Assembly: GCA_965198325.1 (NCBI GenBank) | Contig: CBDAPE010000011.1 | Span: 47,680-111,679, forward strand | DNA: 64,000 bases | DNA from: Alphaproteobacteria bacterium | GTDB lineage: Bacteria > Pseudomonadota > Alphaproteobacteria > UBA828 > JAPUJA01 | Direction of reading: 5' to 3' | In this document: positions 1 to 64,000 of the stretch, in pieces | Position numbering within the stretch: position 1 is the first letter of the stretch | How the letters are laid out: the number at the start of each line of letters is the position of its first letter | Made by a program: the position numbers and the translations under genes | The notes under the pieces: model-generated | What the model was told of the DNA's origin: nothing | Database searches by the model: none | Seen by the model: only the letters and a program-made list of their open reading frames with translations

Positions 1-1535
1 TTGCCCGCCTTGCCCATGCGGGCTTCGAGCAGGCGTCGCAGAGTGATGAAGGCCTCGGGCAGGTCCCAGCCCGCCAACGGCGCGGCCTGGTCGAGGGCGC
101 CGATCTTCTGCTCGATCAAGGGTAGGTAATGCAGCGGGTCGAAGATCAGGTCCTCGCTGTCGTAGGACCGGCGGTGCCGGGCAATCACCTCCGCGCCGCA
201 AGAGATAACGACCTCGTCGACGGAGCACCGGATCAGCACCTCGCGGTGGCCATAGGCCACGGGCACCGAGTAGTCGTTGCCCCGGCAGCGCACTAGCGAC
301 AGCGAGCTCACCCGTCCAGTGCGCTTGTCGCAGGCATCGTATGGTGCCGGGGGGAGAGGCAAGAAGGCTTCCCGGTCCCGTGCGAGGCGCTCGCCGATGG
401 TCTCCTTGTGACCCCGCAGCCGCGCCGCCTGGCGCCGGCGGCACTGTCCCGCGAGAGCATCGTTCAGCGCCTCGAAGCTCTCGGCCCGCGGGACGGGGAC
501 CCGGAAGGTCCGCCGGATGAAGCCGACCAGTCCCTCGACCTTGCCTTTGTCGTTGCCCTTGCCCGGCCGGCCGAACCTGTCCTCGAACAGATAGGGGGAT
601 TGAAGGTCCGTGAAGACGCGCGTTCGCTGCCGCTTGCCATCGCCCAGTATCCGGGCGACTGCCAGCTTGGTGTTGTCGTACAGGATGGATCGGGGGACGC
701 CGCCGAAGAACGCAACCGCCGCGTTGTGGCCAGCGCAGAACGCCTCGGTCGTCTCCGCCGGGTAGGCCTTCACGAAGCAGGCATCACTGTGGGGAAGATC
801 GAAGGCAAGGAAGTGGACCTTGCACGCCACGCCGCCGATCACCGCCATCGCCTCGCCGAAGTCCGCCTGGGCGGGGCCGGGGGAATGGACGAGCGGCACG
901 AACATCTCGCGCGACCGAAGCCGCCGCTCACGGACATAGTCCTTCACGATGGCTCGAACAGATGTAGCCGCCCGTAAAGCCGTACTCGTCCCGGAGACGG
1001 TCGAAGATCCGCTTCGCCGTGGGCCGTTGCTTGTGGTGGCTGGTCCGATCGTCTTCCAGAATCCGATCGATGATCCCCGTGAACGGACCCCGCTTCGGCC
1101 GCCGTGGACCGCCGGCTTGCCGCGGCGAGAACCCCGGCGGCACCGAGAACGACAGCATCTTGCGGACCGTCTTGCGGTCCAGCCCGAACACCCGCGAGGC
1201 CTCGCGGGTGCTCATTCCCTCGACACGACACGCCTCGCCGAAGTCCGCCTGGGCGCCGAATGGACGAGCGGCACGAACATCTCGCGCGACCGAAGCCGAT
1301 GGTGTAGCCGCCCGTAAAGCCGTACTCGTCCCGGAGACGGTCGAAGATCCGCTTCGCCGTGGGCCGTTGCTTGTGGTGGCTGGTCCGATCGTCTTCCAGA
1401 ATCCGATCGATGATACATCCCCCCGCCTTCCAGTCAGAGCAGCCCTGACAGAAGGCTATAGACGGTCCCATTTTGGTCCGCCACAGCCGGATCAACCGGC
1501 CGCTTCAGGGGGGGATTATTGCGCCGCCGTTCTCA
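1..1535 (-). mobile_element. istA: IS21-family insertion sequence remnant (istA pseudogene, scrambled; runs off the window start)
   Basis: Minus-strand translation gives IstA motifs: N-terminal HTH MSTREASRVFGLDRKTVRKMLSFSVPPG, HKQRPTAKRIFDRLRDEYGFTGGY, AQADFGEA, and C-terminal FDPLHYLPLIEQKIGALDQAAPLAGWDLP. The end begins TGAGAACGGCGGCGCAATAAT at 1535 with a related sub-terminal repeat GGCGGACCAAAAT near 1482. The reading frame is broken several times. Confidence 0.85.
963..1414. repeat. Internal direct repeats of istA: 963-1074 = 1303-1414 (112 bp); also 883-923 = 1258-1298 and 849-873 = 1231-1255
   Basis: Identical blocks read directly from the sequence. Confidence 0.9.
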
Positions 1536-1941
1536 AAGGATAAAGAACCACGTTTAGTGCTTCAGGATTGAGGTCGTACATCGCCCCCGTAAGAGGGTCG
1601 ACGATGAACCAACCCGGAAGCCCACCGAATGCCAAATTGCCTGCCAAATACCATGCACTGGCGCCACTTGAAATTACCGCGACTGTCGATTCATATCCCG
1701 GCTTGGAAAATTCCACCGTGTAGTCAATGCCACCGAAATATCCGCCATCTGATTTCCGTAGAGTGACAGATGCTGGAGTAGCTCCTTTTTGAATCGCCTG
1801 CCCGGTATCATCCTTGATAACGAAAACTGCATTGTCGGGCGAACTGCTGATCGCAACTAGTTCAGTCTTTTCACCGACGATAGTGGCGCAGCCCGTTACC
1901 GCGATAGCGAAGCCAATTATGAACGGGATCGACATATTTCG
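1516..1941 (-). CDS. Putative lipoprotein (PEGA-like), C-terminus replaced by the IS21 end
   Basis: Lipobox AVTG-C (GCATIVG); WYLAGNLAFGGLPGWFIVDPLTGAMY motif; visibly AT-richer than flanks; last codons and stop lie inside the IS end. Confidence 0.7.
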   Translation of the reverse strand, partial: RNMSIPFIIGFAIAVTGCATIVGEKTELVAISSSPDNAVFVIKDDTGQAIQKGATPASVTLRKSDGGYFGGIDYTVEFSKPGYESTVAVISSGASAWYLAGNLAFGGLPGWFIVDPLTGAMYDLNPEALNVVLYPLRTAAQ

Positions 1942-2216
1942 CATGACAAGCCCCCCCCCCAAGATCGGAATCCAATTCTTCTCGAAAAATATTTTCGGCT
2001 AAGATCCCCTTGAAAACGCCCAAATCCAAACAACCATACAATACCAATTATTTGAAGTGACTCTTTCTAAGGTAGATCTTGCCCGAATTATGACGGTCCC
2101 ACGCCCAGAAATCACGCCGCGCTGCCTGAGCCAATTTCGCCGCGCAAGAATGTTATGCGCTCAAGCGCCGCGCAGGCTGGTGAAATACGGCCGATTTCAC
2201 TTCATCGGATTACGTC

Positions 2217-2659
<443 letters not shown>

Positions 2660-2836
2660 GGCGATCCTCGTCGGTTGGGCCGGTTCGCCAGCCCGTGCGT
2701 CATAAATAGAGGATAAACCGTTTCGCCGTCCCAGGCGTGGGCCAACCCCGGCTTTCTATGATTGGGGCCAGCCGTCGATTTCTATGTCAGCCCGCCACCG
2801 CCCTGCGCCAATTCGGCGGGCGCGACAAACCCGGCT

Positions 2837-4615
2837 CTATCCCGTCACCGGAGCGACGTCATCGATCAGCAACTGGACCCGCTCGGAGCCCTGCCAGCGA
2901 TCGACGCGCAAGGCGCCCGCGAGATAGAGCGAATTGCCCTGGTTTGTGAGCAGCGCTTGGCCGACGGGCGTCTCCGCACTCCGAAAGGCGATGCTTTTGA
3001 GACGCCCGGTGCCGGTCACCGCGCCGAGGATGGCGCGGACATGATTCGCCCCGACAACATCGGCCTTGACGATCCGGGCGTTGGTAATCGCGAAACGGGG
3101 TTCTTTGTTGCCCATGCCGAAGGGACCAATCCGGCTTACCGTTTCGACCAGATCCAGGGTCGCCGCCTCGATGGAGAGCGCCCCATCGAGCCCGAGGCTG
3201 CGCACCGCGCCCTCTTCGGCAACCGCTTCGTTCAGCCGGTCCGCAAGAAACGCACCCAGCTCGTCGAGCCGGGCGGCTTCGAGCGAAAAGCCCGCGGCCA
3301 TGGGATGGCCGCCGCCGGCGGTCAGGATCCCAGCCTGGCGGGCCGCGATGATCGCAGCCCCCAGGTTGACGTCGGGGATCGAGCGGGCCGAGCCCTTGCC
3401 CTGGCCGTCCTCGAGAGCGATGACGGCAGCCGGCCGGTTGAAGCGGTCGGCGAGCCGGCTCGCGACGATGCCGATCACGCCCGCATGCCATCCCTCGCGC
3501 GCCACCAGGGTCATCGGCGCGTCGGAGGTCTCGCGCGCCCGCTCCGCCTGCTCGATCGCCTGCGCCAGCACTTCGGCCTCGATCGCCCGGCGTTCGTCGT
3601 TCAGTTCGTCGAGACGATGAGCGATGGTCAGCGCCTCTTCCCGGTCTTCGGTCGCAAGCAGGCGGGCGCCCAACGCCGACTCGCCGATCCGCCCGCCGGC
3701 GTTGACCCGGGGTCCCAGGATGAATCCTGCGTGATAGCTGGTCGGCGATCCGTCGATACTCGCGACGTCCGACAGCGCAGCCAGGCCCGCATTGGCCCGG
3801 CGGGCCATGATCTTCAGGCCCTGGGCCACGAAGGCGCGGTTCAGACCGGTCAGCGGAACCGCGTCGCATACCGTGCCGAGGGCCACGAGGTCGAGCCAGG
3901 CGAGAGGGTCGGGCTCGGGGCGGTCTTCGTACCAGCCCGCCTCGCGCAGACGACGGTTGACCGCGACGACCAGGAGAAAGGCGACGCCCACCGCGGCGAG
4001 ATGGCTGCACCCGCTTGTCTCGTCGAAGCGGTTCGGATTGACCAGGGCGAAGGTGACTGGCAGGCCGGCCTCGGCGACGTGGTGATCGACGACGATGACA
4101 TCGAGCCCGGCCTCGGCGGCCGCGGCGAGGGGCTCGAAGGCGGACGTGCCACAATCGACCGTCACCACGACGCCCGCGCCCGCGTCGCGCAAGCGCAGCA
4201 GCGCGGGCAGGTTCGGGCCGTAGCCTTCGGCTTTTCGATCGGGAATGTAGACCTCGAGATCCGAGCCGGCAGCACGGAAAAAACGGCGCAGCAGCGCCGC
4301 CGAGGTCGCGCCGTCGACATCGTAATCGCCGAACACAGCGATGCCTTCGCCCGCCATGACGGCGGCGGCCAGGCGGTCCGCCGCCTTGTCCATGTCGAGC
4401 AGATGAGAGGGGTCGGGAAGGGACGCGCGAATTTTGGGGTTGAGGAATTTTTCACCCTCGTCGAGCCCGACACCCCGGGCGGCGAGCACGCGCCCGACGA
4501 CCTCCGGCAGATCGAGCTGCTGGGAAAGTGCCAGGGCGGCGCGTTCGTCGGTCAGACGGGAACGCCAGAACCGCCCGCCGACGGAGCGGGATACGCCGAG
4601 AAATCCGTCTGCCAT
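2837..4615 (-). CDS. recJ: Single-stranded-DNA-specific exonuclease RecJ
   Basis: GDYDVDG, DCG, DHH, GTVCD, PRVNAGGR and GGGHPMAAG motifs. Confidence 0.97.
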   Translation of the reverse strand: MADGFLGVSRSVGGRFWRSRLTDERAALALSQQLDLPEVVGRVLAARGVGLDEGEKFLNPKIRASLPDPSHLLDMDKAADRLAAAVMAGEGIAVFGDYDVDGATSAALLRRFFRAAGSDLEVYIPDRKAEGYGPNLPALLRLRDAGAGVVVTVDCGTSAFEPLAAAAEAGLDVIVVDHHVAEAGLPVTFALVNPNRFDETSGCSHLAAVGVAFLLVVAVNRRLREAGWYEDRPEPDPLAWLDLVALGTVCDAVPLTGLNRAFVAQGLKIMARRANAGLAALSDVASIDGSPTSYHAGFILGPRVNAGGRIGESALGARLLATEDREEALTIAHRLDELNDERRAIEAEVLAQAIEQAERARETSDAPMTLVAREGWHAGVIGIVASRLADRFNRPAAVIALEDGQGKGSARSIPDVNLGAAIIAARQAGILTAGGGHPMAAGFSLEAARLDELGAFLADRLNEAVAEEGAVRSLGLDGALSIEAATLDLVETVSRIGPFGMGNKEPRFAITNARIVKADVVGANHVRAILGAVTGTGRLKSIAFRSAETPVGQALLTNQGNSLYLAGALRVDRWQGSERVQLLIDDVAPVTG

Positions 4616-4637
4616 CGGGCTGATTCTGCCGTCTCCT

Positions 4638-5600
4638 TCAGGCTTGGGACCAGTGCGCGAAGTTGTGCTCGGCCCGGATCTTGCGGAGTGTTACCGTGGC
4701 CGCGGACATGACGATCGAGTGGGTCGTCGCGCCGCCGTCTAGATGGGCAACACCGTCAAGCAGAGAGCCGGTCGTCACGCCGGTCGCGGCGAATACGACG
4801 TCGCCGTGGGCGAGCTCGTCCATGGTGTATTTTCGATTCAGATCGGTAATCCCGATCCGCCGCGCCCGGGCCGCCTCGTCGGCGTTACGAAACAGCAGGC
4901 GACCCATCATCTGGCCGCCGATGCTTTGCAGAGCGGCAGCCGCGAGGACGCCCTCCGGCGCGCCCCCGCTGCCCATATAGATGTCGACTTCGGGATTGAT
5001 CCGGGTGGTCGAAATGATGCCTGCCACATCGCCGTCGCCGATCAGATGGACCCGGGCACCCGCCTCGCGCACGGTCGCGATCAACTCGTCGTGGCGGGGC
5101 CGTTTGAGGATCAGGGCCGTCAGGTCGGAGACGGCACAACCCTTCGCCTGGGCCAAATTCCCGAGGTTGACGGCCGGCGGATCGTCCAGGTCGACAACAC
5201 CTTGGGGCAGGCCGTCGCCCACGGCGATCTTGTCCATGTAGACATCGGGGGCATGCAAAAAGCCGCCGTCCTCCGCAAACGCCAGAACCGCGAGTGCGCC
5301 GGGGCCACCGGTCGCGCAGATCGTCGTGCCCTCCAGAGGATCGAGCGCGATGTCGACCTTCGGGCCCTGGCCCGTGCCCACCGCCTCGCCAATGAACAGC
5401 ATGGGTGCCTCGTCGCGTTCGCCCTCGCCGATTACGACGCGGCCGGCGATCGGAAGCCCGTTCAGGCCTGTGCGCATCGCGTCGACCGCTGCCTGATCCG
5501 CTGCCGTTTCGTCTCCCCGGCCGATCCACGGCACACAGGCGAGTGCGGCGGCTTCTACGACGCGCACTGCGTCGAGTGCCAGATTGCGGTCCAAGGCCAT
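4638..5600 (-). CDS. glpX: Class II fructose-1,6-bisphosphatase
   Basis: VIGEGERDEAPML, DPLEGT, YMDK, GDGDV, GGAPEGVL; start at MALDRNL; hom-glpX-recJ synteny. Confidence 0.95.
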   Translation of the reverse strand: MALDRNLALDAVRVVEAAALACVPWIGRGDETAADQAAVDAMRTGLNGLPIAGRVVIGEGERDEAPMLFIGEAVGTGQGPKVDIALDPLEGTTICATGGPGALAVLAFAEDGGFLHAPDVYMDKIAVGDGLPQGVVDLDDPPAVNLGNLAQAKGCAVSDLTALILKRPRHDELIATVREAGARVHLIGDGDVAGIISTTRINPEVDIYMGSGGAPEGVLAAAALQSIGGQMMGRLLFRNADEAARARRIGITDLNRKYTMDELAHGDVVFAATGVTTGSLLDGVAHLDGGATTHSIVMSAATVTLRKIRAEHNFAHWSQA

Positions 5601-5617
5601 GTCTTTCCCCCTTGCCT

Positions 5618-6925
5618 CTACAGCGTTTCGATCCGGATCAAATGGGCCGGTTCGACGACGGATTCGAGCGCTTCGATCTTGCCGATGGCCTGTTGCATCG
5701 CCGCTTCGTCGGTATCGTGAGTCGTCATGACGACGGGCACGGGTTCGCCAGGCGCCCGGGCCCGCTGGATCACGGCATCGAGCGAAACGGCGTGATCGCG
5801 CAGGGCCGTGGAGACTTCGGCGATGACGCCCGGGCGATCGACCACCATGAGGCGCACGTAATAGGCTCCCCGACGGCACTCGATGGGCAGGGTCGGGACG
5901 CGTGCCAGTTTGCCGGCCGGCACAGAAAAGCAGGGCATACGGTTACCTCGGGCGATATCGACGATGTCCGCGACCACGGCGGACGCGGTGGGCCCGGAAC
6001 CCGCGCCGCGCCCCTCGAAGAGCGCCGTATCGACATACCGACCGTCGGCGACCACGGCGTTGAACACGTCGCCGACATGAGCGATCGGCCGGTCGAGCGG
6101 CACCATGCACGGATGAACCCTCTGCTCGACGCCGTCGTCGGTCAAACGGGTAATGCCGAGGAGCTTGATGCGGTAGCCGAGCTCGGCGGCAAAGGCCACG
6201 TCAGTGCCGCTAACACCCCGGATTCCCTCGATATACACGGACTCGAAATCGACCCGACAGCCGAACGCAAGACCGGTGAGGATGGCGAGCTTGTGGGCCG
6301 CGTCGACGCCGTCGACATCGAAACCGGGATCGGCTTCGGCATAACCCAGGCGCTGGGCTTCGGCCAGGACATCGTCGAACCGGCTTTCCTCACCCTTGAC
6401 AGCCGCCTCGTCCATCGCCGTCAATATATAGTTGCAGGTGCCGTTCAGGATTCCGTAGACCCGGCTGATCGGATTAGCCGCCAGCCCTTCGCGCAACGCC
6501 TTGACGATCGGCACACCACCCGCGACTGCCGCCTCGAAGGCCAGCGCACAGCCCTTCACTTCCGCAAGTTCGGCCAGGTCGTTGCCGTGATGGGCAATCA
6601 GGGCCTTGTTTGCCGTCACGACATGCTTGCCGGCTTCGAGCGCCTCCGCACAAAGCTCCCTTGCGATGCCCCCCTCGCCTCCGATCAGCTCGACAACGAG
6701 GTCGATCTCGGGATCGCGGGCCAGCGCAACGGGATCGTCGTTCCAGCGGATGCCCGCGAGGTCGAGGCCCCGCTCCCGGCCCGAATCGCGCGCCGAGACC
6801 GCACTGATCTCGAGTGCCCGGCCGCAACGTTCCGCGAGCAAGGGCGCCTGCTCATTGAGCAGCCCGACGACCCCGGCGCCGACCGTTCCGAGCCCGGCGA
6901 TTCCGACCCGGAGCGGGTCGTTCAC
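5618..6925 (-). CDS. hom: Homoserine dehydrogenase with C-terminal ACT domain
   Basis: GLGTVG, VTANK, EAAVAGGVP, GILNGTCNYIL, GYAEADP, DVDGVDAAHK. Confidence 0.97.
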   Translation of the reverse strand: MNDPLRVGIAGLGTVGAGVVGLLNEQAPLLAERCGRALEISAVSARDSGRERGLDLAGIRWNDDPVALARDPEIDLVVELIGGEGGIARELCAEALEAGKHVVTANKALIAHHGNDLAELAEVKGCALAFEAAVAGGVPIVKALREGLAANPISRVYGILNGTCNYILTAMDEAAVKGEESRFDDVLAEAQRLGYAEADPGFDVDGVDAAHKLAILTGLAFGCRVDFESVYIEGIRGVSGTDVAFAAELGYRIKLLGITRLTDDGVEQRVHPCMVPLDRPIAHVGDVFNAVVADGRYVDTALFEGRGAGSGPTASAVVADIVDIARGNRMPCFSVPAGKLARVPTLPIECRRGAYYVRLMVVDRPGVIAEVSTALRDHAVSLDAVIQRARAPGEPVPVVMTTHDTDEAAMQQAIGKIEALESVVEPAHLIRIETL

Positions 6926-7142
6926 GGCCGCAGACCCGAATTACATGAACGTTTATGGTTAAAGTTCAAAGAGGTCATTAAACAACTGTGTTATATCACT
7001 TTTTTTATCCGGAGACCCAAGCCATAACGATAGCCGGCCACCGCTTGCGTAGGTAACCCGATTCCGGCCCCGATCCGCCGGGGAGTCAAGGAGAAGTTCG
7101 GATTGTCGCGTCGGGTTCGCCGTTGCCCCGGATTGCCGGGAC

Positions 7143-8456
7143 CTAATATTCGATAAAGACCTCGGCCCGGCGGTTTTCGAGCTCGCCTGCGGGCATGTAT
7201 TCGTAGGTGACCGGCTTGTTGTCTCCTTCGGCGCTGATCAGGACGGCACTCGCGGGAATTCCCATGCGCATGAGCTCGTCGGCAACGATCTGGGCCCGGT
7301 CGGCAGAGAGCTGAAAATTCACGATCTGGTGCTGGCCGAGATCCATGTCGCGGGTCCGCATGCTGGCGTGACCGACAATCCGGACCTTGCCGCCATAGGC
7401 TTCGTGCAGAGCCACAACGTCCTTGAGCTGGGTCTTCGCATCGTTCGGCAACCAGGCCTGTCCGTTCTCGAAATAGATCACCGCAGCCTGGAACGACACC
7501 GCCGGCAAATACCGCTCGGGCCCGGCGTCCGACATCACGCCCGGCTCGCCAAGGACGACGCCCTCATAGGCCGCCGTCGACGTTGCAGCGTAAGTCGTCG
7601 CCCCGGTCGCATTGAAGACCTGGTCGAACATTTGCTTGAACGTGAAAACGTTGTAGACGCCATGATCGCCCGGCATCTGAATCGGTGCCTCGACAATCGT
7701 CGTCTGAGCGCCGGGTATGGGCTCGACCACCAGTCCCGGCGCTGGAGCGGGCACGCCCGGTAGCTCATCCAGTTCGCGGAGCAGCGCATCGCTATCAAGC
7801 TCGACGATCTCCAGACCTCCGCTTGCCGGCTGCGGCGGCACGTAGGGCGCGACCGGATCGAGCTCGACAATCGTGGGCGGCTGATATGGCTCCACCGGCG
7901 CTTCGTAGGCCGACGGGATATCGACGACCGTAATCCCGCCGCCCAGTGCACGCTCGGAGTCGTCGAGCAGGGCCGGTGCGGGCTCCGCGGCGGTTGGCTG
8001 TGCCGACTGGGCGAGTCCCGCCTCCTCCATGGGTTCGATCCGGATGACCTCGTCCGTATATTGCGCAGCCTCCCGATCGGAAATCAGCTCGGCCATCAGG
8101 GCGTCGAGATCATCCGCGGACGATGCCGGCGGAACTTCGTCGGGGACCGTCGCGAGATTGGGAAAATCGTCGCTGGCGCCAGGGATCGGTTCTTCGTAAG
8201 GGTCCGGAACGGAAGCGAGCTCGGCGTCGAATTCGTACTCGGTCGTGACCTCCGGCGCACCTAGCACCTCGGAGTCATCGTCCTCGAAGACGCTACTCAC
8301 GGCATCTTCCGTCTCGTTGTACCACTCGACGGGATTGGCCCAATCCGGGACTTCGGAGCAGGCGCCAATGAACAGCAGCCCGGCCAGGGTCAGGCCAGGC
8401 AGCATCCAGCGTAAGCGCGAGCTCGCCAGCCCGCCGGCTGTCATCCGTCGACCCAT
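7143..8456 (-). CDS. OmpA-family lipoprotein with long acidic N-terminal region
   Basis: Lipobox IGA-C; PDWANPVEWY; C-terminal OmpA domain (IVGHAS...NFQLSADRA...NRRAEVF); start uncertain. Confidence 0.8.
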   Translation of the reverse strand: MGRRMTAGGLASSRLRWMLPGLTLAGLLFIGACSEVPDWANPVEWYNETEDAVSSVFEDDDSEVLGAPEVTTEYEFDAELASVPDPYEEPIPGASDDFPNLATVPDEVPPASSADDLDALMAELISDREAAQYTDEVIRIEPMEEAGLAQSAQPTAAEPAPALLDDSERALGGGITVVDIPSAYEAPVEPYQPPTIVELDPVAPYVPPQPASGGLEIVELDSDALLRELDELPGVPAPAPGLVVEPIPGAQTTIVEAPIQMPGDHGVYNVFTFKQMFDQVFNATGATTYAATSTAAYEGVVLGEPGVMSDAGPERYLPAVSFQAAVIYFENGQAWLPNDAKTQLKDVVALHEAYGGKVRIVGHASMRTRDMDLGQHQIVNFQLSADRAQIVADELMRMGIPASAVLISAEGDNKPVTYEYMPAGELENRRAEVFIEY

Positions 8457-8640
8457 GACATCCCCTCCACAACCCCTTGCCGCAAGACGCAAATTCTCAC
8501 GCAGGTGCCGAAATTAAGCAATACATACAGAGTAATTTAAACCTTGCAAACCCGGGAGGCCCCGCAGCGACCAGGCCGGTTGAGGGAATTCCCGCCCAAA
8601 GGCGCGCCATTTCCCTCGACAAACACCATTCGATCCTATA

Positions 8641-8653
8641 TTGCACTGCAACA
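8641..8653 (+). promoter_or_regulatory. Candidate PhaR/AniA operator directly before phaC
   Basis: Palindrome TTGCA-C-TGCAA matches the TGC-N3-GCA type alphaproteobacterial PhaR motif; TATATT -10-like element at 8637-8642. Confidence 0.5.
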
Positions 8654-10446
8654 TGAGCGACCGAAATTCAGCCTCCGGCACGCTTGGAACCGTACCCCCG
8701 GAGCCGCTCGCCGACTTTGCCAAGGTCGCCGAACAGAGCCGCCGAATTCTGGTCGATTTCATGGACCGGCATACGGAGCGGGTGCGCCAAGGCGACCTCG
8801 ATCCATTCAATATCGGCAACGCCTTCTTCGAAATGACGGCGCAGATGATGGCTAACCCCGCCAAACTCGCCGAGGCCCAGATTTCGCTGTGGCGGGACTA
8901 CATGGCACTCTGGCAGCACACGGCCGACCGCATGATGGGCCGCGCAGGCGAGCCGGTTGCAGCCCCCGCGCCGGACGATCGCCGGTTCAAGGACTCCGAA
9001 TGGAACGAGAACCAGCTGTTCGACTTCATCAAGCAATCCTATCTGCTGAGCGCACGCTGGCTGCAGGCGACCGTCGAAGGCGTCGAGGGTCTCGATCCGG
9101 TTTCGCGCCGCAAGGTAGATTTCTACACCCGGCAGTTCGTCGATGCCATGGCGCCGACCAATTTCGCGCTGACCAATCCGGAAGTGTTCCGTGCAACCCG
9201 GGAAAGCAAGGGCGAAAACCTGGTCGGGGGCCTGCGTAACCTGCTCGACGACCTCGAACGAGGCGGCGGCGACGGCCCGGCGATCAAAATGATCGACGAA
9301 AACGCCTTCAAGATCGGCGAAAACATCGCGATCACCGCGGGCAAGGTGGTACAGCGGACCGATCTGGCCGAGCTGATCCAGTACAGCCCGACCACCGAGA
9401 CGGTTTATCGGCGCCCGTTGCTGATCGTGCCGCCCTGGATCAACAAATACTACATCCTCGATCTGAGGCCTGAGAACTCGTTCATCCGCTGGGCGGTCGC
9501 CCAGGGCTTTACGGTGTTCGTGATCTCCTGGATCAACCCGGACGAGACGCTGACGGACAAGGAATTCGTCGACTACATGGCCGAGGGGCCGCTCGCCGCG
9601 CTCGACGCCATCGAACAGGCGACCGGCGAGCGGGCGGTTAACGCCATCGGCTACTGCCTGGGCGGCACCCTGCTGGCAACCACGTTGGCCTATATGGCAG
9701 CTCGAAAAGACGACCGGATCAAGGCCGCGACGTTCTTTACCGCGTTGGTCGATTTTGCGGAGGCCGGAGACCTGCAGGTCTTCGTGGACGAGGAACAGGT
9801 CACCCAGCTCGAGGAGCGGATGGCGGAAAAAGGCTATCTCGACGCCGAGGCGATGGCCAAGACCTTCAACATGCTTCGTGCCAACGACCTGATCTGGTCC
9901 TTCGTGATCAACAACTACCTGCTGGGCCGCGATCCCCTGCCCTTCGACCTGCTCCACTGGAACAGCGACAGCACCCGCATGCCGGCGAAGATGCACAGCT
10001 TCTATTTGCGCAAGATGTATATCGACAACCTCCTGCGCACGCCGGGCGGTATCGAGCTCGACGGCACGCCCATCGACCTCGGCGGGGTTACGATTCCAAC
10101 CTACCTGCTGGCCGCCAAAGACGACCACATTGCGCCCTGGAAGGCGTGTTTCGCGGCCAATCACCTGTTCAAGGGTCCGAGCCGCTTCGTGCTGGCCGCG
10201 TCCGGCCATGTCGCCGGCGTAATCAATCCACCGGACAAGCAGAAATACGGCTACTGGACGAGCGACTCGAAGAGCCGCGATCCGGAAAAGTGGCTCGACG
10301 GTGCAACCGATTCTGCGGGCTCCTGGTGGCCGGACTGGGCGCGTTGGCTGGCCAGGCGCTCGGGCAAGAAGGTCGTGGCGCGCGTGCCGGGCGATGGTAA
10401 ACTCAAGGTGCTCGACGACGCCCCCGGTCGCTACATCCTGACATAG
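8653..10446 (+). CDS. phaC: Class I poly(3-hydroxyalkanoate) synthase
   Basis: PPWINKYYILDL, lipase box GYCLGG, DHIAPW, SGHVAG, GSWWPDW. Confidence 0.97.
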   Translation: MSDRNSASGTLGTVPPEPLADFAKVAEQSRRILVDFMDRHTERVRQGDLDPFNIGNAFFEMTAQMMANPAKLAEAQISLWRDYMALWQHTADRMMGRAGEPVAAPAPDDRRFKDSEWNENQLFDFIKQSYLLSARWLQATVEGVEGLDPVSRRKVDFYTRQFVDAMAPTNFALTNPEVFRATRESKGENLVGGLRNLLDDLERGGGDGPAIKMIDENAFKIGENIAITAGKVVQRTDLAELIQYSPTTETVYRRPLLIVPPWINKYYILDLRPENSFIRWAVAQGFTVFVISWINPDETLTDKEFVDYMAEGPLAALDAIEQATGERAVNAIGYCLGGTLLATTLAYMAARKDDRIKAATFFTALVDFAEAGDLQVFVDEEQVTQLEERMAEKGYLDAEAMAKTFNMLRANDLIWSFVINNYLLGRDPLPFDLLHWNSDSTRMPAKMHSFYLRKMYIDNLLRTPGGIELDGTPIDLGGVTIPTYLLAAKDDHIAPWKACFAANHLFKGPSRFVLAASGHVAGVINPPDKQKYGYWTSDSKSRDPEKWLDGATDSAGSWWPDWARWLARRSGKKVVARVPGDGKLKVLDDAPGRYILT

Positions 10447-10600
10447 AGATTATTTTCGTAAGGCTTTACGAATTTCAAAGCTAGACGAGGTTCGATCGCC
10501 ACGGAACTCTTGCCGCCCCCGGGCACCGCGCGAGCGGACTTGCGAACTCCAGGCGGGTCCACCTCTATGGATTTCCGTCCAAGGGCAGCTCAGACGACCT

Positions 10601-11134
10601 TCAGCCGCCAGCCAGGCGCTCGCGGTATTCCTGTCCGAGGCGAACATAGTGCGCGACGGACTCCGTAATTTAGGTGGCCTCCACCCCGGTCAGCGCGCGC
10701 AGCCGACTGGCAGGCTTGCCGCCCCAGATCTCCCCCGCGGGCACGCGCTTATCGCGCGTGACCAACGCGTCGGCCGCGACCATCGCACCGCTCTCGACGA
10801 CCGCGTGATCCATGACCGTCGCTCCCATGCCGACGAAGCTGCCGGGTTCGAGCGTGCAGGCGTGGATCAGCGCCCGGTGGCCGATCATGGCCCCCGCGCC
10901 GATCACCGTCGGCCCGTTCTTGCGGCTGACATGGACGATTGTGCCGTCCTGGATATTGGTCCGCGCGCCCACGGTAATCGAGGCGACGTCGCCCCGCAGC
11001 ACGCAGCCGAACCAGATTCCGGCTTCCGCCCCGATCTCCACATCGCCGATGATCACCGCTCCCGGCGCGATGAAGGCGAACGGATCGATGCGCGGCATGG
11101 CATCGCGAAAGGGTACGATGATGGCGTCGCTCAC
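10601..11134 (-). pseudogene. Gamma carbonic anhydrase family protein with internal TAA at 10670-10672
   Basis: Hexapeptide repeats, LRGD, NIQD, three His ligands; after TAA the same frame reads ITESVAHYVRLGQEYRERLAGG*, the conserved C-terminal helix. Confidence 0.8.
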
Positions 11135-12177
11135 GGAAACAGGGGCTCCTGTTCGAGCCCTGTGGCCTCGGCGAGGCCGAACTGGAGGTTCATGTTCTGC
11201 ACCGCCTGGCCGGATGCGCCCTTGACCAGGTTATCGATCACCGAAATCAGGATGGCCCGGCCCGCAAGTCGATCCGCAAAGACCCCGATCAGGCAGTGGT
11301 TCGAACCCCGGACATGGCGGGTCGCCGGCATCACGCCTTCCGGCACGACACGGACGAACGGCTCTGCCGCGAACCGATCCGACAGATGAGCCCGGAGGAC
11401 GTTCGCGTCCGCAGCCTTGGCGAGCCGGACGTATGCCGTCGCCAGGATACCCCGGCTCATGGGCATGAGATGGGGCGTGAAATTGACGGTCACGGAGCGG
11501 CCAGCCGCGGCGCTCAACCCCTGTTCGATTTCCGGCGCGTGCCGGTGCGAGGCGACACCGTAGGCGTGGATACCCTCGGTTACTTCAGCGAAGAGATTGG
11601 CCTCCTTGGCTCCCCGCCCGGCGCCCGAAACGCCGGATTTTGCATCGACGATGATCTCGTCGGCCTCGATCAGGCCCGCCTCGATGAGGGGCACGAGAGG
11701 AAGCTGCGCCGAGGTGGGATAACAGCCCGGGTTGGCCACGAGCCGTGCTTTCGAGACTGCCTCGCGGGTGAATTCGGCGAGGCCGTATACGGCGCTCGCC
11801 TGCAGCTCGGGCGCCGCGTGGGCGCGGCCATACCATTCGGCGTAGGTCTCGACGTCGGCGAGCCGAAAATCGGCCGACAGATCGACGATCTTGAGGTGTT
11901 CCGGCAGCGCGGCAATGACTTCCTGGGTGGTGCCGTGGGGCAGCGCACAGAACACCGCGTCGATGCCGCCGTAATCAGCCTCCTCTAGCGCGACCAGATC
12001 CGGCAGGGAAAGCCCGGCCAGATGGGGAAACACGTCGCCGATCCCGGCGCCTGCGCGACGATCCGCAGTAAGCAGGCCGATCTCGACCTGAGGATGGCGC
12101 GCGAGCAGGCGGACGAGTTCCGCGCCCGTATAACCGCTCGCACCCAGGATCGCCGCTCTCACCGTGTTCGTCGCCAT
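11131..12177 (-). CDS. argC: N-acetyl-gamma-glutamyl-phosphate reductase
   Basis: GASGYTG, ALPHG, DLSADFR, ANPGCYPT, SGVSGAG, DNLVKGASGQAVQNMN. Confidence 0.97.
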   Translation of the reverse strand: MATNTVRAAILGASGYTGAELVRLLARHPQVEIGLLTADRRAGAGIGDVFPHLAGLSLPDLVALEEADYGGIDAVFCALPHGTTQEVIAALPEHLKIVDLSADFRLADVETYAEWYGRAHAAPELQASAVYGLAEFTREAVSKARLVANPGCYPTSAQLPLVPLIEAGLIEADEIIVDAKSGVSGAGRGAKEANLFAEVTEGIHAYGVASHRHAPEIEQGLSAAAGRSVTVNFTPHLMPMSRGILATAYVRLAKAADANVLRAHLSDRFAAEPFVRVVPEGVMPATRHVRGSNHCLIGVFADRLAGRAILISVIDNLVKGASGQAVQNMNLQFGLAEATGLEQEPLFP

Positions 12178-12322
12178 GAACTGGCCCTCGTCATTCGTTC
12201 GGGAAGTCTAGAGCGCTTCCGCTTCCATCGAAACCGCTCTCTAATGAATTTGTCGCTCTCAGAAGCCGCTCGGATGATCCGCGCTCCTCTCGGGTGCGCT
12301 CCGTGCCCGGGGGAGCCGCCAG

Positions 12323-12348
12323 AAAAAAGGCGCCCGGTCGGGCGCCTT
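12323..12348 (-). terminator. Intrinsic terminator of rplM-rpsI
   Basis: Minus-strand hairpin GGCGCCC-GACC-GGGCGCC followed by TTTTTT. Confidence 0.8.
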
Positions 12349-12376
12349 GCTCGGGTCGCAGGACCGGGGTCGCGCG

Positions 12377-12916
12377 TCAGCGCTTCGAGAACTGGAAGCT
12401 TCGTCGCGCCTTCGCCTTGCCGTACTTCTTGCGCTCGACCACGCGAGAATCGCGGGTCAGGAAGCCGCCGCGCTTGAGCACGGGTCGAAGTTCCGGCTCG
12501 TAGAGCGAGAGTGCCTTCGAAATCCCGTGGCGTACGGCACCCGCCTGGCCCGACAGGCCGCCGCCCTTGACCGTGCAAGTGACGTCGAACTGCTCGGCCC
12601 GGTTAGCGGCCTCGAACGGCTGATGAATGATCATGCGCAGCACGGGGCGCGCGAAAAAAATCGTCTCGTCCCGGCCGTTGACCGTGATCTTGCCTTTGCC
12701 TGGCGCAATCCACACCCGGGCGACCGCTTCCTTGCGCTTGCCCGTGGCATAAGAGCGGCCATGCTCATCGCGCTTGGGCTCCATGAGCACAGGCAAGGCG
12801 GTGGCCTCGGGTACGGCTTCGGCGGGAAGAACCGGATTGTCCGGCGCAGCGCCGTCCGCCGGCGCGGCGGGTGGTGCATCGGACGTCTCGGCCGAAATCC
12901 CAGGTTTGTCGGCCAT
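12377..12916 (-). CDS. rpsI: 30S ribosomal protein S9
   Basis: [36 protein letters not shown]...FQFSKR. Confidence 0.98.
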
Positions 12917-12921
12917 AAGGG

Positions 12922-13383
12922 TCAGCTCCTCTTATTTTTCGGATTCATCCCGGCGACGTCCAGCGTCTGGGGAACCTGGGCCTCGTGGGGATGCTCGGGG
13001 CCGCAATAAACTTTCAGGTTCTTCAACTGTCTGCGGCCCAGTGGCCCTTTCGGAATCATTCGCTCGATCGCCTTCATGACGACCTGCTCGGGCCGGGGGC
13101 TGGCCATTATTCTTTCCGGCGTCGTGCTCTTGATGCCACCGGGATAACCGGTGTGACGGTAATAAACCTTCTCGGTGCGCTTCTTGCCGGTCAACGCGAC
13201 CTTCTCGGCGTTGACGATGATGATGTTATCGCCGCAATCCATGTTGGGCGTGTAGGTGGGCTTGTGTTTGCCCCGTAGCCGGGTCGCCGCGAGCGCCGCG
13301 AGACGTCCCAGAACGACACCGTCGGCGTCGATCAGCAGCCACTTCTTGTCGATCTCGGCCGGCTTGGCGGAATAGGTCTTCAT
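12922..13383 (-). CDS. rplM: 50S ribosomal protein L13
   Basis: [33 protein letters not shown]. Confidence 0.98.
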
Positions 13384-13610
13384 CGCAATATTGTCCTGGG
13401 CTGGAATTAGAGCGGCTCGGTGCTCGGAACGGTCGCGGAGTATCGCACAGTTTTTATCCCAGTCAAGCCTGAAAGCCGCTCTCAGTAAAGATTTCAGAGC
13501 CGGTACTATAATACCGGCGACGGCGTTCCGAGTCTGGCATGCCGAGCGCTCCCGGTGCTATAGTCTGCCGCCGTCACGGCCCGAACGGTCGCAATCCGAG
13601 GACATTCGCC

Positions 13611-14393
13611 ATGGTCGATCTACCCCTGCTTCTGCGCGCTGACGCGAGCGGTATCGCGACTCTAACGCTCAACCGCCCGGAGGCGCGTAACGCCCTGTCG
13701 ACGGCCTTGATGAGCGAGATCGAAGCGGAGCTCGAACGGCTGGCAACGGACGAGACGGTCAAGGTCCTGGTCATCGCGGGTAACGGCCCCGGGTTTTGCG
13801 CCGGCCACGACCTCAAGGAAATTCGAGCCAATCCGGGCCGCCAGTACTACGAAGAACTGTTCGCCCAGTGCAGCAGGATGATGCTCGCGATCGTGCGCCT
13901 GCCCAAGCCGGTGATCGCGAAGGTCCACGGGATCGCCACGGCGGCCGGTTGCCAGCTGGTGGCGACATGCGATCTCGCGATTGCGGCGGACGATGCGCGC
14001 TTCGCCACGCCGGGCGTGCATATCGGCCTGTTCTGCTCGACCCCGATGGTCGCGCTCTCGCGCAACGTGGGACGCAAGCAGGCCATGGAGATGCTGCTCA
14101 CGGGCGAAATGATCGACGCCCGGCAGGCCGTTGAGGCGGGCCTCATCAACCGTGCGGTGCCGGCCGCCGGGCTCGACGCCGCGGTTGACGAGATGGCCGT
14201 AAAAATCGCCTCGAAGTCGCCACTCTCGCTTGCCATCGGCAAGGAAGCCTTTTACCGTCAGCGCGAACTTCCCCTCGCCGAAGCCTATGACTATGCGAAC
14301 GGGGTGATGACCACGAACATGCTTGCGCGTGACGCCGAGGAAGGCATCGACGCTTTTCTTGAGAAGCGCACCCCCGTCTGGGAAGGGAGATAG
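13611..14393 (+). CDS. Enoyl-CoA hydratase
   Basis: LNRPEARNAL, FCAGHDLKE, ATAAGCQLVATCD, GLFCSTP. Confidence 0.92.
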   Translation: MVDLPLLLRADASGIATLTLNRPEARNALSTALMSEIEAELERLATDETVKVLVIAGNGPGFCAGHDLKEIRANPGRQYYEELFAQCSRMMLAIVRLPKPVIAKVHGIATAAGCQLVATCDLAIAADDARFATPGVHIGLFCSTPMVALSRNVGRKQAMEMLLTGEMIDARQAVEAGLINRAVPAAGLDAAVDEMAVKIASKSPLSLAIGKEAFYRQRELPLAEAYDYANGVMTTNMLARDAEEGIDAFLEKRTPVWEGR

Positions 14394-14394
14394 A

Positions 14395-15096
14395 ATGGCC
14401 CGGAAAGCAACGAAAGGGCGCACCCGGAAGGCTGCGTCCGCCACGCGGGCGCACAAGACCGCCGCCAAGGTTGCGGCCGTGACACGGGCCCGCCAGCAGG
14501 CGGCGGCCAAGGGCAACCCCAAGACCCGGGTCAGCCGGCGTGCCGCCAAGCCAGCAGCGAAGCGGCCCGCGGGCAGTCGCCGTCCGGCCCGGCTCGGCAA
14601 GCACGAGTGGTATTCCGACAGCCACATTCGCGGCATCTTGAAAAACGTGCACTCGATCGCATTCGTAGGCGCCAGCACCCGCTGGCTTAGGCCGTCCTAT
14701 TACGCGATGAAATATCTCCAGAAAAAGGGCTTCAAGATCATTCCGATCAATCCGGCGCGGGGCGGCGATACGGTGCTGGGCGAACCGGTCTATGCCAGCC
14801 TGAAGGACGTGCCCGGCGACATCGACATGGTCGATATCTTCCGCACATCGGAGGAAGCCGGCGGCATCGCCGACGCAGCCATCACGGTCGCCAAGGATAA
14901 AAACGTCAAGGTGCTGTGGATGCAGCTCGGCGTGCGCGACGACGAGGCGGCGGTGCGCGCCGAGACGGCGGGCCTGACGGTGATCATGAACCGCTGTCCG
15001 AAGATCGAATACGGCCGACTCTCAGGCGAACTCTCGACAGCCGGCATCAACTCGCGGATCGTGACCGCCAAGACCGTAAGGGGCCCCAAGGCATGA
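14395..15096 (+). CDS. CoA-binding protein (YccU-like) with ~65-aa Lys/Arg/Ala-rich N-terminal extension
   Basis: IAFVGAS, PINP, DMVDIFR, LWMQLGV, MNRCPKIE; ATG immediately after the upstream stop. Confidence 0.9.
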   Translation: MARKATKGRTRKAASATRAHKTAAKVAAVTRARQQAAAKGNPKTRVSRRAAKPAAKRPAGSRRPARLGKHEWYSDSHIRGILKNVHSIAFVGASTRWLRPSYYAMKYLQKKGFKIIPINPARGGDTVLGEPVYASLKDVPGDIDMVDIFRTSEEAGGIADAAITVAKDKNVKVLWMQLGVRDDEAAVRAETAGLTVIMNRCPKIEYGRLSGELSTAGINSRIVTAKTVRGPKA

Positions 15097-16550
15097 GCAA
15101 GACGACGAAACGCAAACCCGCGGGCAAGCGCCCGGCTCGAAAGGCCGGCGTGCGCAGCACCGCAACAAAGACTGCCGCGCCGAAGACCGCGCGCAAACCG
15201 GCGGCGAAAAAGCACAAGGTTTCGGCCGGGGTGAAGACCTCGGAAGAGCTGCTTGAAAACGCGTATGTGGGCTGGCCCGAGCCCGGCTTCGAGACCCTCG
15301 CCGTCCACGCCGGCGCGCGGCCCGACCCGACGACCCAGGCGCGCTCGGTGCCGATCTATCAGACGACCTCCTACGTCTTCGACGATTCCGATCACGCCGC
15401 CTCGCTGTTCAACCTGCAGACCTTCGGCTTCGTCTATTCGCGCATGACCAACCCGACCGTCGCCGTGCTCGAGGAGCGCATTGCGGCTCTCGAGAACGGT
15501 CGCGGCGCGGTGGCGACTTCGTCGGGCCACGCGGCCCAATTCATCACCTGCGCAACCCTGATGGAGAGTGGCGATCACATCGTCGCTTCGCGCAACCTCT
15601 ATGGCGGCTCGGTCACCCAGATGGGAATCAGCTACAAGCGGCTGGGCTGGAACTGCACCTTCGTGGATCCGAGGAAACCGAGGAACTTCGAGAAGGCGAT
15701 TACGTCCAAGACGAAAGCGCTGTTCTGCGAGAACCTCGCCAACCCCGGCGGCATCGTGCTCGACATCGAGGCGATCTCGGCGGTTGCCAAGAAGCATCAC
15801 ATTCCGCTGATCTGCGATAACACCCTCGCCTCGCCCTATCTGTGCCGCCCGCTCGACTGGGGCGCGGACCTGGTGATCCACTCGACCACCAAGTTCATCG
15901 GCGGCCACGGCAACGTGATGGGCGGCATCGTCGTCGAATCCGGACGCTTCGACTGGCGCCGCGACGACAAGTTCCCCGCGCTGTCCGCGCCCGACGAGGC
16001 CTATCACGGGCTGATCTTCGGCGAGACCTTCGGCGATTTCGGCTTCACCATGAAGACCCGCGCCGTCGCGCTTCGCGACTTCGGCCCGACGCTGGCGCCG
16101 ATGTCGGCCTTCCTGCTGCTCCAGGGCGTCGAGACCCTGCCGCTCCGCATGCAGCGCCATTGCGACAATGCCCAAGCGGTCGCCGAATGGCTGGAGAAAC
16201 ACCCCAAGGTAGAGTGGGTCTCCTATGCCGGGCTGAAATCGAGCCCCTATCGCAAGCTCGCCAAAAAGTATCTGCCCAAGGGCTGCGGCGCCGTACTGAC
16301 CTTCAAGGTCAGGGGCGGCATGGAGGCTGGCGAGAAGACGGTCGATAATGTCGAGATGTTCTCGCATCTCGCCAATATCGGCGACACCAAGAGCCTGATC
16401 ATCCACCCCGCCTCGACGACCCACCGCCAGCTCACCACCGAGCAGCAAATCGGCGCAGGCGCGGCGCCGGGAATCGTGCGGCTTTCGGTAGGCATCGAAT
16501 CGATCGACGACATCATTGCCGACCTCGACCAGTCACTGGCGACGATCTAA
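15093..16550 (+). CDS. metY: O-acetylhomoserine aminocarboxypropyltransferase with basic N-terminal extension
   Basis: FETLAVHAG, PIYQTTSYVF, YSRMTNPT, PLP lysine HSTTKFIGGHG, HLANIGDTKSLIIHPASTTH; ATGA overlap with upstream gene. Confidence 0.93.
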   Translation: MSKTTKRKPAGKRPARKAGVRSTATKTAAPKTARKPAAKKHKVSAGVKTSEELLENAYVGWPEPGFETLAVHAGARPDPTTQARSVPIYQTTSYVFDDSDHAASLFNLQTFGFVYSRMTNPTVAVLEERIAALENGRGAVATSSGHAAQFITCATLMESGDHIVASRNLYGGSVTQMGISYKRLGWNCTFVDPRKPRNFEKAITSKTKALFCENLANPGGIVLDIEAISAVAKKHHIPLICDNTLASPYLCRPLDWGADLVIHSTTKFIGGHGNVMGGIVVESGRFDWRRDDKFPALSAPDEAYHGLIFGETFGDFGFTMKTRAVALRDFGPTLAPMSAFLLLQGVETLPLRMQRHCDNAQAVAEWLEKHPKVEWVSYAGLKSSPYRKLAKKYLPKGCGAVLTFKVRGGMEAGEKTVDNVEMFSHLANIGDTKSLIIHPASTTHRQLTTEQQIGAGAAPGIVRLSVGIESIDDIIADLDQSLATI

Positions 16551-16574
16551 AGGGCATCGCGTTTCGGTAATAGA

Positions 16575-16607
16575 GCGGCCGCCGGGAGACCGGCTGCCGT
16601 TATTTTT
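16575..16607 (+). terminator. Intrinsic terminator after metY
   Basis: GCGGCCGCCGG-GAGA-CCGGCTGCCGT followed by TATTTTT. Confidence 0.7.
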
Positions 16608-16678
16608 CGACGGGCCAAGCCGATTCCCCTCTAATGTCACACGAGCGAGCTTTACGCTTCGAGGGAGAGATTGAGTCG

Positions 16679-18841
16679 ATGGCCCGTGACCCCCGTTACG
16701 ACATTCTGTTCGAACCGGTCAAATTCGGCCCGAAGACGACCCGCAACCGCTTCTTTCAGGTGCCCCATTGCAACGGGGCGGGCTCCGGAAACCCCGCGAC
16801 CCAGGCAAAGTTCCGTGGGATGAAGGCCGAAGGCGGCTGGGGCGTGGTGTGCGTCGAGTACAGTCCGATCCATCCCGAGGCGGACCGCGCGCCCTATACC
16901 GGCGGCGACATTTACGACGAGGTCGACGCGGAGAACCTGGGCCACACCGCGCGGGAGGCGCAAAAGCACGGCTCGCTCGCCGGAATTCAACTCTGGTACG
17001 GGGGCATGCAGTCGCCGTTGCTGGGCTCCCAGGCGATCCCCCGCGGGCCGGGCGAAATGATCTCTCCGACCTACCACTACAGTTACTGCTACGCCTGTGA
17101 CGAGGACGACATCATCGAACTCATCGGCATGTACGCCGAGGCGGCCCGGCGCGCCCAGGCGGTCGGATTCGACTATATCGAGGTTCTCGGCTCGGATACC
17201 GCGACGCCGCTCCAGTTCCTGATGGCCCAATACAACCAGCGGACCGATAAGTACGGCGGCTCGCTCGAAAACCGCGCACGCTTCTGGATCGAGCTGATGA
17301 CCGCGATCAAGGGGGCGGTGGGCGAAGACTGCGCCGTGGGCACGCGCCTGGCAAGCGACCACATGATCGGGCCCGACGGGCTGGAACTCGACGAGGCCCT
17401 GAAATTCGTCGAGCTCATGGACCGGGAAGGGGTTTGCGATCTTTGGAACATCACGATCGCCTGCTTTGCAGAGTGGGGAAACGGGTTCACCACCGGCCCG
17501 TCACGCTTTTACAAGTCGGGCCATCAGAGCTGGGCGGGAGCGGCGGTCAAGAGCGTGGCGAAAGTGCCCGTCGTCGGCATCGGCCGACTGACGGCGCCCG
17601 ACGACATGCTCGCCGTCATCCAGAATGGCCAAGCCGATTTCATCGGCGCGGCACGCCCCTCGATCGCCGACCCGTTCCTCCCCAAAAAGATCGAGGAGGG
17701 CCGCAACGACGACATCCGCGAATGCATCGGCTGCAACATGTGCATCTCTCGCTGGGAACAGGGCGCGCCGCTGGTCTGCGCCCAGAACGCGACCTCGATG
17801 GAGGAATACCGGCGGGGCTGGCACCCCGAGGTGTTCGAGAAGACCAAGACGCCCTGCGCGGTGCTCGTCGTCGGCGCCGGGCCCGCCGGGCTCGAGCGCG
17901 CCCGGATTCTGGGGATGCGCGGCTACGACGTGCACCTGCGCGAGGCGGCCGGCGAGGTGGGCGGACATATGCGCGATGTCATGCGCTATCCGGGACTCGC
18001 CGAATGGGGCCGGGTCGTCACCTACCGCCGGGGTCAGATCGACAAGCTCGAGACTGTCGAGATCCACACGGGCGTCGGCGAAATGACCGCGGATGACGTG
18101 CTCGCCTACGGTGCGGAAAAGGTTGTGATTGCCGTGGGTGCCCGCTGGCGGAACGATGGACTTGCGGGCGTGAGCAACGCGCCCATCGAGGGGGTCGACG
18201 GGTCGCACCCCGAATTCTGCACGCCCGATCAGGTGATGGCCGGCAAGGAGGTGGGCGAGCGCGTCGTCGTGTTCGACGCCGACGGCTATTTCCACGGCGT
18301 GGGCATGGCCGAGCTTCTGGCGGACCGGGGCAAGCAGGTTTCGATCGTCACACCATTCGCAGTGGTTGCACCCTATACGGAATACACTCTCGAGGCGTCC
18401 AACCTGCACCGCGTGCTCCGGGAGAAGAATATCGCGCTTCATCCGCTTCACTGGGTCGACAGCGTCGAGGCGGGCAACCGTCTTACGGTGCGGATGTTCG
18501 ATCTTTATCGCGACGGCTCCAAGGTCACGATGCCGCCCAAGACCGGTGAATTTCCCCGGAGCAAGAGCGACCAGGTGACGGAAATCTCCTGCGATAGCGT
18601 GGTGTTGGTGACGTCGCGGACCTCAAACAATGCGCTCTACGACGAGCTCAAGAGCCGGCGGGCGGACTGGAAAGACTATGACGTGGAGGCGGTCTATCGG
18701 GTCGGCGATTGCCACACGCCCCGCTTCACCCAGCTTGCCATCTTCGAGGGTCACCGCCTCGCCCGCGAATTCGAATCGGAAAACCCGCAACGGCCCCTGC
18801 CCTACAAGCGGGAGCGGCCGCGCTGGGACGGTGTTTCGTAA
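16679..18841 (+). CDS. Trimethylamine/dimethylamine/histamine dehydrogenase-family flavoprotein (OYE barrel, 4Fe-4S, ADP domain)
   Basis: MARDPRYDILFEP...FQVPHC (covalent FMN Cys), KAEGGW, CIGCNMC-x11-C, EEYRRGWHPE, GAGPAG. Confidence 0.88.
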   Translation: MARDPRYDILFEPVKFGPKTTRNRFFQVPHCNGAGSGNPATQAKFRGMKAEGGWGVVCVEYSPIHPEADRAPYTGGDIYDEVDAENLGHTAREAQKHGSLAGIQLWYGGMQSPLLGSQAIPRGPGEMISPTYHYSYCYACDEDDIIELIGMYAEAARRAQAVGFDYIEVLGSDTATPLQFLMAQYNQRTDKYGGSLENRARFWIELMTAIKGAVGEDCAVGTRLASDHMIGPDGLELDEALKFVELMDREGVCDLWNITIACFAEWGNGFTTGPSRFYKSGHQSWAGAAVKSVAKVPVVGIGRLTAPDDMLAVIQNGQADFIGAARPSIADPFLPKKIEEGRNDDIRECIGCNMCISRWEQGAPLVCAQNATSMEEYRRGWHPEVFEKTKTPCAVLVVGAGPAGLERARILGMRGYDVHLREAAGEVGGHMRDVMRYPGLAEWGRVVTYRRGQIDKLETVEIHTGVGEMTADDVLAYGAEKVVIAVGARWRNDGLAGVSNAPIEGVDGSHPEFCTPDQVMAGKEVGERVVVFDADGYFHGVGMAELLADRGKQVSIVTPFAVVAPYTEYTLEASNLHRVLREKNIALHPLHWVDSVEAGNRLTVRMFDLYRDGSKVTMPPKTGEFPRSKSDQVTEISCDSVVLVTSRTSNNALYDELKSRRADWKDYDVEAVYRVGDCHTPRFTQLAIFEGHRLAREFESENPQRPLPYKRERPRWDGVS

Positions 18842-18874
18842 GGCGACGATCGGGGGCGACGGGCGCAGGCCGGG

Positions 18875-19383
18875 TCAGTCGACGAACGAGAGCGCGCGCT
18901 TGAGCCAACCGTTCAGGAAGCGGGTCTGCGTCGGATTGTTGGCGACGATCCGGCCAAGCCGCCGTGCCCGCAGCACAGCCAGGCGATTGCCGAGCGCACG
19001 GGCGTCCGCGCGGTTACGGCATTAAGGGATTTAGGGCCGATAATGCCGTCGGGCGCGGCGCTGGCCGCGCGTTGGAGATCCCTGGCGGCGGTGCCGGGGC
19101 CGGAATTCACACCGTAATCGACAACCTGCCCACGCAAGTCCGCGTCCTTGATGCGGTCGAAGCGGGGAGCCAGAATATAGCGCGCGCGATAGATCTCTTT
19201 CGCTTCGGGCTTCGTGAGCGCGCGGACGTCGTCGACGGTTACGGTCGTGCTCCGCCATTTGCGCAAGACCCCGATCGTGATGCCGTATTTGGTCGCGCCG
19301 CCGCGATCCGCCGGATCGTTCACGAAACCGCCCTCGCGCCGGATGATCTCGTCGAGAATGACATCGAAGCCGGCGTCGGGCAT
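18875..19383 (-). pseudogene. Glycoside hydrolase family 108 (lysozyme) with peptidoglycan-binding domain, 1-bp deletion near 19006
   Basis: EGGFVNDPADRGGATKYGIT, VNSG, DGIIGPK; shifted frame gives the C-terminal FLNGWLKR motif and a stop at 18875. Confidence 0.8.
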
Positions 19384-19389
19384 GGCCGC

Positions 19390-19710
19390 CTACTCCACCG
19401 CCGTCGATGCGGTAATCCAGGCGAGATAGCCTTCGTCGCCGCCGTCGACCTTGAGGCTCAGGATGCCCGGCTGTTCGTAGCTGTGATGTTTTCGGATGAA
19501 GCCGATGGCGTCGGCTACCCGCTCGAGAGTTGTCTTGGCGATAAGCTGAACCTCCGTCGTGTCGTGGACCGCCTCCTCCCAGCGATAGAACGACTGGAGG
19601 CCGGGGACGATGTTGACCGAGGCTGCGAGCCTGCTTTCGACGAGCTTCCGGCCGATGATGCGCGCCTCGTCTTCGCTGGCGCAATTTGCAATAACCAGCC
19701 GGGCCTCCAT
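19390..19710 (-). CDS. cutA: Divalent-cation tolerance protein CutA
   Basis: LVESRLAASVNI, SFYRWE, IAKT, HSYEQP, YLAWI. Confidence 0.9.
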   Translation of the reverse strand: MEARLVIANCASEDEARIIGRKLVESRLAASVNIVPGLQSFYRWEEAVHDTTEVQLIAKTTLERVADAIGFIRKHHSYEQPGILSLKVDGGDEGYLAWITASTAVE

Positions 19711-19721
19711 GAGCCCCCCTT

Positions 19722-21030
19722 CTACGGCTTGACATTCTCCAGCGTACACCATTCCGCGACGAACAGTGCGATGCTGCCGGTGATCCGTTTGAGCGACGCC
19801 AGGCTGACCCGCTCGTCGAAGGCATGGATGTCCTTGGAGATCGGGCCGTAGACCAGGCACGGGCAATCGTCGTAGAGCACGAAGACCCGGCCGTCGAGAT
19901 AGCCGGGGGTGACGAAGGATTCGAGTGCGGCACCGAAGCTCGCAGCGTGGGCCCGGCAGAGGGTGTCTTCCGCCTCGCTGCCCTCTTCGAGCACGTAACC
20001 CCGCGCGAAAAAGCCGTTGTAGTCCACCTCGGGGGGGTTGTTGGCGAGGAACCGATGGTTGCGGCTCGCCGCGAGCAGGCAAGCTTCGATTTCGCCGGCG
20101 GCGTCCCGGGGATCGACGCCCGGGTAGATCGCAGCCCGCACGTCCAGGGTGCACCAGGCGGGAACCGACGACGCCCAGTCACCGCCGGCGATCTTTCCGA
20201 CGTTGATGTTGATCGGGTGCTCGAGCGTTTCGAAATAGGGATAGTCGCCCGCGCGTTCGTTCCACGTTGCTTCGAGGCGCTTGAGTGCCGCCATCAGTTC
20301 GGTCGCCGCCTCGATGGCGTTGGACCCCGCCGCCGGCCTCGCGGACGTGGATTGGCCGGCTGCGGACATGGACCCTGAACCAGATCACCCCGGTATTGGC
20401 ACGAACCAGCTTGTCCTCCTCGGGTTCGGGGATAATCGCGGCCTCGGCGCGGTAGCCGCGCACCAGGCAGGAGAGCGCACCGTTGCCCGTGCATTCCTCC
20501 TCGGTCACCGACTGGAGATAGACCGGGGCGGCGGGCTGATAGCCCAGGCTACGCAACGCGTCGAGGGCGTAGATGTTGGCGACCAGCCCCGCCTTCATGT
20601 CGGCACCGCCCCGGCCATAAAGCCAGTCGCCTTCGATCCAGGGCTCGAAGGGCGGCCGGGTCCACATGTCGAGAGGGCCCGTGGGCACCACGTCGATATG
20701 GCCGTTGAGGATCAGCGAGCGCCCGGCCTCATGTTGCGGACGGTGCGTGGCGACAACGTTCACGGCGTTCTCGTAGCTCACCGCGACAGGCGAAAATCCC
20801 GGATGGTTCTCGATCTCGGAAACCTCGATCGCCCAACGGTCCATGACGTAACCACGTTCCACCAGGGCCTCGTAAACGAAGGCCTGCGCAGTCTGCTCCT
20901 GGCCCCGGAGCGAGGGGTGGCGCACCAGGCTCTGCGTGAACTCGACCTGCGCCTCGAAACCCGCCTCGACGGCGGCCAGGATCTCGCTTGCAAAAGCGCC
21001 CACGAGGGGCGTAGAGCCGGCCTCGGCCAA
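19722..21030 (-). pseudogene. ArgE/DapE-family (M20) deacylase, 1-bp insertion near 20326
   Basis: LNGHIDVVP, GRGGADMKAG, EEECTGNGA in one frame; SNAIE, GGDWASSVP, IHAFDERV in the next. Confidence 0.85.
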
Positions 21031-21041
21031 GGGCGCTCCGC

Positions 21042-22037
21042 CTATGTTTCGCGGGACAGCGCGGAGGTCGAGCAGGACACACTGCCGCCCCAGAAACTCA
21101 CCTGATCGTAGGTGATCTGGATCGGCTCGACACCCCGGCGGTTGAGCTCGTCCGCGACCCGGTTGAGCCCCGCGGGCATGACATAGCGCCGATCATCGAG
21201 ACTCACGCCGACGGTGGCGAATGCCTGTGCCTCCTGTTCGGTCAACTCGATGGTTTCCCAATCGCCGAGCGGGCCCGGCAAAGTCTCCTTCACCATCTCA
21301 GGCCGGTAGAGCATCAGCAGGCCTTCGCGGAGCAGACAGGTGATGCCCAGAAGGTGCAGGACGCTCCCCTTCATGGGCACGGGATAGACCGTGTAGCCGA
21401 ACGGCTCGATATAGCGCTTGAGCCAATTCGTGCCTGCCCGGTTGCTGGCGATATCGGATTCGCCCACATAGAGGCAGTTTTTGTAGCGGACGATGTCGCC
21501 GCCCTCGAGATAGGGCCCGGGCCCGGCGCTCGACGGATCGAACGGCTGCGCGGCCGGCATCGCCACGTGACGGGCCGCGGGATCCGTCGCAATCAGCGGC
21601 GCGACGACGTCGCGCAAGGGGAATACCTCCTTACGGCGGTAGGCCCGGCGAATGTTGAGCTCGATGTAATGCTTGCCGATGGTGATCACCGGGTCGGCCG
21701 GATAAAGCAGCGAGGTGCCCGGCTGGAGATCATCCAAGTAGCGCTTCTCCTCCTCGGTGTAGGGCCGCGGGCGAAAGACCGTGATCCCGTTGTTCTCGTA
21801 GAACGCGGCGAGCTGGTCGAGCTGCTCGGCGGTCTTCGCGTAGCGCTCAGGCATGGTCTTCTTGATCGAGGTCGGCTTGCCGTCCGCCGCGATCAACGCC
21901 TCGAGCACCTCGTCGTTGTAGTGATGGAGGGTCGGGTTGAAGGGCGGCAGTGTCAGATTGTCGGCGATGCCGACGACCGCCATACGCAGGCAATCGTAAT
22001 CGGTCTGGGCACCATAGGCGGGTGTGGTCTCGGTCAT
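21042..22037 (-). CDS. Amidinotransferase/pentein-superfamily protein
   Basis: DYDCLRMAVVG, YPADP, EGGD, His in VLHLLG, C-terminal GGSVSC. Confidence 0.8.
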   Translation of the reverse strand: MTETTPAYGAQTDYDCLRMAVVGIADNLTLPPFNPTLHHYNDEVLEALIAADGKPTSIKKTMPERYAKTAEQLDQLAAFYENNGITVFRPRPYTEEEKRYLDDLQPGTSLLYPADPVITIGKHYIELNIRRAYRRKEVFPLRDVVAPLIATDPAARHVAMPAAQPFDPSSAGPGPYLEGGDIVRYKNCLYVGESDIASNRAGTNWLKRYIEPFGYTVYPVPMKGSVLHLLGITCLLREGLLMLYRPEMVKETLPGPLGDWETIELTEQEAQAFATVGVSLDDRRYVMPAGLNRVADELNRRGVEPIQITYDQVSFWGGSVSCSTSALSRET

Positions 22038-22463
22038 CGGTCCTCCACTCGGGGCGAAACGCGCAACGCGCGCCGGGCCGGTCTCGTCCCGATTCCTACC
22101 CCAGAACGGGTCATAGGCAAAACTGAAAAACGGTCAGCTGCGGTGGTCGAACAATCCAGGCCCATGAATTAACGATCCCGCTTGAAGATTTAGAAAGAAA
22201 ATATATGATATTTCAATATTTTATATATAATTCATAAAGTAAATGTAGAGGTATGGTCGAGGTCCCGAGCATTTCCTCGCGCGGGGAGTTATCCACCGGC
22301 GGTACGATCCACCGGAGAGCCTCGGGCGGTCGATCAGTGGCGAGCCACGGGAGGTGTGTGAATTTTTGGGGCGACCCTTTCTCGCTTGTCTGGCAAAATG
22401 ACCTAGGTTAGAAGAAAGCCAATGTCGCTCGACCCGAGAGCGGCAGCCAAGGAGGCCTTTTTC

Positions 22464-23447
22464 ATGCAGGTAATTCTCGCCGAGCCCCGCGGTTTCTGCG
22501 CCGGTGTCGAACGCGCCATCGAGATCGTCGAGCGGGCCATCGAGCTTTATGGCCCGCCGGTTTATGTGCGCCACGAGATCGTGCACAACAAGCGCGTGGT
22601 GACCGAGCTGCAGAAGAAGGGCGCGCGCTTCGTCGAGGAGCTGAGCGAAATACCGGATGGCGCGGTGACCATCTTTTCCGCGCACGGCGTTTCCAAGACC
22701 GTAGCCGACGAGGCCAAGCGGCGTGACCTGCCGGTGATCGACGCGACCTGCCCGCTCGTCGCCAAGGTTCATATCGAGGCCCAGCGTTACGCCAACGAAG
22801 GCCGCGAAGTCATCCTGATCGGTCATAAGGGACATCCGGAAGTCGAGGGTACTTCGGGCCGCGTCGCGGGCGGCCTGCAAATCGTCTCGTCGATCCAGGA
22901 CGTCCAGAATCTTCAGGTCCGCGACCCAGACAAGGTGGCCTACGTGACCCAGACGACGCTCGCGGTGGACGACACCCGCGAAGTGATCGAGGCGCTCCAC
23001 GATCGGTTTGCCAACATCGTCGGCCCAAACGTCAAGGACATCTGTTACGCCACTCAGAACCGTCAGACGGCCCTGCGTCAGCTCGCCGAGGAAGTCGAGT
23101 TGATCCTCGTACTGGGTGCGAAAAACAGCTCTAATTCCAACCGGTTACGAGAAATCGGCGAAGAGATGAGCGTGCCCGCCTACATGATCGACGACGCCGG
23201 AGATGTCGACCCGAGCTGGTTCGACGGCATCGTCCGGGTGGGCATTACCGCCGGCGCCTCGGCTCCGGAGAAACTCGTCCAGGAATTGATCGAACGGCTT
23301 CGCGGGCTCGACGCCGTCGACCTTCATGTGCTCGACGGCATCAAGGAGCGGGTCCGCTTCAAGCTGCCCAAGGAGCTCAGCGATCATGACGTGGCGGTGA
23401 CCTATGGCGAGCGCGGCTCCGGCCCGGCGCCCGCACCGAACCCGTAA
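22464..23447 (+). CDS. ispH: 4-hydroxy-3-methylbut-2-enyl diphosphate reductase
   Basis: [40 protein letters not shown]. Confidence 0.97.
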
Positions 23448-23465
23448 ATAGTCGGATTTGAGGCG

Positions 23466-24608
23466 ATGTCGGTTCCCTTGATCCAGAAGCTCCGTGTGGG
23501 CGGTTACCTGATCGGCAAGAAGCTCAGGGGCGAGAGTCGCTATCCGCTGGTACTCATGCTCGAGCCCCTGTTCCGGTGCAATCTGGCCTGTCCGGGTTGC
23601 GGCAAGATCGACTATCCCGACCCGATCCTGAACAAACGGCTCTCGGTTCAGGAATGCCTCGACGCGGTCGACGAATGCGGCGCACCGATGGTCTCGATTC
23701 CGGGCGGCGAACCGCTGATCCACAAGGAGATGAGGCAGATCGTCGAGGGCATCGTCGCGCGCAAGAAGTTCGTCTATCTGTGCACCAACGCGCTGCTGCT
23801 CGAGAAAAAGCTCGACGAGTACACGCCGAGCAAGTACCTCACGCTCTCGGTGCATCTCGACGGCTATGGCGAGCACCACGACAAGGCGGTGGATCAGGCC
23901 GGCACCTTCGAGCGCGCGGTCTCGGCGATCCGCGCGGCAAAGGCCAAGGGCTTCCGAGTGAACGTGAACTGCACCCTGTTCAACAACGCCGTGCCCGACG
24001 ACATGGCGATGTTCTTCGACTATGTCACCGACGAGCTGAAAGTCGAAGCGATCACGCTCTCGCCCGGCTACAGCTACGAACGCGCACCCGACCAGGAGCA
24101 TTTCCTGACCCGCGAAACCACCAAAAACCTATTCCGCGACATCTTCCGCCTCGGCCGCGGCAGGAAATGGCAATTTAGCGAATCGAGCCTGTTTCTCGAC
24201 TTCTTGGCGGGCAACCAGACCTATCACTGCACGCCCTGGGGCAACCCGACCCGCAACATCTTCGGCTGGCAACGCCCCTGCTACCTGCTCGGCGAAGGCT
24301 ATGTCGGCTCTTTCAAGGATCTGATGGAAGAAACCGAGTGGGAAAAATACGGCACCGGCGCCTACGAGAAGTGCTCGAACTGCATGGTCCATTGCGGTTA
24401 CGAGGCGACGGCCGTCGAGGATACGTTCAGGCACCCCCTGCGGACCCTGGCAGTGGCGCTGAAGGGTGTGCGCACCGAGGGCTCGATGGCTCCGGAAATC
24501 CCGCTCGACCGGGCCCGGCCAGCCGAATACGTGTTCGAATCACACGTCGAGAAGGCTCTCGCGGAGGCCGAAACCGAGGAGCGGGGCCGCCGCAGCGACG
24601 CGGCGTAG
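23466..24608 (+). CDS. hpnH: Adenosylhopane-forming radical SAM enzyme HpnH
   Basis: LMLEPLFRCNLACPGCGK, CTPWGNPTRN, CSNCMVHCGYE; located in hopanoid cluster. Confidence 0.95.
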   Translation: MSVPLIQKLRVGGYLIGKKLRGESRYPLVLMLEPLFRCNLACPGCGKIDYPDPILNKRLSVQECLDAVDECGAPMVSIPGGEPLIHKEMRQIVEGIVARKKFVYLCTNALLLEKKLDEYTPSKYLTLSVHLDGYGEHHDKAVDQAGTFERAVSAIRAAKAKGFRVNVNCTLFNNAVPDDMAMFFDYVTDELKVEAITLSPGYSYERAPDQEHFLTRETTKNLFRDIFRLGRGRKWQFSESSLFLDFLAGNQTYHCTPWGNPTRNIFGWQRPCYLLGEGYVGSFKDLMEETEWEKYGTGAYEKCSNCMVHCGYEATAVEDTFRHPLRTLAVALKGVRTEGSMAPEIPLDRARPAEYVFESHVEKALAEAETEERGRRSDAA

Positions 24609-25250
24609 GGAGCGGAGCGCCGCCAGTTCGTCGCGCGCAATCCGGACTACCGCCGGCAGTTCCCACGGACGCATAAGCAATCCGACAAGCCCGGCGACGG
24701 GCCGGATTTGGCCATCCGGTCCAAATGCCCGCATCGCAGCCCAAGGGATGCGATGACGGGCGGGATCGGAGATCACCCGGGCGACCAGGAACGGCACGTG
24801 ACAATCCTTCGCGACATGGGCAACCGCATGGCTCTCCATGTCGACGGCCTGCGCGCCACTCCGGGTTCCGAGCCGGGCCTTGGCTTGCACCCCTGCGACG
24901 GCTTCGTCGACACCAAGCAGGGGGCCGCCCGCGACCCCGCTCCCGACCCGTCCACGCAAGGCTTCCCGCCAGACGGGATCGGTTGCATACCGGGCACCGC
25001 CCGAATCCAGGACAGCATCCGGAAGAATGACCGCGCCCGCGCCAAGCGCGGGATCGAGACCGCCCGCCGTGCCGAAACTCGCCAGTCCGAGGGCGCCCTC
25101 CTCAATCAGCTCGCGGGCGGCCCGCTCGGCCGCAAGGGGCCCGAAGGCTGATGCCACCATAAGGGCCGGCGTGTTATCGAATGTGGATCGGGTGGGATCG
25201 AGGCAGGCCGCCTCGCTGGTCAGGCCGGTCACGACTCCGAGACGGGTCAC
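24540..25250 (-). CDS. hpnG: Hopanoid-associated phosphorylase/nucleosidase HpnG
   Basis: GTG start overlapping the shc stop; SFGTAGGLDP, VDMES, RVISD; 3' end overlaps hpnH by 69 bp. Confidence 0.85.
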   Translation of the reverse strand: MTRLGVVTGLTSEAACLDPTRSTFDNTPALMVASAFGPLAAERAARELIEEGALGLASFGTAGGLDPALGAGAVILPDAVLDSGGARYATDPVWREALRGRVGSGVAGGPLLGVDEAVAGVQAKARLGTRSGAQAVDMESHAVAHVAKDCHVPFLVARVISDPARHRIPWAAMRAFGPDGQIRPVAGLVGLLMRPWELPAVVRIARDELAALRSLRRVAAAAPLLGFGLRESLLDV

Positions 25251-27244
25251 ATGCCCCAGGGGGTGCACTTGGTATTGCCATCGCGCAAGAGTCGGTAGCG
25301 GGCAAGCGCCCAAAGCGGGTAGTAGACGCTGTAGCCGTGATATCGGAGGTAGAAGATGCGGGGAAAGCCCACGGCCGTGTATTCCTGCTCCGCCCATTTC
25401 GCACCACCCATGACGCGTGGGCAGCGGACCAGATAATCTATCCCCCGCTCGACCGCATCGCTCTCGACCTCGCCGGCGGCCATGAGGCCGAGCAGCGCCC
25501 AGGCGGTCTGGGACGGCGTGCTGGTCTTCTGTTGGCTCCGAGACAGTTGTTCCTTGTAATAGGACTCCCCAGTTTCTCCCCAGCCGCCATCTTCGCGTTG
25601 CTTGGATTTGAGCCAGTCGACGGCGTGCCGGACGCACGGCCCGTTCGGGTCTTCGCCCAAAGCATTGAGCGCGCAAAGCGCCGACCAGGTCCCGTAAATG
25701 TAGTTCGTTCCCCACCGGCCATACCATGACCCGTCTTTTTCCTGCTCCCGGTAGAGGAACCGCACGCCCCTCTTGATCGTGGCGTGGTCACGTGGATAGC
25801 CGATTTGGGTCAGAAAGCTCAAGCACCGAGCGGTCACGTCGATTTCCGGCGGATCGAGCAGCGCACCGTGATCGGCGAACGGGATGTAATTTAGGTAGGT
25901 GTGGGTATTGTCGACGTCGAACGCGCCGAACCCGCCATTGTTACTCTGAATCCCTTCGATCCATTCGGCTGCGCGGCCGATCGCCTCTTTGTAGCGTTCA
26001 GGATCGGCCCGGTGCATCGCCATGGCGACGACAGCCGTGTCGTCGACATCCGGGTAGTAATCGTTGCGGTACTGAAACGCCCAGCCGCCTGGCCTCAGGC
26101 CCGGGCGGCGCTTGATCCAGTCGCCGTCGACATCGAGAATCTGCCGATCCCTGAGCCAGTCGAGCGCCTTGTGCATGCAGTCGCTGTCACCTGGCTCGCC
26201 CGTCTCGATCAAGGCGAGAGCGCCCAGGCAGGTGTCCCAGATCGGCGACAGACAGGGTTGCACATAGCGTGTCCCGTCGTCGGTCTCTTGGGAGACAAGC
26301 TTCTCGACCGAGCGCTTGGCTATCTGACGGGTCGGATCGTCCTTCGGATAGCCCAGCACGTCGAGTGCCATCAACGCGTTAGCCATGGCCGGATAAATCG
26401 CGCCGAGCCCGTCTTCGCCGTTGAGGCGGAGTTGAATCCACTCCAGCGCCCGGTTGACCGCCTTGCGGCGCACGGCCCCGGGGATCATCGGCTCGCAAAG
26501 CTTCAGCAATCCGTCGAGCCCCAGAAACAGCCGCCCGAGAGGCGCCTTCTGATCCTTGAAGTGGTGGCGCTCCTCTTCCGGCGGCGTGATGAACAGCTCG
26601 CGCACGTCGACGTTACCGGGATTCCTCGCGCAGGGACGGTAGGCCTGCAGGACGAGAAGCGGCGTGATAACCGTCCGCGACCAGTAAGAAACTTTATCCA
26701 GATGGAACGGGAACCACGACGGCAGCAGCATGATCTCGACGGGCATGGTGGGCACGGCGCGCCACGGCATCTGGCCGAACAGGGCCAGCGCGATGCGGGT
26801 AAACACATTGGCCCGTGCGGCTCCACCCATAGACAGGATCAACTCGCGGGCGCGCGTCATGTGGGGCAACTCCGGCGCATCGCCGACCAGCTTGAGCGCG
26901 TAATACCCCTTGATCGTCGCACTCAGGTCCGGAGCACCGTCGTGAAACAGCGGCCAGCCGCCGTCCTCTTGCTGAATCGCCCGAATATAATTCGCAATCT
27001 TTCCCTCGAGCGGTGAATCGCGCTCGTCGAGGTAATGAAGAAGCATGATGTATTCGGCCGGAATCGTAACATCGGCTTCCAGTTCGTAAAGCCAGTGTCC
27101 GTCCTCTTTCTGGTGGGATTTAAAGGCGCCCTTCGCATCCGCAATCACGGAATGAAGCGCGGCGCTCATGCTCGAATTACCCTGCCCCGCATGGAATTGA
27201 GTGTCGTCCAACGACCGGTCAGCGCTGCTGTCGGTAATCGTCAT
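25247..27244 (-). CDS. shc: Squalene-hopene cyclase
   Basis: YPDVDDTA (DxDD), QW repeats (QQEDGGW, QEKDGSW, QREDGGW), GRWGTNYIYG. Confidence 0.97.
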   Translation of the reverse strand: MTITDSSADRSLDDTQFHAGQGNSSMSAALHSVIADAKGAFKSHQKEDGHWLYELEADVTIPAEYIMLLHYLDERDSPLEGKIANYIRAIQQEDGGWPLFHDGAPDLSATIKGYYALKLVGDAPELPHMTRARELILSMGGAARANVFTRIALALFGQMPWRAVPTMPVEIMLLPSWFPFHLDKVSYWSRTVITPLLVLQAYRPCARNPGNVDVRELFITPPEEERHHFKDQKAPLGRLFLGLDGLLKLCEPMIPGAVRRKAVNRALEWIQLRLNGEDGLGAIYPAMANALMALDVLGYPKDDPTRQIAKRSVEKLVSQETDDGTRYVQPCLSPIWDTCLGALALIETGEPGDSDCMHKALDWLRDRQILDVDGDWIKRRPGLRPGGWAFQYRNDYYPDVDDTAVVAMAMHRADPERYKEAIGRAAEWIEGIQSNNGGFGAFDVDNTHTYLNYIPFADHGALLDPPEIDVTARCLSFLTQIGYPRDHATIKRGVRFLYREQEKDGSWYGRWGTNYIYGTWSALCALNALGEDPNGPCVRHAVDWLKSKQREDGGWGETGESYYKEQLSRSQQKTSTPSQTAWALLGLMAAGEVESDAVERGIDYLVRCPRVMGGAKWAEQEYTAVGFPRIFYLRYHGYSVYYPLWALARYRLLRDGNTKCTPWGM

Positions 27245-27278
27245 GAGCTGTACGAAAAGCCCCGGCCTGCGTCGGCCG

Positions 27279-29204
27279 TCAGGCCCCTTTCGCGACGTCC
27301 GTGCGCTCGGCGCCCAACGCGTCGAGAGCGGTCGTCAGGATATGTGCCGCATCGAGGCCGGCATCCTCGTACATGCCCTTCGGTGTGCCATGCGCGATGA
27401 ACCGGTCGGGCAGCATCATCGGGCGGATCTTCAGGCCGTCGTCCAATAGACCGTTCGATGCCAGGAAGGTGAGAACATGGGCGCCAAAGCCACCGATGGA
27501 GCCCTCCTCGATCGTGATCAGCACCTCGTGCCCGGCAACCAGGCGGCGGATCATATCCTCGTCGAGGGGTTTGGCGAACCGGGCGTCGGCGACCGTGGCG
27601 GAGAGGCCGCGCGCGCCAAGCTCATCGGCCGCGCTCAGACACTCCTGCAGGCGGCCGCCGAACGACAGAATCGCGACCGCAGAGCCCTCGCGCAGAATGC
27701 GCCCCTTGCCGATTTCGAGCGCCACGCCGCGTTCAGGCATCTCGACGCCGACCGCCTCGCCGCGCGGGTAGCGGAGCGCGCTCGGGCGATCGTCGATCTC
27801 GACCTGGGTCCGAACCATATGGACCAGCTCGGCCTCATCCGCCGCCGCCATGATGACGAAATTCGGCAAGGTGCCGAGATAGGCGATGTCGAAGGAGCCC
27901 GCGTGAGTTGGCCCGTCCGCGCCAACCAGGCCAGCCCGGTCGATCGCGAATCGCACCGGCAAAATCTGGATCGCGACGTCGTGAACGACCTGATCGTAGG
28001 CCCGCTGGAGGAAAGTTGAATAAATCGCGGCGAACGGCTTGAAGCCCTCGGCGGCCAGTCCGGCAGCAAATGTGACCCCATGCTGCTCCGCAAGACCTAC
28101 GTCGAACGATCGTTCGGGGAACTCTTCGGCAAACTTGTCGACGCCGGTGCCGTCAGGCATCGCCGCTGTGATCGCAATAATTTTGTCGTCTTCCTTGGCC
28201 TCGGCGATCAGCGATTTGGCAAAGACCGAGGTGTAGCTCGGTGCGTTGCCCTTTTTCTTGTCCTGTTTCCCCGTCACGACATTGAACTTGCCGACGCCGT
28301 GAAACTTGTCGGCAGCCTGTTCCGCCGGCTCGTAACCGTGGCCTTTTTGCGTGACCGCGTGGATCAGAACCGGGCCCGGCGTGTCGTCGTCGCGGACGTT
28401 TTTGAGGATAGGCACGAGGTGGTCAAGATTGTGCCCATCAATCGGCCCGATGTAGAAAAAACCCAGCTCCTCGAACAACGTGCCGCCGGTTGCCATGCCG
28501 CGGGCATATTCCTCCGTCCGCTTCATCGCCGTCTCGAGCGAGCGCGGGAAGTGGCGAACGACGTCCTTCGCCTTGCTCCGGACTGACCGGAAGGAGTGAG
28601 ACGAAAGCAAGCGCGAAAGATAAGCCGATAGCGCGCCGACGGGCGGCGCGATCGACATGTCGTTGTCGTTCAGAATGACAATCAGGCGCTGGTCCATCGA
28701 GCCGGCGTTGTTCATCGCCTCATAGGCCAGACCGGCGGTCATGGCGCCATCGCCGACCACGCAGATGATGTTGCGCGATTCGTTCTTGAGATCGCGGGCG
28801 ACGGCCATGCCCAACCCGGCCGACATCGCGGTTGAGCTATGCGCGGCACCAAAGGGGTCATACTCGCTTTCGGTGCGCTTGGTAAAGCCGTAGAGCCCAC
28901 CCGGCTGGCGCAAGGTTCGAATGCGGTCGCGCCGACCGGTCAGGACCTTGTGGGGGTAAGCCTGATGGCCGACGTCGAAGATCAGACGGTCCTCGGGTGC
29001 GCTGAAGATGTGATGAATTGCGACCGTCAACTCGACCACCCCGAGCCCGGCTCCCAGATGGCCGCCTGTCGTGGAGACGGCGTCGATGACCTCCGCGCGC
29101 ACTTCGTCGGCGAGCTGCTTGAGCTCGTTCATCTTGAAATCGCGGAAATCCGCTGGAACGTTCACCTGGTCCAACAGCGGTGTCTTTGATCGTTCCGACA
29201 ACAC
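27279..29204 (-). CDS. dxs: 1-deoxy-D-xylulose-5-phosphate synthase
   Basis: [41 protein letters not shown]. Confidence 0.97.
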
Positions 29205-29380
29205 GTCCCCCGCTTCTGTTCTTGTCGGTCGGCACGGTGTCGAGAAGCCGTGAAACCGCAGCCGTGCGAATCAACAAACGTAGCAAATTATTGAAAATCC
29301 ACAAAATCCAGAATTCGTATTGTATATCAAGCGGTTGTATTTATCCAGTCCAAGCGGGTCCCTATGATGTGACGGATTTA

Positions 29381-30415
29381 TTAATCGGGCCCGTGCCGGT
29401 AGGTATAGCGGAGACCGAAGCTATCGAGGTCCTCATTGGCTGAGGCGAGGCGTCCGTTCGATATGTGGTCGAGTACGAGGGAAATAGCGTGCCGCCCGTC
29501 CAGCCGATAACCCAATTCGGCCCCTTCCCGGAACAGAAATCGAACCCCCAGTTCCTTTTCATCGGTTCCGCCGGACGCCCGCAGTTTGCCGTCGTGAAAG
29601 GCTAGGCCAAAGTCGGCGCCGAAGAACAGTCTGTAACCGAGGTCGAATTGCCAGCTGAAGCCACCGAACCATTGGCTTGTGTCGCCTGCCGTGCTGATAT
29701 GAAACCCGGTGTGCGGCTTCGGATTGGCGATCAGATCCCAGAATTCACCGTGCAAGGTTTGAAACCGGATTCCGAAATCGATCGCGCCGACGCTTTCCTC
29801 CTTTGAGCGCCCGAAGACGCCCGCGTCGTGTGCCATGCCGCCCAACCAGAGCTCCGTAATGCCGGCCTCGTGGAGAGACGTCGCCAAATCAGTCGCGTAT
29901 ATGGGCGTCGCCGGCTCGGGCGCCTCGGCAACGGCCATGGGCGCAGGTACGGTGTAGACGGGTGCCGGAGCCGGTTGCAGATAACTCGGCGTCACATAGA
30001 CTGGCGCGGGTGCGGGCGTGACCGGTGCCGGTTGGGCGACCATCGTGGTTTGTGCGCCACCACCAAATGCTGCCGAGAAGGCGGGGAACGCTTCACTCGC
30101 GGCAGCCACGATCGTCGGGCCATAAGCCGGGGTTAGGCCGATCGCTTCCTGCACGATGGGCGCCGCGTAAGCCGGATGCTGGGAAATCGCCACGACCACG
30201 GCGTGAGCCATGACCGATTCGCCACTTCGAAAGCCCGAATCGCCAATCCGGGGCTCATTTGCCATACTCCGGGCGATCGCCGCCGCCATCTGAAGCTCCT
30301 GGCTCAAGGCCGGTGGAAGGATGGCCTGCGAAAGCGCACCCGGCACAGCGAACAGCAGGACCGCCAGCGCCAGCGTCGGCGCCGCCAGCAGGCGGAGGCG
30401 TGAGGTCCGTTTCAT
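29381..30415 (-). CDS. PagL-like lipid A deacylase (acyloxyacyl hydrolase) with N-terminal repeat domain
   Basis: Signal peptide; C-terminal beta-barrel pattern PHTG...LGVRFLFREGAELGY...HISNG...DSFGLRY. Confidence 0.75.
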   Translation of the reverse strand: MKRTSRLRLLAAPTLALAVLLFAVPGALSQAILPPALSQELQMAAAIARSMANEPRIGDSGFRSGESVMAHAVVVAISQHPAYAAPIVQEAIGLTPAYGPTIVAAASEAFPAFSAAFGGGAQTTMVAQPAPVTPAPAPVYVTPSYLQPAPAPVYTVPAPMAVAEAPEPATPIYATDLATSLHEAGITELWLGGMAHDAGVFGRSKEESVGAIDFGIRFQTLHGEFWDLIANPKPHTGFHISTAGDTSQWFGGFSWQFDLGYRLFFGADFGLAFHDGKLRASGGTDEKELGVRFLFREGAELGYRLDGRHAISLVLDHISNGRLASANEDLDSFGLRYTYRHGPD

Positions 30416-30495
30416 GGCCGCTCAGTGTTCGGTCCGGCAGATTAAATTACAACCGTAAACTCCGCCCTGTCGTGGAGGGCCCCGGGGGGCGGGAC

Positions 30496-31503
30496 TCAAT
30501 TCTCGTCAGCCGGGAAACCGAGATAGCCGTGTGAACGGAACCAGTCGATCGCGTCCTCGAGCGCATCGTGCACGGGGCGGGTCTCGTAGCCCAGATCACG
30601 CCGTGCCTTATCGATGGAGAAATACATCTTCTTGCGCGCGAGCTTGACACCATCGACAGTCACCCTCGGCGTTCCGCCACTCAGCCGGGCCCAGGTCTCG
30701 GCGAGAACGGCGATTGGCAAGACCGCAGCGTTGGGCAGGCGAATCCGGGGTGGCGCCCGGCCGACGATCGCGGCGATGTCGATGAGCAACGCCCGCAGGC
30801 TGAGATTTTCGCCGCCGAGGATATATCGTTCGCCGACGACGCCGCGCTCGAAGGCCAGCAAATGTCCCGCCGCGCAGTCGTCGACATGAACGAAATTCAA
30901 TCCAGTGTCCACATAGGCGGGCATCCGGCCGCTCGCGGCCTCGACGACCAGCAGGCCGGTCGGCGTCGGGCGAATATCCCGAGGGCCGATCGGGGTGGAC
31001 GGATTGACAATCACGACGGGTGCGCCCTCGGCCGCAATCAGTCCGCGAACCGCCTCCTCGGCGAGGTATTTCGATCGCTTGTAGTGACCGATCATGGCGT
31101 CCACCGTGACCGGGGTTGCCTCGTCCGCGGGGCTGCCGTCAAGGTTGAGCCCAAGCGCCGCGACGCTGCTCGTATAGACGATTCGTGACACGCCGGCTTC
31201 GCAGGCCGCCCGGACGAGGGCGCGGCTCCCTTCGACATTGACGGCGTAGATTCGCTCAGGATCGGGAACCCACAGCCGATAGTCCGCGGCCACGTGAAAC
31301 AGCGCGTCGCAGCCCTTGATTGCGCGGGCAAGCGACGCGGAATCCGTCAAATCGCCCTCCACGGTCTCGACCGCAAGATCGGCGATGTTGCTTCGATCGG
31401 AGCCGGAGCGCACCAAGGTCCGGACGACGTGATCCGCCTCGAGCAGCCGGCGAGTCACCGCAGCGCCGACGAAACCGGTCGCCCCAGTGACGAGCGTCGT
31501 CAT
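30496..31503 (-). CDS. hpnA: Hopanoid-associated sugar epimerase HpnA
   Basis: TGATGFVG, HVAADYRLWVPD, YKRSK, PTPTG, GRMPAYVDTG. Confidence 0.93.
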   Translation of the reverse strand: MTTLVTGATGFVGAAVTRRLLEADHVVRTLVRSGSDRSNIADLAVETVEGDLTDSASLARAIKGCDALFHVAADYRLWVPDPERIYAVNVEGSRALVRAACEAGVSRIVYTSSVAALGLNLDGSPADEATPVTVDAMIGHYKRSKYLAEEAVRGLIAAEGAPVVIVNPSTPIGPRDIRPTPTGLLVVEAASGRMPAYVDTGLNFVHVDDCAAGHLLAFERGVVGERYILGGENLSLRALLIDIAAIVGRAPPRIRLPNAAVLPIAVLAETWARLSGGTPRVTVDGVKLARKKMYFSIDKARRDLGYETRPVHDALEDAIDWFRSHGYLGFPADEN

Positions 31504-32153
31504 GCGCCGCGCGTCTTGCGGAACCGTTCGCGCAAGCTATCGCGATGAGCCCAGATGATGATTCCGGCGACGAGCGGCGCTCCCGCTCCCGCAATCAGGA
31601 GCGGCAGTAATCCGCCGAACCAGACCACCGGACCGAACAGATAGATGACGTCTTCGATTTCGAAGCCGCCCCAGCGGGGTTGAATGCGTTCCTTGGCGAC
31701 CAGCGACGCGCGATGACCGAAGATCCAGTAAAGCCCGGCGACGCCCAACGCGCCGATGACGCCGAGGATGACGGTGATATCGCCCAAAATACCGCCACGC
31801 TGACCGACTCCGATCGCCGCGAACAGAAGGATCTGGATGGTCGCGTCGCACGTCAGATCATAGCGGTGGCCGAATCGGCTTGTCTTTCCCTGCAGCCGGG
31901 CCAGTTCGCCATCCGCGTGATCGAGGAAGGTGGAGAAGATGTACAACGCGGCGCCCCAGTTCCACCAGGCGACGCTGTCCATGGCCAGAAACGCGATGCC
32001 CGCAAGACCCGTCAGAAGCCGGAGCGTCGTGAGCTGGTTGGGCGTCACGGGCGTGCCGACGAGGGGACGCACGATGATGCGTGCGAGCCGCTGATCCCAG
32101 GGCTCTCTCTCCGCGACCGCGGCCTGATCGTGTCCGGTTGTCTGTTCGCTCAC
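31500..32153 (-). CDS. CDP-alcohol phosphatidyltransferase family protein
   Basis: TPNQLT; DHADGELAR...GHRYDLTCD signature; stop overlaps the hpnA start. Confidence 0.9.
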   Translation of the reverse strand: MSEQTTGHDQAAVAEREPWDQRLARIIVRPLVGTPVTPNQLTTLRLLTGLAGIAFLAMDSVAWWNWGAALYIFSTFLDHADGELARLQGKTSRFGHRYDLTCDATIQILLFAAIGVGQRGGILGDITVILGVIGALGVAGLYWIFGHRASLVAKERIQPRWGGFEIEDVIYLFGPVVWFGGLLPLLIAGAGAPLVAGIIIWAHRDSLRERFRKTRGA

Positions 32154-32265
32154 GGCGGCCTCGTCCTTTCCCGGGGCCGTATGCTACTCATTGCAGCATG
32201 ATTGGCAATTGCGAAGCGCGAAATCTGGACCTCTTTCTGACGAAGCCATCGACCGGCGCATCGTT

Positions 32266-33021
32266 ATGAGGGCGCTGCTTCTCGCGGCCGGCGTGGGTAA
32301 CCGCCTGCAGGGCGCAGGCCATGTGGGCCCAAAAATCCTGCTCGCCTTCGATGGCCGCAGCCTTCTTGCGCGCCACGTAAGCCTGCTGCGAGCCGCAGGA
32401 ATCGACGATATCGTCGTCGCGACCGGCTTCGGGGCGGACGCCATTGAGGCGGAACTTCGGCGACTTCCCCAGCCCGGGCAAATCCGAATGGTCCATAATT
32501 CCGCGTTCCGGCAGGGCAGCGCCGTGACCTATTGCTCACTTGGTGCTGCGGCGACCGCGGGCGGCGACATTCTGCTGATGGACGGCGACGTACTTTACGA
32601 CCGACGTATTCTCGATCGCCTTCTTGCGACCCGGCAGCCCGAGTGTTTTCTGCTCGACCGGGATTTTGAACCCGGCGAAGAGCCCATGAAGCTCGCCGTC
32701 AAGGACGATCAGCTCCGTGAGTTCCGACGGCGCCTGAGCGTGGACTTCGACTATTGCGGCGAATCAGTCGGCTTTTTCCGCCTGACCCAGACGATGGCCG
32801 CGCGCCTCTTCAAGGTGTGCCAGGAATTCATCGATGCCGGGCGAACCGACGAAGATTACGAGACCGCACTCGGCGACCAGATCGAGGCGGAGCCCGGGCG
32901 TTTCGGCTTCGAGGACGTCACCGGCCTGCCCTGGACGGAGATCGACTTTCCGGATGACATCGTTCGCGCCCGGGACGAAATTCTACCGCGCCTGATCGAC
33001 GATGATCGCCGACCCGACTAG
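32266..33021 (+). CDS. Phosphocholine cytidylyltransferase-like nucleotidyltransferase
   Basis: LLAAGVGNRL, PKILL, MDGDVLYD, GESVGF, WTEIDFPDD. Confidence 0.88.
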   Translation: MRALLLAAGVGNRLQGAGHVGPKILLAFDGRSLLARHVSLLRAAGIDDIVVATGFGADAIEAELRRLPQPGQIRMVHNSAFRQGSAVTYCSLGAAATAGGDILLMDGDVLYDRRILDRLLATRQPECFLLDRDFEPGEEPMKLAVKDDQLREFRRRLSVDFDYCGESVGFFRLTQTMAARLFKVCQEFIDAGRTDEDYETALGDQIEAEPGRFGFEDVTGLPWTEIDFPDDIVRARDEILPRLIDDDRRPD

Positions 33022-33890
33022 AGCGTGCCCACGAAGGCGCGGAGCAGCTTCCAGATTTTCGCCGCCTTTCCAAGCCGGACGGCCGCGCCCGACAGGCGCC
33101 AATCGCTTTCGGCCATGCGCACGAGATAGGCCTCGTAGATCGCCCGCATGAGCAGTGCCGGGCGCATATTGCGAATTTCGGAAGCCGGCAGGCTCGCGGA
33201 CGCCTGATCGAAGCGCTGACGCGCGAGCCCGCCGATCTCGGCGCAAACGACACGAAGCTTGGGATGAGCCATCAGCTGGGCGACCGGCACCTCGGCCATG
33301 CCGTGCCGCTCGAGAACTTCGATCGGTAGATAAATCCGCCCCCGCGCCGCATCCTCTTCGATGTCGCGCAGGATATTGGTGAGCTGAAAGGCGTGGCCGA
33401 GATGAACTGCGAACTCGGGGATGTGTGAATCCTGAAATTCGAAGATCTCGACGGAGATCAGCCCCACGCAACAGGCGACGCAGTAGCAATAGCGCTCGAG
33501 TGTCGCCATGTCGGGGCGCATCATCGCCCCCGAACGATCCATGTCGAAGCCGTTGAGGATTTCCTCGAAATGGATCTTGGGCAGACCGAACCGCTCGACG
33601 GGTCCCGCCAGGGCGCGTGTGACCGGATGGCGCGGGCGGTCCTCGTAGAGCCGATCGAGCTCGTCGCGCCAGCCATTGAGCTGAACCAGCGATTCCGCGG
33701 GATCCTCGATCTCGTCGACGACGTCGTCGGTTTCTCGGCAGAATGCGTAGAGCGCCAGCATCGCCTCGCGCTTATCACGGGGCAGGATCATCATTGGCTT
33801 GGCGAAGGAGCTGCCCGACGCCCGCACGACGTCTGCGACGTAACTCTTGGGGTCGTCGATTTCGGGAACCGCCAGTGCCGTGCTCACCAT
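33018..33890 (-). CDS. hpnD: Presqualene diphosphate synthase HpnD
   Basis: SGSSF, YAFCRETDDVVD, YCYCVA, QLTNILRDIEEDAARGRIYLP. Confidence 0.9.
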   Translation of the reverse strand: MVSTALAVPEIDDPKSYVADVVRASGSSFAKPMMILPRDKREAMLALYAFCRETDDVVDEIEDPAESLVQLNGWRDELDRLYEDRPRHPVTRALAGPVERFGLPKIHFEEILNGFDMDRSGAMMRPDMATLERYCYCVACCVGLISVEIFEFQDSHIPEFAVHLGHAFQLTNILRDIEEDAARGRIYLPIEVLERHGMAEVPVAQLMAHPKLRVVCAEIGGLARQRFDQASASLPASEIRNMRPALLMRAIYEAYLVRMAESDWRLSGAAVRLGKAAKIWKLLRAFVGTL

Positions 33891-34720
33891 GCGCTCACGA
33901 CACCCTTCACCCCGCACCACATCCAGCCGGGCCTCGAGACCTTCACCGGGCCCGCCACGGGATCGTTGCGGCGCAGCAGTCGGGCGAGCCGGAGAGCCAG
34001 CATCAGGATCGTCTGGCTTTCAAGTCGCAGGCCCCGCCGGCGCACCGACGGCGGCATCGTCCGGGCCCGGATCAACAGCGCGTCGACCCCGTCCAGGCAT
34101 CGGTCGATGGCATGGCGCACGGCGGGTGTCGCAGCGGATTTTGCCAGATCGCCGACCGATCCCCCTGCCTCGATGAGCCAGGGCTCTGGCAGATAGACCC
34201 GGTCGAGCTTGAGATAGTCGTCCTGGCAGTCCTGCAGGTGGTTGAGCATCTGAAGCGCCATGCAAAGCGCGTCCGAACCCTCGACGTCCGCGTCGGTTTC
34301 GCCGTGGATATCGATCATGACCCGCCCGACGGAAGCGGCCGAGCGGACGCAATAATTCATCAGATCGTCCCAGTCCGCATAACGCCGCTGGGTCACGTCC
34401 TGAATGAAGGCGGAGAGGAGCGAACGCCCGTGACCCGGCGTCTTGCCCGTCGTGATCAGGCTGCGGTGATAGAGCACGGCCCAGTCGGGCAAAGCCCCCT
34501 CGTCGACGCCCAGCGCACGCTGAGCCCGTTCCAGGGGTTCGAGCTTGTCTTCGATCGAAAGCGACGGTGAATCGGCGATATCGTCGGACGCCCGTGCGAA
34601 GTTGTAAAACGCATGGACATGCGGACGGCAATCAGGTGGAATCAGCCACGAGCCGACTGGAAAATTTTCCTTATTGTCGGCAATCAAGTCGTGAATTTCG
34701 CCAGCTTGTGCAGCCTGCAC
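33884..34720 (-). CDS. hpnC: Hydroxysqualene synthase HpnC
   Basis: ENFPVGS, FARASDDIAD, SAFIQD, NHLQDC...DRVYLP. Confidence 0.92.
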   Translation of the reverse strand: MQAAQAGEIHDLIADNKENFPVGSWLIPPDCRPHVHAFYNFARASDDIADSPSLSIEDKLEPLERAQRALGVDEGALPDWAVLYHRSLITTGKTPGHGRSLLSAFIQDVTQRRYADWDDLMNYCVRSAASVGRVMIDIHGETDADVEGSDALCMALQMLNHLQDCQDDYLKLDRVYLPEPWLIEAGGSVGDLAKSAATPAVRHAIDRCLDGVDALLIRARTMPPSVRRRGLRLESQTILMLALRLARLLRRNDPVAGPVKVSRPGWMWCGVKGVVSAW

Positions 34721-34832
34721 CGGGTTGGTCCCCTACACCCCTCGTCAAGTCGGGCACGATTATAGCCGATCCCGGGATAACGGGGGACCATCCCCGAACG
34801 TGTTCCCAGACGAATTGCGTATGCCAGACCGC

Positions 34833-36065
34833 CTATACCGGTTGGGCGCCGCGGCTGTCGGTCACGAACGTTTCCGCCAAGCGGCGGGACTCGGCGTCGA
34901 GGGCGAGGACATCGTCAAGAGAGCCGAGCGCGCCATCGGGCAGCGCGTCGAGGGTGCGCTCGACGATCGCCGCGATATCGAGAAACCCGATGCGCTCCTC
35001 GAGAAAGCCGCGAACTGCGGCCTCGTTGGCCGCATTCAGAATCGTTGCCGTCCCGCCACCGCTCTCGAGCGCGGCCCGGGCCAGACGCAGGGCTGGAAAG
35101 CGCTCGATGTCGGGGGAATAAAAATCGAGTGTCCCGAGCGCCGCGAGATCCAGCTTGGGCGCAGGCGCCGCGATCCGGTCGGGCCAGCCCAGGGTGTAGG
35201 CGATGGGTGTGCGCATATCCGGCGTCCCGAGCTGCGCCAGAACCGAGCCGTCGATATAAGCCACCAGACTGTGCACCACCGACTGCGGATGAACCAGAAT
35301 TTCGACCTGCTTGACGGAAACGGGAAACAGATGAAACGCCTCGATCATCTCGAGGCCCTTGTTCATCATGGTCGCCGAATCGACGGAGATTTTCGCGCCC
35401 ATGTCCCAATTCGGATGGGCAACAGCCTGGGCCGGCGTAACACCGGCCATCTCTGCGAGCGAGGCGTTACGGAAGGGGCCGCCCGAAGCGGTCAGGATCA
35501 GACGGTCGACGGCCTCGGCGCGGTCGAAGTCGAAGACTTGAAAGATCGCGTTATGCTCGGAGTCGACGGGCAGCAACGTCGCCCCGCTGGCCGCGACCTC
35601 GCGCAGCACGAGTTCGCCCGCGCAGACCAGGCATTCCTTATTGGCCAGCGCCACAATTGCGCCCTGGCGCACCGCGCGGAGCGTCGGCTCCAGCCCGGCG
35701 GCGCCGACAATGCCCGCCATGACCCAGTCGACGGGAATGTCGGCGGCCTCCTTAAGCGCCGCCACGCCTGCTGCCGCCGCAACGTTAGTGCCGGCCAGAG
35801 CCTCCTTCAGCGCACCATACTGGCTGTCGTCGGCGATGACAGCGATTCTGGGTTGCAGCGCGCGGGCTTGATCCGCCAGGAGATCGACACGCCGGTTTCC
35901 TGTGAGAGCCTCGACCCGGTAGGCATCGGGGTTTCGCTTGATCAAGTCGATCGTGTTACAGCCGATCGAGCCGGTCGAACCCAGTATGGTGACCCGGCGT
36001 TGCGCTAACTCCGCCCGCTTGGCACGTAGAATCTCTGCTTGAGTCACTTCGGCGACCGCGTCCAT
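34833..36065 (-). CDS. dxr: 1-deoxy-D-xylulose-5-phosphate reductoisomerase
   Basis: LGSTGSIG, LANKE, PVDSEH, TASGGPF, HPNWDMGAKISVDSATMMNKGLE. Confidence 0.97.
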   Translation of the reverse strand: MDAVAEVTQAEILRAKRAELAQRRVTILGSTGSIGCNTIDLIKRNPDAYRVEALTGNRRVDLLADQARALQPRIAVIADDSQYGALKEALAGTNVAAAAGVAALKEAADIPVDWVMAGIVGAAGLEPTLRAVRQGAIVALANKECLVCAGELVLREVAASGATLLPVDSEHNAIFQVFDFDRAEAVDRLILTASGGPFRNASLAEMAGVTPAQAVAHPNWDMGAKISVDSATMMNKGLEMIEAFHLFPVSVKQVEILVHPQSVVHSLVAYIDGSVLAQLGTPDMRTPIAYTLGWPDRIAAPAPKLDLAALGTLDFYSPDIERFPALRLARAALESGGGTATILNAANEAAVRGFLEERIGFLDIAAIVERTLDALPDGALGSLDDVLALDAESRRLAETFVTDSRGAQPV

Positions 36066-36276
36066 GGCGTCAACAGAATTTACCCCCTCGTGGAACCGCC
36101 CACGCTGAGCATCATATTTTCAGTATGTCTTCGCTCACGCAACCGGGAATCCTGGTGAGCTCCGGTAATTCGCGCCCGCCGTTGGCATAAACGGTTGTCC
36201 AGCCAATATGTAAGACATTAGGGAAATAAAATACTGTAACATCCTGTAAATCAACAAACTACCTAGAGTATTCTAT

Positions 36277-36613
36277 ATGGCACTCAGGAACAAGAGTTGC
36301 GTTCCCTGTCGTGGCGGCATTCCACCGCTTGGCAAAGACGAGGCGAACGCACTGCTCGAACAAACGCCCGGCTGGCAACTGATCGACAACGCTCGCAAAA
36401 TCGAGTGCCGGTTCCAGTTCGGCGATTTCGCCGATGCGCTCAACCTTTACGAACAAGGTCGGCGAGCTCGCGGAGGCGGAAGGCCATCACCCGGATATCT
36501 CGTTCGGCTGGGGATACTGCGTAGTGCTGTTCTATACCCACAAGATCAAGGGCCTGCACGAGAACGACTTCATCATGGGAGCGAAAGTCAACGCCCTCGC
36601 CGAACAGGCCTGA
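36277..36613 (+). pseudogene. Pterin-4-alpha-carbinolamine dehydratase, 1-bp insertion near 36445
   Basis: CVPCRGG N-terminus; shifted frame gives [10 protein letters not shown]...[18 protein letters not shown]. Confidence 0.85.
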
Positions 36614-39600
36614 TCAGGCGTCGGAGACAATTTGGGCCGCCACCTCCGCCGGCCGAGCGAGCGCCGCAAGCTCGCCCAAAAGTTTGCCTACGCCGTCGAA
36701 ACGTTCCACCTCGGTGGTCCAATCCCGGGACACGACGAGCCGGGAATCGGGCCGCAATTTGACCTCGTTCCGGGGGTCGGCAATGAAGTCGATCAGCCTC
36801 TCGGGTTCAGCGAACCGGTTGTCCCGGAACGTTAGAACCGCGCCTCTTGGGCCGGCTTCGATCCTGCCGACGCCGGCCTGCCGACAGAGATGCTTGATCG
36901 AAATCACTTCAAGCAAGTGACTGACTTCGTGCGGCAGCGAGCCGAACCGGTCGACCAGCTCGGCGGCGAAGGCATCGATCTCGTCGCTGTCCTCGAGCCG
37001 GGCGACCCGGCGATAGAGGCCCAGCCGGACGCTCAGGTCCCGGACGTAACTCTCGGGGATCAGGATGGCCGCACCGATATTGATTTCCGGCGACCACTCG
37101 GAGCTCGGGGCGTCGGGCTCGGCTCCCTCGCCCGCTCGCGCCTGGGCCACCGCTTCCTCCAGCATATGTTGATAGAGCTCGACGCCAACTTCACGAATCT
37201 GGCCCGATTGCTCCTCACCCAGCAGGTTGCCGGCGCCCCGGATGTCGAGATCGTGGCTGGCCAGCGAGAATCCGGCGCCCAGGCTGTCCAGACGATGCAG
37301 CACCTCGAGGCGCTTTTCAGCGGCAACCGTGAGATGACGCTCGGGCTGCAATGTGAGATAGGCATAGGCGCGGTTCTTCGAGCGCCCGATTCGGCCGCGG
37401 AGCTGGTAAAGCTGCGCCAGGCCGAACATATCCGCGCGGTGGACGATCATCGTGTTCACCGTCGGAATATCGAGGCCCGATTCGATGATCGTCGTGACAA
37501 CGAGCACGTCGTGGGCGCGTTCGTAGAAGCCGCCCATTACCTCTTCCAGCCGTCTCGCGGACATTTGGCTGTGGGCCGTCGCAACCTTGACCTCGGGCAC
37601 CAACGCGCACACCCGTTCGGCAACTGTTTCGATATCCGAGACCCGCGGACAAACATAGAAACTTTGCCCGCCGCAATAATGCTCGCGCAAGATCGCCTCG
37701 CGCACCACCATGGGATCGAACGGCAGGATGAAGGTCCGAACGGCCAGACGGTCGACCGGGGGCGTTGCGATCACGCTCATCTCGCGAACACCCGACAGGG
37801 CCAATTGCAACGTACGGGGAATCGGCGTCGCGGTCAGGGTCAGGACGTGAACCTCGTTGCGGAGCTGTTTTAGCTGCTCCTTGTGGGCGACGCCGAAATG
37901 CTGCTCCTCGTCGATGACGAGCAGGCCCAGATCGGCAAAGGCAATCCGCTTGCCGAGCAGGGTGTGTGTCCCGATCACGATATCGACGTCGCCCGATGCC
38001 AAACCGCCGCGCACGGACGCGGACACCTTGCCCGAGACCAGCCGCGAAAGTTGCTCGATGCGCACGGGCAGACCGGCAAATCGTTCGGAGAAGGTTTGAA
38101 AATGCTGACGGCAAAGCAGAGTCGTCGGCACCACGACAGCGACCTGCTTGCCGGCCAGTGCCGTTACGAACGCGGCCCGCAACGCAACTTCGGTCTTACC
38201 GAAACCGACATCGCCGCAGATCAGGCGGTCCATCGGCCGGCCGTCGGTCAGATCGGACAGGGTCTCATCGATCGCGCGGCTCTGATCGTCGGTCTCCGCA
38301 TGGGGAAACCGGGCGCAGAAGCTTTCATAGAGCCCGGGCGGTGGCGTCAGAACCGGTGCCGGGTGAAGCTCCCGGGCGGCGGCAACCCGGATCAAGGACT
38401 CCGCCATGACGCGAATGCGCTTCTTCAGACGAGCCTTTCGCGCCTGCCAGGCAGCACCGCCCAGCCGGTCGAGCGCGACCAGGGTGTCCGCCGGGCCGTA
38501 GCGCGATAGAAGCTCCACGTTTTCGACCGGGATGAAAAGTCTGTCGTCGCCTTCATAGACCAGACGAAGGCAATCGTGGGGCGCGTCGGATACCTCGAGA
38601 GTCTCCAGCCCCTCGTAGCGACCGATGCCGTGATCGATGTGCACAACGATATCGCCTTGTGCGAGCTCGACAGCATCGGAGAGAAAATTTTCCGCCCGGC
38701 GCTTCTTGGTCGGCGCCCGGGTAAGCCTGTCGCCCAGGATATCCTGCTCGCTCAACAACAGCAGATCGTCGATCGCGAAGCCATGGTCGAGATCGAGCAC
38801 CGTGAGGCCGACCGCACTTCGGCCGGCGCGACGGGCGTCAGCCCAATGTTCAATTGCGCCGAGACCCGAAACCCCGCTGTCGGCGAGTAGCTTCGCCAGG
38901 CGATCAAGGGTTCCCGTCGAATAGCCGGCAATGATCACACGGCGCCCGGCCCTCTGTTCTTCCCCGACATAGTCGTGCACCATCTCGAAGAGCCTGTCTC
39001 CCGCCTCGGTTCTCTCGGGCGCGAAATCCCGAGCCGGTCGTCCGTCGGCGTCGAATACGCGCTGTCCTTCGGTTTCCGGCTCAGCGAAGGGCGTAAAAGC
39101 CACGACGGCATGATCCGCGAGACCGGCCTCCCAGTCGGACCGGTCGAGATAGAGAAGCTCGGGCGGTATCGGCTTGTAAACTGCGGCATCGACGATCGTC
39201 GATGCCGGATTCGACTTTCGGACCTCGTAATGATCCGCGATGGTCGCGAGGCGCGTGTCGCGCGCCTCCTCGGCCAAATAATCCAGGGCGATGACGGCAT
39301 CGGGCAGATAATCGAACACGGTCTCGAGCGATTCGTGGAAGAGCGGCAACCAATGTTCCATCCCGGGATACTTGCGCCCGGAATCGACCGCCTCGAACAG
39401 TGGATCGGCGTCGATGACGGCGCCGAATAACTCGCGGTACCGATTACGAAACCGCTCGATCGACGTATCGTCGAACAAGACCTCGCCGACCGGCGTCAGT
39501 TCGATGGCACCGACGGTTGATTGGCTGCGTTGACTGATCGGATCAAACCCCCGGATTGCCTCAATCTCGTCACCAAAGAAATCCAACCGAACGGGCCTCG

Positions 39601-40150
39601 GCGCACCGGCGGGGAAAATGTCGAGAATCCCTCCCCGCACCGCGAATTCGCCGGCTTCGACGACAGTTCCGGCACGGTGATAGCCGACATCGGCCAGAAA
39701 GCCGCCAAGCGCATCAAGGCCGATGCGATCCCCGGGGACGATGCGCCGCGAGACCGCGGCGAGGCGCGAGCGCTCCGGAACCCGTTGCAACGCCGCATTG
39801 ACCGTCGTCATGACGAGCCGTGGGCGATCTGGTTGATTGCCGCTATTCGCAGACTTCGCCGCCAGACGCGCGAGGGTCGACAGCCGACGGTTCTCGATAT
39901 CGGCGCGAGGCGAAACCCGGTCGTAAGGCACGCAATCCCATGCCGGCAGGGTTAGCACGTCGTACTCGGGCGCGAAGAAGTGGACCGCGTCGGCGGCGCG
40001 GGACAGCCGAAGGTCGTCGCGCGCGATATAGAGGCAATCCCGCTCGCCCGCGGCCATCACCTCCGCCAGCAGGTAGGCATCCGCACCCGCCGGCACGCCG
40101 GCGACTGTAAGCCGGCCGGAATTCGCAATTTGCGCGGGAAATGACGTCAA
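36614..40150 (-). CDS. mfd: Transcription-repair coupling factor
   Basis: RGGILD, VHIDHGIG, CGDVGFGKT, DEEQHFG, TATPIPRT, QLRGRIGR, TRCF domain. Confidence 0.97.
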   Translation of the reverse strand: MTSFPAQIANSGRLTVAGVPAGADAYLLAEVMAAGERDCLYIARDDLRLSRAADAVHFFAPEYDVLTLPAWDCVPYDRVSPRADIENRRLSTLARLAAKSANSGNQPDRPRLVMTTVNAALQRVPERSRLAAVSRRIVPGDRIGLDALGGFLADVGYHRAGTVVEAGEFAVRGGILDIFPAGAPRPVRLDFFGDEIEAIRGFDPISQRSQSTVGAIELTPVGEVLFDDTSIERFRNRYRELFGAVIDADPLFEAVDSGRKYPGMEHWLPLFHESLETVFDYLPDAVIALDYLAEEARDTRLATIADHYEVRKSNPASTIVDAAVYKPIPPELLYLDRSDWEAGLADHAVVAFTPFAEPETEGQRVFDADGRPARDFAPERTEAGDRLFEMVHDYVGEEQRAGRRVIIAGYSTGTLDRLAKLLADSGVSGLGAIEHWADARRAGRSAVGLTVLDLDHGFAIDDLLLLSEQDILGDRLTRAPTKKRRAENFLSDAVELAQGDIVVHIDHGIGRYEGLETLEVSDAPHDCLRLVYEGDDRLFIPVENVELLSRYGPADTLVALDRLGGAAWQARKARLKKRIRVMAESLIRVAAARELHPAPVLTPPPGLYESFCARFPHAETDDQSRAIDETLSDLTDGRPMDRLICGDVGFGKTEVALRAAFVTALAGKQVAVVVPTTLLCRQHFQTFSERFAGLPVRIEQLSRLVSGKVSASVRGGLASGDVDIVIGTHTLLGKRIAFADLGLLVIDEEQHFGVAHKEQLKQLRNEVHVLTLTATPIPRTLQLALSGVREMSVIATPPVDRLAVRTFILPFDPMVVREAILREHYCGGQSFYVCPRVSDIETVAERVCALVPEVKVATAHSQMSARRLEEVMGGFYERAHDVLVVTTIIESGLDIPTVNTMIVHRADMFGLAQLYQLRGRIGRSKNRAYAYLTLQPERHLTVAAEKRLEVLHRLDSLGAGFSLASHDLDIRGAGNLLGEEQSGQIREVGVELYQHMLEEAVAQARAGEGAEPDAPSSEWSPEINIGAAILIPESYVRDLSVRLGLYRRVARLEDSDEIDAFAAELVDRFGSLPHEVSHLLEVISIKHLCRQAGVGRIEAGPRGAVLTFRDNRFAEPERLIDFIADPRNEVKLRPDSRLVVSRDWTTEVERFDGVGKLLGELAALARPAEVAAQIVSDA

Positions 40151-40440
40151 AACCGGACGCGCGTGGTTATGAATTCCTTAAGAAGAGCCATGACATCGTT
40201 GTCATGGGACTTCGGGACCGGAATCCGGCCGACGAGCCAGCCGTAGATGTCGGCGTCGTCATTTGCGAGCAACGCTTCGAAGCGATCGAGTTGATCGGCG
40301 GAAAGATCCTGCAGGCGAGCCCGGGCGAAACCGCCCAGCAGGAGGTCCGACTCCTTGGATCCACGATGGTTGCACTGATAGAGCAACCGCTTTAGACGGA
40401 CGGCGTCGGCCTCGGGCGTCGTGTGAGACTCAAGCGTCAT
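40147..40440 (-). CDS. sdhE: Succinate dehydrogenase assembly factor SdhE
   Basis: RLLYQCNHRGSKESDLLLG (RGxxE); adjacent to mfd. Confidence 0.9.
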   Translation of the reverse strand: MTLESHTTPEADAVRLKRLLYQCNHRGSKESDLLLGGFARARLQDLSADQLDRFEALLANDDADIYGWLVGRIPVPKSHDNDVMALLKEFITTRVRF

Positions 40441-41467
40441 GGCAGCAAGCAATCGTTCCATTCAAGCCGAATCCACGCCGCGCACGTACCCCGATGAGCG
40501 GCGCGCGCCGAAGGCCGCCGTACCGGCGTTGACCGGTCTTACGAAGGCGACGGAGCATAGTATTCTCAGTCGCGCACTCGATGCAATTTGGATCATCGAC
40601 GAGACCGACATCGTCCGGTATCTGAACCCGGCAGCCGAGACCTTGACCGGATACGCCGCCGCCGAGCTGATCGGTCGGCCGATCTCGTCGATCCTTCCGT
40701 CGTCGATGCCCCAGCAGCATGTCGAATACATCAAGGCGTATCTCAAACGCGGCGGCGAGTCTCGGGTTCTCGGACGCGTCCGTGAATTTGCGATCGTCTC
40801 AAAGCACGGTGAAGAAGTTCCTGTCGAGCTCACGGCTTTCGAGATCAAACCCGAGGGGCCGGTTCGCCGTTTCAGCGGAATCATGCGCGACATCCGGGCC
40901 CGCAAGAAACTCGAAGCGGAACGTGAAGAATTGCTCGACCGGTTGGAAAAACTCGCCTGGATCGACGAGCTCACGGGCCTGACGAACCGCAGAGGGTTCC
41001 TTCAGGAAGCCGACAAACTCAGCTCCTATGCCCGCCGCTACGGTATCGCGGTATCACTCGCGATCGTCGATCTGGATCATTTCAAACGGGTCAATGATAC
41101 CTACGGTCATGGCACCGGCGACGAGGTGTTGCGTCGAATCGCCGAGATCTGTCGGCGGGCGCTCCGTCACGAGGACACGATCGGGCGAATCGGCGGCGAA
41201 GAATTCGGTGTGTTGTGTCCCGGCGCGGAACCCGAGACCGCCCGCTCGGTTCTCGAACGGTTGTGCCGTCATGTGGCAAGCGCGCCGATCAGCCTGACCG
41301 GCCCCGACGCTCCGCAAGACTTCGAGATTACGGTCTCAGCGGGAATCGCACGGCTCGAAGCCGATGCGCCGGTCGAAGACACCCTTCGGAAGGCTGACGC
41401 GGCGCTTTACGACGCGAAAAACCAGGGCCGCAACCGGGTTTGCGTTCAAGGGGCCGGCGAGCCCTGA
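40439..41467 (+). CDS. PAS-GGDEF diguanylate cyclase
   Basis: PAS (NPAAETLTGY), DELTGLTNRR, DLDHFKRVNDTYGH, RxxD I-site, GGEEF; true start probably downstream (e.g. TTG at 40529). Confidence 0.9.
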   Translation: MAASNRSIQAESTPRTYPDERRAPKAAVPALTGLTKATEHSILSRALDAIWIIDETDIVRYLNPAAETLTGYAAAELIGRPISSILPSSMPQQHVEYIKAYLKRGGESRVLGRVREFAIVSKHGEEVPVELTAFEIKPEGPVRRFSGIMRDIRARKKLEAEREELLDRLEKLAWIDELTGLTNRRGFLQEADKLSSYARRYGIAVSLAIVDLDHFKRVNDTYGHGTGDEVLRRIAEICRRALRHEDTIGRIGGEEFGVLCPGAEPETARSVLERLCRHVASAPISLTGPDAPQDFEITVSAGIARLEADAPVEDTLRKADAALYDAKNQGRNRVCVQGAGEP

Positions 41468-41557
41468 GGTCGAGACCCCGGCGGGGGTTCGGTCCGGTTG
41501 GCATCACCGGGACACTCGGATAAGGTCGGTGGGCCGCTCTGGCCGGGACCCTCGACC

Positions 41558-43639
41558 ATGCGACCCGAAATCCTGTTTCCGCTTTTCGCTCTCGTTACCA
41601 GCCTGCCCGGTGTCGGCCCGCGCATTGGTAAGCTGATGGAAACGCTCGTGGGGCCGCAGACGGTCGACCTGCTTTGGCACCTGCCAAGCGGCCTGATCGA
41701 CCGCCGATTCGCACCCAAGCTGGTCGATGCCCCACCGGGCCGAATCGCAACGCTGACCGTGACGGTCGATGCGCACGAACCGCCGCGGGTCAAGCGCCGC
41801 CCCTATCGCGTTCGCTGTTCGGACGACACCGGCACTTTGACATTGGTATTCTTCCACGCTCACGAGGACTATCTGACCAAGAGCCTGCCCGTCGGAGAAC
41901 AGCGGGTCGTGAGCGGCCTGGTCGAACGCTACGAGGATGAGCTTCAGATGACTCATCCCGACCATATCGCTTCTCTCACCGAGATCGAGTCGTTGCAGGC
42001 GGTGGAACCGGTCTATCCGCTGACCGCGGGCCTTACGCACAAGCCGCTCGTGCGATCGATTCGGACCGCCTTGGAGCGCACGCCCGACTTGCCCGAATGG
42101 ATCGATCCCGCCCACCGTGCAAAGCAGGGCTGGTCCGGCTGGCGGGATGCACTGATGAGCGCGCATGCGCCCCAAGGGGAGGTCGATCTGCAACCCGAGA
42201 CCCCGGCGCGGACGCGGCTCGCGTATGACGAACTCCTGGCAAACCAGCTCGCGCTCGCGCTCATTCGGGCGCGGCAACGGCAACAGCCGGGGCAATCGAT
42301 CAGAGGTGACGACTGCTTGCGGGATCGGTTGACGGGCGCCCTGCCGTTCACCTTGACCGACGGACAGAAGACCGCGATTGACGATATTATCGCGGATATG
42401 GCCGGGGCGGCACGCATGCTCCGCCTGCTCCAGGGCGACGTCGGCAGCGGCAAGACGGTGGTCGCCCTGTTCGCCGCGCTGGCCGCCGTCGAAGCAGGCT
42501 TCCAAGCAGCCATCATGGCGCCGACGGAAATCCTTGCGCGCCAACATCTCGCGACCATCGCACCACTTTCGGCAGCCGCCGGTGTCGCGGTCGATTTGCT
42601 CACGGGCCGCGAGAAGGGAAAAGCCCGGGACGCCGTGCTCGACCGCCTAGCCACCGGCGACCTGCCGCTTGTCGTCGGCACCCACGCGCTGTTTCAGGAG
42701 GATGTCGCGTTTCACAAGCTGGGACTCGCCGTCATCGACGAGCAGCATCGATTCGGCGTCCACCAGCGGATGACCCTGGCGGCCAAAGGCAAGGGCGTGG
42801 ACACGCTCGTCATGACCGCGACGCCCATTCCCCGGACGCTGATACTCACCGCCTATGGCGACATGGAGGTGTCCCGGCTACTGGAGAAACCTTCGGGACG
42901 CATGCCCGTGGACACCCGGACGATACCGCTCGAACGGCTCGACGACGCGATCTCGGGCCTGAAACGAGCGATTGCCGCCGGCGCGAAGGTCTTCTGGGTG
43001 TGCCCCCTCGTCGATCAGTCCGAAACCCTCGATCTCGCTGCCGCGACAAGTCGGCACGAAGAGCTCAAGGCCCTGTTCGATGGACGGGTGGGTTTGGTGC
43101 ACGGCCGGATGAAAGCCAGCGAGAAAGACGCGGTGATGGACTCGTTTGTTGCGGGGCAGATCGACATGCTTGTGGCGACCACGGTGGTTGAAGTCGGCGT
43201 CGACGTACCCGATGCGACCGTCATGGTCATCGAGCACGCCGAGCGGTTTGGATTGGCGCAACTCCATCAGTTGCGCGGCCGGGTCGGGCGTGGTGAGAAA
43301 CCGTCAAGTTGCCTGCTGCTCTACGCCAAGCCGCTGACCGGGGCGGCGCATCAACGACTCGCGATCATGCGCGAAACGGAAGATGGGTTCCGGATTGCCG
43401 AAGAAGATCTCAAGCTGCGCGGCGCCGGCGAGTTGCTTGGCACCCGACAAAGCGGGCTGCCCGACTTTCGGCTTGCGAACCTTGCCGCTCATGGCGATCT
43501 GCTGGCTGCGGCGCGGGACGATGCCCAACTCGTGCTGGCGACCGATGCAGAACTCAAGAGCGGGCGCGGCGCGGCCTTGCGTATCCTGCTGTATCTCTTC
43601 GAGCGCGACGCCGGTGTGCGCTTCCTACTCTCCGGGTGA
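41558..43639 (+). CDS. recG: ATP-dependent DNA helicase RecG
   Basis: MRPEILFPLF, QGDVGSGKT, DEQHRFG, QLHQLRGRVGR, DLKLRGAGE. Confidence 0.97.
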   Translation: MRPEILFPLFALVTSLPGVGPRIGKLMETLVGPQTVDLLWHLPSGLIDRRFAPKLVDAPPGRIATLTVTVDAHEPPRVKRRPYRVRCSDDTGTLTLVFFHAHEDYLTKSLPVGEQRVVSGLVERYEDELQMTHPDHIASLTEIESLQAVEPVYPLTAGLTHKPLVRSIRTALERTPDLPEWIDPAHRAKQGWSGWRDALMSAHAPQGEVDLQPETPARTRLAYDELLANQLALALIRARQRQQPGQSIRGDDCLRDRLTGALPFTLTDGQKTAIDDIIADMAGAARMLRLLQGDVGSGKTVVALFAALAAVEAGFQAAIMAPTEILARQHLATIAPLSAAAGVAVDLLTGREKGKARDAVLDRLATGDLPLVVGTHALFQEDVAFHKLGLAVIDEQHRFGVHQRMTLAAKGKGVDTLVMTATPIPRTLILTAYGDMEVSRLLEKPSGRMPVDTRTIPLERLDDAISGLKRAIAAGAKVFWVCPLVDQSETLDLAAATSRHEELKALFDGRVGLVHGRMKASEKDAVMDSFVAGQIDMLVATTVVEVGVDVPDATVMVIEHAERFGLAQLHQLRGRVGRGEKPSSCLLLYAKPLTGAAHQRLAIMRETEDGFRIAEEDLKLRGAGELLGTRQSGLPDFRLANLAAHGDLLAAARDDAQLVLATDAELKSGRGAALRILLYLFERDAGVRFLLSG

Positions 43640-44440
43640 CGCCGGCGGACCGATACTCGTCTCGTCGACTTCGTCGGTATGGGCGCCTGGTGGCCGGCCT
43701 CCGTAAGCGCTGTGCTTGTCTCGTTTCTGCTCGTCCAGGGGTCGGGGGTCGACGGGGGTCACGATGCCCCCGGAGATGACCAGCTTGGCGCCCGCCTCGA
43801 TGGTCATGTCAAGATGAATTAGATCCTGGCGCGGCACGAAGAGCAGGAACCCCGACGTGGGGTTCGGTGTCGTCGGCAGGAAGACGTTGACCATCTCCTC
43901 CCGGAAGAGGTGCTGGATTTCCCCTTCCGAGGTCTTGGTCACGAAGCCGATGACCCAGATGCCCCGGCGGGGATATTCAATCAGCACGACCTCGCGAAAT
44001 GCGCCGCTCTGCTGCGCGAGAACGGCTTCGAGAATCTGCTTGAGCGCGCCGTAGAGGTGGCGGACGACCGGCACGCGATCGACGATCCGCTCGCCGATCC
44101 GGATGTATACGCGGCCCAGAAAGCCGCTGAACATCATGCCGATCAGAATAAGCGTGACCAGCAGGACGATAAGCCCTATGCCGGGCACGCTGAACGGCAG
44201 GTAGGTCTCCGGATTATATTTCTCCGGGACCAGCGGCATGACCTTCTCGTCCACGAAATTGACGAAGGCCCACAGGATCCACATCGTGATCCCGATCGGT
44301 GCGGTGACGATGATGCCGGCCAGCAGATAGGTCCGCAGGCGGCCCAAAAGCCCACCCCTCCTCGCGGGCCGGATCAAGGGCTCGTGCGGCTGCGGCGGCG
44401 GGTCGTCCGACTTCGGAGGGGTATCGGGACTGGGGCTCAT
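43625..44440 (-). CDS. DUF502 membrane protein
   Basis: Two TM segments, IEYPRRG, PTTPNPTSGF. Confidence 0.9.
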   Translation of the reverse strand: MSPSPDTPPKSDDPPPQPHEPLIRPARRGGLLGRLRTYLLAGIIVTAPIGITMWILWAFVNFVDEKVMPLVPEKYNPETYLPFSVPGIGLIVLLVTLILIGMMFSGFLGRVYIRIGERIVDRVPVVRHLYGALKQILEAVLAQQSGAFREVVLIEYPRRGIWVIGFVTKTSEGEIQHLFREEMVNVFLPTTPNPTSGFLLFVPRQDLIHLDMTIEAGAKLVISGGIVTPVDPRPLDEQKRDKHSAYGGRPPGAHTDEVDETSIGPPASPGE

Positions 44441-44829
44441 GCGATCCGCCGGCTCTAGAGATTGCCTTTCATATCGACTATATACGCGACCGAGCGAACC
44501 ACCGTCCAGCCGAATTGCCGGCGCCCCGAAGATCGCTCCTGATGACGGCGGTCGTCGCGTCCTTTGCTGCTACGTTCCGGCTTCGGCCCGCGAGTTGCCC
44601 GCCGTCACTGCCGAGACCGTGGGCGACCCCTACAATCGGTCCTGCCGATCCATTAAAATTCGTGCGGCGTGAGGGTCACGCGAGCCGGCGATCGAGCGTC
44701 GTGGCTGGCAATCGTTCGTGTACCAACGTGCAAGGTTTGCGAAGCGTCTTGCTCCCGCCGCGTCATGCGCCAACTATAGGGTAACTTCGCTTCGGCGCGG
44801 GCGGACCGCCCGGAGCATCACGCATTGAG

Positions 44830-45903
44830 GTGCGTTTGCCGATTTCTCACCCTGCGCTTCTTGGTCTTTCAACGGCCGTTCCCGGGCATTGCCTGCGCCA
44901 GGCGGAAACCCGCGACCTCGCGGAGCGGCTGTTCGGCGACAGCTTTCCCGACCTCGACCGCCTGCTGCCGGTGTTCGGCAATGCGGGGATCGACCAGCGT
45001 TTTTCCTGCGTGCCGATCGAGTGGTATGAGCATGACCACGGGTGGTCCGATCGAAACAGCCTCTATGTCGATCATGCGCTTGCCTTGCTCGAAGAGGCCG
45101 CGCGTGCCGCACTCGACGACGCAGGGCTCGCGGCATCTGACATCGACGCCATCGTAACCGTATCGACGACCGGGATTGCGACGCCCAGCCTCGACGCCAT
45201 TTTAATTGGCCGGCTCGGCCTGTCGCCGACGGTTCACCGCCTGCCGATCTTTGGCCTCGGTTGCGCGGGCGGCGTCGTAGGGCTTGGCCGCGTCGCGCAA
45301 ATCGCCGCCGCCGAACCGGGCGCGCGGGTGCTGTTTCTCGTCGTCGAACTCTGCGGCCTGACCTTTCGCAGCCGGGACAAGTCGAAAAGCAATCTCGTCG
45401 CGACGGCCTTGTTCGGCGATGGCGCGGCAGGCGTGGTTCTTGGACCCGCGCCTGCCAACGGCCACCGGCCGGCCGCCCGAATCCGGGCCTGGGGCGAGCA
45501 TACTTAGCCGGACAGCCTCGACATCATGGGTTGGCACGTCGAGGACGACGGGCTGGCAGTGATCTTTTCGCAAGACATCCCGGCCATTATCCGGGCCCAG
45601 ATGGGACCGGCGACAAAGCGGTTTCTAGCTGAGAACGATATCACCCCGGACAGTATCGACGGCTATGTCTGCCATCCTGGCGGGGCCAAGGTTCTGGCCG
45701 CCCTCGAAGAGGTCTATGGCTTGCAGCACGGCGGCCTCGCCGAATCCCGCGCGGTCCTGCGTGACTATGGCAACATGTTGGCGGCCACCGTCCTCTTCGT
45801 CCTGCAACGCACGCTTTCAACCGGCGCCGGCGGACGGCACCTTCTGACCACGCTCGGGCCCGGTTTTACCGCGGGGTTCGCAATCCTGGACGTCCGACCC
45901 GAT
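44830..45903 (+). pseudogene. Type III polyketide synthase with internal TAG (45505-45507) and lost stop codon
   Basis: Cys-His-Asn triad (GLGCAGG, CHPGG, YGNM), LFGDGA, GPGFTA; frame continues after TAG as PDSLDIMGW. Confidence 0.88.
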
Positions 45904-46443
45904 GTCCGCGGTCTATGTCATCATCGGCCTCGTTGCCCTGCAGCGTCTGGCCGAGATGGCCTATGCCCGGCGCAACGCCCGCACCTACTCGACGCCGGCG
46001 CCACGGAGGCCGGCCGCCGCCATTATCCGCTCTTCATCCTACTCCACGCGGGCTGGATTGCCGCGATCGCCGTGCTCGCCAATCCCGCCGGGCCGATCGA
46101 TTGGATCCTTGTGGCGGTCTACGGCACACTCCAGCTTGCGCGTCTCTGGGTCATCGTCAGCCTCGGGCGATACTGGACGACCCGCATCATCGTACCGGCC
46201 GTTGGCGAACTTGTCCGCCGGGGGCCCTACCGGTTCCTGCGGCACCCGAATTATTTGGTCGTGGCCCTCGAGATCGCGATCCTGCCGCTCGCCTTCGGCA
46301 TCTGGCCGGTCGCGCTCGGATTCTCCGTTGCCAACCTCGCCCTGCTCGCCCACCGGATCCGGGTCGAGGATGCCGCCCTGGCAACCAAGAGGATGGCAAG
46401 CGACGGACATTCCCCTAAGGGATCAGCGTCGAACGGATGTTGA
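45902..46443 (+). pseudogene. Isoprenylcysteine carboxyl methyltransferase family (BpsB/SrsB-like), frameshift near 45982
   Basis: QRLAE...RRN in the start frame; HYP, LGRYWTTRI, GPYRFLRHPNY, RIRVED in the shifted frame. Confidence 0.85.
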
Positions 46444-46867
46444 TCTCTGCCTTCAAGGTTCGGCAGATCGGACACATGTCGGCTATCTCCATCAGGCGGC
46501 CGCGCTGATCGTCGGTGAGCTCACCCTGCAATTGAATGGCGCGCTCGATCCGATCGACCTTGCCCTCCACCGACTCGCATTCGGCGCAATCTTTGGCGTG
46601 GATCTTTTCGTGCGACAGGGTCACGGTCACCCGCTCCAGCGGCCAGCCCTTGCGCTCCGCATAAAGCCGGAGCGTCATGCTCGTGCAGCTCCCGAACGAG
46701 GCCAGCAGAAGATCATACGGGTTGGGTCCCTTGCCGGTTCCGCCCATGGATTGCGGCTCGTCGCCGACGAGATAGTGGGGACCGGCCTGGATATTACGGA
46801 CCAGCCGGCCGCCGCCCGCCTCATCGACGTGAACAGTGCCTTCGGGTAACGGCGGTGTTGTCGCCAT
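46415..46867 (-). CDS. OsmC family protein
   Basis: DEP..GG.GKGPNPYDLL, CTSMTLRLYA, CPICRTL. Confidence 0.9.
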   Translation of the reverse strand: MATTPPLPEGTVHVDEAGGGRLVRNIQAGPHYLVGDEPQSMGGTGKGPNPYDLLLASFGSCTSMTLRLYAERKGWPLERVTVTLSHEKIHAKDCAECESVEGKVDRIERAIQLQGELTDDQRGRLMEIADMCPICRTLKAEINIRSTLIP

Positions 46868-46994
46868 GACTACTCCTCCGGCCTTGGGCGGGCCGTGCGA
46901 AACTTGTGTCGGGGCGATCTATAGCCGACGCGAGCCGCCGCCGGAAGAGCGGCAGCGTCGAATCGGTTCGGGAAATGCGGAAAGCCTTGCGGCC

Positions 46995-48145
46995 TCAGGA
47001 ACTCGTCGTGTTGGCGAAATCGCCGTCCTTCATCCGGATCACGGCGCAGGGCAGGCTGCTGGTCGCCAACCGTTCGCACGCCGTCGCGGCGGTCGCCTTG
47101 TCGAGCCCGAGATAGCGGGCCCGGATCAGGGTCCGGCCATCAGCCTCGATCGGCATCAGAGCCGCAGCCGCCCCGTTCAGCACGGCGGCGAGCTCGCGTT
47201 CTGCCAATTCGAGCACCCGGGTTGCCGCGCCGACCGTGCTGTAGGCGCCGACCTGTACCCCCAGGGCGATCCACCCGGCGCCGTACTGGCGACAAGCTGC
47301 AAATCGACCGCCTCGGCTTCGGCGTAATAGTCGCCCCGCTCCGCAAGGCGCACAAAGGTCTGATCGAGGAGCTTAGCCATGTGGTCGTCCCGGGACCGGG
47401 CCGATTTACCGCCAAATACGACGCCGATCAGCCGGTGCCCGTCACGCGCGACGGATACGGCGACGTTGAACCCCGAGGCCGCGATATAGCCCGTCTTGAG
47501 CCCGTCTGTGCCGGGATAGTTCGCCAGCAGATGATTATGGTTCTTGTAGGTCTTTTGGCCGTAGCGAAACTCGGTGACCGAGAAGAAGTGGTAGTAATGC
47601 GGATACTGGGTCATCAGGACCAAGGCGGGCGTCGCCATATCGCGGGCGGAGCTCAGTTGCTTGCGGTGAGGCAGTCCCGACGCATTCTGGAACGTCGTCT
47701 CCGCCATGCCCAGTGCGCGGGCTCTCTCGGTCATGATCAGGGCGAATTCCCACTCGGTCTCGCCCAGCGCCTCGGCGACGACCGTGGCCACGTCGTTCGC
47801 GGATTTCGTGACCAGCGTGAGAATCGCGTCTTCGACGGTGATCCGATCGCCCGCTGCGAGCCCCAGCTTCGAGGGTGCTTGGCCGGCGGCGCGCTTCGAG
47901 ACGATCAGCGGCTGGTCGAGCGAAAGCTGGCCGGAATCGAGCGCCTCGAACGTCAGGTAAAGCGTCATCATCTTGGTTAGCGACGCCGGGTAATTCCGAG
48001 TATCGGCGTTGCGTGAATAGAGTACCTCGCCGGTCTCCACATCGACTACGATCGAGGCATATTTCGCGTAAGCCGCCTGGGCGACGCCGACGAGCAGCGC
48101 AACGGCAATAAGAGCGAAGATCGGGATCCGAACCATTGAGCGCAT
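46995..48145 (-). pseudogene. D-alanyl-D-alanine carboxypeptidase (S11) with SPOR domain, 1-bp deletion in a G-run near 47260
   Basis: PASLTK, SAN, KTG; shifted frame gives WGVQVGAY...RARYLGL...AACERL...C (SPOR). Confidence 0.85.
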
Positions 48146-48275
48146 TGACCAAGAAACCATCAAGTCCTCGTACAGTCTCCCGATGCTTCTCCAACGGCGC
48201 GATTTTTCTCGTTTTGATTTAGGCCGCCGAATTTACGGATTTTATTTGTCTTTGTCTAGAGTTGCCGCAGGATGC

Positions 48276-48290
48276 TTAACGGATAGTTAG
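48276..48290. promoter_or_regulatory. CtrA-like site upstream of the DD-carboxypeptidase gene
   Basis: TTAA-N7-TTAG, one mismatch from TTAA-N7-TTAA. Confidence 0.4.
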
Positions 48291-48470
48291 GATCGCCGCA
48301 TTTTTGCCGCAATTGGGCAGCGTACCTCGCGCAATTAGCGATTCATTCGACAAGCTGGTTGGAAGCACCGGCCGGGAAACGCCGCTTGGCGTCAGCGCAC
48401 TCCGAGCGCGTTCGCGCGGAATATTAGATCTCGGGGCTCGTGAATCGCCGACGATCCGCGAATGGACGGG

Positions 48471-49871
48471 CTAGAGCGCGGGCTTGCGATCGAGCGTCGA
48501 ATTCGCCATCTGATACGCCTGTGCCGCGCGCAGGACGAGGCCATCGGCGTAGTTTGCGCCGACGATCTGCAGACCGACGGGCAACCCCCCTGCGGTGAAG
48601 CCGCAAGGCACGGTGGCCGCCGGTTGGCTGGTCAGGTTGAACGGATAGGTAAACGGGCTCCAGTCGACCCACTTCTCTCCGTTGGGCCCGATCGGTGCGT
48701 CCTGGCCGGCCTCGAACGCGGCCGTCGGCATCGTCGGGGTCAGCAGCAGATCGTAGTCGTCGTGAAACGCCCGCAGCCGCTCCCCCAGGGCGGTGCGCGC
48801 CTGGATTGCGTCGAGATAGGCCGCGAGGTCGTATTCCGCCCCCTGCTCCGCGATCGTTCGCAATCCTGGATCGAGTGCCTTCTGTTGCGCCGCATCGAAC
48901 CCGTCGACCACCCGCTTGGCACCGACATACCACAGCACCTTGAAGACACCCGGGGCTTCGGCGAGAGATAGCGAGGTTTCCTCCACGCGGGCGCCCAACG
49001 CCTCGAAAGCGCCCGCCGCTCGGCCAACGGCCTCCGCGATTTCGGGATCGACCCGTGCCCATCCCAGATCGGGACTGAAGGCAACGCGCAAGTCTTTCAC
49101 ACCGTCGTCGAGCCCCACGGTGTAGTCTCGCCCGTCGGGCGGCAGCGAGTACAAGTCGCGGCTATCGGGTTCACTTATTGCCGTCAGCATCAGGGCCGCG
49201 TCCGCAACGGTCCGGGCGATCGGCCCGACATGGGACAGGGTGCCGAACGGGCTGGCCGGATAAGCCGGCACACGGCCGAAGCTTGCCTTGATCCCGACCG
49301 CGCCGCAGAACGACGAGGGAATCCGAATCGAGCCGCCACCGTCACTGCCGACAGCCAGGGGCCCCATGCCGGCAACCACTGCGGCGGACGCCCCACCGCT
49401 GCTGCCGCCCGGAGTCTTGGCGAGATCCCAGGGATTGCGGCTGATACCGGTGAGCGGGCTGTCGGTCACGCCTTTCCAGCCGAATTCAGGCGTCGTCGTC
49501 TTGCCCAGCAGCACGGCACCGTGTTCGCGCAGGCGAGCGACGCAGGGTGCGTCTTCCTCCCAGGGTTGATCGGGATCGATCTGGGTCGAGCCTCTTCGGG
49601 TTGGCCAGCCACTGGTCAGCACGACGTCCTTGATCGACGTGGGCACGCCATCCAGCCGGCCCACGGGTTCGCCTTTGACCCAGCGGTCTTCCGACGCCCT
49701 GGCCTGGGCGAGCGTCGCCTCCTCGTCGATCAGGCAAAAGGCGTTCAGAGCCGAATTATGGGCCGTAATGCGATCGAACACGCCGCGGCCGACTTCGACT
49801 GGCGAAACCGATCTGTCCCGATAGAGATCAAGCAGCCTGGTCGCGGACAGATAGCCCAGATCTTCCATCAT
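48471..49871 (-). CDS. Amidase signature family enzyme
   Basis: IKD, GKTTTPEFG, GGSSGG, GSDGGGSIRIP. Confidence 0.95.
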   Translation of the reverse strand: MMEDLGYLSATRLLDLYRDRSVSPVEVGRGVFDRITAHNSALNAFCLIDEEATLAQARASEDRWVKGEPVGRLDGVPTSIKDVVLTSGWPTRRGSTQIDPDQPWEEDAPCVARLREHGAVLLGKTTTPEFGWKGVTDSPLTGISRNPWDLAKTPGGSSGGASAAVVAGMGPLAVGSDGGGSIRIPSSFCGAVGIKASFGRVPAYPASPFGTLSHVGPIARTVADAALMLTAISEPDSRDLYSLPPDGRDYTVGLDDGVKDLRVAFSPDLGWARVDPEIAEAVGRAAGAFEALGARVEETSLSLAEAPGVFKVLWYVGAKRVVDGFDAAQQKALDPGLRTIAEQGAEYDLAAYLDAIQARTALGERLRAFHDDYDLLLTPTMPTAAFEAGQDAPIGPNGEKWVDWSPFTYPFNLTSQPAATVPCGFTAGGLPVGLQIVGANYADGLVLRAAQAYQMANSTLDRKPAL

Positions 49872-49910
49872 GGATCCTCCTGAACACCTCGTCGAGGCCG
49901 GCGCGCTCGC

Positions 49911-51260
49911 TTAACTTTTGCCGACCCTCGTCCGGCTCGGTTCCGCCGGCCTGGACGTTCGGCGCCCAATCGAGGTGTAATGAAAGCCCGCGGCGGCCAT
50001 GTCGTCAGGATTGTAGATATTGCGCAGGTCGATCAACACGGGCGAGCGCAAAAGATCCTTGACGCGGCCAAGATCGAGGGCCCGGAATTCGTTCCACTCG
50101 GTCAGAATGACCAGAGCGTCGGCCCCATCCATTGCATCGTAGGCATCCTCACACCAATGAATGTCCGTAAAGCAGCTCCTGCCTTCGTCCGTCAGGGCGG
50201 GTTCAAAACCACGGATTGCCGCGCCGGTCTGCTGCAGTCCCGGCACGATGACGAGACTTGGGCTCTCGCGCATATCGTCGGTGTTCGGCTTGAAGGTAAA
50301 ACCCAGCACGGCCAAGGTCTTGCCGCCAACGGAGCCGCCGCAGGCGCGAACAATCCTGTCGACCATCCGGGCCTTACGGGCTTCGTTGACGTCGAGGACC
50401 GCCTCGACAATCCTGGTCGGCGCACCGGCCTCCTCGGCGACTCGAACCAGCGCCCGCACGTCCTTGGGAAAACACGATCCTCCGAAGCCCGGGCTTGCAT
50501 TGAGGAACCGGCTCCCGATTCGGCCATCGAGCCCGATGCCCTTGGCAACATCCTGGATATTGGCGCCCAACCGTTCGCACAAATCCGCCATCTCGTTGAT
50601 GAATGTGATTTTGGTCGCCAGGAATGTGTTGCTGGCGTATTTGATCAGCTCGGCCGTCTCCAGATCGGTGAAAACGACCGGGGTCTCGCGCAGGAAAAGG
50701 GGCCGGTATAGCTCAGCCAGCATCAGCTTGGCGCGTTCTGCCTCGACGCCCACCACCACGCGGTCGGGATGGGTGAAGTCCGTGATTGCCGAGCCTTCGC
50801 GCAGAAACTCCGGATTCGACGCCACGTCGAAGTCCGCATCGGATCGGGTTTTCCGGACGATGCGTTCGACCTCGCGTCCCGTGCCCACCGGGACCGTCGA
50901 TTTGGTCACCACGACCGAATATCCAACCAGAGCCGGCGCGATCTCCTCGGCCACCTGATAGACGTAGGAAAGATCTGCGTGTCCGTCGCCACGGCGACTG
51001 GGTGTCCCGACCGCGATCATCACGATGTCGGCGTCGGCGACGGCGCCCGCGCAATCGGCGGAGAACGACAGTCGTCCGGCCTTCACGTTGCTCTCGACAA
51101 GAGCATCGAGACCGAGCTCGTAGATCGGGATTTTGCCGGCCTGTAACGAGGCAATCTTCCGCGCATCGTTGTCGACGCAGGTCACGCGAACACCGAACTC
51201 GGAAAAACAGGCGCCGGAAACGAGACCCACATAGCCGGTTCCGATCATCGCGACTTTCAT
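49911..51260 (-). CDS. ugd: UDP-glucose 6-dehydrogenase
   Basis: GTGYVG, KSTVPVGT, SNPEFLREG, GFGGSCFPKD, FKPNTDDMRE. Confidence 0.96.
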   Translation of the reverse strand: MKVAMIGTGYVGLVSGACFSEFGVRVTCVDNDARKIASLQAGKIPIYELGLDALVESNVKAGRLSFSADCAGAVADADIVMIAVGTPSRRGDGHADLSYVYQVAEEIAPALVGYSVVVTKSTVPVGTGREVERIVRKTRSDADFDVASNPEFLREGSAITDFTHPDRVVVGVEAERAKLMLAELYRPLFLRETPVVFTDLETAELIKYASNTFLATKITFINEMADLCERLGANIQDVAKGIGLDGRIGSRFLNASPGFGGSCFPKDVRALVRVAEEAGAPTRIVEAVLDVNEARKARMVDRIVRACGGSVGGKTLAVLGFTFKPNTDDMRESPSLVIVPGLQQTGAAIRGFEPALTDEGRSCFTDIHWCEDAYDAMDGADALVILTEWNEFRALDLGRVKDLLRSPVLIDLRNIYNPDDMAAAGFHYTSIGRRTSRPAEPSRTRVGKS

Positions 51261-51279
51261 GACCAGTATCCTCTAGAAA

Positions 51280-52203
51280 TCAGGAGGCCTCGGCCGCCTC
51301 GCGCAAGTCCGGCTTCTCGCTCTCGGTAGCCGCGGCAAGTGTTTCCCGCAAAAGCTCGATCATTTCATCGTGCAGATCATCCCGTGCCAGCGCGAAGGCC
51401 ACCGTGGCGCGAAGGAACCCGGCCTTGCTGCCGCAATCGAACCGCTGGCCGTCAAAACGCAGCCCATGGAACGGCTGCGTGCCTATCAGGGAGGCCATTG
51501 CATCGGTCAGTTGAATCTCGCCGCCCGCACCTTGTTCCGTCCTGGCAAGTGGCTCGAACACCTCCGGACGCAGGATGTAACGACCGATGATCGACAGCGT
51601 CGAGGGCGCGTCGGCGGGGTCGGGTTTCTCGACCAGATCGACGACCTCGGCCAACTGGTCATCGTCGGCGCCTATGTCGAGAATTCCGTATCGATTGGTT
51701 TCCTCGCGGGGGACGTCCGTCACCGCCACCACGTTCCCGCCGGTTTCGTTGTAAACCTCGATGAGTTGGGCGAGGCAGGGGGTCTCGGCCAGAACGAGAT
51801 CGTCCGCCAGGAGGATCGCGAAGGGCTCGTTACCGATCAGATTCCGCGCGCAAAGCACGGCGTGGCCCAAACCGAGCGGCTCCTGCTGGCGGGTATAGGC
51901 AACGGCACCGGCCGGCGGAACCCAGCTGTTGACGATCGCCAGCGCATCGACCTTGCCGCGCTCGAGCAACGTTTTTTCGAGTTCCGCAGAATAGTCGAAA
52001 TGATCCTCGATGGCGGATTTGCCCCGACCGGTAACGAAGATAAACTCCTCGATACCCGTCGCCATCGCCTCCTCCACCGCATACTGGATCAGCGGCTTGT
52101 CGACGACGGGCAGCATTTCCTTGGGCATTGCTTTGGTCGCCGGCAGGAATCGAGTCCCCAAGCCGCCAACTGGAAACACCGCCTTGCGTACTTTCGGTGT
52201 AAT
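51280..52203 (-). CDS. galU: UTP-glucose-1-phosphate uridylyltransferase; natural start position is an ATT codon
   Basis: (I/M)TPKVRKAVFPVGGLGTRFLPATKAMPKE, QEPLGLGHAV, VEKP, GEIQLTD. Confidence 0.93.
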   Translation of the reverse strand: MTPKVRKAVFPVGGLGTRFLPATKAMPKEMLPVVDKPLIQYAVEEAMATGIEEFIFVTGRGKSAIEDHFDYSAELEKTLLERGKVDALAIVNSWVPPAGAVAYTRQQEPLGLGHAVLCARNLIGNEPFAILLADDLVLAETPCLAQLIEVYNETGGNVVAVTDVPREETNRYGILDIGADDDQLAEVVDLVEKPDPADAPSTLSIIGRYILRPEVFEPLARTEQGAGGEIQLTDAMASLIGTQPFHGLRFDGQRFDCGSKAGFLRATVAFALARDDLHDEMIELLRETLAAATESEKPDLREAAEAS

Positions 52204-52333
52204 CGCCCTACCACCTTTCGGAAGTCACCCTCTCCCCCCACGGATCACGCGGCGGGTCGCGGCGGGCCCCCATGCCAAGCAACCCTGATGATCCGGCCTT
52301 GTCGCATTTCCATTCGCGGAAAACAAGGCCCGT

Positions 52334-53068
52334 TTAGCTTTCCAGAAGGACTTCTTTGGCGCGATTGATCTTGCCCGCCAGATAGGTCGAGCCGCCTTGA
52401 TCGGGGTGTAATTTTAGCATAAGCCGGTGATGTGCGGCCTTGATCTCGTCCTCGGCCGCATCGGGGCCAACACCAAGAATTTCACACGCCTCCTCTTTGC
52501 TCATCGCGGCAGAAGAGCGGCCCGCGGTCCGGCCGGAGCTCCCGGCTGTATCGGCTTTCCGGGTGCCCGCTTTCGCAGCCCAGTCGGCGCCGAAGTTTCG
52601 TTCCAGATAGGCCTCCAGAAGTTGCGCCGATTGATGGTCTCCCTGGACGCACTCCCGGTGCAGGTCGGCGAGCTGCTCGAACGATAAATCGCCCAAGGTA
52701 CGCCCCACATAACGGCCTTCGAGCACTTCGCCGGTCATTTCGCCGCTATCGTGCTCGAGTGTCATCCGCAAGTACCGGGTTTCGACGGCGGAGGTCTGTC
52801 CCGGTGACGGCTGTCCACCGACCCGCATTCCCCCTCCACGGGAGAGCCAGCCGAGCAAACGCAGCAGCAAGACGAGTGCAATGGGAATGACAGCCAGATG
52901 GACTTTTCCGGTGACGGCCAGGAAAATTGCCAGCGCGCCGGCCAACCCGAAGCCGCCCCAACGCAGGATATTCGCCACGTTAGTCGTCGGGGCGGTCGCA
53001 TACCAGCGGGCAATGAAGACTCCCAGCACGAGGAGGGCGACGCCGAGAATGAGATAAGCCCAGATCAC
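52334..53068 (-). CDS. Membrane-anchored J-domain protein
   Basis: N-terminal TM helices; C-terminal J domain with HPDQGGSTYLA. Confidence 0.88.
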   Translation of the reverse strand: MIWAYLILGVALLVLGVFIARWYATAPTTNVANILRWGGFGLAGALAIFLAVTGKVHLAVIPIALVLLLRLLGWLSRGGGMRVGGQPSPGQTSAVETRYLRMTLEHDSGEMTGEVLEGRYVGRTLGDLSFEQLADLHRECVQGDHQSAQLLEAYLERNFGADWAAKAGTRKADTAGSSGRTAGRSSAAMSKEEACEILGVGPDAAEDEIKAAHHRLMLKLHPDQGGSTYLAGKINRAKEVLLES

Positions 53069-53075
53069 GCCCGCC

Positions 53076-53789
53076 TCAGCCGGATTTCATCTGACTGGTC
53101 AGGCGAAGAACGTCATCGCCGCGACCCTTGCCATAATCGGCCAGCGCAACACGGCCTCCTGCTGCGTAGACCGCAACCGCACCAAGCAGTTCGCGAAGTT
53201 GCCGCGCGCTCGATGCATCGAACGGACAATAGGCGCCTCCACTCAGCTTCGCGATATGGCGAAACGCTCTGGCCGATATGGGTTCTCCGCCCTCGTGGAA
53301 TACGAATACGGGCAAACCCAGCACGCCGAGTTGGCCTGCCAGATGGCTCAGCTCGTCGACGTCCTCTTCGATGTAGTCGCCGACAAAGACCAACGCATCG
53401 ATCCGTGCCTTCTTCGCCTCCCGCAAGGCGTGCCGTAGCAATTTGCCGATCTGGGTCTGGCCGCCAAGGCAGAACACCGACGTCATGTGCCGGACGAGCG
53501 CTTTCGAATTGGTCAACCATTTTGTGGCCTTGAATTCACCAAATCCCCGGTAGAACACAAGCTGGACCTCGAGTCCGCCGAGCGCCGCAGTAGCCTCGAA
53601 CATTTCGCCCTGGATCTGGCAAGCGAGATCCCAAGTGGGCTCCCGACTCGCCGTGGCATCGACTGCAAACATCAGGCGGCCCCGCTTGCGAGCGCCGGGC
53701 CGGTAGGGAGTAACGGCCGCCTTGCGCACAAAGGCGTCGACGGCGGCCTGCGTCTCCTTACTCGGAAGCTTACTGTCGTCTGCGGCCAT
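53076..53789 (-). CDS. VWA domain protein
   Basis: FAVDATASR MIDAS-like motif, GGQTQI, FVGD. Confidence 0.88.
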   Translation of the reverse strand: MAADDSKLPSKETQAAVDAFVRKAAVTPYRPGARKRGRLMFAVDATASREPTWDLACQIQGEMFEATAALGGLEVQLVFYRGFGEFKATKWLTNSKALVRHMTSVFCLGGQTQIGKLLRHALREAKKARIDALVFVGDYIEEDVDELSHLAGQLGVLGLPVFVFHEGGEPISARAFRHIAKLSGGAYCPFDASSARQLRELLGAVAVYAAGGRVALADYGKGRGDDVLRLTSQMKSG

Positions 53790-53929
53790 CTAATTTCACG
53801 TCGTTCGTCATGCAACGATATTGCTCAGGTTGGCTTACGTCCACGTCGGTCGAGCGCCACAAGTTGCGGCATACCACCAAGCAACGTAAAGACAGGAGCG
53901 TAACTTATTGGAATAATGAGCGAAACAGT

Positions 53930-54942
53930 TTATTCTACATGAATGAGAGCGGATGGGTAAAACGCGTGGAAGGCGAAGGCGAAATCGACCCGATAGACCA
54001 CGTCCTCCAAACCGTCCTTGGTTTTTCGCTGAACGACGACATTCCCCACATCGGCACCCTCGGCGATGACGGCGCTGTCGAGCGCCGATGCCTGACCGGG
54101 TTCCCACGTGATCACGAGATTGCCGACTTCGATGCGCTCAGCCTTCCGGACCAGCGCCAGACTCCAGGCTTCCTCCCCCACCACGACCACACGCGACAGA
54201 GCCGGCACCTGTTCCGGCAAGGGCCCATCGAAAAACGGATAAGGTTCCGTGCGGCTGTCGTAATAGGTGTAGGGATTGGCTCCATATCGAGCATATGACC
54301 CGTGACCGGGCACGAGGACCAGGCCGTCCCGGGCCCGTTCACGGAAGTTCGCAAATGATTCGAGGCGGGCGGGCAGCATGGTGAACCACCGACCCGTCAT
54401 TTCTCCAACGATTGCCTCGCCGACGAATTGCTGCCACCAGCTCTCGGTCTGGCGGTCGTACATGATGAGGTCGGAATTCCGCAAAAATCGGAAACCCCGA
54501 AATCGAGCACCCGCCCGTCGACACGTCGGTCGAAGACGACCGTCGTGTTGCACAAGGGGCAAAAAGTCACGGCGATTGGCACGCCACCGACGACGTCGTT
54601 GACGATCTCGTGCCGCGTCAGAATGCGTAACGGGTAGGCCCGAATGTCTCCGTCGATGGAGAGGCCGGCCACCGGCTCGCGGTCTGCGATATCCTCGATT
54701 TCTCGAACCGGGGCAAAGCTCGGTGAATCGATCGCCGGTATGCCATCCTTGCGAACCCCGCCTCATTTCACCTCGTCCCAATCGATGCCGTAGATATCGA
54801 ACGCGGTGTTGGGCCAAGACCGCTCGAGATCGGGAAACGTCTCCAAGGGCGACGCCGAAGCGAACGTCGCGGCATGCACGGCGAGAAGAACCAGCGTCAG
54901 CGCGCGTCCGAAACGTCTCAAGTTATCTTTGACGATGACCAT
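53930..54942 (-). pseudogene. DUF3179 family secreted protein; TGA at 54763-54765 and frameshift near 54489
   Basis: GGVRKDGIPAID, RAYP, HEIVND, TFCPLCN, then LRNSDLIMYDRQTESWWQQ and FAFAFHAFYP. Confidence 0.88.
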
Positions 54943-55155
54943 ATTCGCGCTAAATTGTCGTCTGAGAGAATTATCTGCAGACTGAGTCAAGGCGGCAAGT
55001 CACGACCACGTGACTAGGCTCCGTCAGAGCGGGCTTATGATTTGCGGCGTTTACTTGCAGGCAACAATTTTAATTGCTATTTAGTTTGGAGAGGTTAGGG
55101 AAAATGATCGACCCGGCGGCAGGCCGGCGCCCCTGAGACCAGGAGATCGCTTGCG

Positions 55156-56067
55156 ATGTGCGGACTAGCGGGAATCATGTTCAAGACTGGTGGAAGCAGC
55201 AACGACACCGGCAAGGCCCTGATCGACATGCTCGACGGATGTCAGCATCGGGGGCCCGATTCGACAGGCTTTGCGCTCTACACGACGGACACGGAGGAGG
55301 ACCGGCTTCACCTCCGGTTTTACGTCGGTCCCGCGGGAACCGAACAGAGCAAAAAGATCACCGAAATCAAGGACATCCTCGCGAAGCACAGTGCGTCGAT
55401 CCTCAAGGACGAGGTCATCGTCGAGAATTACCGCTGCGACGTAGAATTCAGCGGCGACCTGCAGAAGATGAGCTATGACCTGGAGCACATCGCCTCGATC
55501 ATCTCAATCGGGAGCAGCCTCGAAATCTTCAAGGATGTCGGCACTGCTCACGAGGTCGACGATCGCTACCACATCCAAGGATTCAAGGGCACTCACGGGC
55601 TGGGCCATGTTCGGATGGCGACCGAATCGGCGGTCGCGCCCGAGGCCGCTCACCCCTTCTGGGCGACCGGATTTTCGGACGTGGCGATCGTCCATAACGG
55701 CCAGATCACGAATTACTATAAGTTGCGCCGCCGCCTCGAGCGTCGGGGCTTCGAATTTCATACCGAGAATGACAGCGAGCTGATAGCGATCTATCTGGCC
55801 GACAAGCTGCAGCAGGGCATTTCGCTCCGCGACGCTCTGGGCCAGTCGATCGAGGATCTCGACGGCACCTTTTCCTATCTGGCGTCGACCAAAGACGAGA
55901 TCGGCTACGCGAAAGACCGGCTCGCGGTGAAGCCGATGATCATGTACGAGGACGACGACCTCATCGCGATCGCCTCCGAGGAGGTTTCGCTCAACCGCCT
56001 GTTTCCCGGAAAGCCGCTCGATACCAAGGAGCCACCGCCAGGGACCTATAAAACATGGTCACGCTAG
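55156..56067 (+). CDS. Class II glutamine amidotransferase (GlxB/MgsA-like)
   Basis: N-terminal MCG, HRGPDSTG, GHVRMATES, HNGQITN, NDSE. Confidence 0.9.
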   Translation: MCGLAGIMFKTGGSSNDTGKALIDMLDGCQHRGPDSTGFALYTTDTEEDRLHLRFYVGPAGTEQSKKITEIKDILAKHSASILKDEVIVENYRCDVEFSGDLQKMSYDLEHIASIISIGSSLEIFKDVGTAHEVDDRYHIQGFKGTHGLGHVRMATESAVAPEAAHPFWATGFSDVAIVHNGQITNYYKLRRRLERRGFEFHTENDSELIAIYLADKLQQGISLRDALGQSIEDLDGTFSYLASTKDEIGYAKDRLAVKPMIMYEDDDLIAIASEEVSLNRLFPGKPLDTKEPPPGTYKTWSR

Positions 56068-58013
56068 ATCTGGCCGAATTACCCGTTCGTCAGGCCAACG
56101 AACAGCTTCGCGAATACGGCGAAAAGGGTGAGGATGTCGAGATCCTCAATCCAGATTCGAAGCATCACATCGGCGTCGGGCTGACCTCGCCGATCAATGT
56201 TCATGTCCGGGGCTCGGCCGGCTATTTTTGCGCGGGCCTGTCGGACGGCGCCAATTTCACGATTGACAACAACGTCGGCTGGGGCGCGGGCGACAACATC
56301 TATCAGGGTTCCGTGGTCGTCGGCGGCAACGCCGGCGCGATTGCTGGTGTTGCGATTCGTGGCGGCGACGTCGTGATCAAGGGAAATATGGGCTCGCGCT
56401 CAGGCCAGGTGATGAAGGCCGGCACCCTGTGCTGCGCCGGCAACGCCAATTTCATGGCCGGCTACATGATGTATGGCGGCAAGATCATCATTCTGGGCAA
56501 TTCCGGCGAGCGCGTGGGCGAAGACATGAGCGCCGGTGATATCTATGTGGGCGGCGACCTGCAGGATCTTGGATCGGACGCGATCCAAACCGATATCTCT
56601 CAAGAAGAAATCGATGAAATATTAGAATTTTTAGATCGTTACGAGCTGAAGTTCACAGGAACTCTAAAGAAAATCATTAACGCTGGGAAGAAGCTGCGCT
56701 ACCCCACCCTGGAAAAACAGATGCGCAGCATTCCCTACTTTCATTTTTCCAGCGACTGCGATTACTGGAACGGCAAGGTCCAGGAGGACATCTATATCAA
56801 GTCCCAGATTGGCCGTTACCGCATTCGCGGCTATGGCGGGGCACGCACCCTGCCCCATTTCGGCGATATTGCGTTCCGCGCCGATTTATCGAAAATTGGC
56901 GCCGAGCCGGACCCGGTCTCGAAGATCAGCCTGAAGACCGAAATCGGCGGTCGTCATGGCGGCCAACCCTTGAAGCTGACCATGCCGGTGATGATCGCGC
57001 CGATCAGCTACGGTGCGATCTCGGCCTCGACCAAGCACGCGATAGCCATTGCCTCCTCGCTCTCGGGCATTGCCGAGAACACGGGCGAAGGCGGCATGAG
57101 CGAGGCGCAACGGAATTCGGCGAAGCAACTCATATTTCAGTGTCTGGGCGGGCGTCTGGGCTGGAACATCCACGACATGAAGCGAGCCAACGGCGTCGAA
57201 ATCTACATTTCCCAGGGTGCGAAGCCGGGATTTGGCGGCCAGCTCATGGCAAAGAAGGTGACCAAGGAATTGGCGCGGGTGCGCGGCATCCCCCACGGCA
57301 TCGATTTGCGCTCGCCGTCACGCCACCCCGATATCCTCGGGCCCGACGATCTCGTCATTAAGGTCGAGGAATTTCGCGAGGCGACGGGCTACAAGGTGCC
57401 GGTGAGCGTCAAGATGGGTGCGGGCCGTGTGCCCGACGACATCAAGATTGCGGTCAAGGATACCTTCGACTTCGTCGAGCTGGACGGAATGCAGGGCGCC
57501 ACCGGCGCGGGAAGCTCCGAGGTTTCCGAATTCGTCGGCATCCCCACGCTGGCGGCGATCGTCGAGGCGGTCGACGCGCTGAACGACATCAACGCCCGGG
57601 ACAAGATCCAGATCGTCCTCATGGGTGGCATGCATGATGGCGTCGATATGATGAAGGGCCTGGCGCTTGGAGCCGACGCCTGCGCGATCGGTACGTCCGC
57701 GATTATCGCGGGCGGTTGTATCGCCTGCATGCAGTGTCACATCGGTGATTGCCCGGTCGGCATTGCGACCCAGGATCCCGAACACGAAAGCCGCTACAAC
57801 TACGAGGTCGAGGCCCATAACATCCACCGCTTCCTCGAGAGCGTACGCTGGCAGATCGCGGCGATCACCCACGCGTTGGGACACGACGACGTAAGCCAGC
57901 TGTCGCGCGACGACCTGGTCGCGCTGACACCGGAGGCGGCGGCGATCACCGGGCTGCCCTACGAGCCCGAATATCGTCAGCAGGACGACGATCTGCGCCG
58001 AAAGGTCGGCTGA
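56055..58013 (+). CDS. Fused GXGXG beta-helix + FMN glutamate-synthase domain (GlxC-GlxD/MgsB-MgsC-like)
   Basis: Gly-rich GXGXG repeats in the first ~220 aa; then YRIRG, TGEGG, QGAKPG, DGMQGATG, CIACMQCHIGDC. Confidence 0.88.
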   Translation: MVTLDLAELPVRQANEQLREYGEKGEDVEILNPDSKHHIGVGLTSPINVHVRGSAGYFCAGLSDGANFTIDNNVGWGAGDNIYQGSVVVGGNAGAIAGVAIRGGDVVIKGNMGSRSGQVMKAGTLCCAGNANFMAGYMMYGGKIIILGNSGERVGEDMSAGDIYVGGDLQDLGSDAIQTDISQEEIDEILEFLDRYELKFTGTLKKIINAGKKLRYPTLEKQMRSIPYFHFSSDCDYWNGKVQEDIYIKSQIGRYRIRGYGGARTLPHFGDIAFRADLSKIGAEPDPVSKISLKTEIGGRHGGQPLKLTMPVMIAPISYGAISASTKHAIAIASSLSGIAENTGEGGMSEAQRNSAKQLIFQCLGGRLGWNIHDMKRANGVEIYISQGAKPGFGGQLMAKKVTKELARVRGIPHGIDLRSPSRHPDILGPDDLVIKVEEFREATGYKVPVSVKMGAGRVPDDIKIAVKDTFDFVELDGMQGATGAGSSEVSEFVGIPTLAAIVEAVDALNDINARDKIQIVLMGGMHDGVDMMKGLALGADACAIGTSAIIAGGCIACMQCHIGDCPVGIATQDPEHESRYNYEVEAHNIHRFLESVRWQIAAITHALGHDDVSQLSRDDLVALTPEAAAITGLPYEPEYRQQDDDLRRKVG

Positions 58014-58014
58014 C

Positions 58015-60543
58015 GTGGCCGCGGCGGAAGACAAGAGCCTGATGACGGACTTGCCGAATCCGTTCGAACTCGCGGACGATACGGGCGACAAGCATTACGT
58101 CCCCGCACCGTGTCAGCTGGGTTGCCCGATTGGCACCGACGCGCCCTCCTATATCGCCCTGATCTGGGAAGAGAAGCTGGAAGAAGCCTACGAAGCGATT
58201 ACGGCGACCAACCCGTTCAGCTCCTCGTGCGCCCGCATCTGCGCGGCGCCCTGCGAAGATGTCTGTCGGCGCGCCGACAGCGACGGACCGATCGGTATTC
58301 GCAATCTCAAGCGCTATGTCATGGAACGCCTGGGCGACAAGATCAAGCTGCCGTCCGTTCAGGTGTCGCGCGAGGAGACCATCGGCATCATCGGCGGCGG
58401 GCCTGCGGGTCTGACTGCGGCCCAGGATTTTGCCCTGGCCGGGTTCGGAGTCCACGTCTACGAGCTGTCCGAGGTGCTTGGTGGGATGATCGCCTGGGGA
58501 ATTCCTTTCAACCGGCTGCCGCCGCCGGTCCTCAAGGAAGACCTCGACCGGATTCTCGAGCGCTGCCCGGGCATCGAGGTCCACCTGAATTGCACCTTTG
58601 GCAAGGACGTCACTTTCGATGAGCTGAAGGACCGCCACCAGGCCGTGCTGCTGTCGATCGGCGCAACCTGGGGCAAGGATCTACCGATCCCCGGCGTGGA
58701 ACACCCGAGCGTGTGGGACGGGGTCGACTTTCTGCACCGAACCAACGCGGGCGAAACACTCAAGGTCGCCGGCAAGGTCGTCGTCATCGGTGGCGGCGAC
58801 GTCGCCATGGACGTCGCACGAACCGCGCTTCGGCTGGGTGCCAGCGAGGTTCATCTCTCGGTGCTCGAAAACCGCAACAACATGCGGGCCCACGAGCACG
58901 AGCTCCACGCCACGCTCGCCGAGGACGTCGATCTGCACAACGACCGTCTGCCGACGCGGATCGAGGCCACCGAGTCCGGGCTGGCCCTTCACGTCGTCAA
59001 GACGACGGGCGGCGGCCTGGACGACGAAGGGCGCCTGCAGTTCGAGATCGTCGAGGGTTCTGATTACGTGGTCCCCTGCGACATGGTCATGACCGCCGTG
59101 GGCCAGCAGGCGTTGAGCGACGAGCTGGACAAGCGTGGGATGATGGAGCGCGGCTGCGTGATCACCGACGCGGACACCATGCGCACGGCCGATCCAATGG
59201 TCTATTCCGCGGGCGACAGCGCCTTCGGCGGCTCGACCATCGTCGAAGCGATGCGCCAGGGCCACAAGGCGGCCTACTACATCAAAGCGGCGCTCGACGG
59301 CATCGACGATCCGATCCCCTACAAGACGCCGCACCGGACCCGCCGCGTCAAGGTGGCCCAGGATCTGGAATGGTCGAACATCCCGCAAATGAAGCAGGAA
59401 TTCATCGGCCTGGGCAGCGACCCCGAGGCATTCGAGGAGAGCGAGATCGGCTATGACCGGGATACGGCCATTGCCGAGGCAGCCCGGTGCTTTCGCTGCG
59501 ATGCCGAGACCGGCTCTTCGGATTACTCGGTGCAGAACCGCGAGGACATCTTCTCGATGGCGCGGACCAATCCGATGGACCACGCGAAGCACGCGGCGAT
59601 GTTGAGAAAGCGTCTGCCGAACCGCGACGACCCCTATCCCGAGGAGCGCAGTGCAACGCTCGAAGATCTCACCTTCCTGCCGGCCAACCTCTCGCGCCTG
59701 GTGATCGATCCCTATCGCGAGGCGTGCAAGGTCTCGACCGCGATCGGCGCGATGGAGCTGCCCCAGCCTTTCTTCGTCACCGGCTTCGATGAGGCACCCA
59801 GCGAGGTGAAGGCGGCAGTGGCGTCGGGTCTTGCACAAAGCGATTGCGGGTATCTGGGCGCTGCCCCAATCGCGGACAATATCCGCTGGCTCCAGCTGCT
59901 TGAACCCGGCACCGAGGCCAGCAAGGACGCTGTCGCGCTGGTCTACCGAACCGGCCAGAGTTTCGCGCCCGTCGAGGTGAAACGGCTGTACGAAGATCAG
60001 CTTCTGGGGCTCGCGGTGTCGTCGTCCGCAGCCCTCGAAGAGGCCATTCCCTTCGCGCTCGAAGCCGGCTTCGACCTGATGGTGCTGGATGGAAGCGGTG
60101 GAATCGGCGGCCGCTGGCCCGAGCTCGCGGGCGCACCCGACCTCACCATGATGCGCGACGCCATCCGGATCCTGCGCCGGCTCAACCGCGAGGAAGAGAT
60201 CGACCTGGTGTTCTTCGGCGGCATGCGCTCGGGAACCGATGCTGCAAAACTGATCGCCATGGGGACGGTCGCGGTGGTGTTCGGCGCTTCGGTCGGATTT
60301 GCCGCGGGCGGCGCCTTCGTCCAGGGCAACGACATGATGTTCGAGGCGGACTATACCGCCGAGGACCGTACGCTTGCGGTCGCAAATATTCTCAAGGCGG
60401 TTGCGGTCGAAGCTTCGATGATGGCCCGATGCACCGGCAAGACGGCACTCCACAATCTGGAGCCCGAGGACATGCGTTCGGTCAGCATCGCGACGGCCGA
60501 GGCGACAGACCTTCTCCTCGTGGGTAAGCAGTCGGCCGCCTGA
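58015..60543 (+). CDS. GltD-like Fe-S flavoprotein fused to a degenerate FMN glutamate-synthase domain
   Basis: APCQLGCP, CARICAAPCEDVCRR, GGGPAG, GGGDVAMD, AGD, EAARCFRC; C-terminal LEDLTFLPANLSR...FGGMRSGTD. Confidence 0.85.
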   Translation: MAAAEDKSLMTDLPNPFELADDTGDKHYVPAPCQLGCPIGTDAPSYIALIWEEKLEEAYEAITATNPFSSSCARICAAPCEDVCRRADSDGPIGIRNLKRYVMERLGDKIKLPSVQVSREETIGIIGGGPAGLTAAQDFALAGFGVHVYELSEVLGGMIAWGIPFNRLPPPVLKEDLDRILERCPGIEVHLNCTFGKDVTFDELKDRHQAVLLSIGATWGKDLPIPGVEHPSVWDGVDFLHRTNAGETLKVAGKVVVIGGGDVAMDVARTALRLGASEVHLSVLENRNNMRAHEHELHATLAEDVDLHNDRLPTRIEATESGLALHVVKTTGGGLDDEGRLQFEIVEGSDYVVPCDMVMTAVGQQALSDELDKRGMMERGCVITDADTMRTADPMVYSAGDSAFGGSTIVEAMRQGHKAAYYIKAALDGIDDPIPYKTPHRTRRVKVAQDLEWSNIPQMKQEFIGLGSDPEAFEESEIGYDRDTAIAEAARCFRCDAETGSSDYSVQNREDIFSMARTNPMDHAKHAAMLRKRLPNRDDPYPEERSATLEDLTFLPANLSRLVIDPYREACKVSTAIGAMELPQPFFVTGFDEAPSEVKAAVASGLAQSDCGYLGAAPIADNIRWLQLLEPGTEASKDAVALVYRTGQSFAPVEVKRLYEDQLLGLAVSSSAALEEAIPFALEAGFDLMVLDGSGGIGGRWPELAGAPDLTMMRDAIRILRRLNREEEIDLVFFGGMRSGTDAAKLIAMGTVAVVFGASVGFAAGGAFVQGNDMMFEADYTAEDRTLAVANILKAVAVEASMMARCTGKTALHNLEPEDMRSVSIATAEATDLLLVGKQSAA

Positions 60544-60586
60544 CGACTGAGAACGCCGGATCGCCCCTCCAGAACGAAGACCTGTC

Positions 60587-61978
60587 ATGCGCAGCTTCTG
60601 GCTCCAACAGGCCCTCGCCGAAGATCAAGCCGACATAACACCGCTGGATGGCGATATCCGCGCCGATATTTGCATCGTGGGCGGCGGTTTCACGGGGCTG
60701 TGGACGGCGCTTCGCCTCAAAGAGCACGAGCCTTCCCTCGATATCGTGATCATCGAGGCCGACATCTGCGGTGGCGGGGCGAGCGGCCGGAACGGCGGCT
60801 TCTGCATGACCTGGATGTCGAAGGCCGCGACGCTGCTCAAGATCTGCGGCGCCCAGGACGGCGTCCGCCTGCTTCGGGAATCCCAAGACGGCGTCGCGGC
60901 AATCGGGCAGTTCTGTGTCGATCACGGGATCGACTCCCATTTCCGTCACGACGGCTGGCTGTGGACCGCGGGGAATGCGGCTCAGGCCGGCGCCTGGTCC
61001 GAGACCCTGGAGCAGCTCGACAAGCTGGGCATCGATGCCTTCGACGAACTCGCGACCGACGAGGTTGCCCGGCGCACCGGAAGCGAGGCGCATTTCGCCG
61101 GCGTCTTCGAGCGCGGCATCGCGACGGTCCAGCCCGCTTTGCTCGCCCGGGGTCTGCGCCGGATCGTCGCCGAACGGGGCGTCACAATCTACGAGCAGAC
61201 GAAAATGACCCGCCTCGCCCGGCAAACGATGCCGCGAGTTCGAACCAACCGGGGCACGGTCACCGCGACCCGCGTGGTTCTGGCGCTCAACGCCTGGGCG
61301 CACGAGTTGTCCGAATTCCGGCGTACGGTCATCCCGATCGGTCCCAATGCGTTCGTGACCGAGCCTGCGCCCGACCGCCTAGCCGAGGTGGGTCTCACCG
61401 ACGGGGTCGCGATCTCCGACTCCCACATGCTGGTGAACTACTACCGCACCACACACGACGGCCGGCTCGCCTGGGGCAAGGGAGGCGGCCCGATCGCCTT
61501 CGCCGGCCGGGTCGGCACGCGTTTCGACGGCCCCGCGCCCCGGCCCGATCTGGCCTGGGCCGATTTCGTCCGCTACTACCCCTCGCTGTCCGATTTGAAG
61601 ATCGCGACCAGCTGGACCGGGCCCGCAACACGCACGGAAACCGGCCTGCCCTCGTTCGGCCGTCTGCCTCGCGCGCCCGCAATCGTGTTCGGTCACGGCT
61701 ATACGGGAAACGGCGTCGGGCCCAGCTATCTCGGCGGGCGCATTCTCGCGTCGCTGGCGCTCGATCTCGACGACGAATGGACGAATATGCCGCTCGTCCA
61801 GATGCCACACGCTTTCCTGCCCCCCGAACCGATCCGATATTTTGGCGGCCAGGTCGTCCGCGCCGCCGCCCACGCTAAGGACCGCGCCGAGGATGCAGGC
61901 CGCAAACCCGGCCCCCTGGTCAATAAACTCGCAGCGCTGGCGCCCGCCGGTCTCGCGCCGCTACACGACGACGACTAA
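60587..61978 (+). CDS. FAD-dependent oxidoreductase (DAO family, PuuB-like)
   Basis: SFW, GGGFTGLW, GASGRNGG, VQPALL, GYTGNGV, PPEPIR. Confidence 0.88.
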   Translation: MRSFWLQQALAEDQADITPLDGDIRADICIVGGGFTGLWTALRLKEHEPSLDIVIIEADICGGGASGRNGGFCMTWMSKAATLLKICGAQDGVRLLRESQDGVAAIGQFCVDHGIDSHFRHDGWLWTAGNAAQAGAWSETLEQLDKLGIDAFDELATDEVARRTGSEAHFAGVFERGIATVQPALLARGLRRIVAERGVTIYEQTKMTRLARQTMPRVRTNRGTVTATRVVLALNAWAHELSEFRRTVIPIGPNAFVTEPAPDRLAEVGLTDGVAISDSHMLVNYYRTTHDGRLAWGKGGGPIAFAGRVGTRFDGPAPRPDLAWADFVRYYPSLSDLKIATSWTGPATRTETGLPSFGRLPRAPAIVFGHGYTGNGVGPSYLGGRILASLALDLDDEWTNMPLVQMPHAFLPPEPIRYFGGQVVRAAAHAKDRAEDAGRKPGPLVNKLAALAPAGLAPLHDDD

Positions 61979-61986
61979 CCCGTCGT

Positions 61987-63123
61987 TCAGGCCGTCAGCG
62001 CCTCGATCACGAGCTTATGGAAATGATGGACCCCGTGCTCGCTGATATTGTGGTGGCCGAAATCCGTCATGTAATAGCCTTGGCGATAGCCCAGTGACTG
62101 CTGACCTTTTTGCACGCTCTCGAGGATCGCGACGTCCTCGGGCTGAAGGGTCTCGTCGAGATAGCGGATGGTCTCCCACTGATTTTCGGTCGGCGTCGGG
62201 TCGAGAAAGAAGAAATCAAAGGTCTGACGTGTGCGCCCCGGCGCGACGGGGGCCTGGTTCCAGACCATCAGATTGCCATCGCCAGGATAACGCAGGATGA
62301 GAATATTGGGCCAGACCCACCACATGCCGTGATCCATGACCGCGGCGCCCTCGATATCGTAGGCGCTGTTCGCACCCGGCCGGGCCAGGGCATGCTGGGT
62401 CTGGTACAGGCCGTGGATTTCGATCCGCCAGGTGTCGTAATCGATCAGCTCGAGGAATCCCCGATGGGCGTCGCCTGCGACCGGCACATGATAGGACTCG
62501 AGGAAATTGTCCTGCACGTTCTTCCAGTTCGATCCGATGTCAAAGCTCAGCCGGTGGGCGAAGGCAAGCTGGTCGATGTCGGGGGCAAGCCGGCGCAGGT
62601 CGGCCTCCAGCCCGTCCGCTTGACTCGCGAACGACGGCGCCGAGCTATCGGGGTTGATCAGGATCATGTTGCAAAAGATTTCAACGCCCACGGGCGTCAG
62701 GCAAACCGCCGCCCGATCGAAGCCGGCCACGTTGGTAGCGTTGGGCGCCCCCCGAAGCCGGCCGTCGAGTTCGTAGGTCCAGGCGTGGTAGGGGCAGACA
62801 ATCGCGCTCTCGATGTGGCCCGAGCCCTCGAGGAGCTCGTGCCCCCGGTGCATGCAGGCATTGAAGAACCCCCGGACCGCGCCGTCACGGCCGCGCAGGA
62901 TCACGATGTTCTGGCCGCCGATCTCGCAGGTCAAATAATCGCCTGGCGCAGCAAGCTGGGAGACATGCCCGGCATACTGCCAGCGGCGCTGGAAAATCGC
63001 GCGGCGTTCCTGCTCGAAGATTGCGGGATCGTGATAGAAATGGGCGGGCAAGGCCCGGGCGCGTTCGGGGTCGTCGTCGAACGCTCCCACATCGAGAAAC
63101 GGCGCTGTCACTTTGTCGATCAT
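61987..63123 (-). CDS. Rieske oxygenase alpha subunit (CntA/choline monooxygenase-like)
   Basis: CMHRG...CPYHAW Rieske motif; NWK..DNFLESYH....H; ED...ESVQKG; SEHGVHHFH. Confidence 0.9.
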   Translation of the reverse strand: MIDKVTAPFLDVGAFDDDPERARALPAHFYHDPAIFEQERRAIFQRRWQYAGHVSQLAAPGDYLTCEIGGQNIVILRGRDGAVRGFFNACMHRGHELLEGSGHIESAIVCPYHAWTYELDGRLRGAPNATNVAGFDRAAVCLTPVGVEIFCNMILINPDSSAPSFASQADGLEADLRRLAPDIDQLAFAHRLSFDIGSNWKNVQDNFLESYHVPVAGDAHRGFLELIDYDTWRIEIHGLYQTQHALARPGANSAYDIEGAAVMDHGMWWVWPNILILRYPGDGNLMVWNQAPVAPGRTRQTFDFFFLDPTPTENQWETIRYLDETLQPEDVAILESVQKGQQSLGYRQGYYMTDFGHHNISEHGVHHFHKLVIEALTA

Positions 63124-63213
63124 CGCTAGCCCCCTCGAGGCAGAGCATGATCCGAGTGAATACCATAATCAGCGATCACTATCATAGGTCACGGCTGGCC
63201 GTTCGACCACGCG

Positions 63214-64000
63214 TCAGGCATCGGCCCGGGTCAGTTTATCGAGCAGCAGGGCGAAGAACCCGTCGGCGTCGGCTGTTTCGAGAACCTGGGCATTGGCGGG
63301 CCGCTCGCCTGTGCACCGCGTCCGGCCCAGTTCGGCTCCGTCGTCGGTGACAATCTCCACATGCATGGCTCGCCCGGTAAACAGATCGGGCCGGAGCAGA
63401 TAAACGACCACGCAAGGGTCGTGCATGGGCGCACCGGCGAGCCCCGTCTTGCGCGCGCCGTAGAAATCGAGCATTCCCGCGACGGCTTTGCTCGCCGGTC
63501 CGCCCACGGCCCGGATGGCATCTCGCCGCTCGGGTGTCGCGATCACCTGATGGGTGAGGTTCAGCCCGATCATCGTGATCGGGATTCCGGCGCGATAGAC
63601 GATGTCTGCGGCCTCCGGATCGGCGTGGATGTTGAATTCGGAACAAGGCGTGACATTCCCCGCGCCCGTCGAACCGCCCATGGAGACGATCTCGCGAAGG
63701 CCCCGCGCGATACCGGGCGAACGCTGCAGGGCCGTCGCAAGATTGGTGAGCGGGCCAAGCGTGCCCAGCGTGATGCTCCCCTCCGCCGCCGCCGCCGTCA
63801 GCGTCTCGATCAGGAAATTGACACTATGGCGCTCGTCGAGCGGCCATTCGGGCGCGGGAAGGTTCGCGCCGTCGATACCGCTCATCCCGTGCACGGTCTC
63901 GGCGGTTTCGAGCGCGCGCTTCAAGGGGCCGTCGCAACCCGCGAAAACCGGCACGTCGGGGCGGCCGGCTAGTTCCCTGATCGCCCGCGCATTAGCCGAA
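63214..64000 (-). CDS. Inosine/uridine-preferring nucleoside hydrolase (5' end outside window)
   Basis: VHGMSG, LGPLTN, SEFNIHADPEAA, GLNLT, MHDP. Confidence 0.9.
   Translation of the reverse strand, partial: SANARAIRELAGRPDVPVFAGCDGPLKRALETAETVHGMSGIDGANLPAPEWPLDERHSVNFLIETLTAAAAEGSITLGTLGPLTNLATALQRSPGIARGLREIVSMGGSTGAGNVTPCSEFNIHADPEAADIVYRAGIPITMIGLNLTHQVIATPERRDAIRAVGGPASKAVAGMLDFYGARKTGLAGAPMHDPCVVVYLLRPDLFTGRAMHVEIVTDDGAELGRTRCTGERPANAQVLETADADGFFALLLDKLTRADA

Follow-up and report, generated by a model that had tools for sequence, protein, structure and literature searches.

A widespread three-gene relative of glutamate synthase and N-methylglutamate synthase with a GltD-type reductase module and a stripped FMN-barrel paralogue

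Two described systems come closest to the locus analysed here. The N-methylglutamate synthase MgsABC (equivalent to GlxBCD; EC 2.1.1.21) is encoded, for example, by Methylobacterium extorquens DM4 in its mgsABC-gmaS/mgdABCD genes, and its redox cofactor is described as unidentified, with NADH, NADPH and ferredoxin as candidates (PMC6237917). The NADPH-dependent glutamate synthase GltBD (NADPH-GOGAT, EC 1.4.1.13; PDB 2vdc, 6s6s and 7mfm) combines an amidotransferase, an FMN barrel carrying the QGAKPG motif, a GXGXG domain and the FAD- and Fe-S-containing reductase GltD. Here, we describe a locus that shares building blocks and gene order with the former (GlxB-type amidotransferase, GXGXG domain, FMN barrel) and the overall logic with the latter, in which a non-catalytic alpha/beta domain likewise accompanies the FMN barrel.

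The window, a 64,000-nucleotide stretch of alphaproteobacterial DNA, contains four tightly packed co-directional genes on its forward strand, and a check of the open reading frames found all four as the preliminary description had given them. Gene 1 (55156..56067) encodes a 303-aa stand-alone class II (Ntn) glutamine-type amidotransferase of GlxB/MgsA type and overlaps by 13 nt with gene 2 (56055..58013), which encodes a 652-aa fusion of a GXGXG beta-helix with a catalytic FMN barrel. Gene 3 (58015..60543, 842 aa) starts 1 nt past the gene 2 stop and is separated by 43 nt from gene 4 (60587..61978), coding for a 463-aa FAD oxidoreductase of the DAO family. The non-coding region upstream of gene 1 (54818..55155, forward strand) holds a likely ribosome-binding site (AGGAG, 8-9 nt 5' of the ATG), one weak sigma-70-like match (54929-54956) and a palindrome, GTCACG-ACC-ACGTGAC (54998-55013). 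The promoter scan of this region gave 3 matches versus 1.7 expected, which is not significant, and an Rfam search of positions 53700-55400 returned no family at E<=1.

The product of gene 1 matches the Pfam families GATase_6 (71 bits) and GATase_7 (65 bits), which are GlmS/PurF-like and differ from the amidotransferase type of GltB. It retains the catalytic Cys1, the HNG oxyanion motif and the DSE motif (MCG at residue 1, HNGQI at 180 and ENDSE at 204). In subunit 2, the product of gene 2, Pfam places GXGXG at residues 33-175 and Glu_synthase at 305-610 (314 bits), and the PDB matches are the large chains of GltS (120-131 bits). A motif scan located GEGG at 344, QGAKPG at 387 and GGCIACMQCHIGDCP at 553, so that the fusion with intact QGAKPG and Fe-S cysteine motifs is as initially reported. 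GXGXG thus lies ahead of the FMN domain and is fused to it, a fusion that MgsABC lacks, and the parts that make up GltBD are here split over three genes. The four cysteines of subunit 2 (residues 555-566) are spaced C-x2-C-x2-C-x4-C, as opposed to C-x5-C-x4-C in GltB. They are kept in all 31 aligned FMN domains of the family, forms without GltD included, whereas four of five classical GlxD proteins from true N-methylglutamate clusters have none of them; some classical GlxD proteins retain the cysteines (L078, L074b and the copy on contig C19 of the window's own genome).

Subunit 3, the product of gene 3, begins with a GltD/NfnB-like NAD(P)H-FAD reductase module (58015..59511), in which Fer4_20 and Pyr_redox_2 extend across residues 31-416, with the Fer4_20 cysteines and two Rossmann motifs (GGGPAG at 127 and GGGDVA at 259). 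No named NCBIfam model was matched above its cut-off by this module; PRK12771 scored 377 bits and the GltD models 187-208 bits, all under cut-off, which places it in a PRK12771/NfnB-like subfamily distinct from the reductase of GltBD. PDB entries 9bov, 4ylf_B and 2vdc_G were matched. The linker behind the module contains a conserved EAARCxRC motif (residues 487-495), and residues ~472-503 align to positions 4-35 of the Fer4_20 profile (E 3.9e-4, below cut-off). The first cysteine pair of this reductase has apparently been displaced behind the FAD/NAD module.

The remaining 343 residues of subunit 3 (59512..60543), hereafter Cbarrel, give a weak Pfam match to Glu_synthase at residues 673-765 (23.2 bits, cut-off 20.4). 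An hhalign comparison of 48 Cbarrel domains with 40 FMN domains returned a probability of 99.7% (E 1.2e-25, 268 columns), and on this profile evidence the region is genuinely paralogous to the FMN domain of subunit 2. The homology proposed in the preliminary description is thus found, together with the motif pattern it had noticed: nothing in Cbarrel aligns with the GEGG/QGAKPG stretch or the Fe-S cysteine loop, but the GG.RSGTD strand is retained (FGGMRSGTD, with GGMRSGTD at residue 735). The family alignment contains 42 invariant columns, and the domain has invariant motifs of its own, DLxFLxAxLxRLVIDPYRE and ARCTGKTxxHNLEPEDM.

Cbarrel recalls the central domain of GltB (PF04898), which is likewise inert and always found with an FMN barrel. 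The two would work alike but appear not to be homologous, Cbarrel deriving from a GlxD-type FMN domain: PF04898 was not found in the trio, and hhalign of Cbarrel against the central domain of the genome's own GltB gave 0.8%. Nor does Cbarrel stand between amidotransferase and FMN domain; its coding sequence belongs to the reductase gene or follows that of the FMN domain. As a separate observation, the FMN domain of a distant relative (P0265) weakly matches PF04898 (28 bits), a hint that the central domain may itself be an old barrel derivative.

A complex of subunit 2 with Cbarrel was modelled with an ipSAE of 0.88 (median of three runs), against 0.00 for the best of three controls, supporting the proposed binding of the two barrels. 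Of 157 solved complexes, 116 attain the ipSAE mark, as do 2 of 215 mismatched pairs; these counts are rough here since our own alignments were used. At least 83% of the contacts agree between runs, and the partner pLDDT is at least 88. The predicted interface on subunit 2 comprises QGAKPG (385-393), RSPSRH (419-423) and residues 547-559 beside the Fe-S cysteines, and 19 of the 42 invariant Cbarrel residues fall within the 89-residue modelled interface (Fisher p 0.003). The contact list of this one model puts Cbarrel against the catalytic face of the active barrel. The N-terminal arm of Cbarrel, which directly follows the conserved RCxRC of the reductase, is predicted to contact residues 547-559, adjoining the Fe-S cysteines, which fits the idea that Cbarrel docks the NAD(P)H module onto the active barrel.

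Cbarrel was found in 106 distinct loci. The amidotransferase lies beside it in all 58 loci with enough flanking sequence and the FMN protein in 57 of them, and the first three genes of the operon form the conserved trio. It is present in 44 of 48 other genomes searched in the taxonomic order of the window and in none of 12 outside that order. GltD and Cbarrel are fused in 54 loci; in 35 others, where GltD is missing, Cbarrel is fused to the FMN protein. Overall, a GltD-type module occurs in 55 of the 106 loci. All-in-one fusions also exist, in locus L134 and in a 1486-aa protein (P0127: GXGXG, FMN, Fer4_20, Pyr_redox_2, barrel). These fusions give independent support to a single complex and, with the domain content, to the preliminary description of a GlxBCD/MgsABC-like system to which a GltD-type module has been added. 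The phylogeny it had suggested places the FMN domains of the family in one clade (SH-aLRT 100, 37 rows), nearer GlxD than GltB and separate from the clade of classical GlxD (SH-aLRT 99). GltD-less forms are nested inside GltD-fused ones, a topology according to which the enzyme survived at least two losses of GltD; NAD(P)H input would then not be obligatory for the core reaction. Both the 35 loci with a barrel and no GltD and their nested position point to Cbarrel as a core part of the enzyme, against the view that it is merely a reductase adaptor.

Gene 4 fared differently. Its product (Pfam DAO, 192 bits) was labelled PuuB-like, fairly given 30% identity with Escherichia coli PuuB (b1301) over 405 residues, and is closer to TIGR03329, 'putative aminophosphonate oxidoreductase' (524 bits, full-length, below the 633-bit cut-off). 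It is, like both, a DAO-family FAD enzyme of the same length; unlike them, it has no puu or phosphonate genes nearby. The oxidase adjoins the trio in a single one (L001) of the 106 distinct loci, in none of the 58 with enough flank and, among the fetched genomes of the order, in one member of the window's own family (G004). It is thus an add-on of that family rather than the system component it was first taken for, and may oxidise the N-alkylated or gamma-glutamylated product.

That neither gmaS nor an mgd gene lies near the trio holds for the 64-kb window but not for the family. In other lineages the trio occupies the place of MgsABC, with a TIGR03105/GmaS-type ligase adjoining it in 48 of the 58 loci with enough flank and SoxA/Mgd-like genes (SoxBDAG) in 19; Amt (19/58), PII (16/58) and an HTH-cupin regulator (43/58) also occur beside it. 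Five of the ligases were scanned and all exceed the cut-off of TIGR03105, a model that bears the name glutamate--ammonia ligase. The two adjacent ligases compared with solved structures have as best relatives 7cql (650 bits) and 9qur, 'glutamate--methylamine ligase' (391 bits), against only ~230-250 bits for true glutamine synthetases. Neither the window nor 17 trio-bearing loci fetched from 15 further genomes of the order showed a GmaS-type ligase, Sox/Mgd or Amt gene within ~9 kb of the trio. It has none of these neighbours there, so that its pathway context is borrowed from other lineages. The window's genome carries two further GlxBCD-like clusters (contigs C18 and C19), and each of five relatives checked has two further GlxD-like genes; a GmaS could pair with those instead. 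The best TIGR03105 matches in the window's genome score only 545-551 bits. Such a match occurs in 43 further genomes of the order, and in 42 of them the top one reaches ~611-673 bits, the exception (G003, 79% complete) showing 551 only.

The domain content, the barrel homology, the conservation of the unit, the fusions and the genomic associations are shown by these data; for the substrate, the reaction direction, the electron path and the role of Cbarrel, we infer the following. The trio would form one complex of the glutamate synthase superfamily, on the GlxBCD/MgsABC branch and acting like an NAD(P)H-GOGAT, unlike the redox-neutral classical N-methylglutamate synthase, a proposal to which we assign a probability of roughly 0.6. 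It is best read as a redox-coupled, GOGAT-like amide-to-2-oxoglutarate transferase. The Ntn amidotransferase would hydrolyse a gamma-glutamyl amide, either a gamma-glutamyl-alkylamide such as gamma-glutamylmethylamide (GMA) or glutamine, the former being favoured at the family level because GmaS-type ligases adjoin the trio in other lineages. The freed amine or ammonia would travel within the complex to the FMN barrel and condense with 2-oxoglutarate, and FMNH2 would reduce the imine to N-alkylglutamate (N-methylglutamate) or glutamate. Electrons would enter the GltD-like module from NAD(P)H and be relayed by its FAD and Fe-S centres and by the four-cysteine cluster of subunit 2. The stripped barrel would be a permanent structural subunit on the modelled catalytic face, its arm bringing the Fe-S domain of the reductase beside the Fe-S loop of subunit 2.

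The same parts could also make up a second, differently built NAD(P)H glutamate synthase (glutamine + 2-oxoglutarate + NAD(P)H -> 2 glutamate), an alternative GS-GOGAT pair with a type III glutamine synthetase, perhaps with another nucleotide preference or regulation. Amidotransferase, QGAKPG barrel, GXGXG and GltD-type reductase are those of GOGAT, with a pseudo-barrel in the place of the GltB central domain, and the housekeeping-like occurrence of the trio, near-universal and solitary in the window's order, would suit this role, as would the name of TIGR03105. The surroundings of the operon in Desulfobacterales are those of nitrogen assimilation: glnK and amt lie upstream of it and, in L032 and L046, are themselves directly preceded by canonical gltB-gltD. 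We nevertheless consider such an enzyme rather unlikely: it would be redundant, as canonical gltB and gltD coexist with the trio in the window's genome and, of the 48 other genomes searched in its order, 45 contain the GltB central domain; in the tree, the FMN domain falls on the GlxD/MgsC branch, a long way from GltB (branch length of the genome's own GltB, 5.4); the two ligases compared are nearest to glutamate--methylamine ligases; and Mgd-like demethylating genes follow the operon in other lineages.

Classical N-methylglutamate synthase, according to older enzymology, needs no external reductant, and the trio might catalyse the same redox-neutral reaction (glutamate + amine -> N-alkylglutamate + NH3), FMN cycling internally and GltD, through reduction now and then, just priming or repairing the flavin instead of donating electrons stoichiometrically. 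The repeated loss of GltD and the genomic niche shared with MgsABC would agree with this. We judge it distinctly improbable, since cysteines kept even without GltD and mostly absent from classical GlxD of N-methylglutamate clusters point to regular electron traffic, and repair alone would hardly warrant a complete FAD/NAD(P)H/Fe-S module; the reductant question is, moreover, left open in PMC6237917. An oxidative direction, with the complex working as a dehydrogenase of N-alkylglutamate or glutamate that reduces NAD(P)+, its amidotransferase vestigial or regulatory and the DAO oxidase acting on a related amine, is very improbable in our estimation. GltD-type modules are reversible elsewhere, as in Nfn and dihydropyrimidine dehydrogenase (among the PDB matches of the module), and the flanks of the window are catabolic (the DAO oxidase, a GbcA-like Rieske oxygenase, betaine-type transporters, PutA). 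However, an intact Cys1/HNG/DSE amidotransferase in 58 of 58 loci would be senseless in a pure dehydrogenase, and where demethylation is needed, Mgd-like genes exist separately.

We found no paper describing the trio. Although widespread, this relative of the glutamate and N-methylglutamate synthases is unstudied; it would carry its own NAD(P)H-type electron-input module and, as modelled, incorporate as a structural component a copy of its flavin barrel that is stripped of catalytic motifs.

All four close-packed, co-directional open reading frames claimed in the preliminary description are present on the + strand. The first (55156–56067) encodes a 303-amino-acid class II amidotransferase matching GATase_6/GATase_7 in Pfam. 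A motif script placed MCG at residue 1, HNG at 180 and DSE at 206, as in a GlxB-type class II amidotransferase subunit with a catalytic N-terminal Cys. The second gene (56055–58013) overlaps the first by 13 nt and encodes a 652-amino-acid protein carrying, according to Pfam, a GXGXG domain (residues 33–175) and a glutamate-synthase FMN domain (residues 305–610, 314 bits) with GEGG, QGAKPG and the cysteine motif all intact. The third (58015–60543) starts 1 nt past the stop of the second, and its 842-amino-acid product combines Fer4_20 and Pyr_redox_2 domains of GltD/NfnB type with a weak Glu_synthase match at residues 673–765; its C-terminal 343 residues are hereafter called the barrel. The reductase module has two Rossmann motifs in place and clearly shares the fold family of the GltD small subunit, every named NCBIfam model nonetheless scoring below its cut-off (best PRK12771, 377 bits vs 516; GltD models TIGR01317/TIGR01318, 187–208 bits vs 448–483). 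The fourth gene (60587–61978), 43 nt downstream of this trio, encodes a 463-amino-acid DAO-family oxidoreductase that shares 30% identity with Escherichia coli PuuB and scores 524 bits against TIGR03329 (cut-off 633). No puu or phn genes lie near it and, scoring below the family cut-off and without matching pathway neighbours, it was not assigned to the PuuB/TIGR03329 family.

The barrel had been described as a degenerate FMN-domain paralogue devoid of GEGG, QGAKPG and the Fe-S cysteines, and this description was upheld by profile–profile comparison. An alignment of the last 343 residues of the 842-amino-acid protein with 47 homologues (A1) was matched by hhalign to an alignment of 40 FMN domains (A2) with 99.7% probability and an E-value of 1.2e-25 over 268 columns, and the stretch running from GEGG through QGAKPG to RSPSRHPD, together with the Fe-S loop, has no counterpart in the barrel. 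On these grounds, the barrel is genuinely paralogous to the FMN barrel and catalytically stripped. It is also far too conserved for a decaying remnant, since 42 columns of A1 are invariant, including DLxFLxAxLxRLVIDPYRE, FGG.RSGTD and ARCTGKT..HNLEPEDM. Its profile gave only weak matches to PDB sequences (best 1vrd, an IMPDH, E 6e-5), and all of these, to IMPDH and 2-hydroxyacid oxidases, are restricted to the phosphate-binding strand, which would indicate no more than an FMN/IMPDH-type barrel. A look-up in the ESM Atlas returned only Glu_synthase-like clusters of about 330–390 amino acids, archaeal ones included. Homology with PF04898 was considered and ruled out, as hhalign gave 0.8%, i.e. 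no relation, against the central domain of the GltB encoded by the same genome, and Pfam found no PF04898 match in the barrel; comparison with the FMN domain of the same GltB yielded 10%, confined to the GG.R.G.D strand. A distant relative from the profile search (P0265, 720 amino acids, with GXGXG, 4Fe-4S dicluster and FMN domains) has an FMN domain that also weakly matches PF04898 (28 bits), which hints that the classical GltB central domain may itself be an old derivative of the FMN barrel.

The fusions in which the barrel is found argue for a single complex. A model pairing the barrel (A1) with the whole 652-amino-acid protein (A3, an alignment of 38 rows) supports binding between the two: ipSAE values were 0.91, 0.88 and 0.87 (median 0.88), the best of three controls reached 0.00, the runs share at least 83% of contacts, and partner pLDDT is at least 88. 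Of 157 solved complexes, 116 attain the ipSAE mark used, as do 2 of 215 mismatched pairs; these counts are a rough guide here, as our own alignments were used. The modelled interface comprises 115 residues of the FMN protein and 89 of the barrel. On the FMN-protein side it involves the 33-residue linker between GXGXG and FMN domains, the catalytic face (QGAKPG 385–393, 419–423 and 479–497) and residues 547–559 beside the Fe-S cysteines; on the barrel side it involves the N-terminal arm (1–42), the invariant 53–69 block and the GG.RSGTD loop. Invariant barrel residues are enriched in it (19 of 42; odds ratio 2.7, one-sided Fisher p 0.003), and the invariant block 309–321, which lies outside, may face another partner. 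Because the first residues of the barrel come straight after the RCxRC motif, the model would place the Fe-S domain of the reductase beside the active partner's Fe-S loop. The earlier proposal that the barrel docks the NAD(P)H module onto the active barrel agrees with this modelled placement, but retention of the barrel where GltD is absent shows that it is more than an adaptor.

The Fe-S regions of both partners have distinctive features. A C-x2-C-x2-C-x4-C motif occurs in all 31 family FMN domains of A2, those of GltD-less systems included, while the GltB of the same genome has C-x5-C-x4-C. Among the classical GlxD proteins of true N-methylglutamate clusters, four of five (L066, L069, L072, L073) lack these cysteines and have a 16-residue insert; the proteins of loci L078 and L074b and the genome's own copy on contig C19 retain the cysteines together with the insert. 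In the 842-amino-acid protein, the N-terminal Fer4_20 match begins at profile position 30, and positions 4–35 are matched, below the cut-off (E 3.9e-4), at about residues 472–503. The two parts lie at 58102–58330 and 59395–59550 of the window, the second containing a conserved EAARCxRC some 460 residues further on, just before the barrel. Given this order of the two matches, the first cysteine pair of the reductase Fe-S domain seems to have been displaced, circularly, behind the FAD/NAD module.

A word-indexed search with the barrel retrieved 1030 proteins at E ≤ 1e-3, mostly of about 840 amino acids and with names that go no further than "FAD-dependent oxidoreductase" or "glutamate synthase", and a profile search of 1.84 billion representatives retrieved 920 proteins at E ≤ 1e-3, 109 of them at E ≤ 1e-30. 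Contig scans found 316 genome and 269 metagenome relatives; 80 of each were kept which, after removal of five duplicates, gave 106 distinct barrel-bearing loci, whose open reading frames were taken as stop-to-stop frames scored by phmmer. The barrel is fused to GltD in 54 of these loci, shares a frame with GXGXG-FMN without GltD in 35, and is cut or alone in 16; one locus (L134) has all domains in a single frame, a build also recognized by Pfam in P0127 (1486 amino acids), and stand-alone barrels of about 344–437 amino acids occur among the representatives as well. The trio family is real and conserved. In a quick IQ-TREE phylogeny of 53 FMN domains rooted on the genome's own GltB, the comparison with MgsABC/GlxBCD called for in the preliminary description came out in favour of a distinct group: the 37 family rows fall together in a single clade (SH-aLRT 100, stem 1.14). 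Separate from it is a 12-row clade (SH-aLRT 99) containing nine classical GlxD/MgsC rows from N-methylglutamate-type clusters, which group among themselves (SH-aLRT 100), the two copies on contigs C18 and C19 of the window's genome, and L074b. GltD-less forms, all 15 of which in the tree come from Thermodesulfobacteriota, nest within GltD-fused ones with two changes, so that the reductase was lost at least twice. Cultured carriers include Desulfatitalea alkaliphila, with the GltD-fused form, and Desulfosarcina variabilis, with the GltD-less one. At the junction, GltD-fused proteins have a common EAARC[FYL]RCD[AT]ETG directly before the barrel; in GltD-less proteins the end of the FMN protein is followed by a variable linker that runs straight into ETG. 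Two fetched genomes carry additional copies: G019 has two whole trios with equal scores (L194, L195), and G038 (L202) has a second, truncated copy consisting of a reductase remnant and barrel in a 413-amino-acid frame.

For gene neighbourhoods in lineages other than the window's order, loci needed a minimum of 6 kb of sequence upstream and 2.5 kb downstream, which left 58 distinct ones. The amidotransferase adjoins the barrel in all 58 and the FMN protein in 57, followed in frequency by a GS-like ligase of GmaS type (at least 300 bits to two probes; 48/58), an HTH+cupin regulator (43/58), a YbaK-like protein (24/58), SoxA-like (19/58), Amt (19/58), SoxB-like (18/58), PII (16/58) and MttB (3/58). 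All five adjoining ligases scanned exceed the TIGR03105 cut-off, and the best solved relatives of the two tested are 7cql (650 bits) and 9qur, a "glutamate–methylamine ligase" (391 bits), as against about 230–250 bits for glutamine synthetases. The same ligase and Sox-like genes flank classical three-gene GlxBCD loci (L066–L080), so the trio occupies the normal place of MgsABC. Directly upstream of the operon in Desulfosarcina-type loci are canonical gltB-gltD, glnK and amt. The YbaK/ProX-like "tRNA_edit" protein (about 155 amino acids) follows the GmaS-type ligase, e.g. at L033:12018–12485, and has no obvious role in an amine pathway. MttB-family methyltransferase genes adjoin the operon at L011:10150–12299, L019, L029, L059, L070, L124, L130 and L134, with a B12-binding corrinoid protein gene beside them where mapped (L011, L019, L059, L070), which raises the possibility of a connection with methylated-amine demethylation under anaerobic conditions.

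Within the window's own alphaproteobacterial order, 44 of 48 other genomes gave a barrel match, and the four without one are 62–79% complete; none of 12 genomes drawn from the class's other families gave a match. As the genomes of the order are kin and not independent, such co-occurrence counts are descriptive only. The trio stands alone at 17 trio-bearing loci from 15 genomes. Neither gmaS nor mgdABCD was found at these loci or in the window, which bears out the preliminary description for the window; in the other lineages such genes do adjoin the trio, as the counts above show. A TIGR03105 ligase above cut-off is encoded in 43 of the 48 genomes (1 of 12 outside the order), elsewhere in the genome than the trio; it is alone at the seven second-family loci fetched, and beside SoxB and SoxA in G004, a genome of the window's own family. 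The trio as the only Mgs candidate for this ligase was ruled out, two further GlxD-like genes being present in 5/5 genomes checked. The window's genome has two further GlxBCD-like clusters, one at C18:58916–66506 (GS-like, GAT, GXGXG, FMN, Amt and formate–THF ligase, FTHFS) and one at C19:436428–439356, the latter accompanied by an ABC transporter and a pair of class I amidotransferases; 15 or more GS-like genes occur in this genome. The trio as sole GOGAT was likewise discarded, because the window's genome also encodes canonical gltD-gltB and a GltB central domain was found in 45 of the 48 others.

The fourth gene, which had been proposed as part of the system, did not survive this comparison: a similar oxidase adjoins none of the 58 loci and, among the fetched loci of the order, occurs only in G004, where alone of the 17 loci the succession DUF3179, trio, oxidase and Rieske is repeated. 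Conservation thus rules it out as a component. Upstream of the operon, the AT-rich 338-bp gap to the divergent DUF3179 gene contains a perfect palindrome, GTCACG-ACC-ACGTGAC (54998–55013), a possible operator site; searches for a riboswitch or other RNA there gave nothing at E ≤ 1, and promoter and terminator scans were not above shuffled expectation. Convergent to the operon, from 61987–63123 (− strand) onward on contig C11 (L088), lies a betaine/choline-type catabolic and uptake cluster with a GbcA-like Rieske oxygenase, nucleoside hydrolase, two choline-kinase-like proteins, ABC permease, three OpuAC binding proteins and PutA. Hopanoid-type genes at 25247–34720 (squalene-hopene cyclase, 25247–27244; DXS, 27279–29204; two SQS_PSY, 33018–34720) are unrelated to the trio.

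In the reading we favour, the trio is a GOGAT-like enzyme of the GlxBCD/MgsABC branch that is coupled to a redox input. It differs from MgsABC/GlxBCD, or N-methylglutamate synthase (NMGS), where GlxC (GXGXG) and GlxD (FMN) are separate, in that both are fused in one 652-amino-acid protein; it also has a GltD-type module fused to the barrel where MgsABC/GlxBCD has no dedicated reductase subunit, and, in the window, it lacks the usual company of gmaS and mgdABCD. Literature searches within an open-access collection turned up neither a GltD-fused nor a barrel-bearing Mgs/Glx enzyme. In the proposed mechanism, the amidotransferase would hydrolyse the amide and the amine would move on to the FMN barrel for reductive addition to 2-oxoglutarate, with electrons supplied by NAD(P)H via the GltD module or, in GltD-less anaerobes, by another donor, probably ferredoxin. 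For the family, the adjoining GmaS-type ligases and Mgd-like genes make gamma-glutamylmethylamide the likelier substrate and N-methylglutamate the likelier product. According to PMC6237917, the same reaction has been proposed for NMGS, whose redox cofactor and electron source are stated there as unidentified. In the window, where the trio is alone, the substrate may be a gamma-glutamyl-alkylamide or glutamine; the genome also encodes canonical GOGAT and a further pair of Glx-type clusters, and the only lineage-specific neighbour of the trio is the PuuB/TIGR03329-like oxidase.

The FMN barrel of the trio resembles that of GltBD in having GEGG, QGAKPG and an Fe-S cysteine motif, but the motif has four cysteines instead of the three of the genome's own GltB, and the GltB order of GATase_2, PF04898, FMN and GXGXG is permuted and split over genes, with no GATase_2 or PF04898 match in Pfam. 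Three other readings were weighed. That the trio is a second true GOGAT is unlikely. A redox-neutral synthase with a reductase that serves only for priming appears less probable still, and an oxidative dehydrogenase, running the chemistry the other way, highly improbable. Beyond the GOGAT-like reading of the trio, we tentatively propose, at about three chances in ten, a distinct glutamate-synthase-type class, namely a gamma-glutamyl-alkylamide:2-oxoglutarate aminotransferase, driven by NAD(P)H or, in the anaerobes that lack GltD, by ferredoxin, which would transfer methylamine-type nitrogen to 2-oxoglutarate without ammonia release. The barrel would then be an independent re-invention of the GltB central domain, a dead copy capping the live barrel, helping to form the amine tunnel and anchoring the reductase, and the trio would count among the core enzymes by which the window's order assimilates amine nitrogen.

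The barrel would offer a clean natural case of a catalytic domain duplicated and then turned into a structural part, a development that parallels the classical glutamate synthase's central domain, and the series of reductase-fused, FMN-fused, all-in-one and stand-alone forms is a ready-made experiment on complex assembly. The N-methylglutamate pathway is a major route of methylamine use in soil and sea. If true, the aminotransferase reading would answer what reduces N-methylglutamate synthase; a widespread relative that brings along an NAD(P)H reductase offers an answer on the electron source that can be tested directly, and a tractable enzyme for purification. Nearly every genome examined of one alphaproteobacterial order has the trio, which is also common among sulfate-reducing Desulfobacterales and Syntrophobacteraceae, so that what it does matters for the cycling of amines and nitrogen under oxic and anoxic conditions alike.
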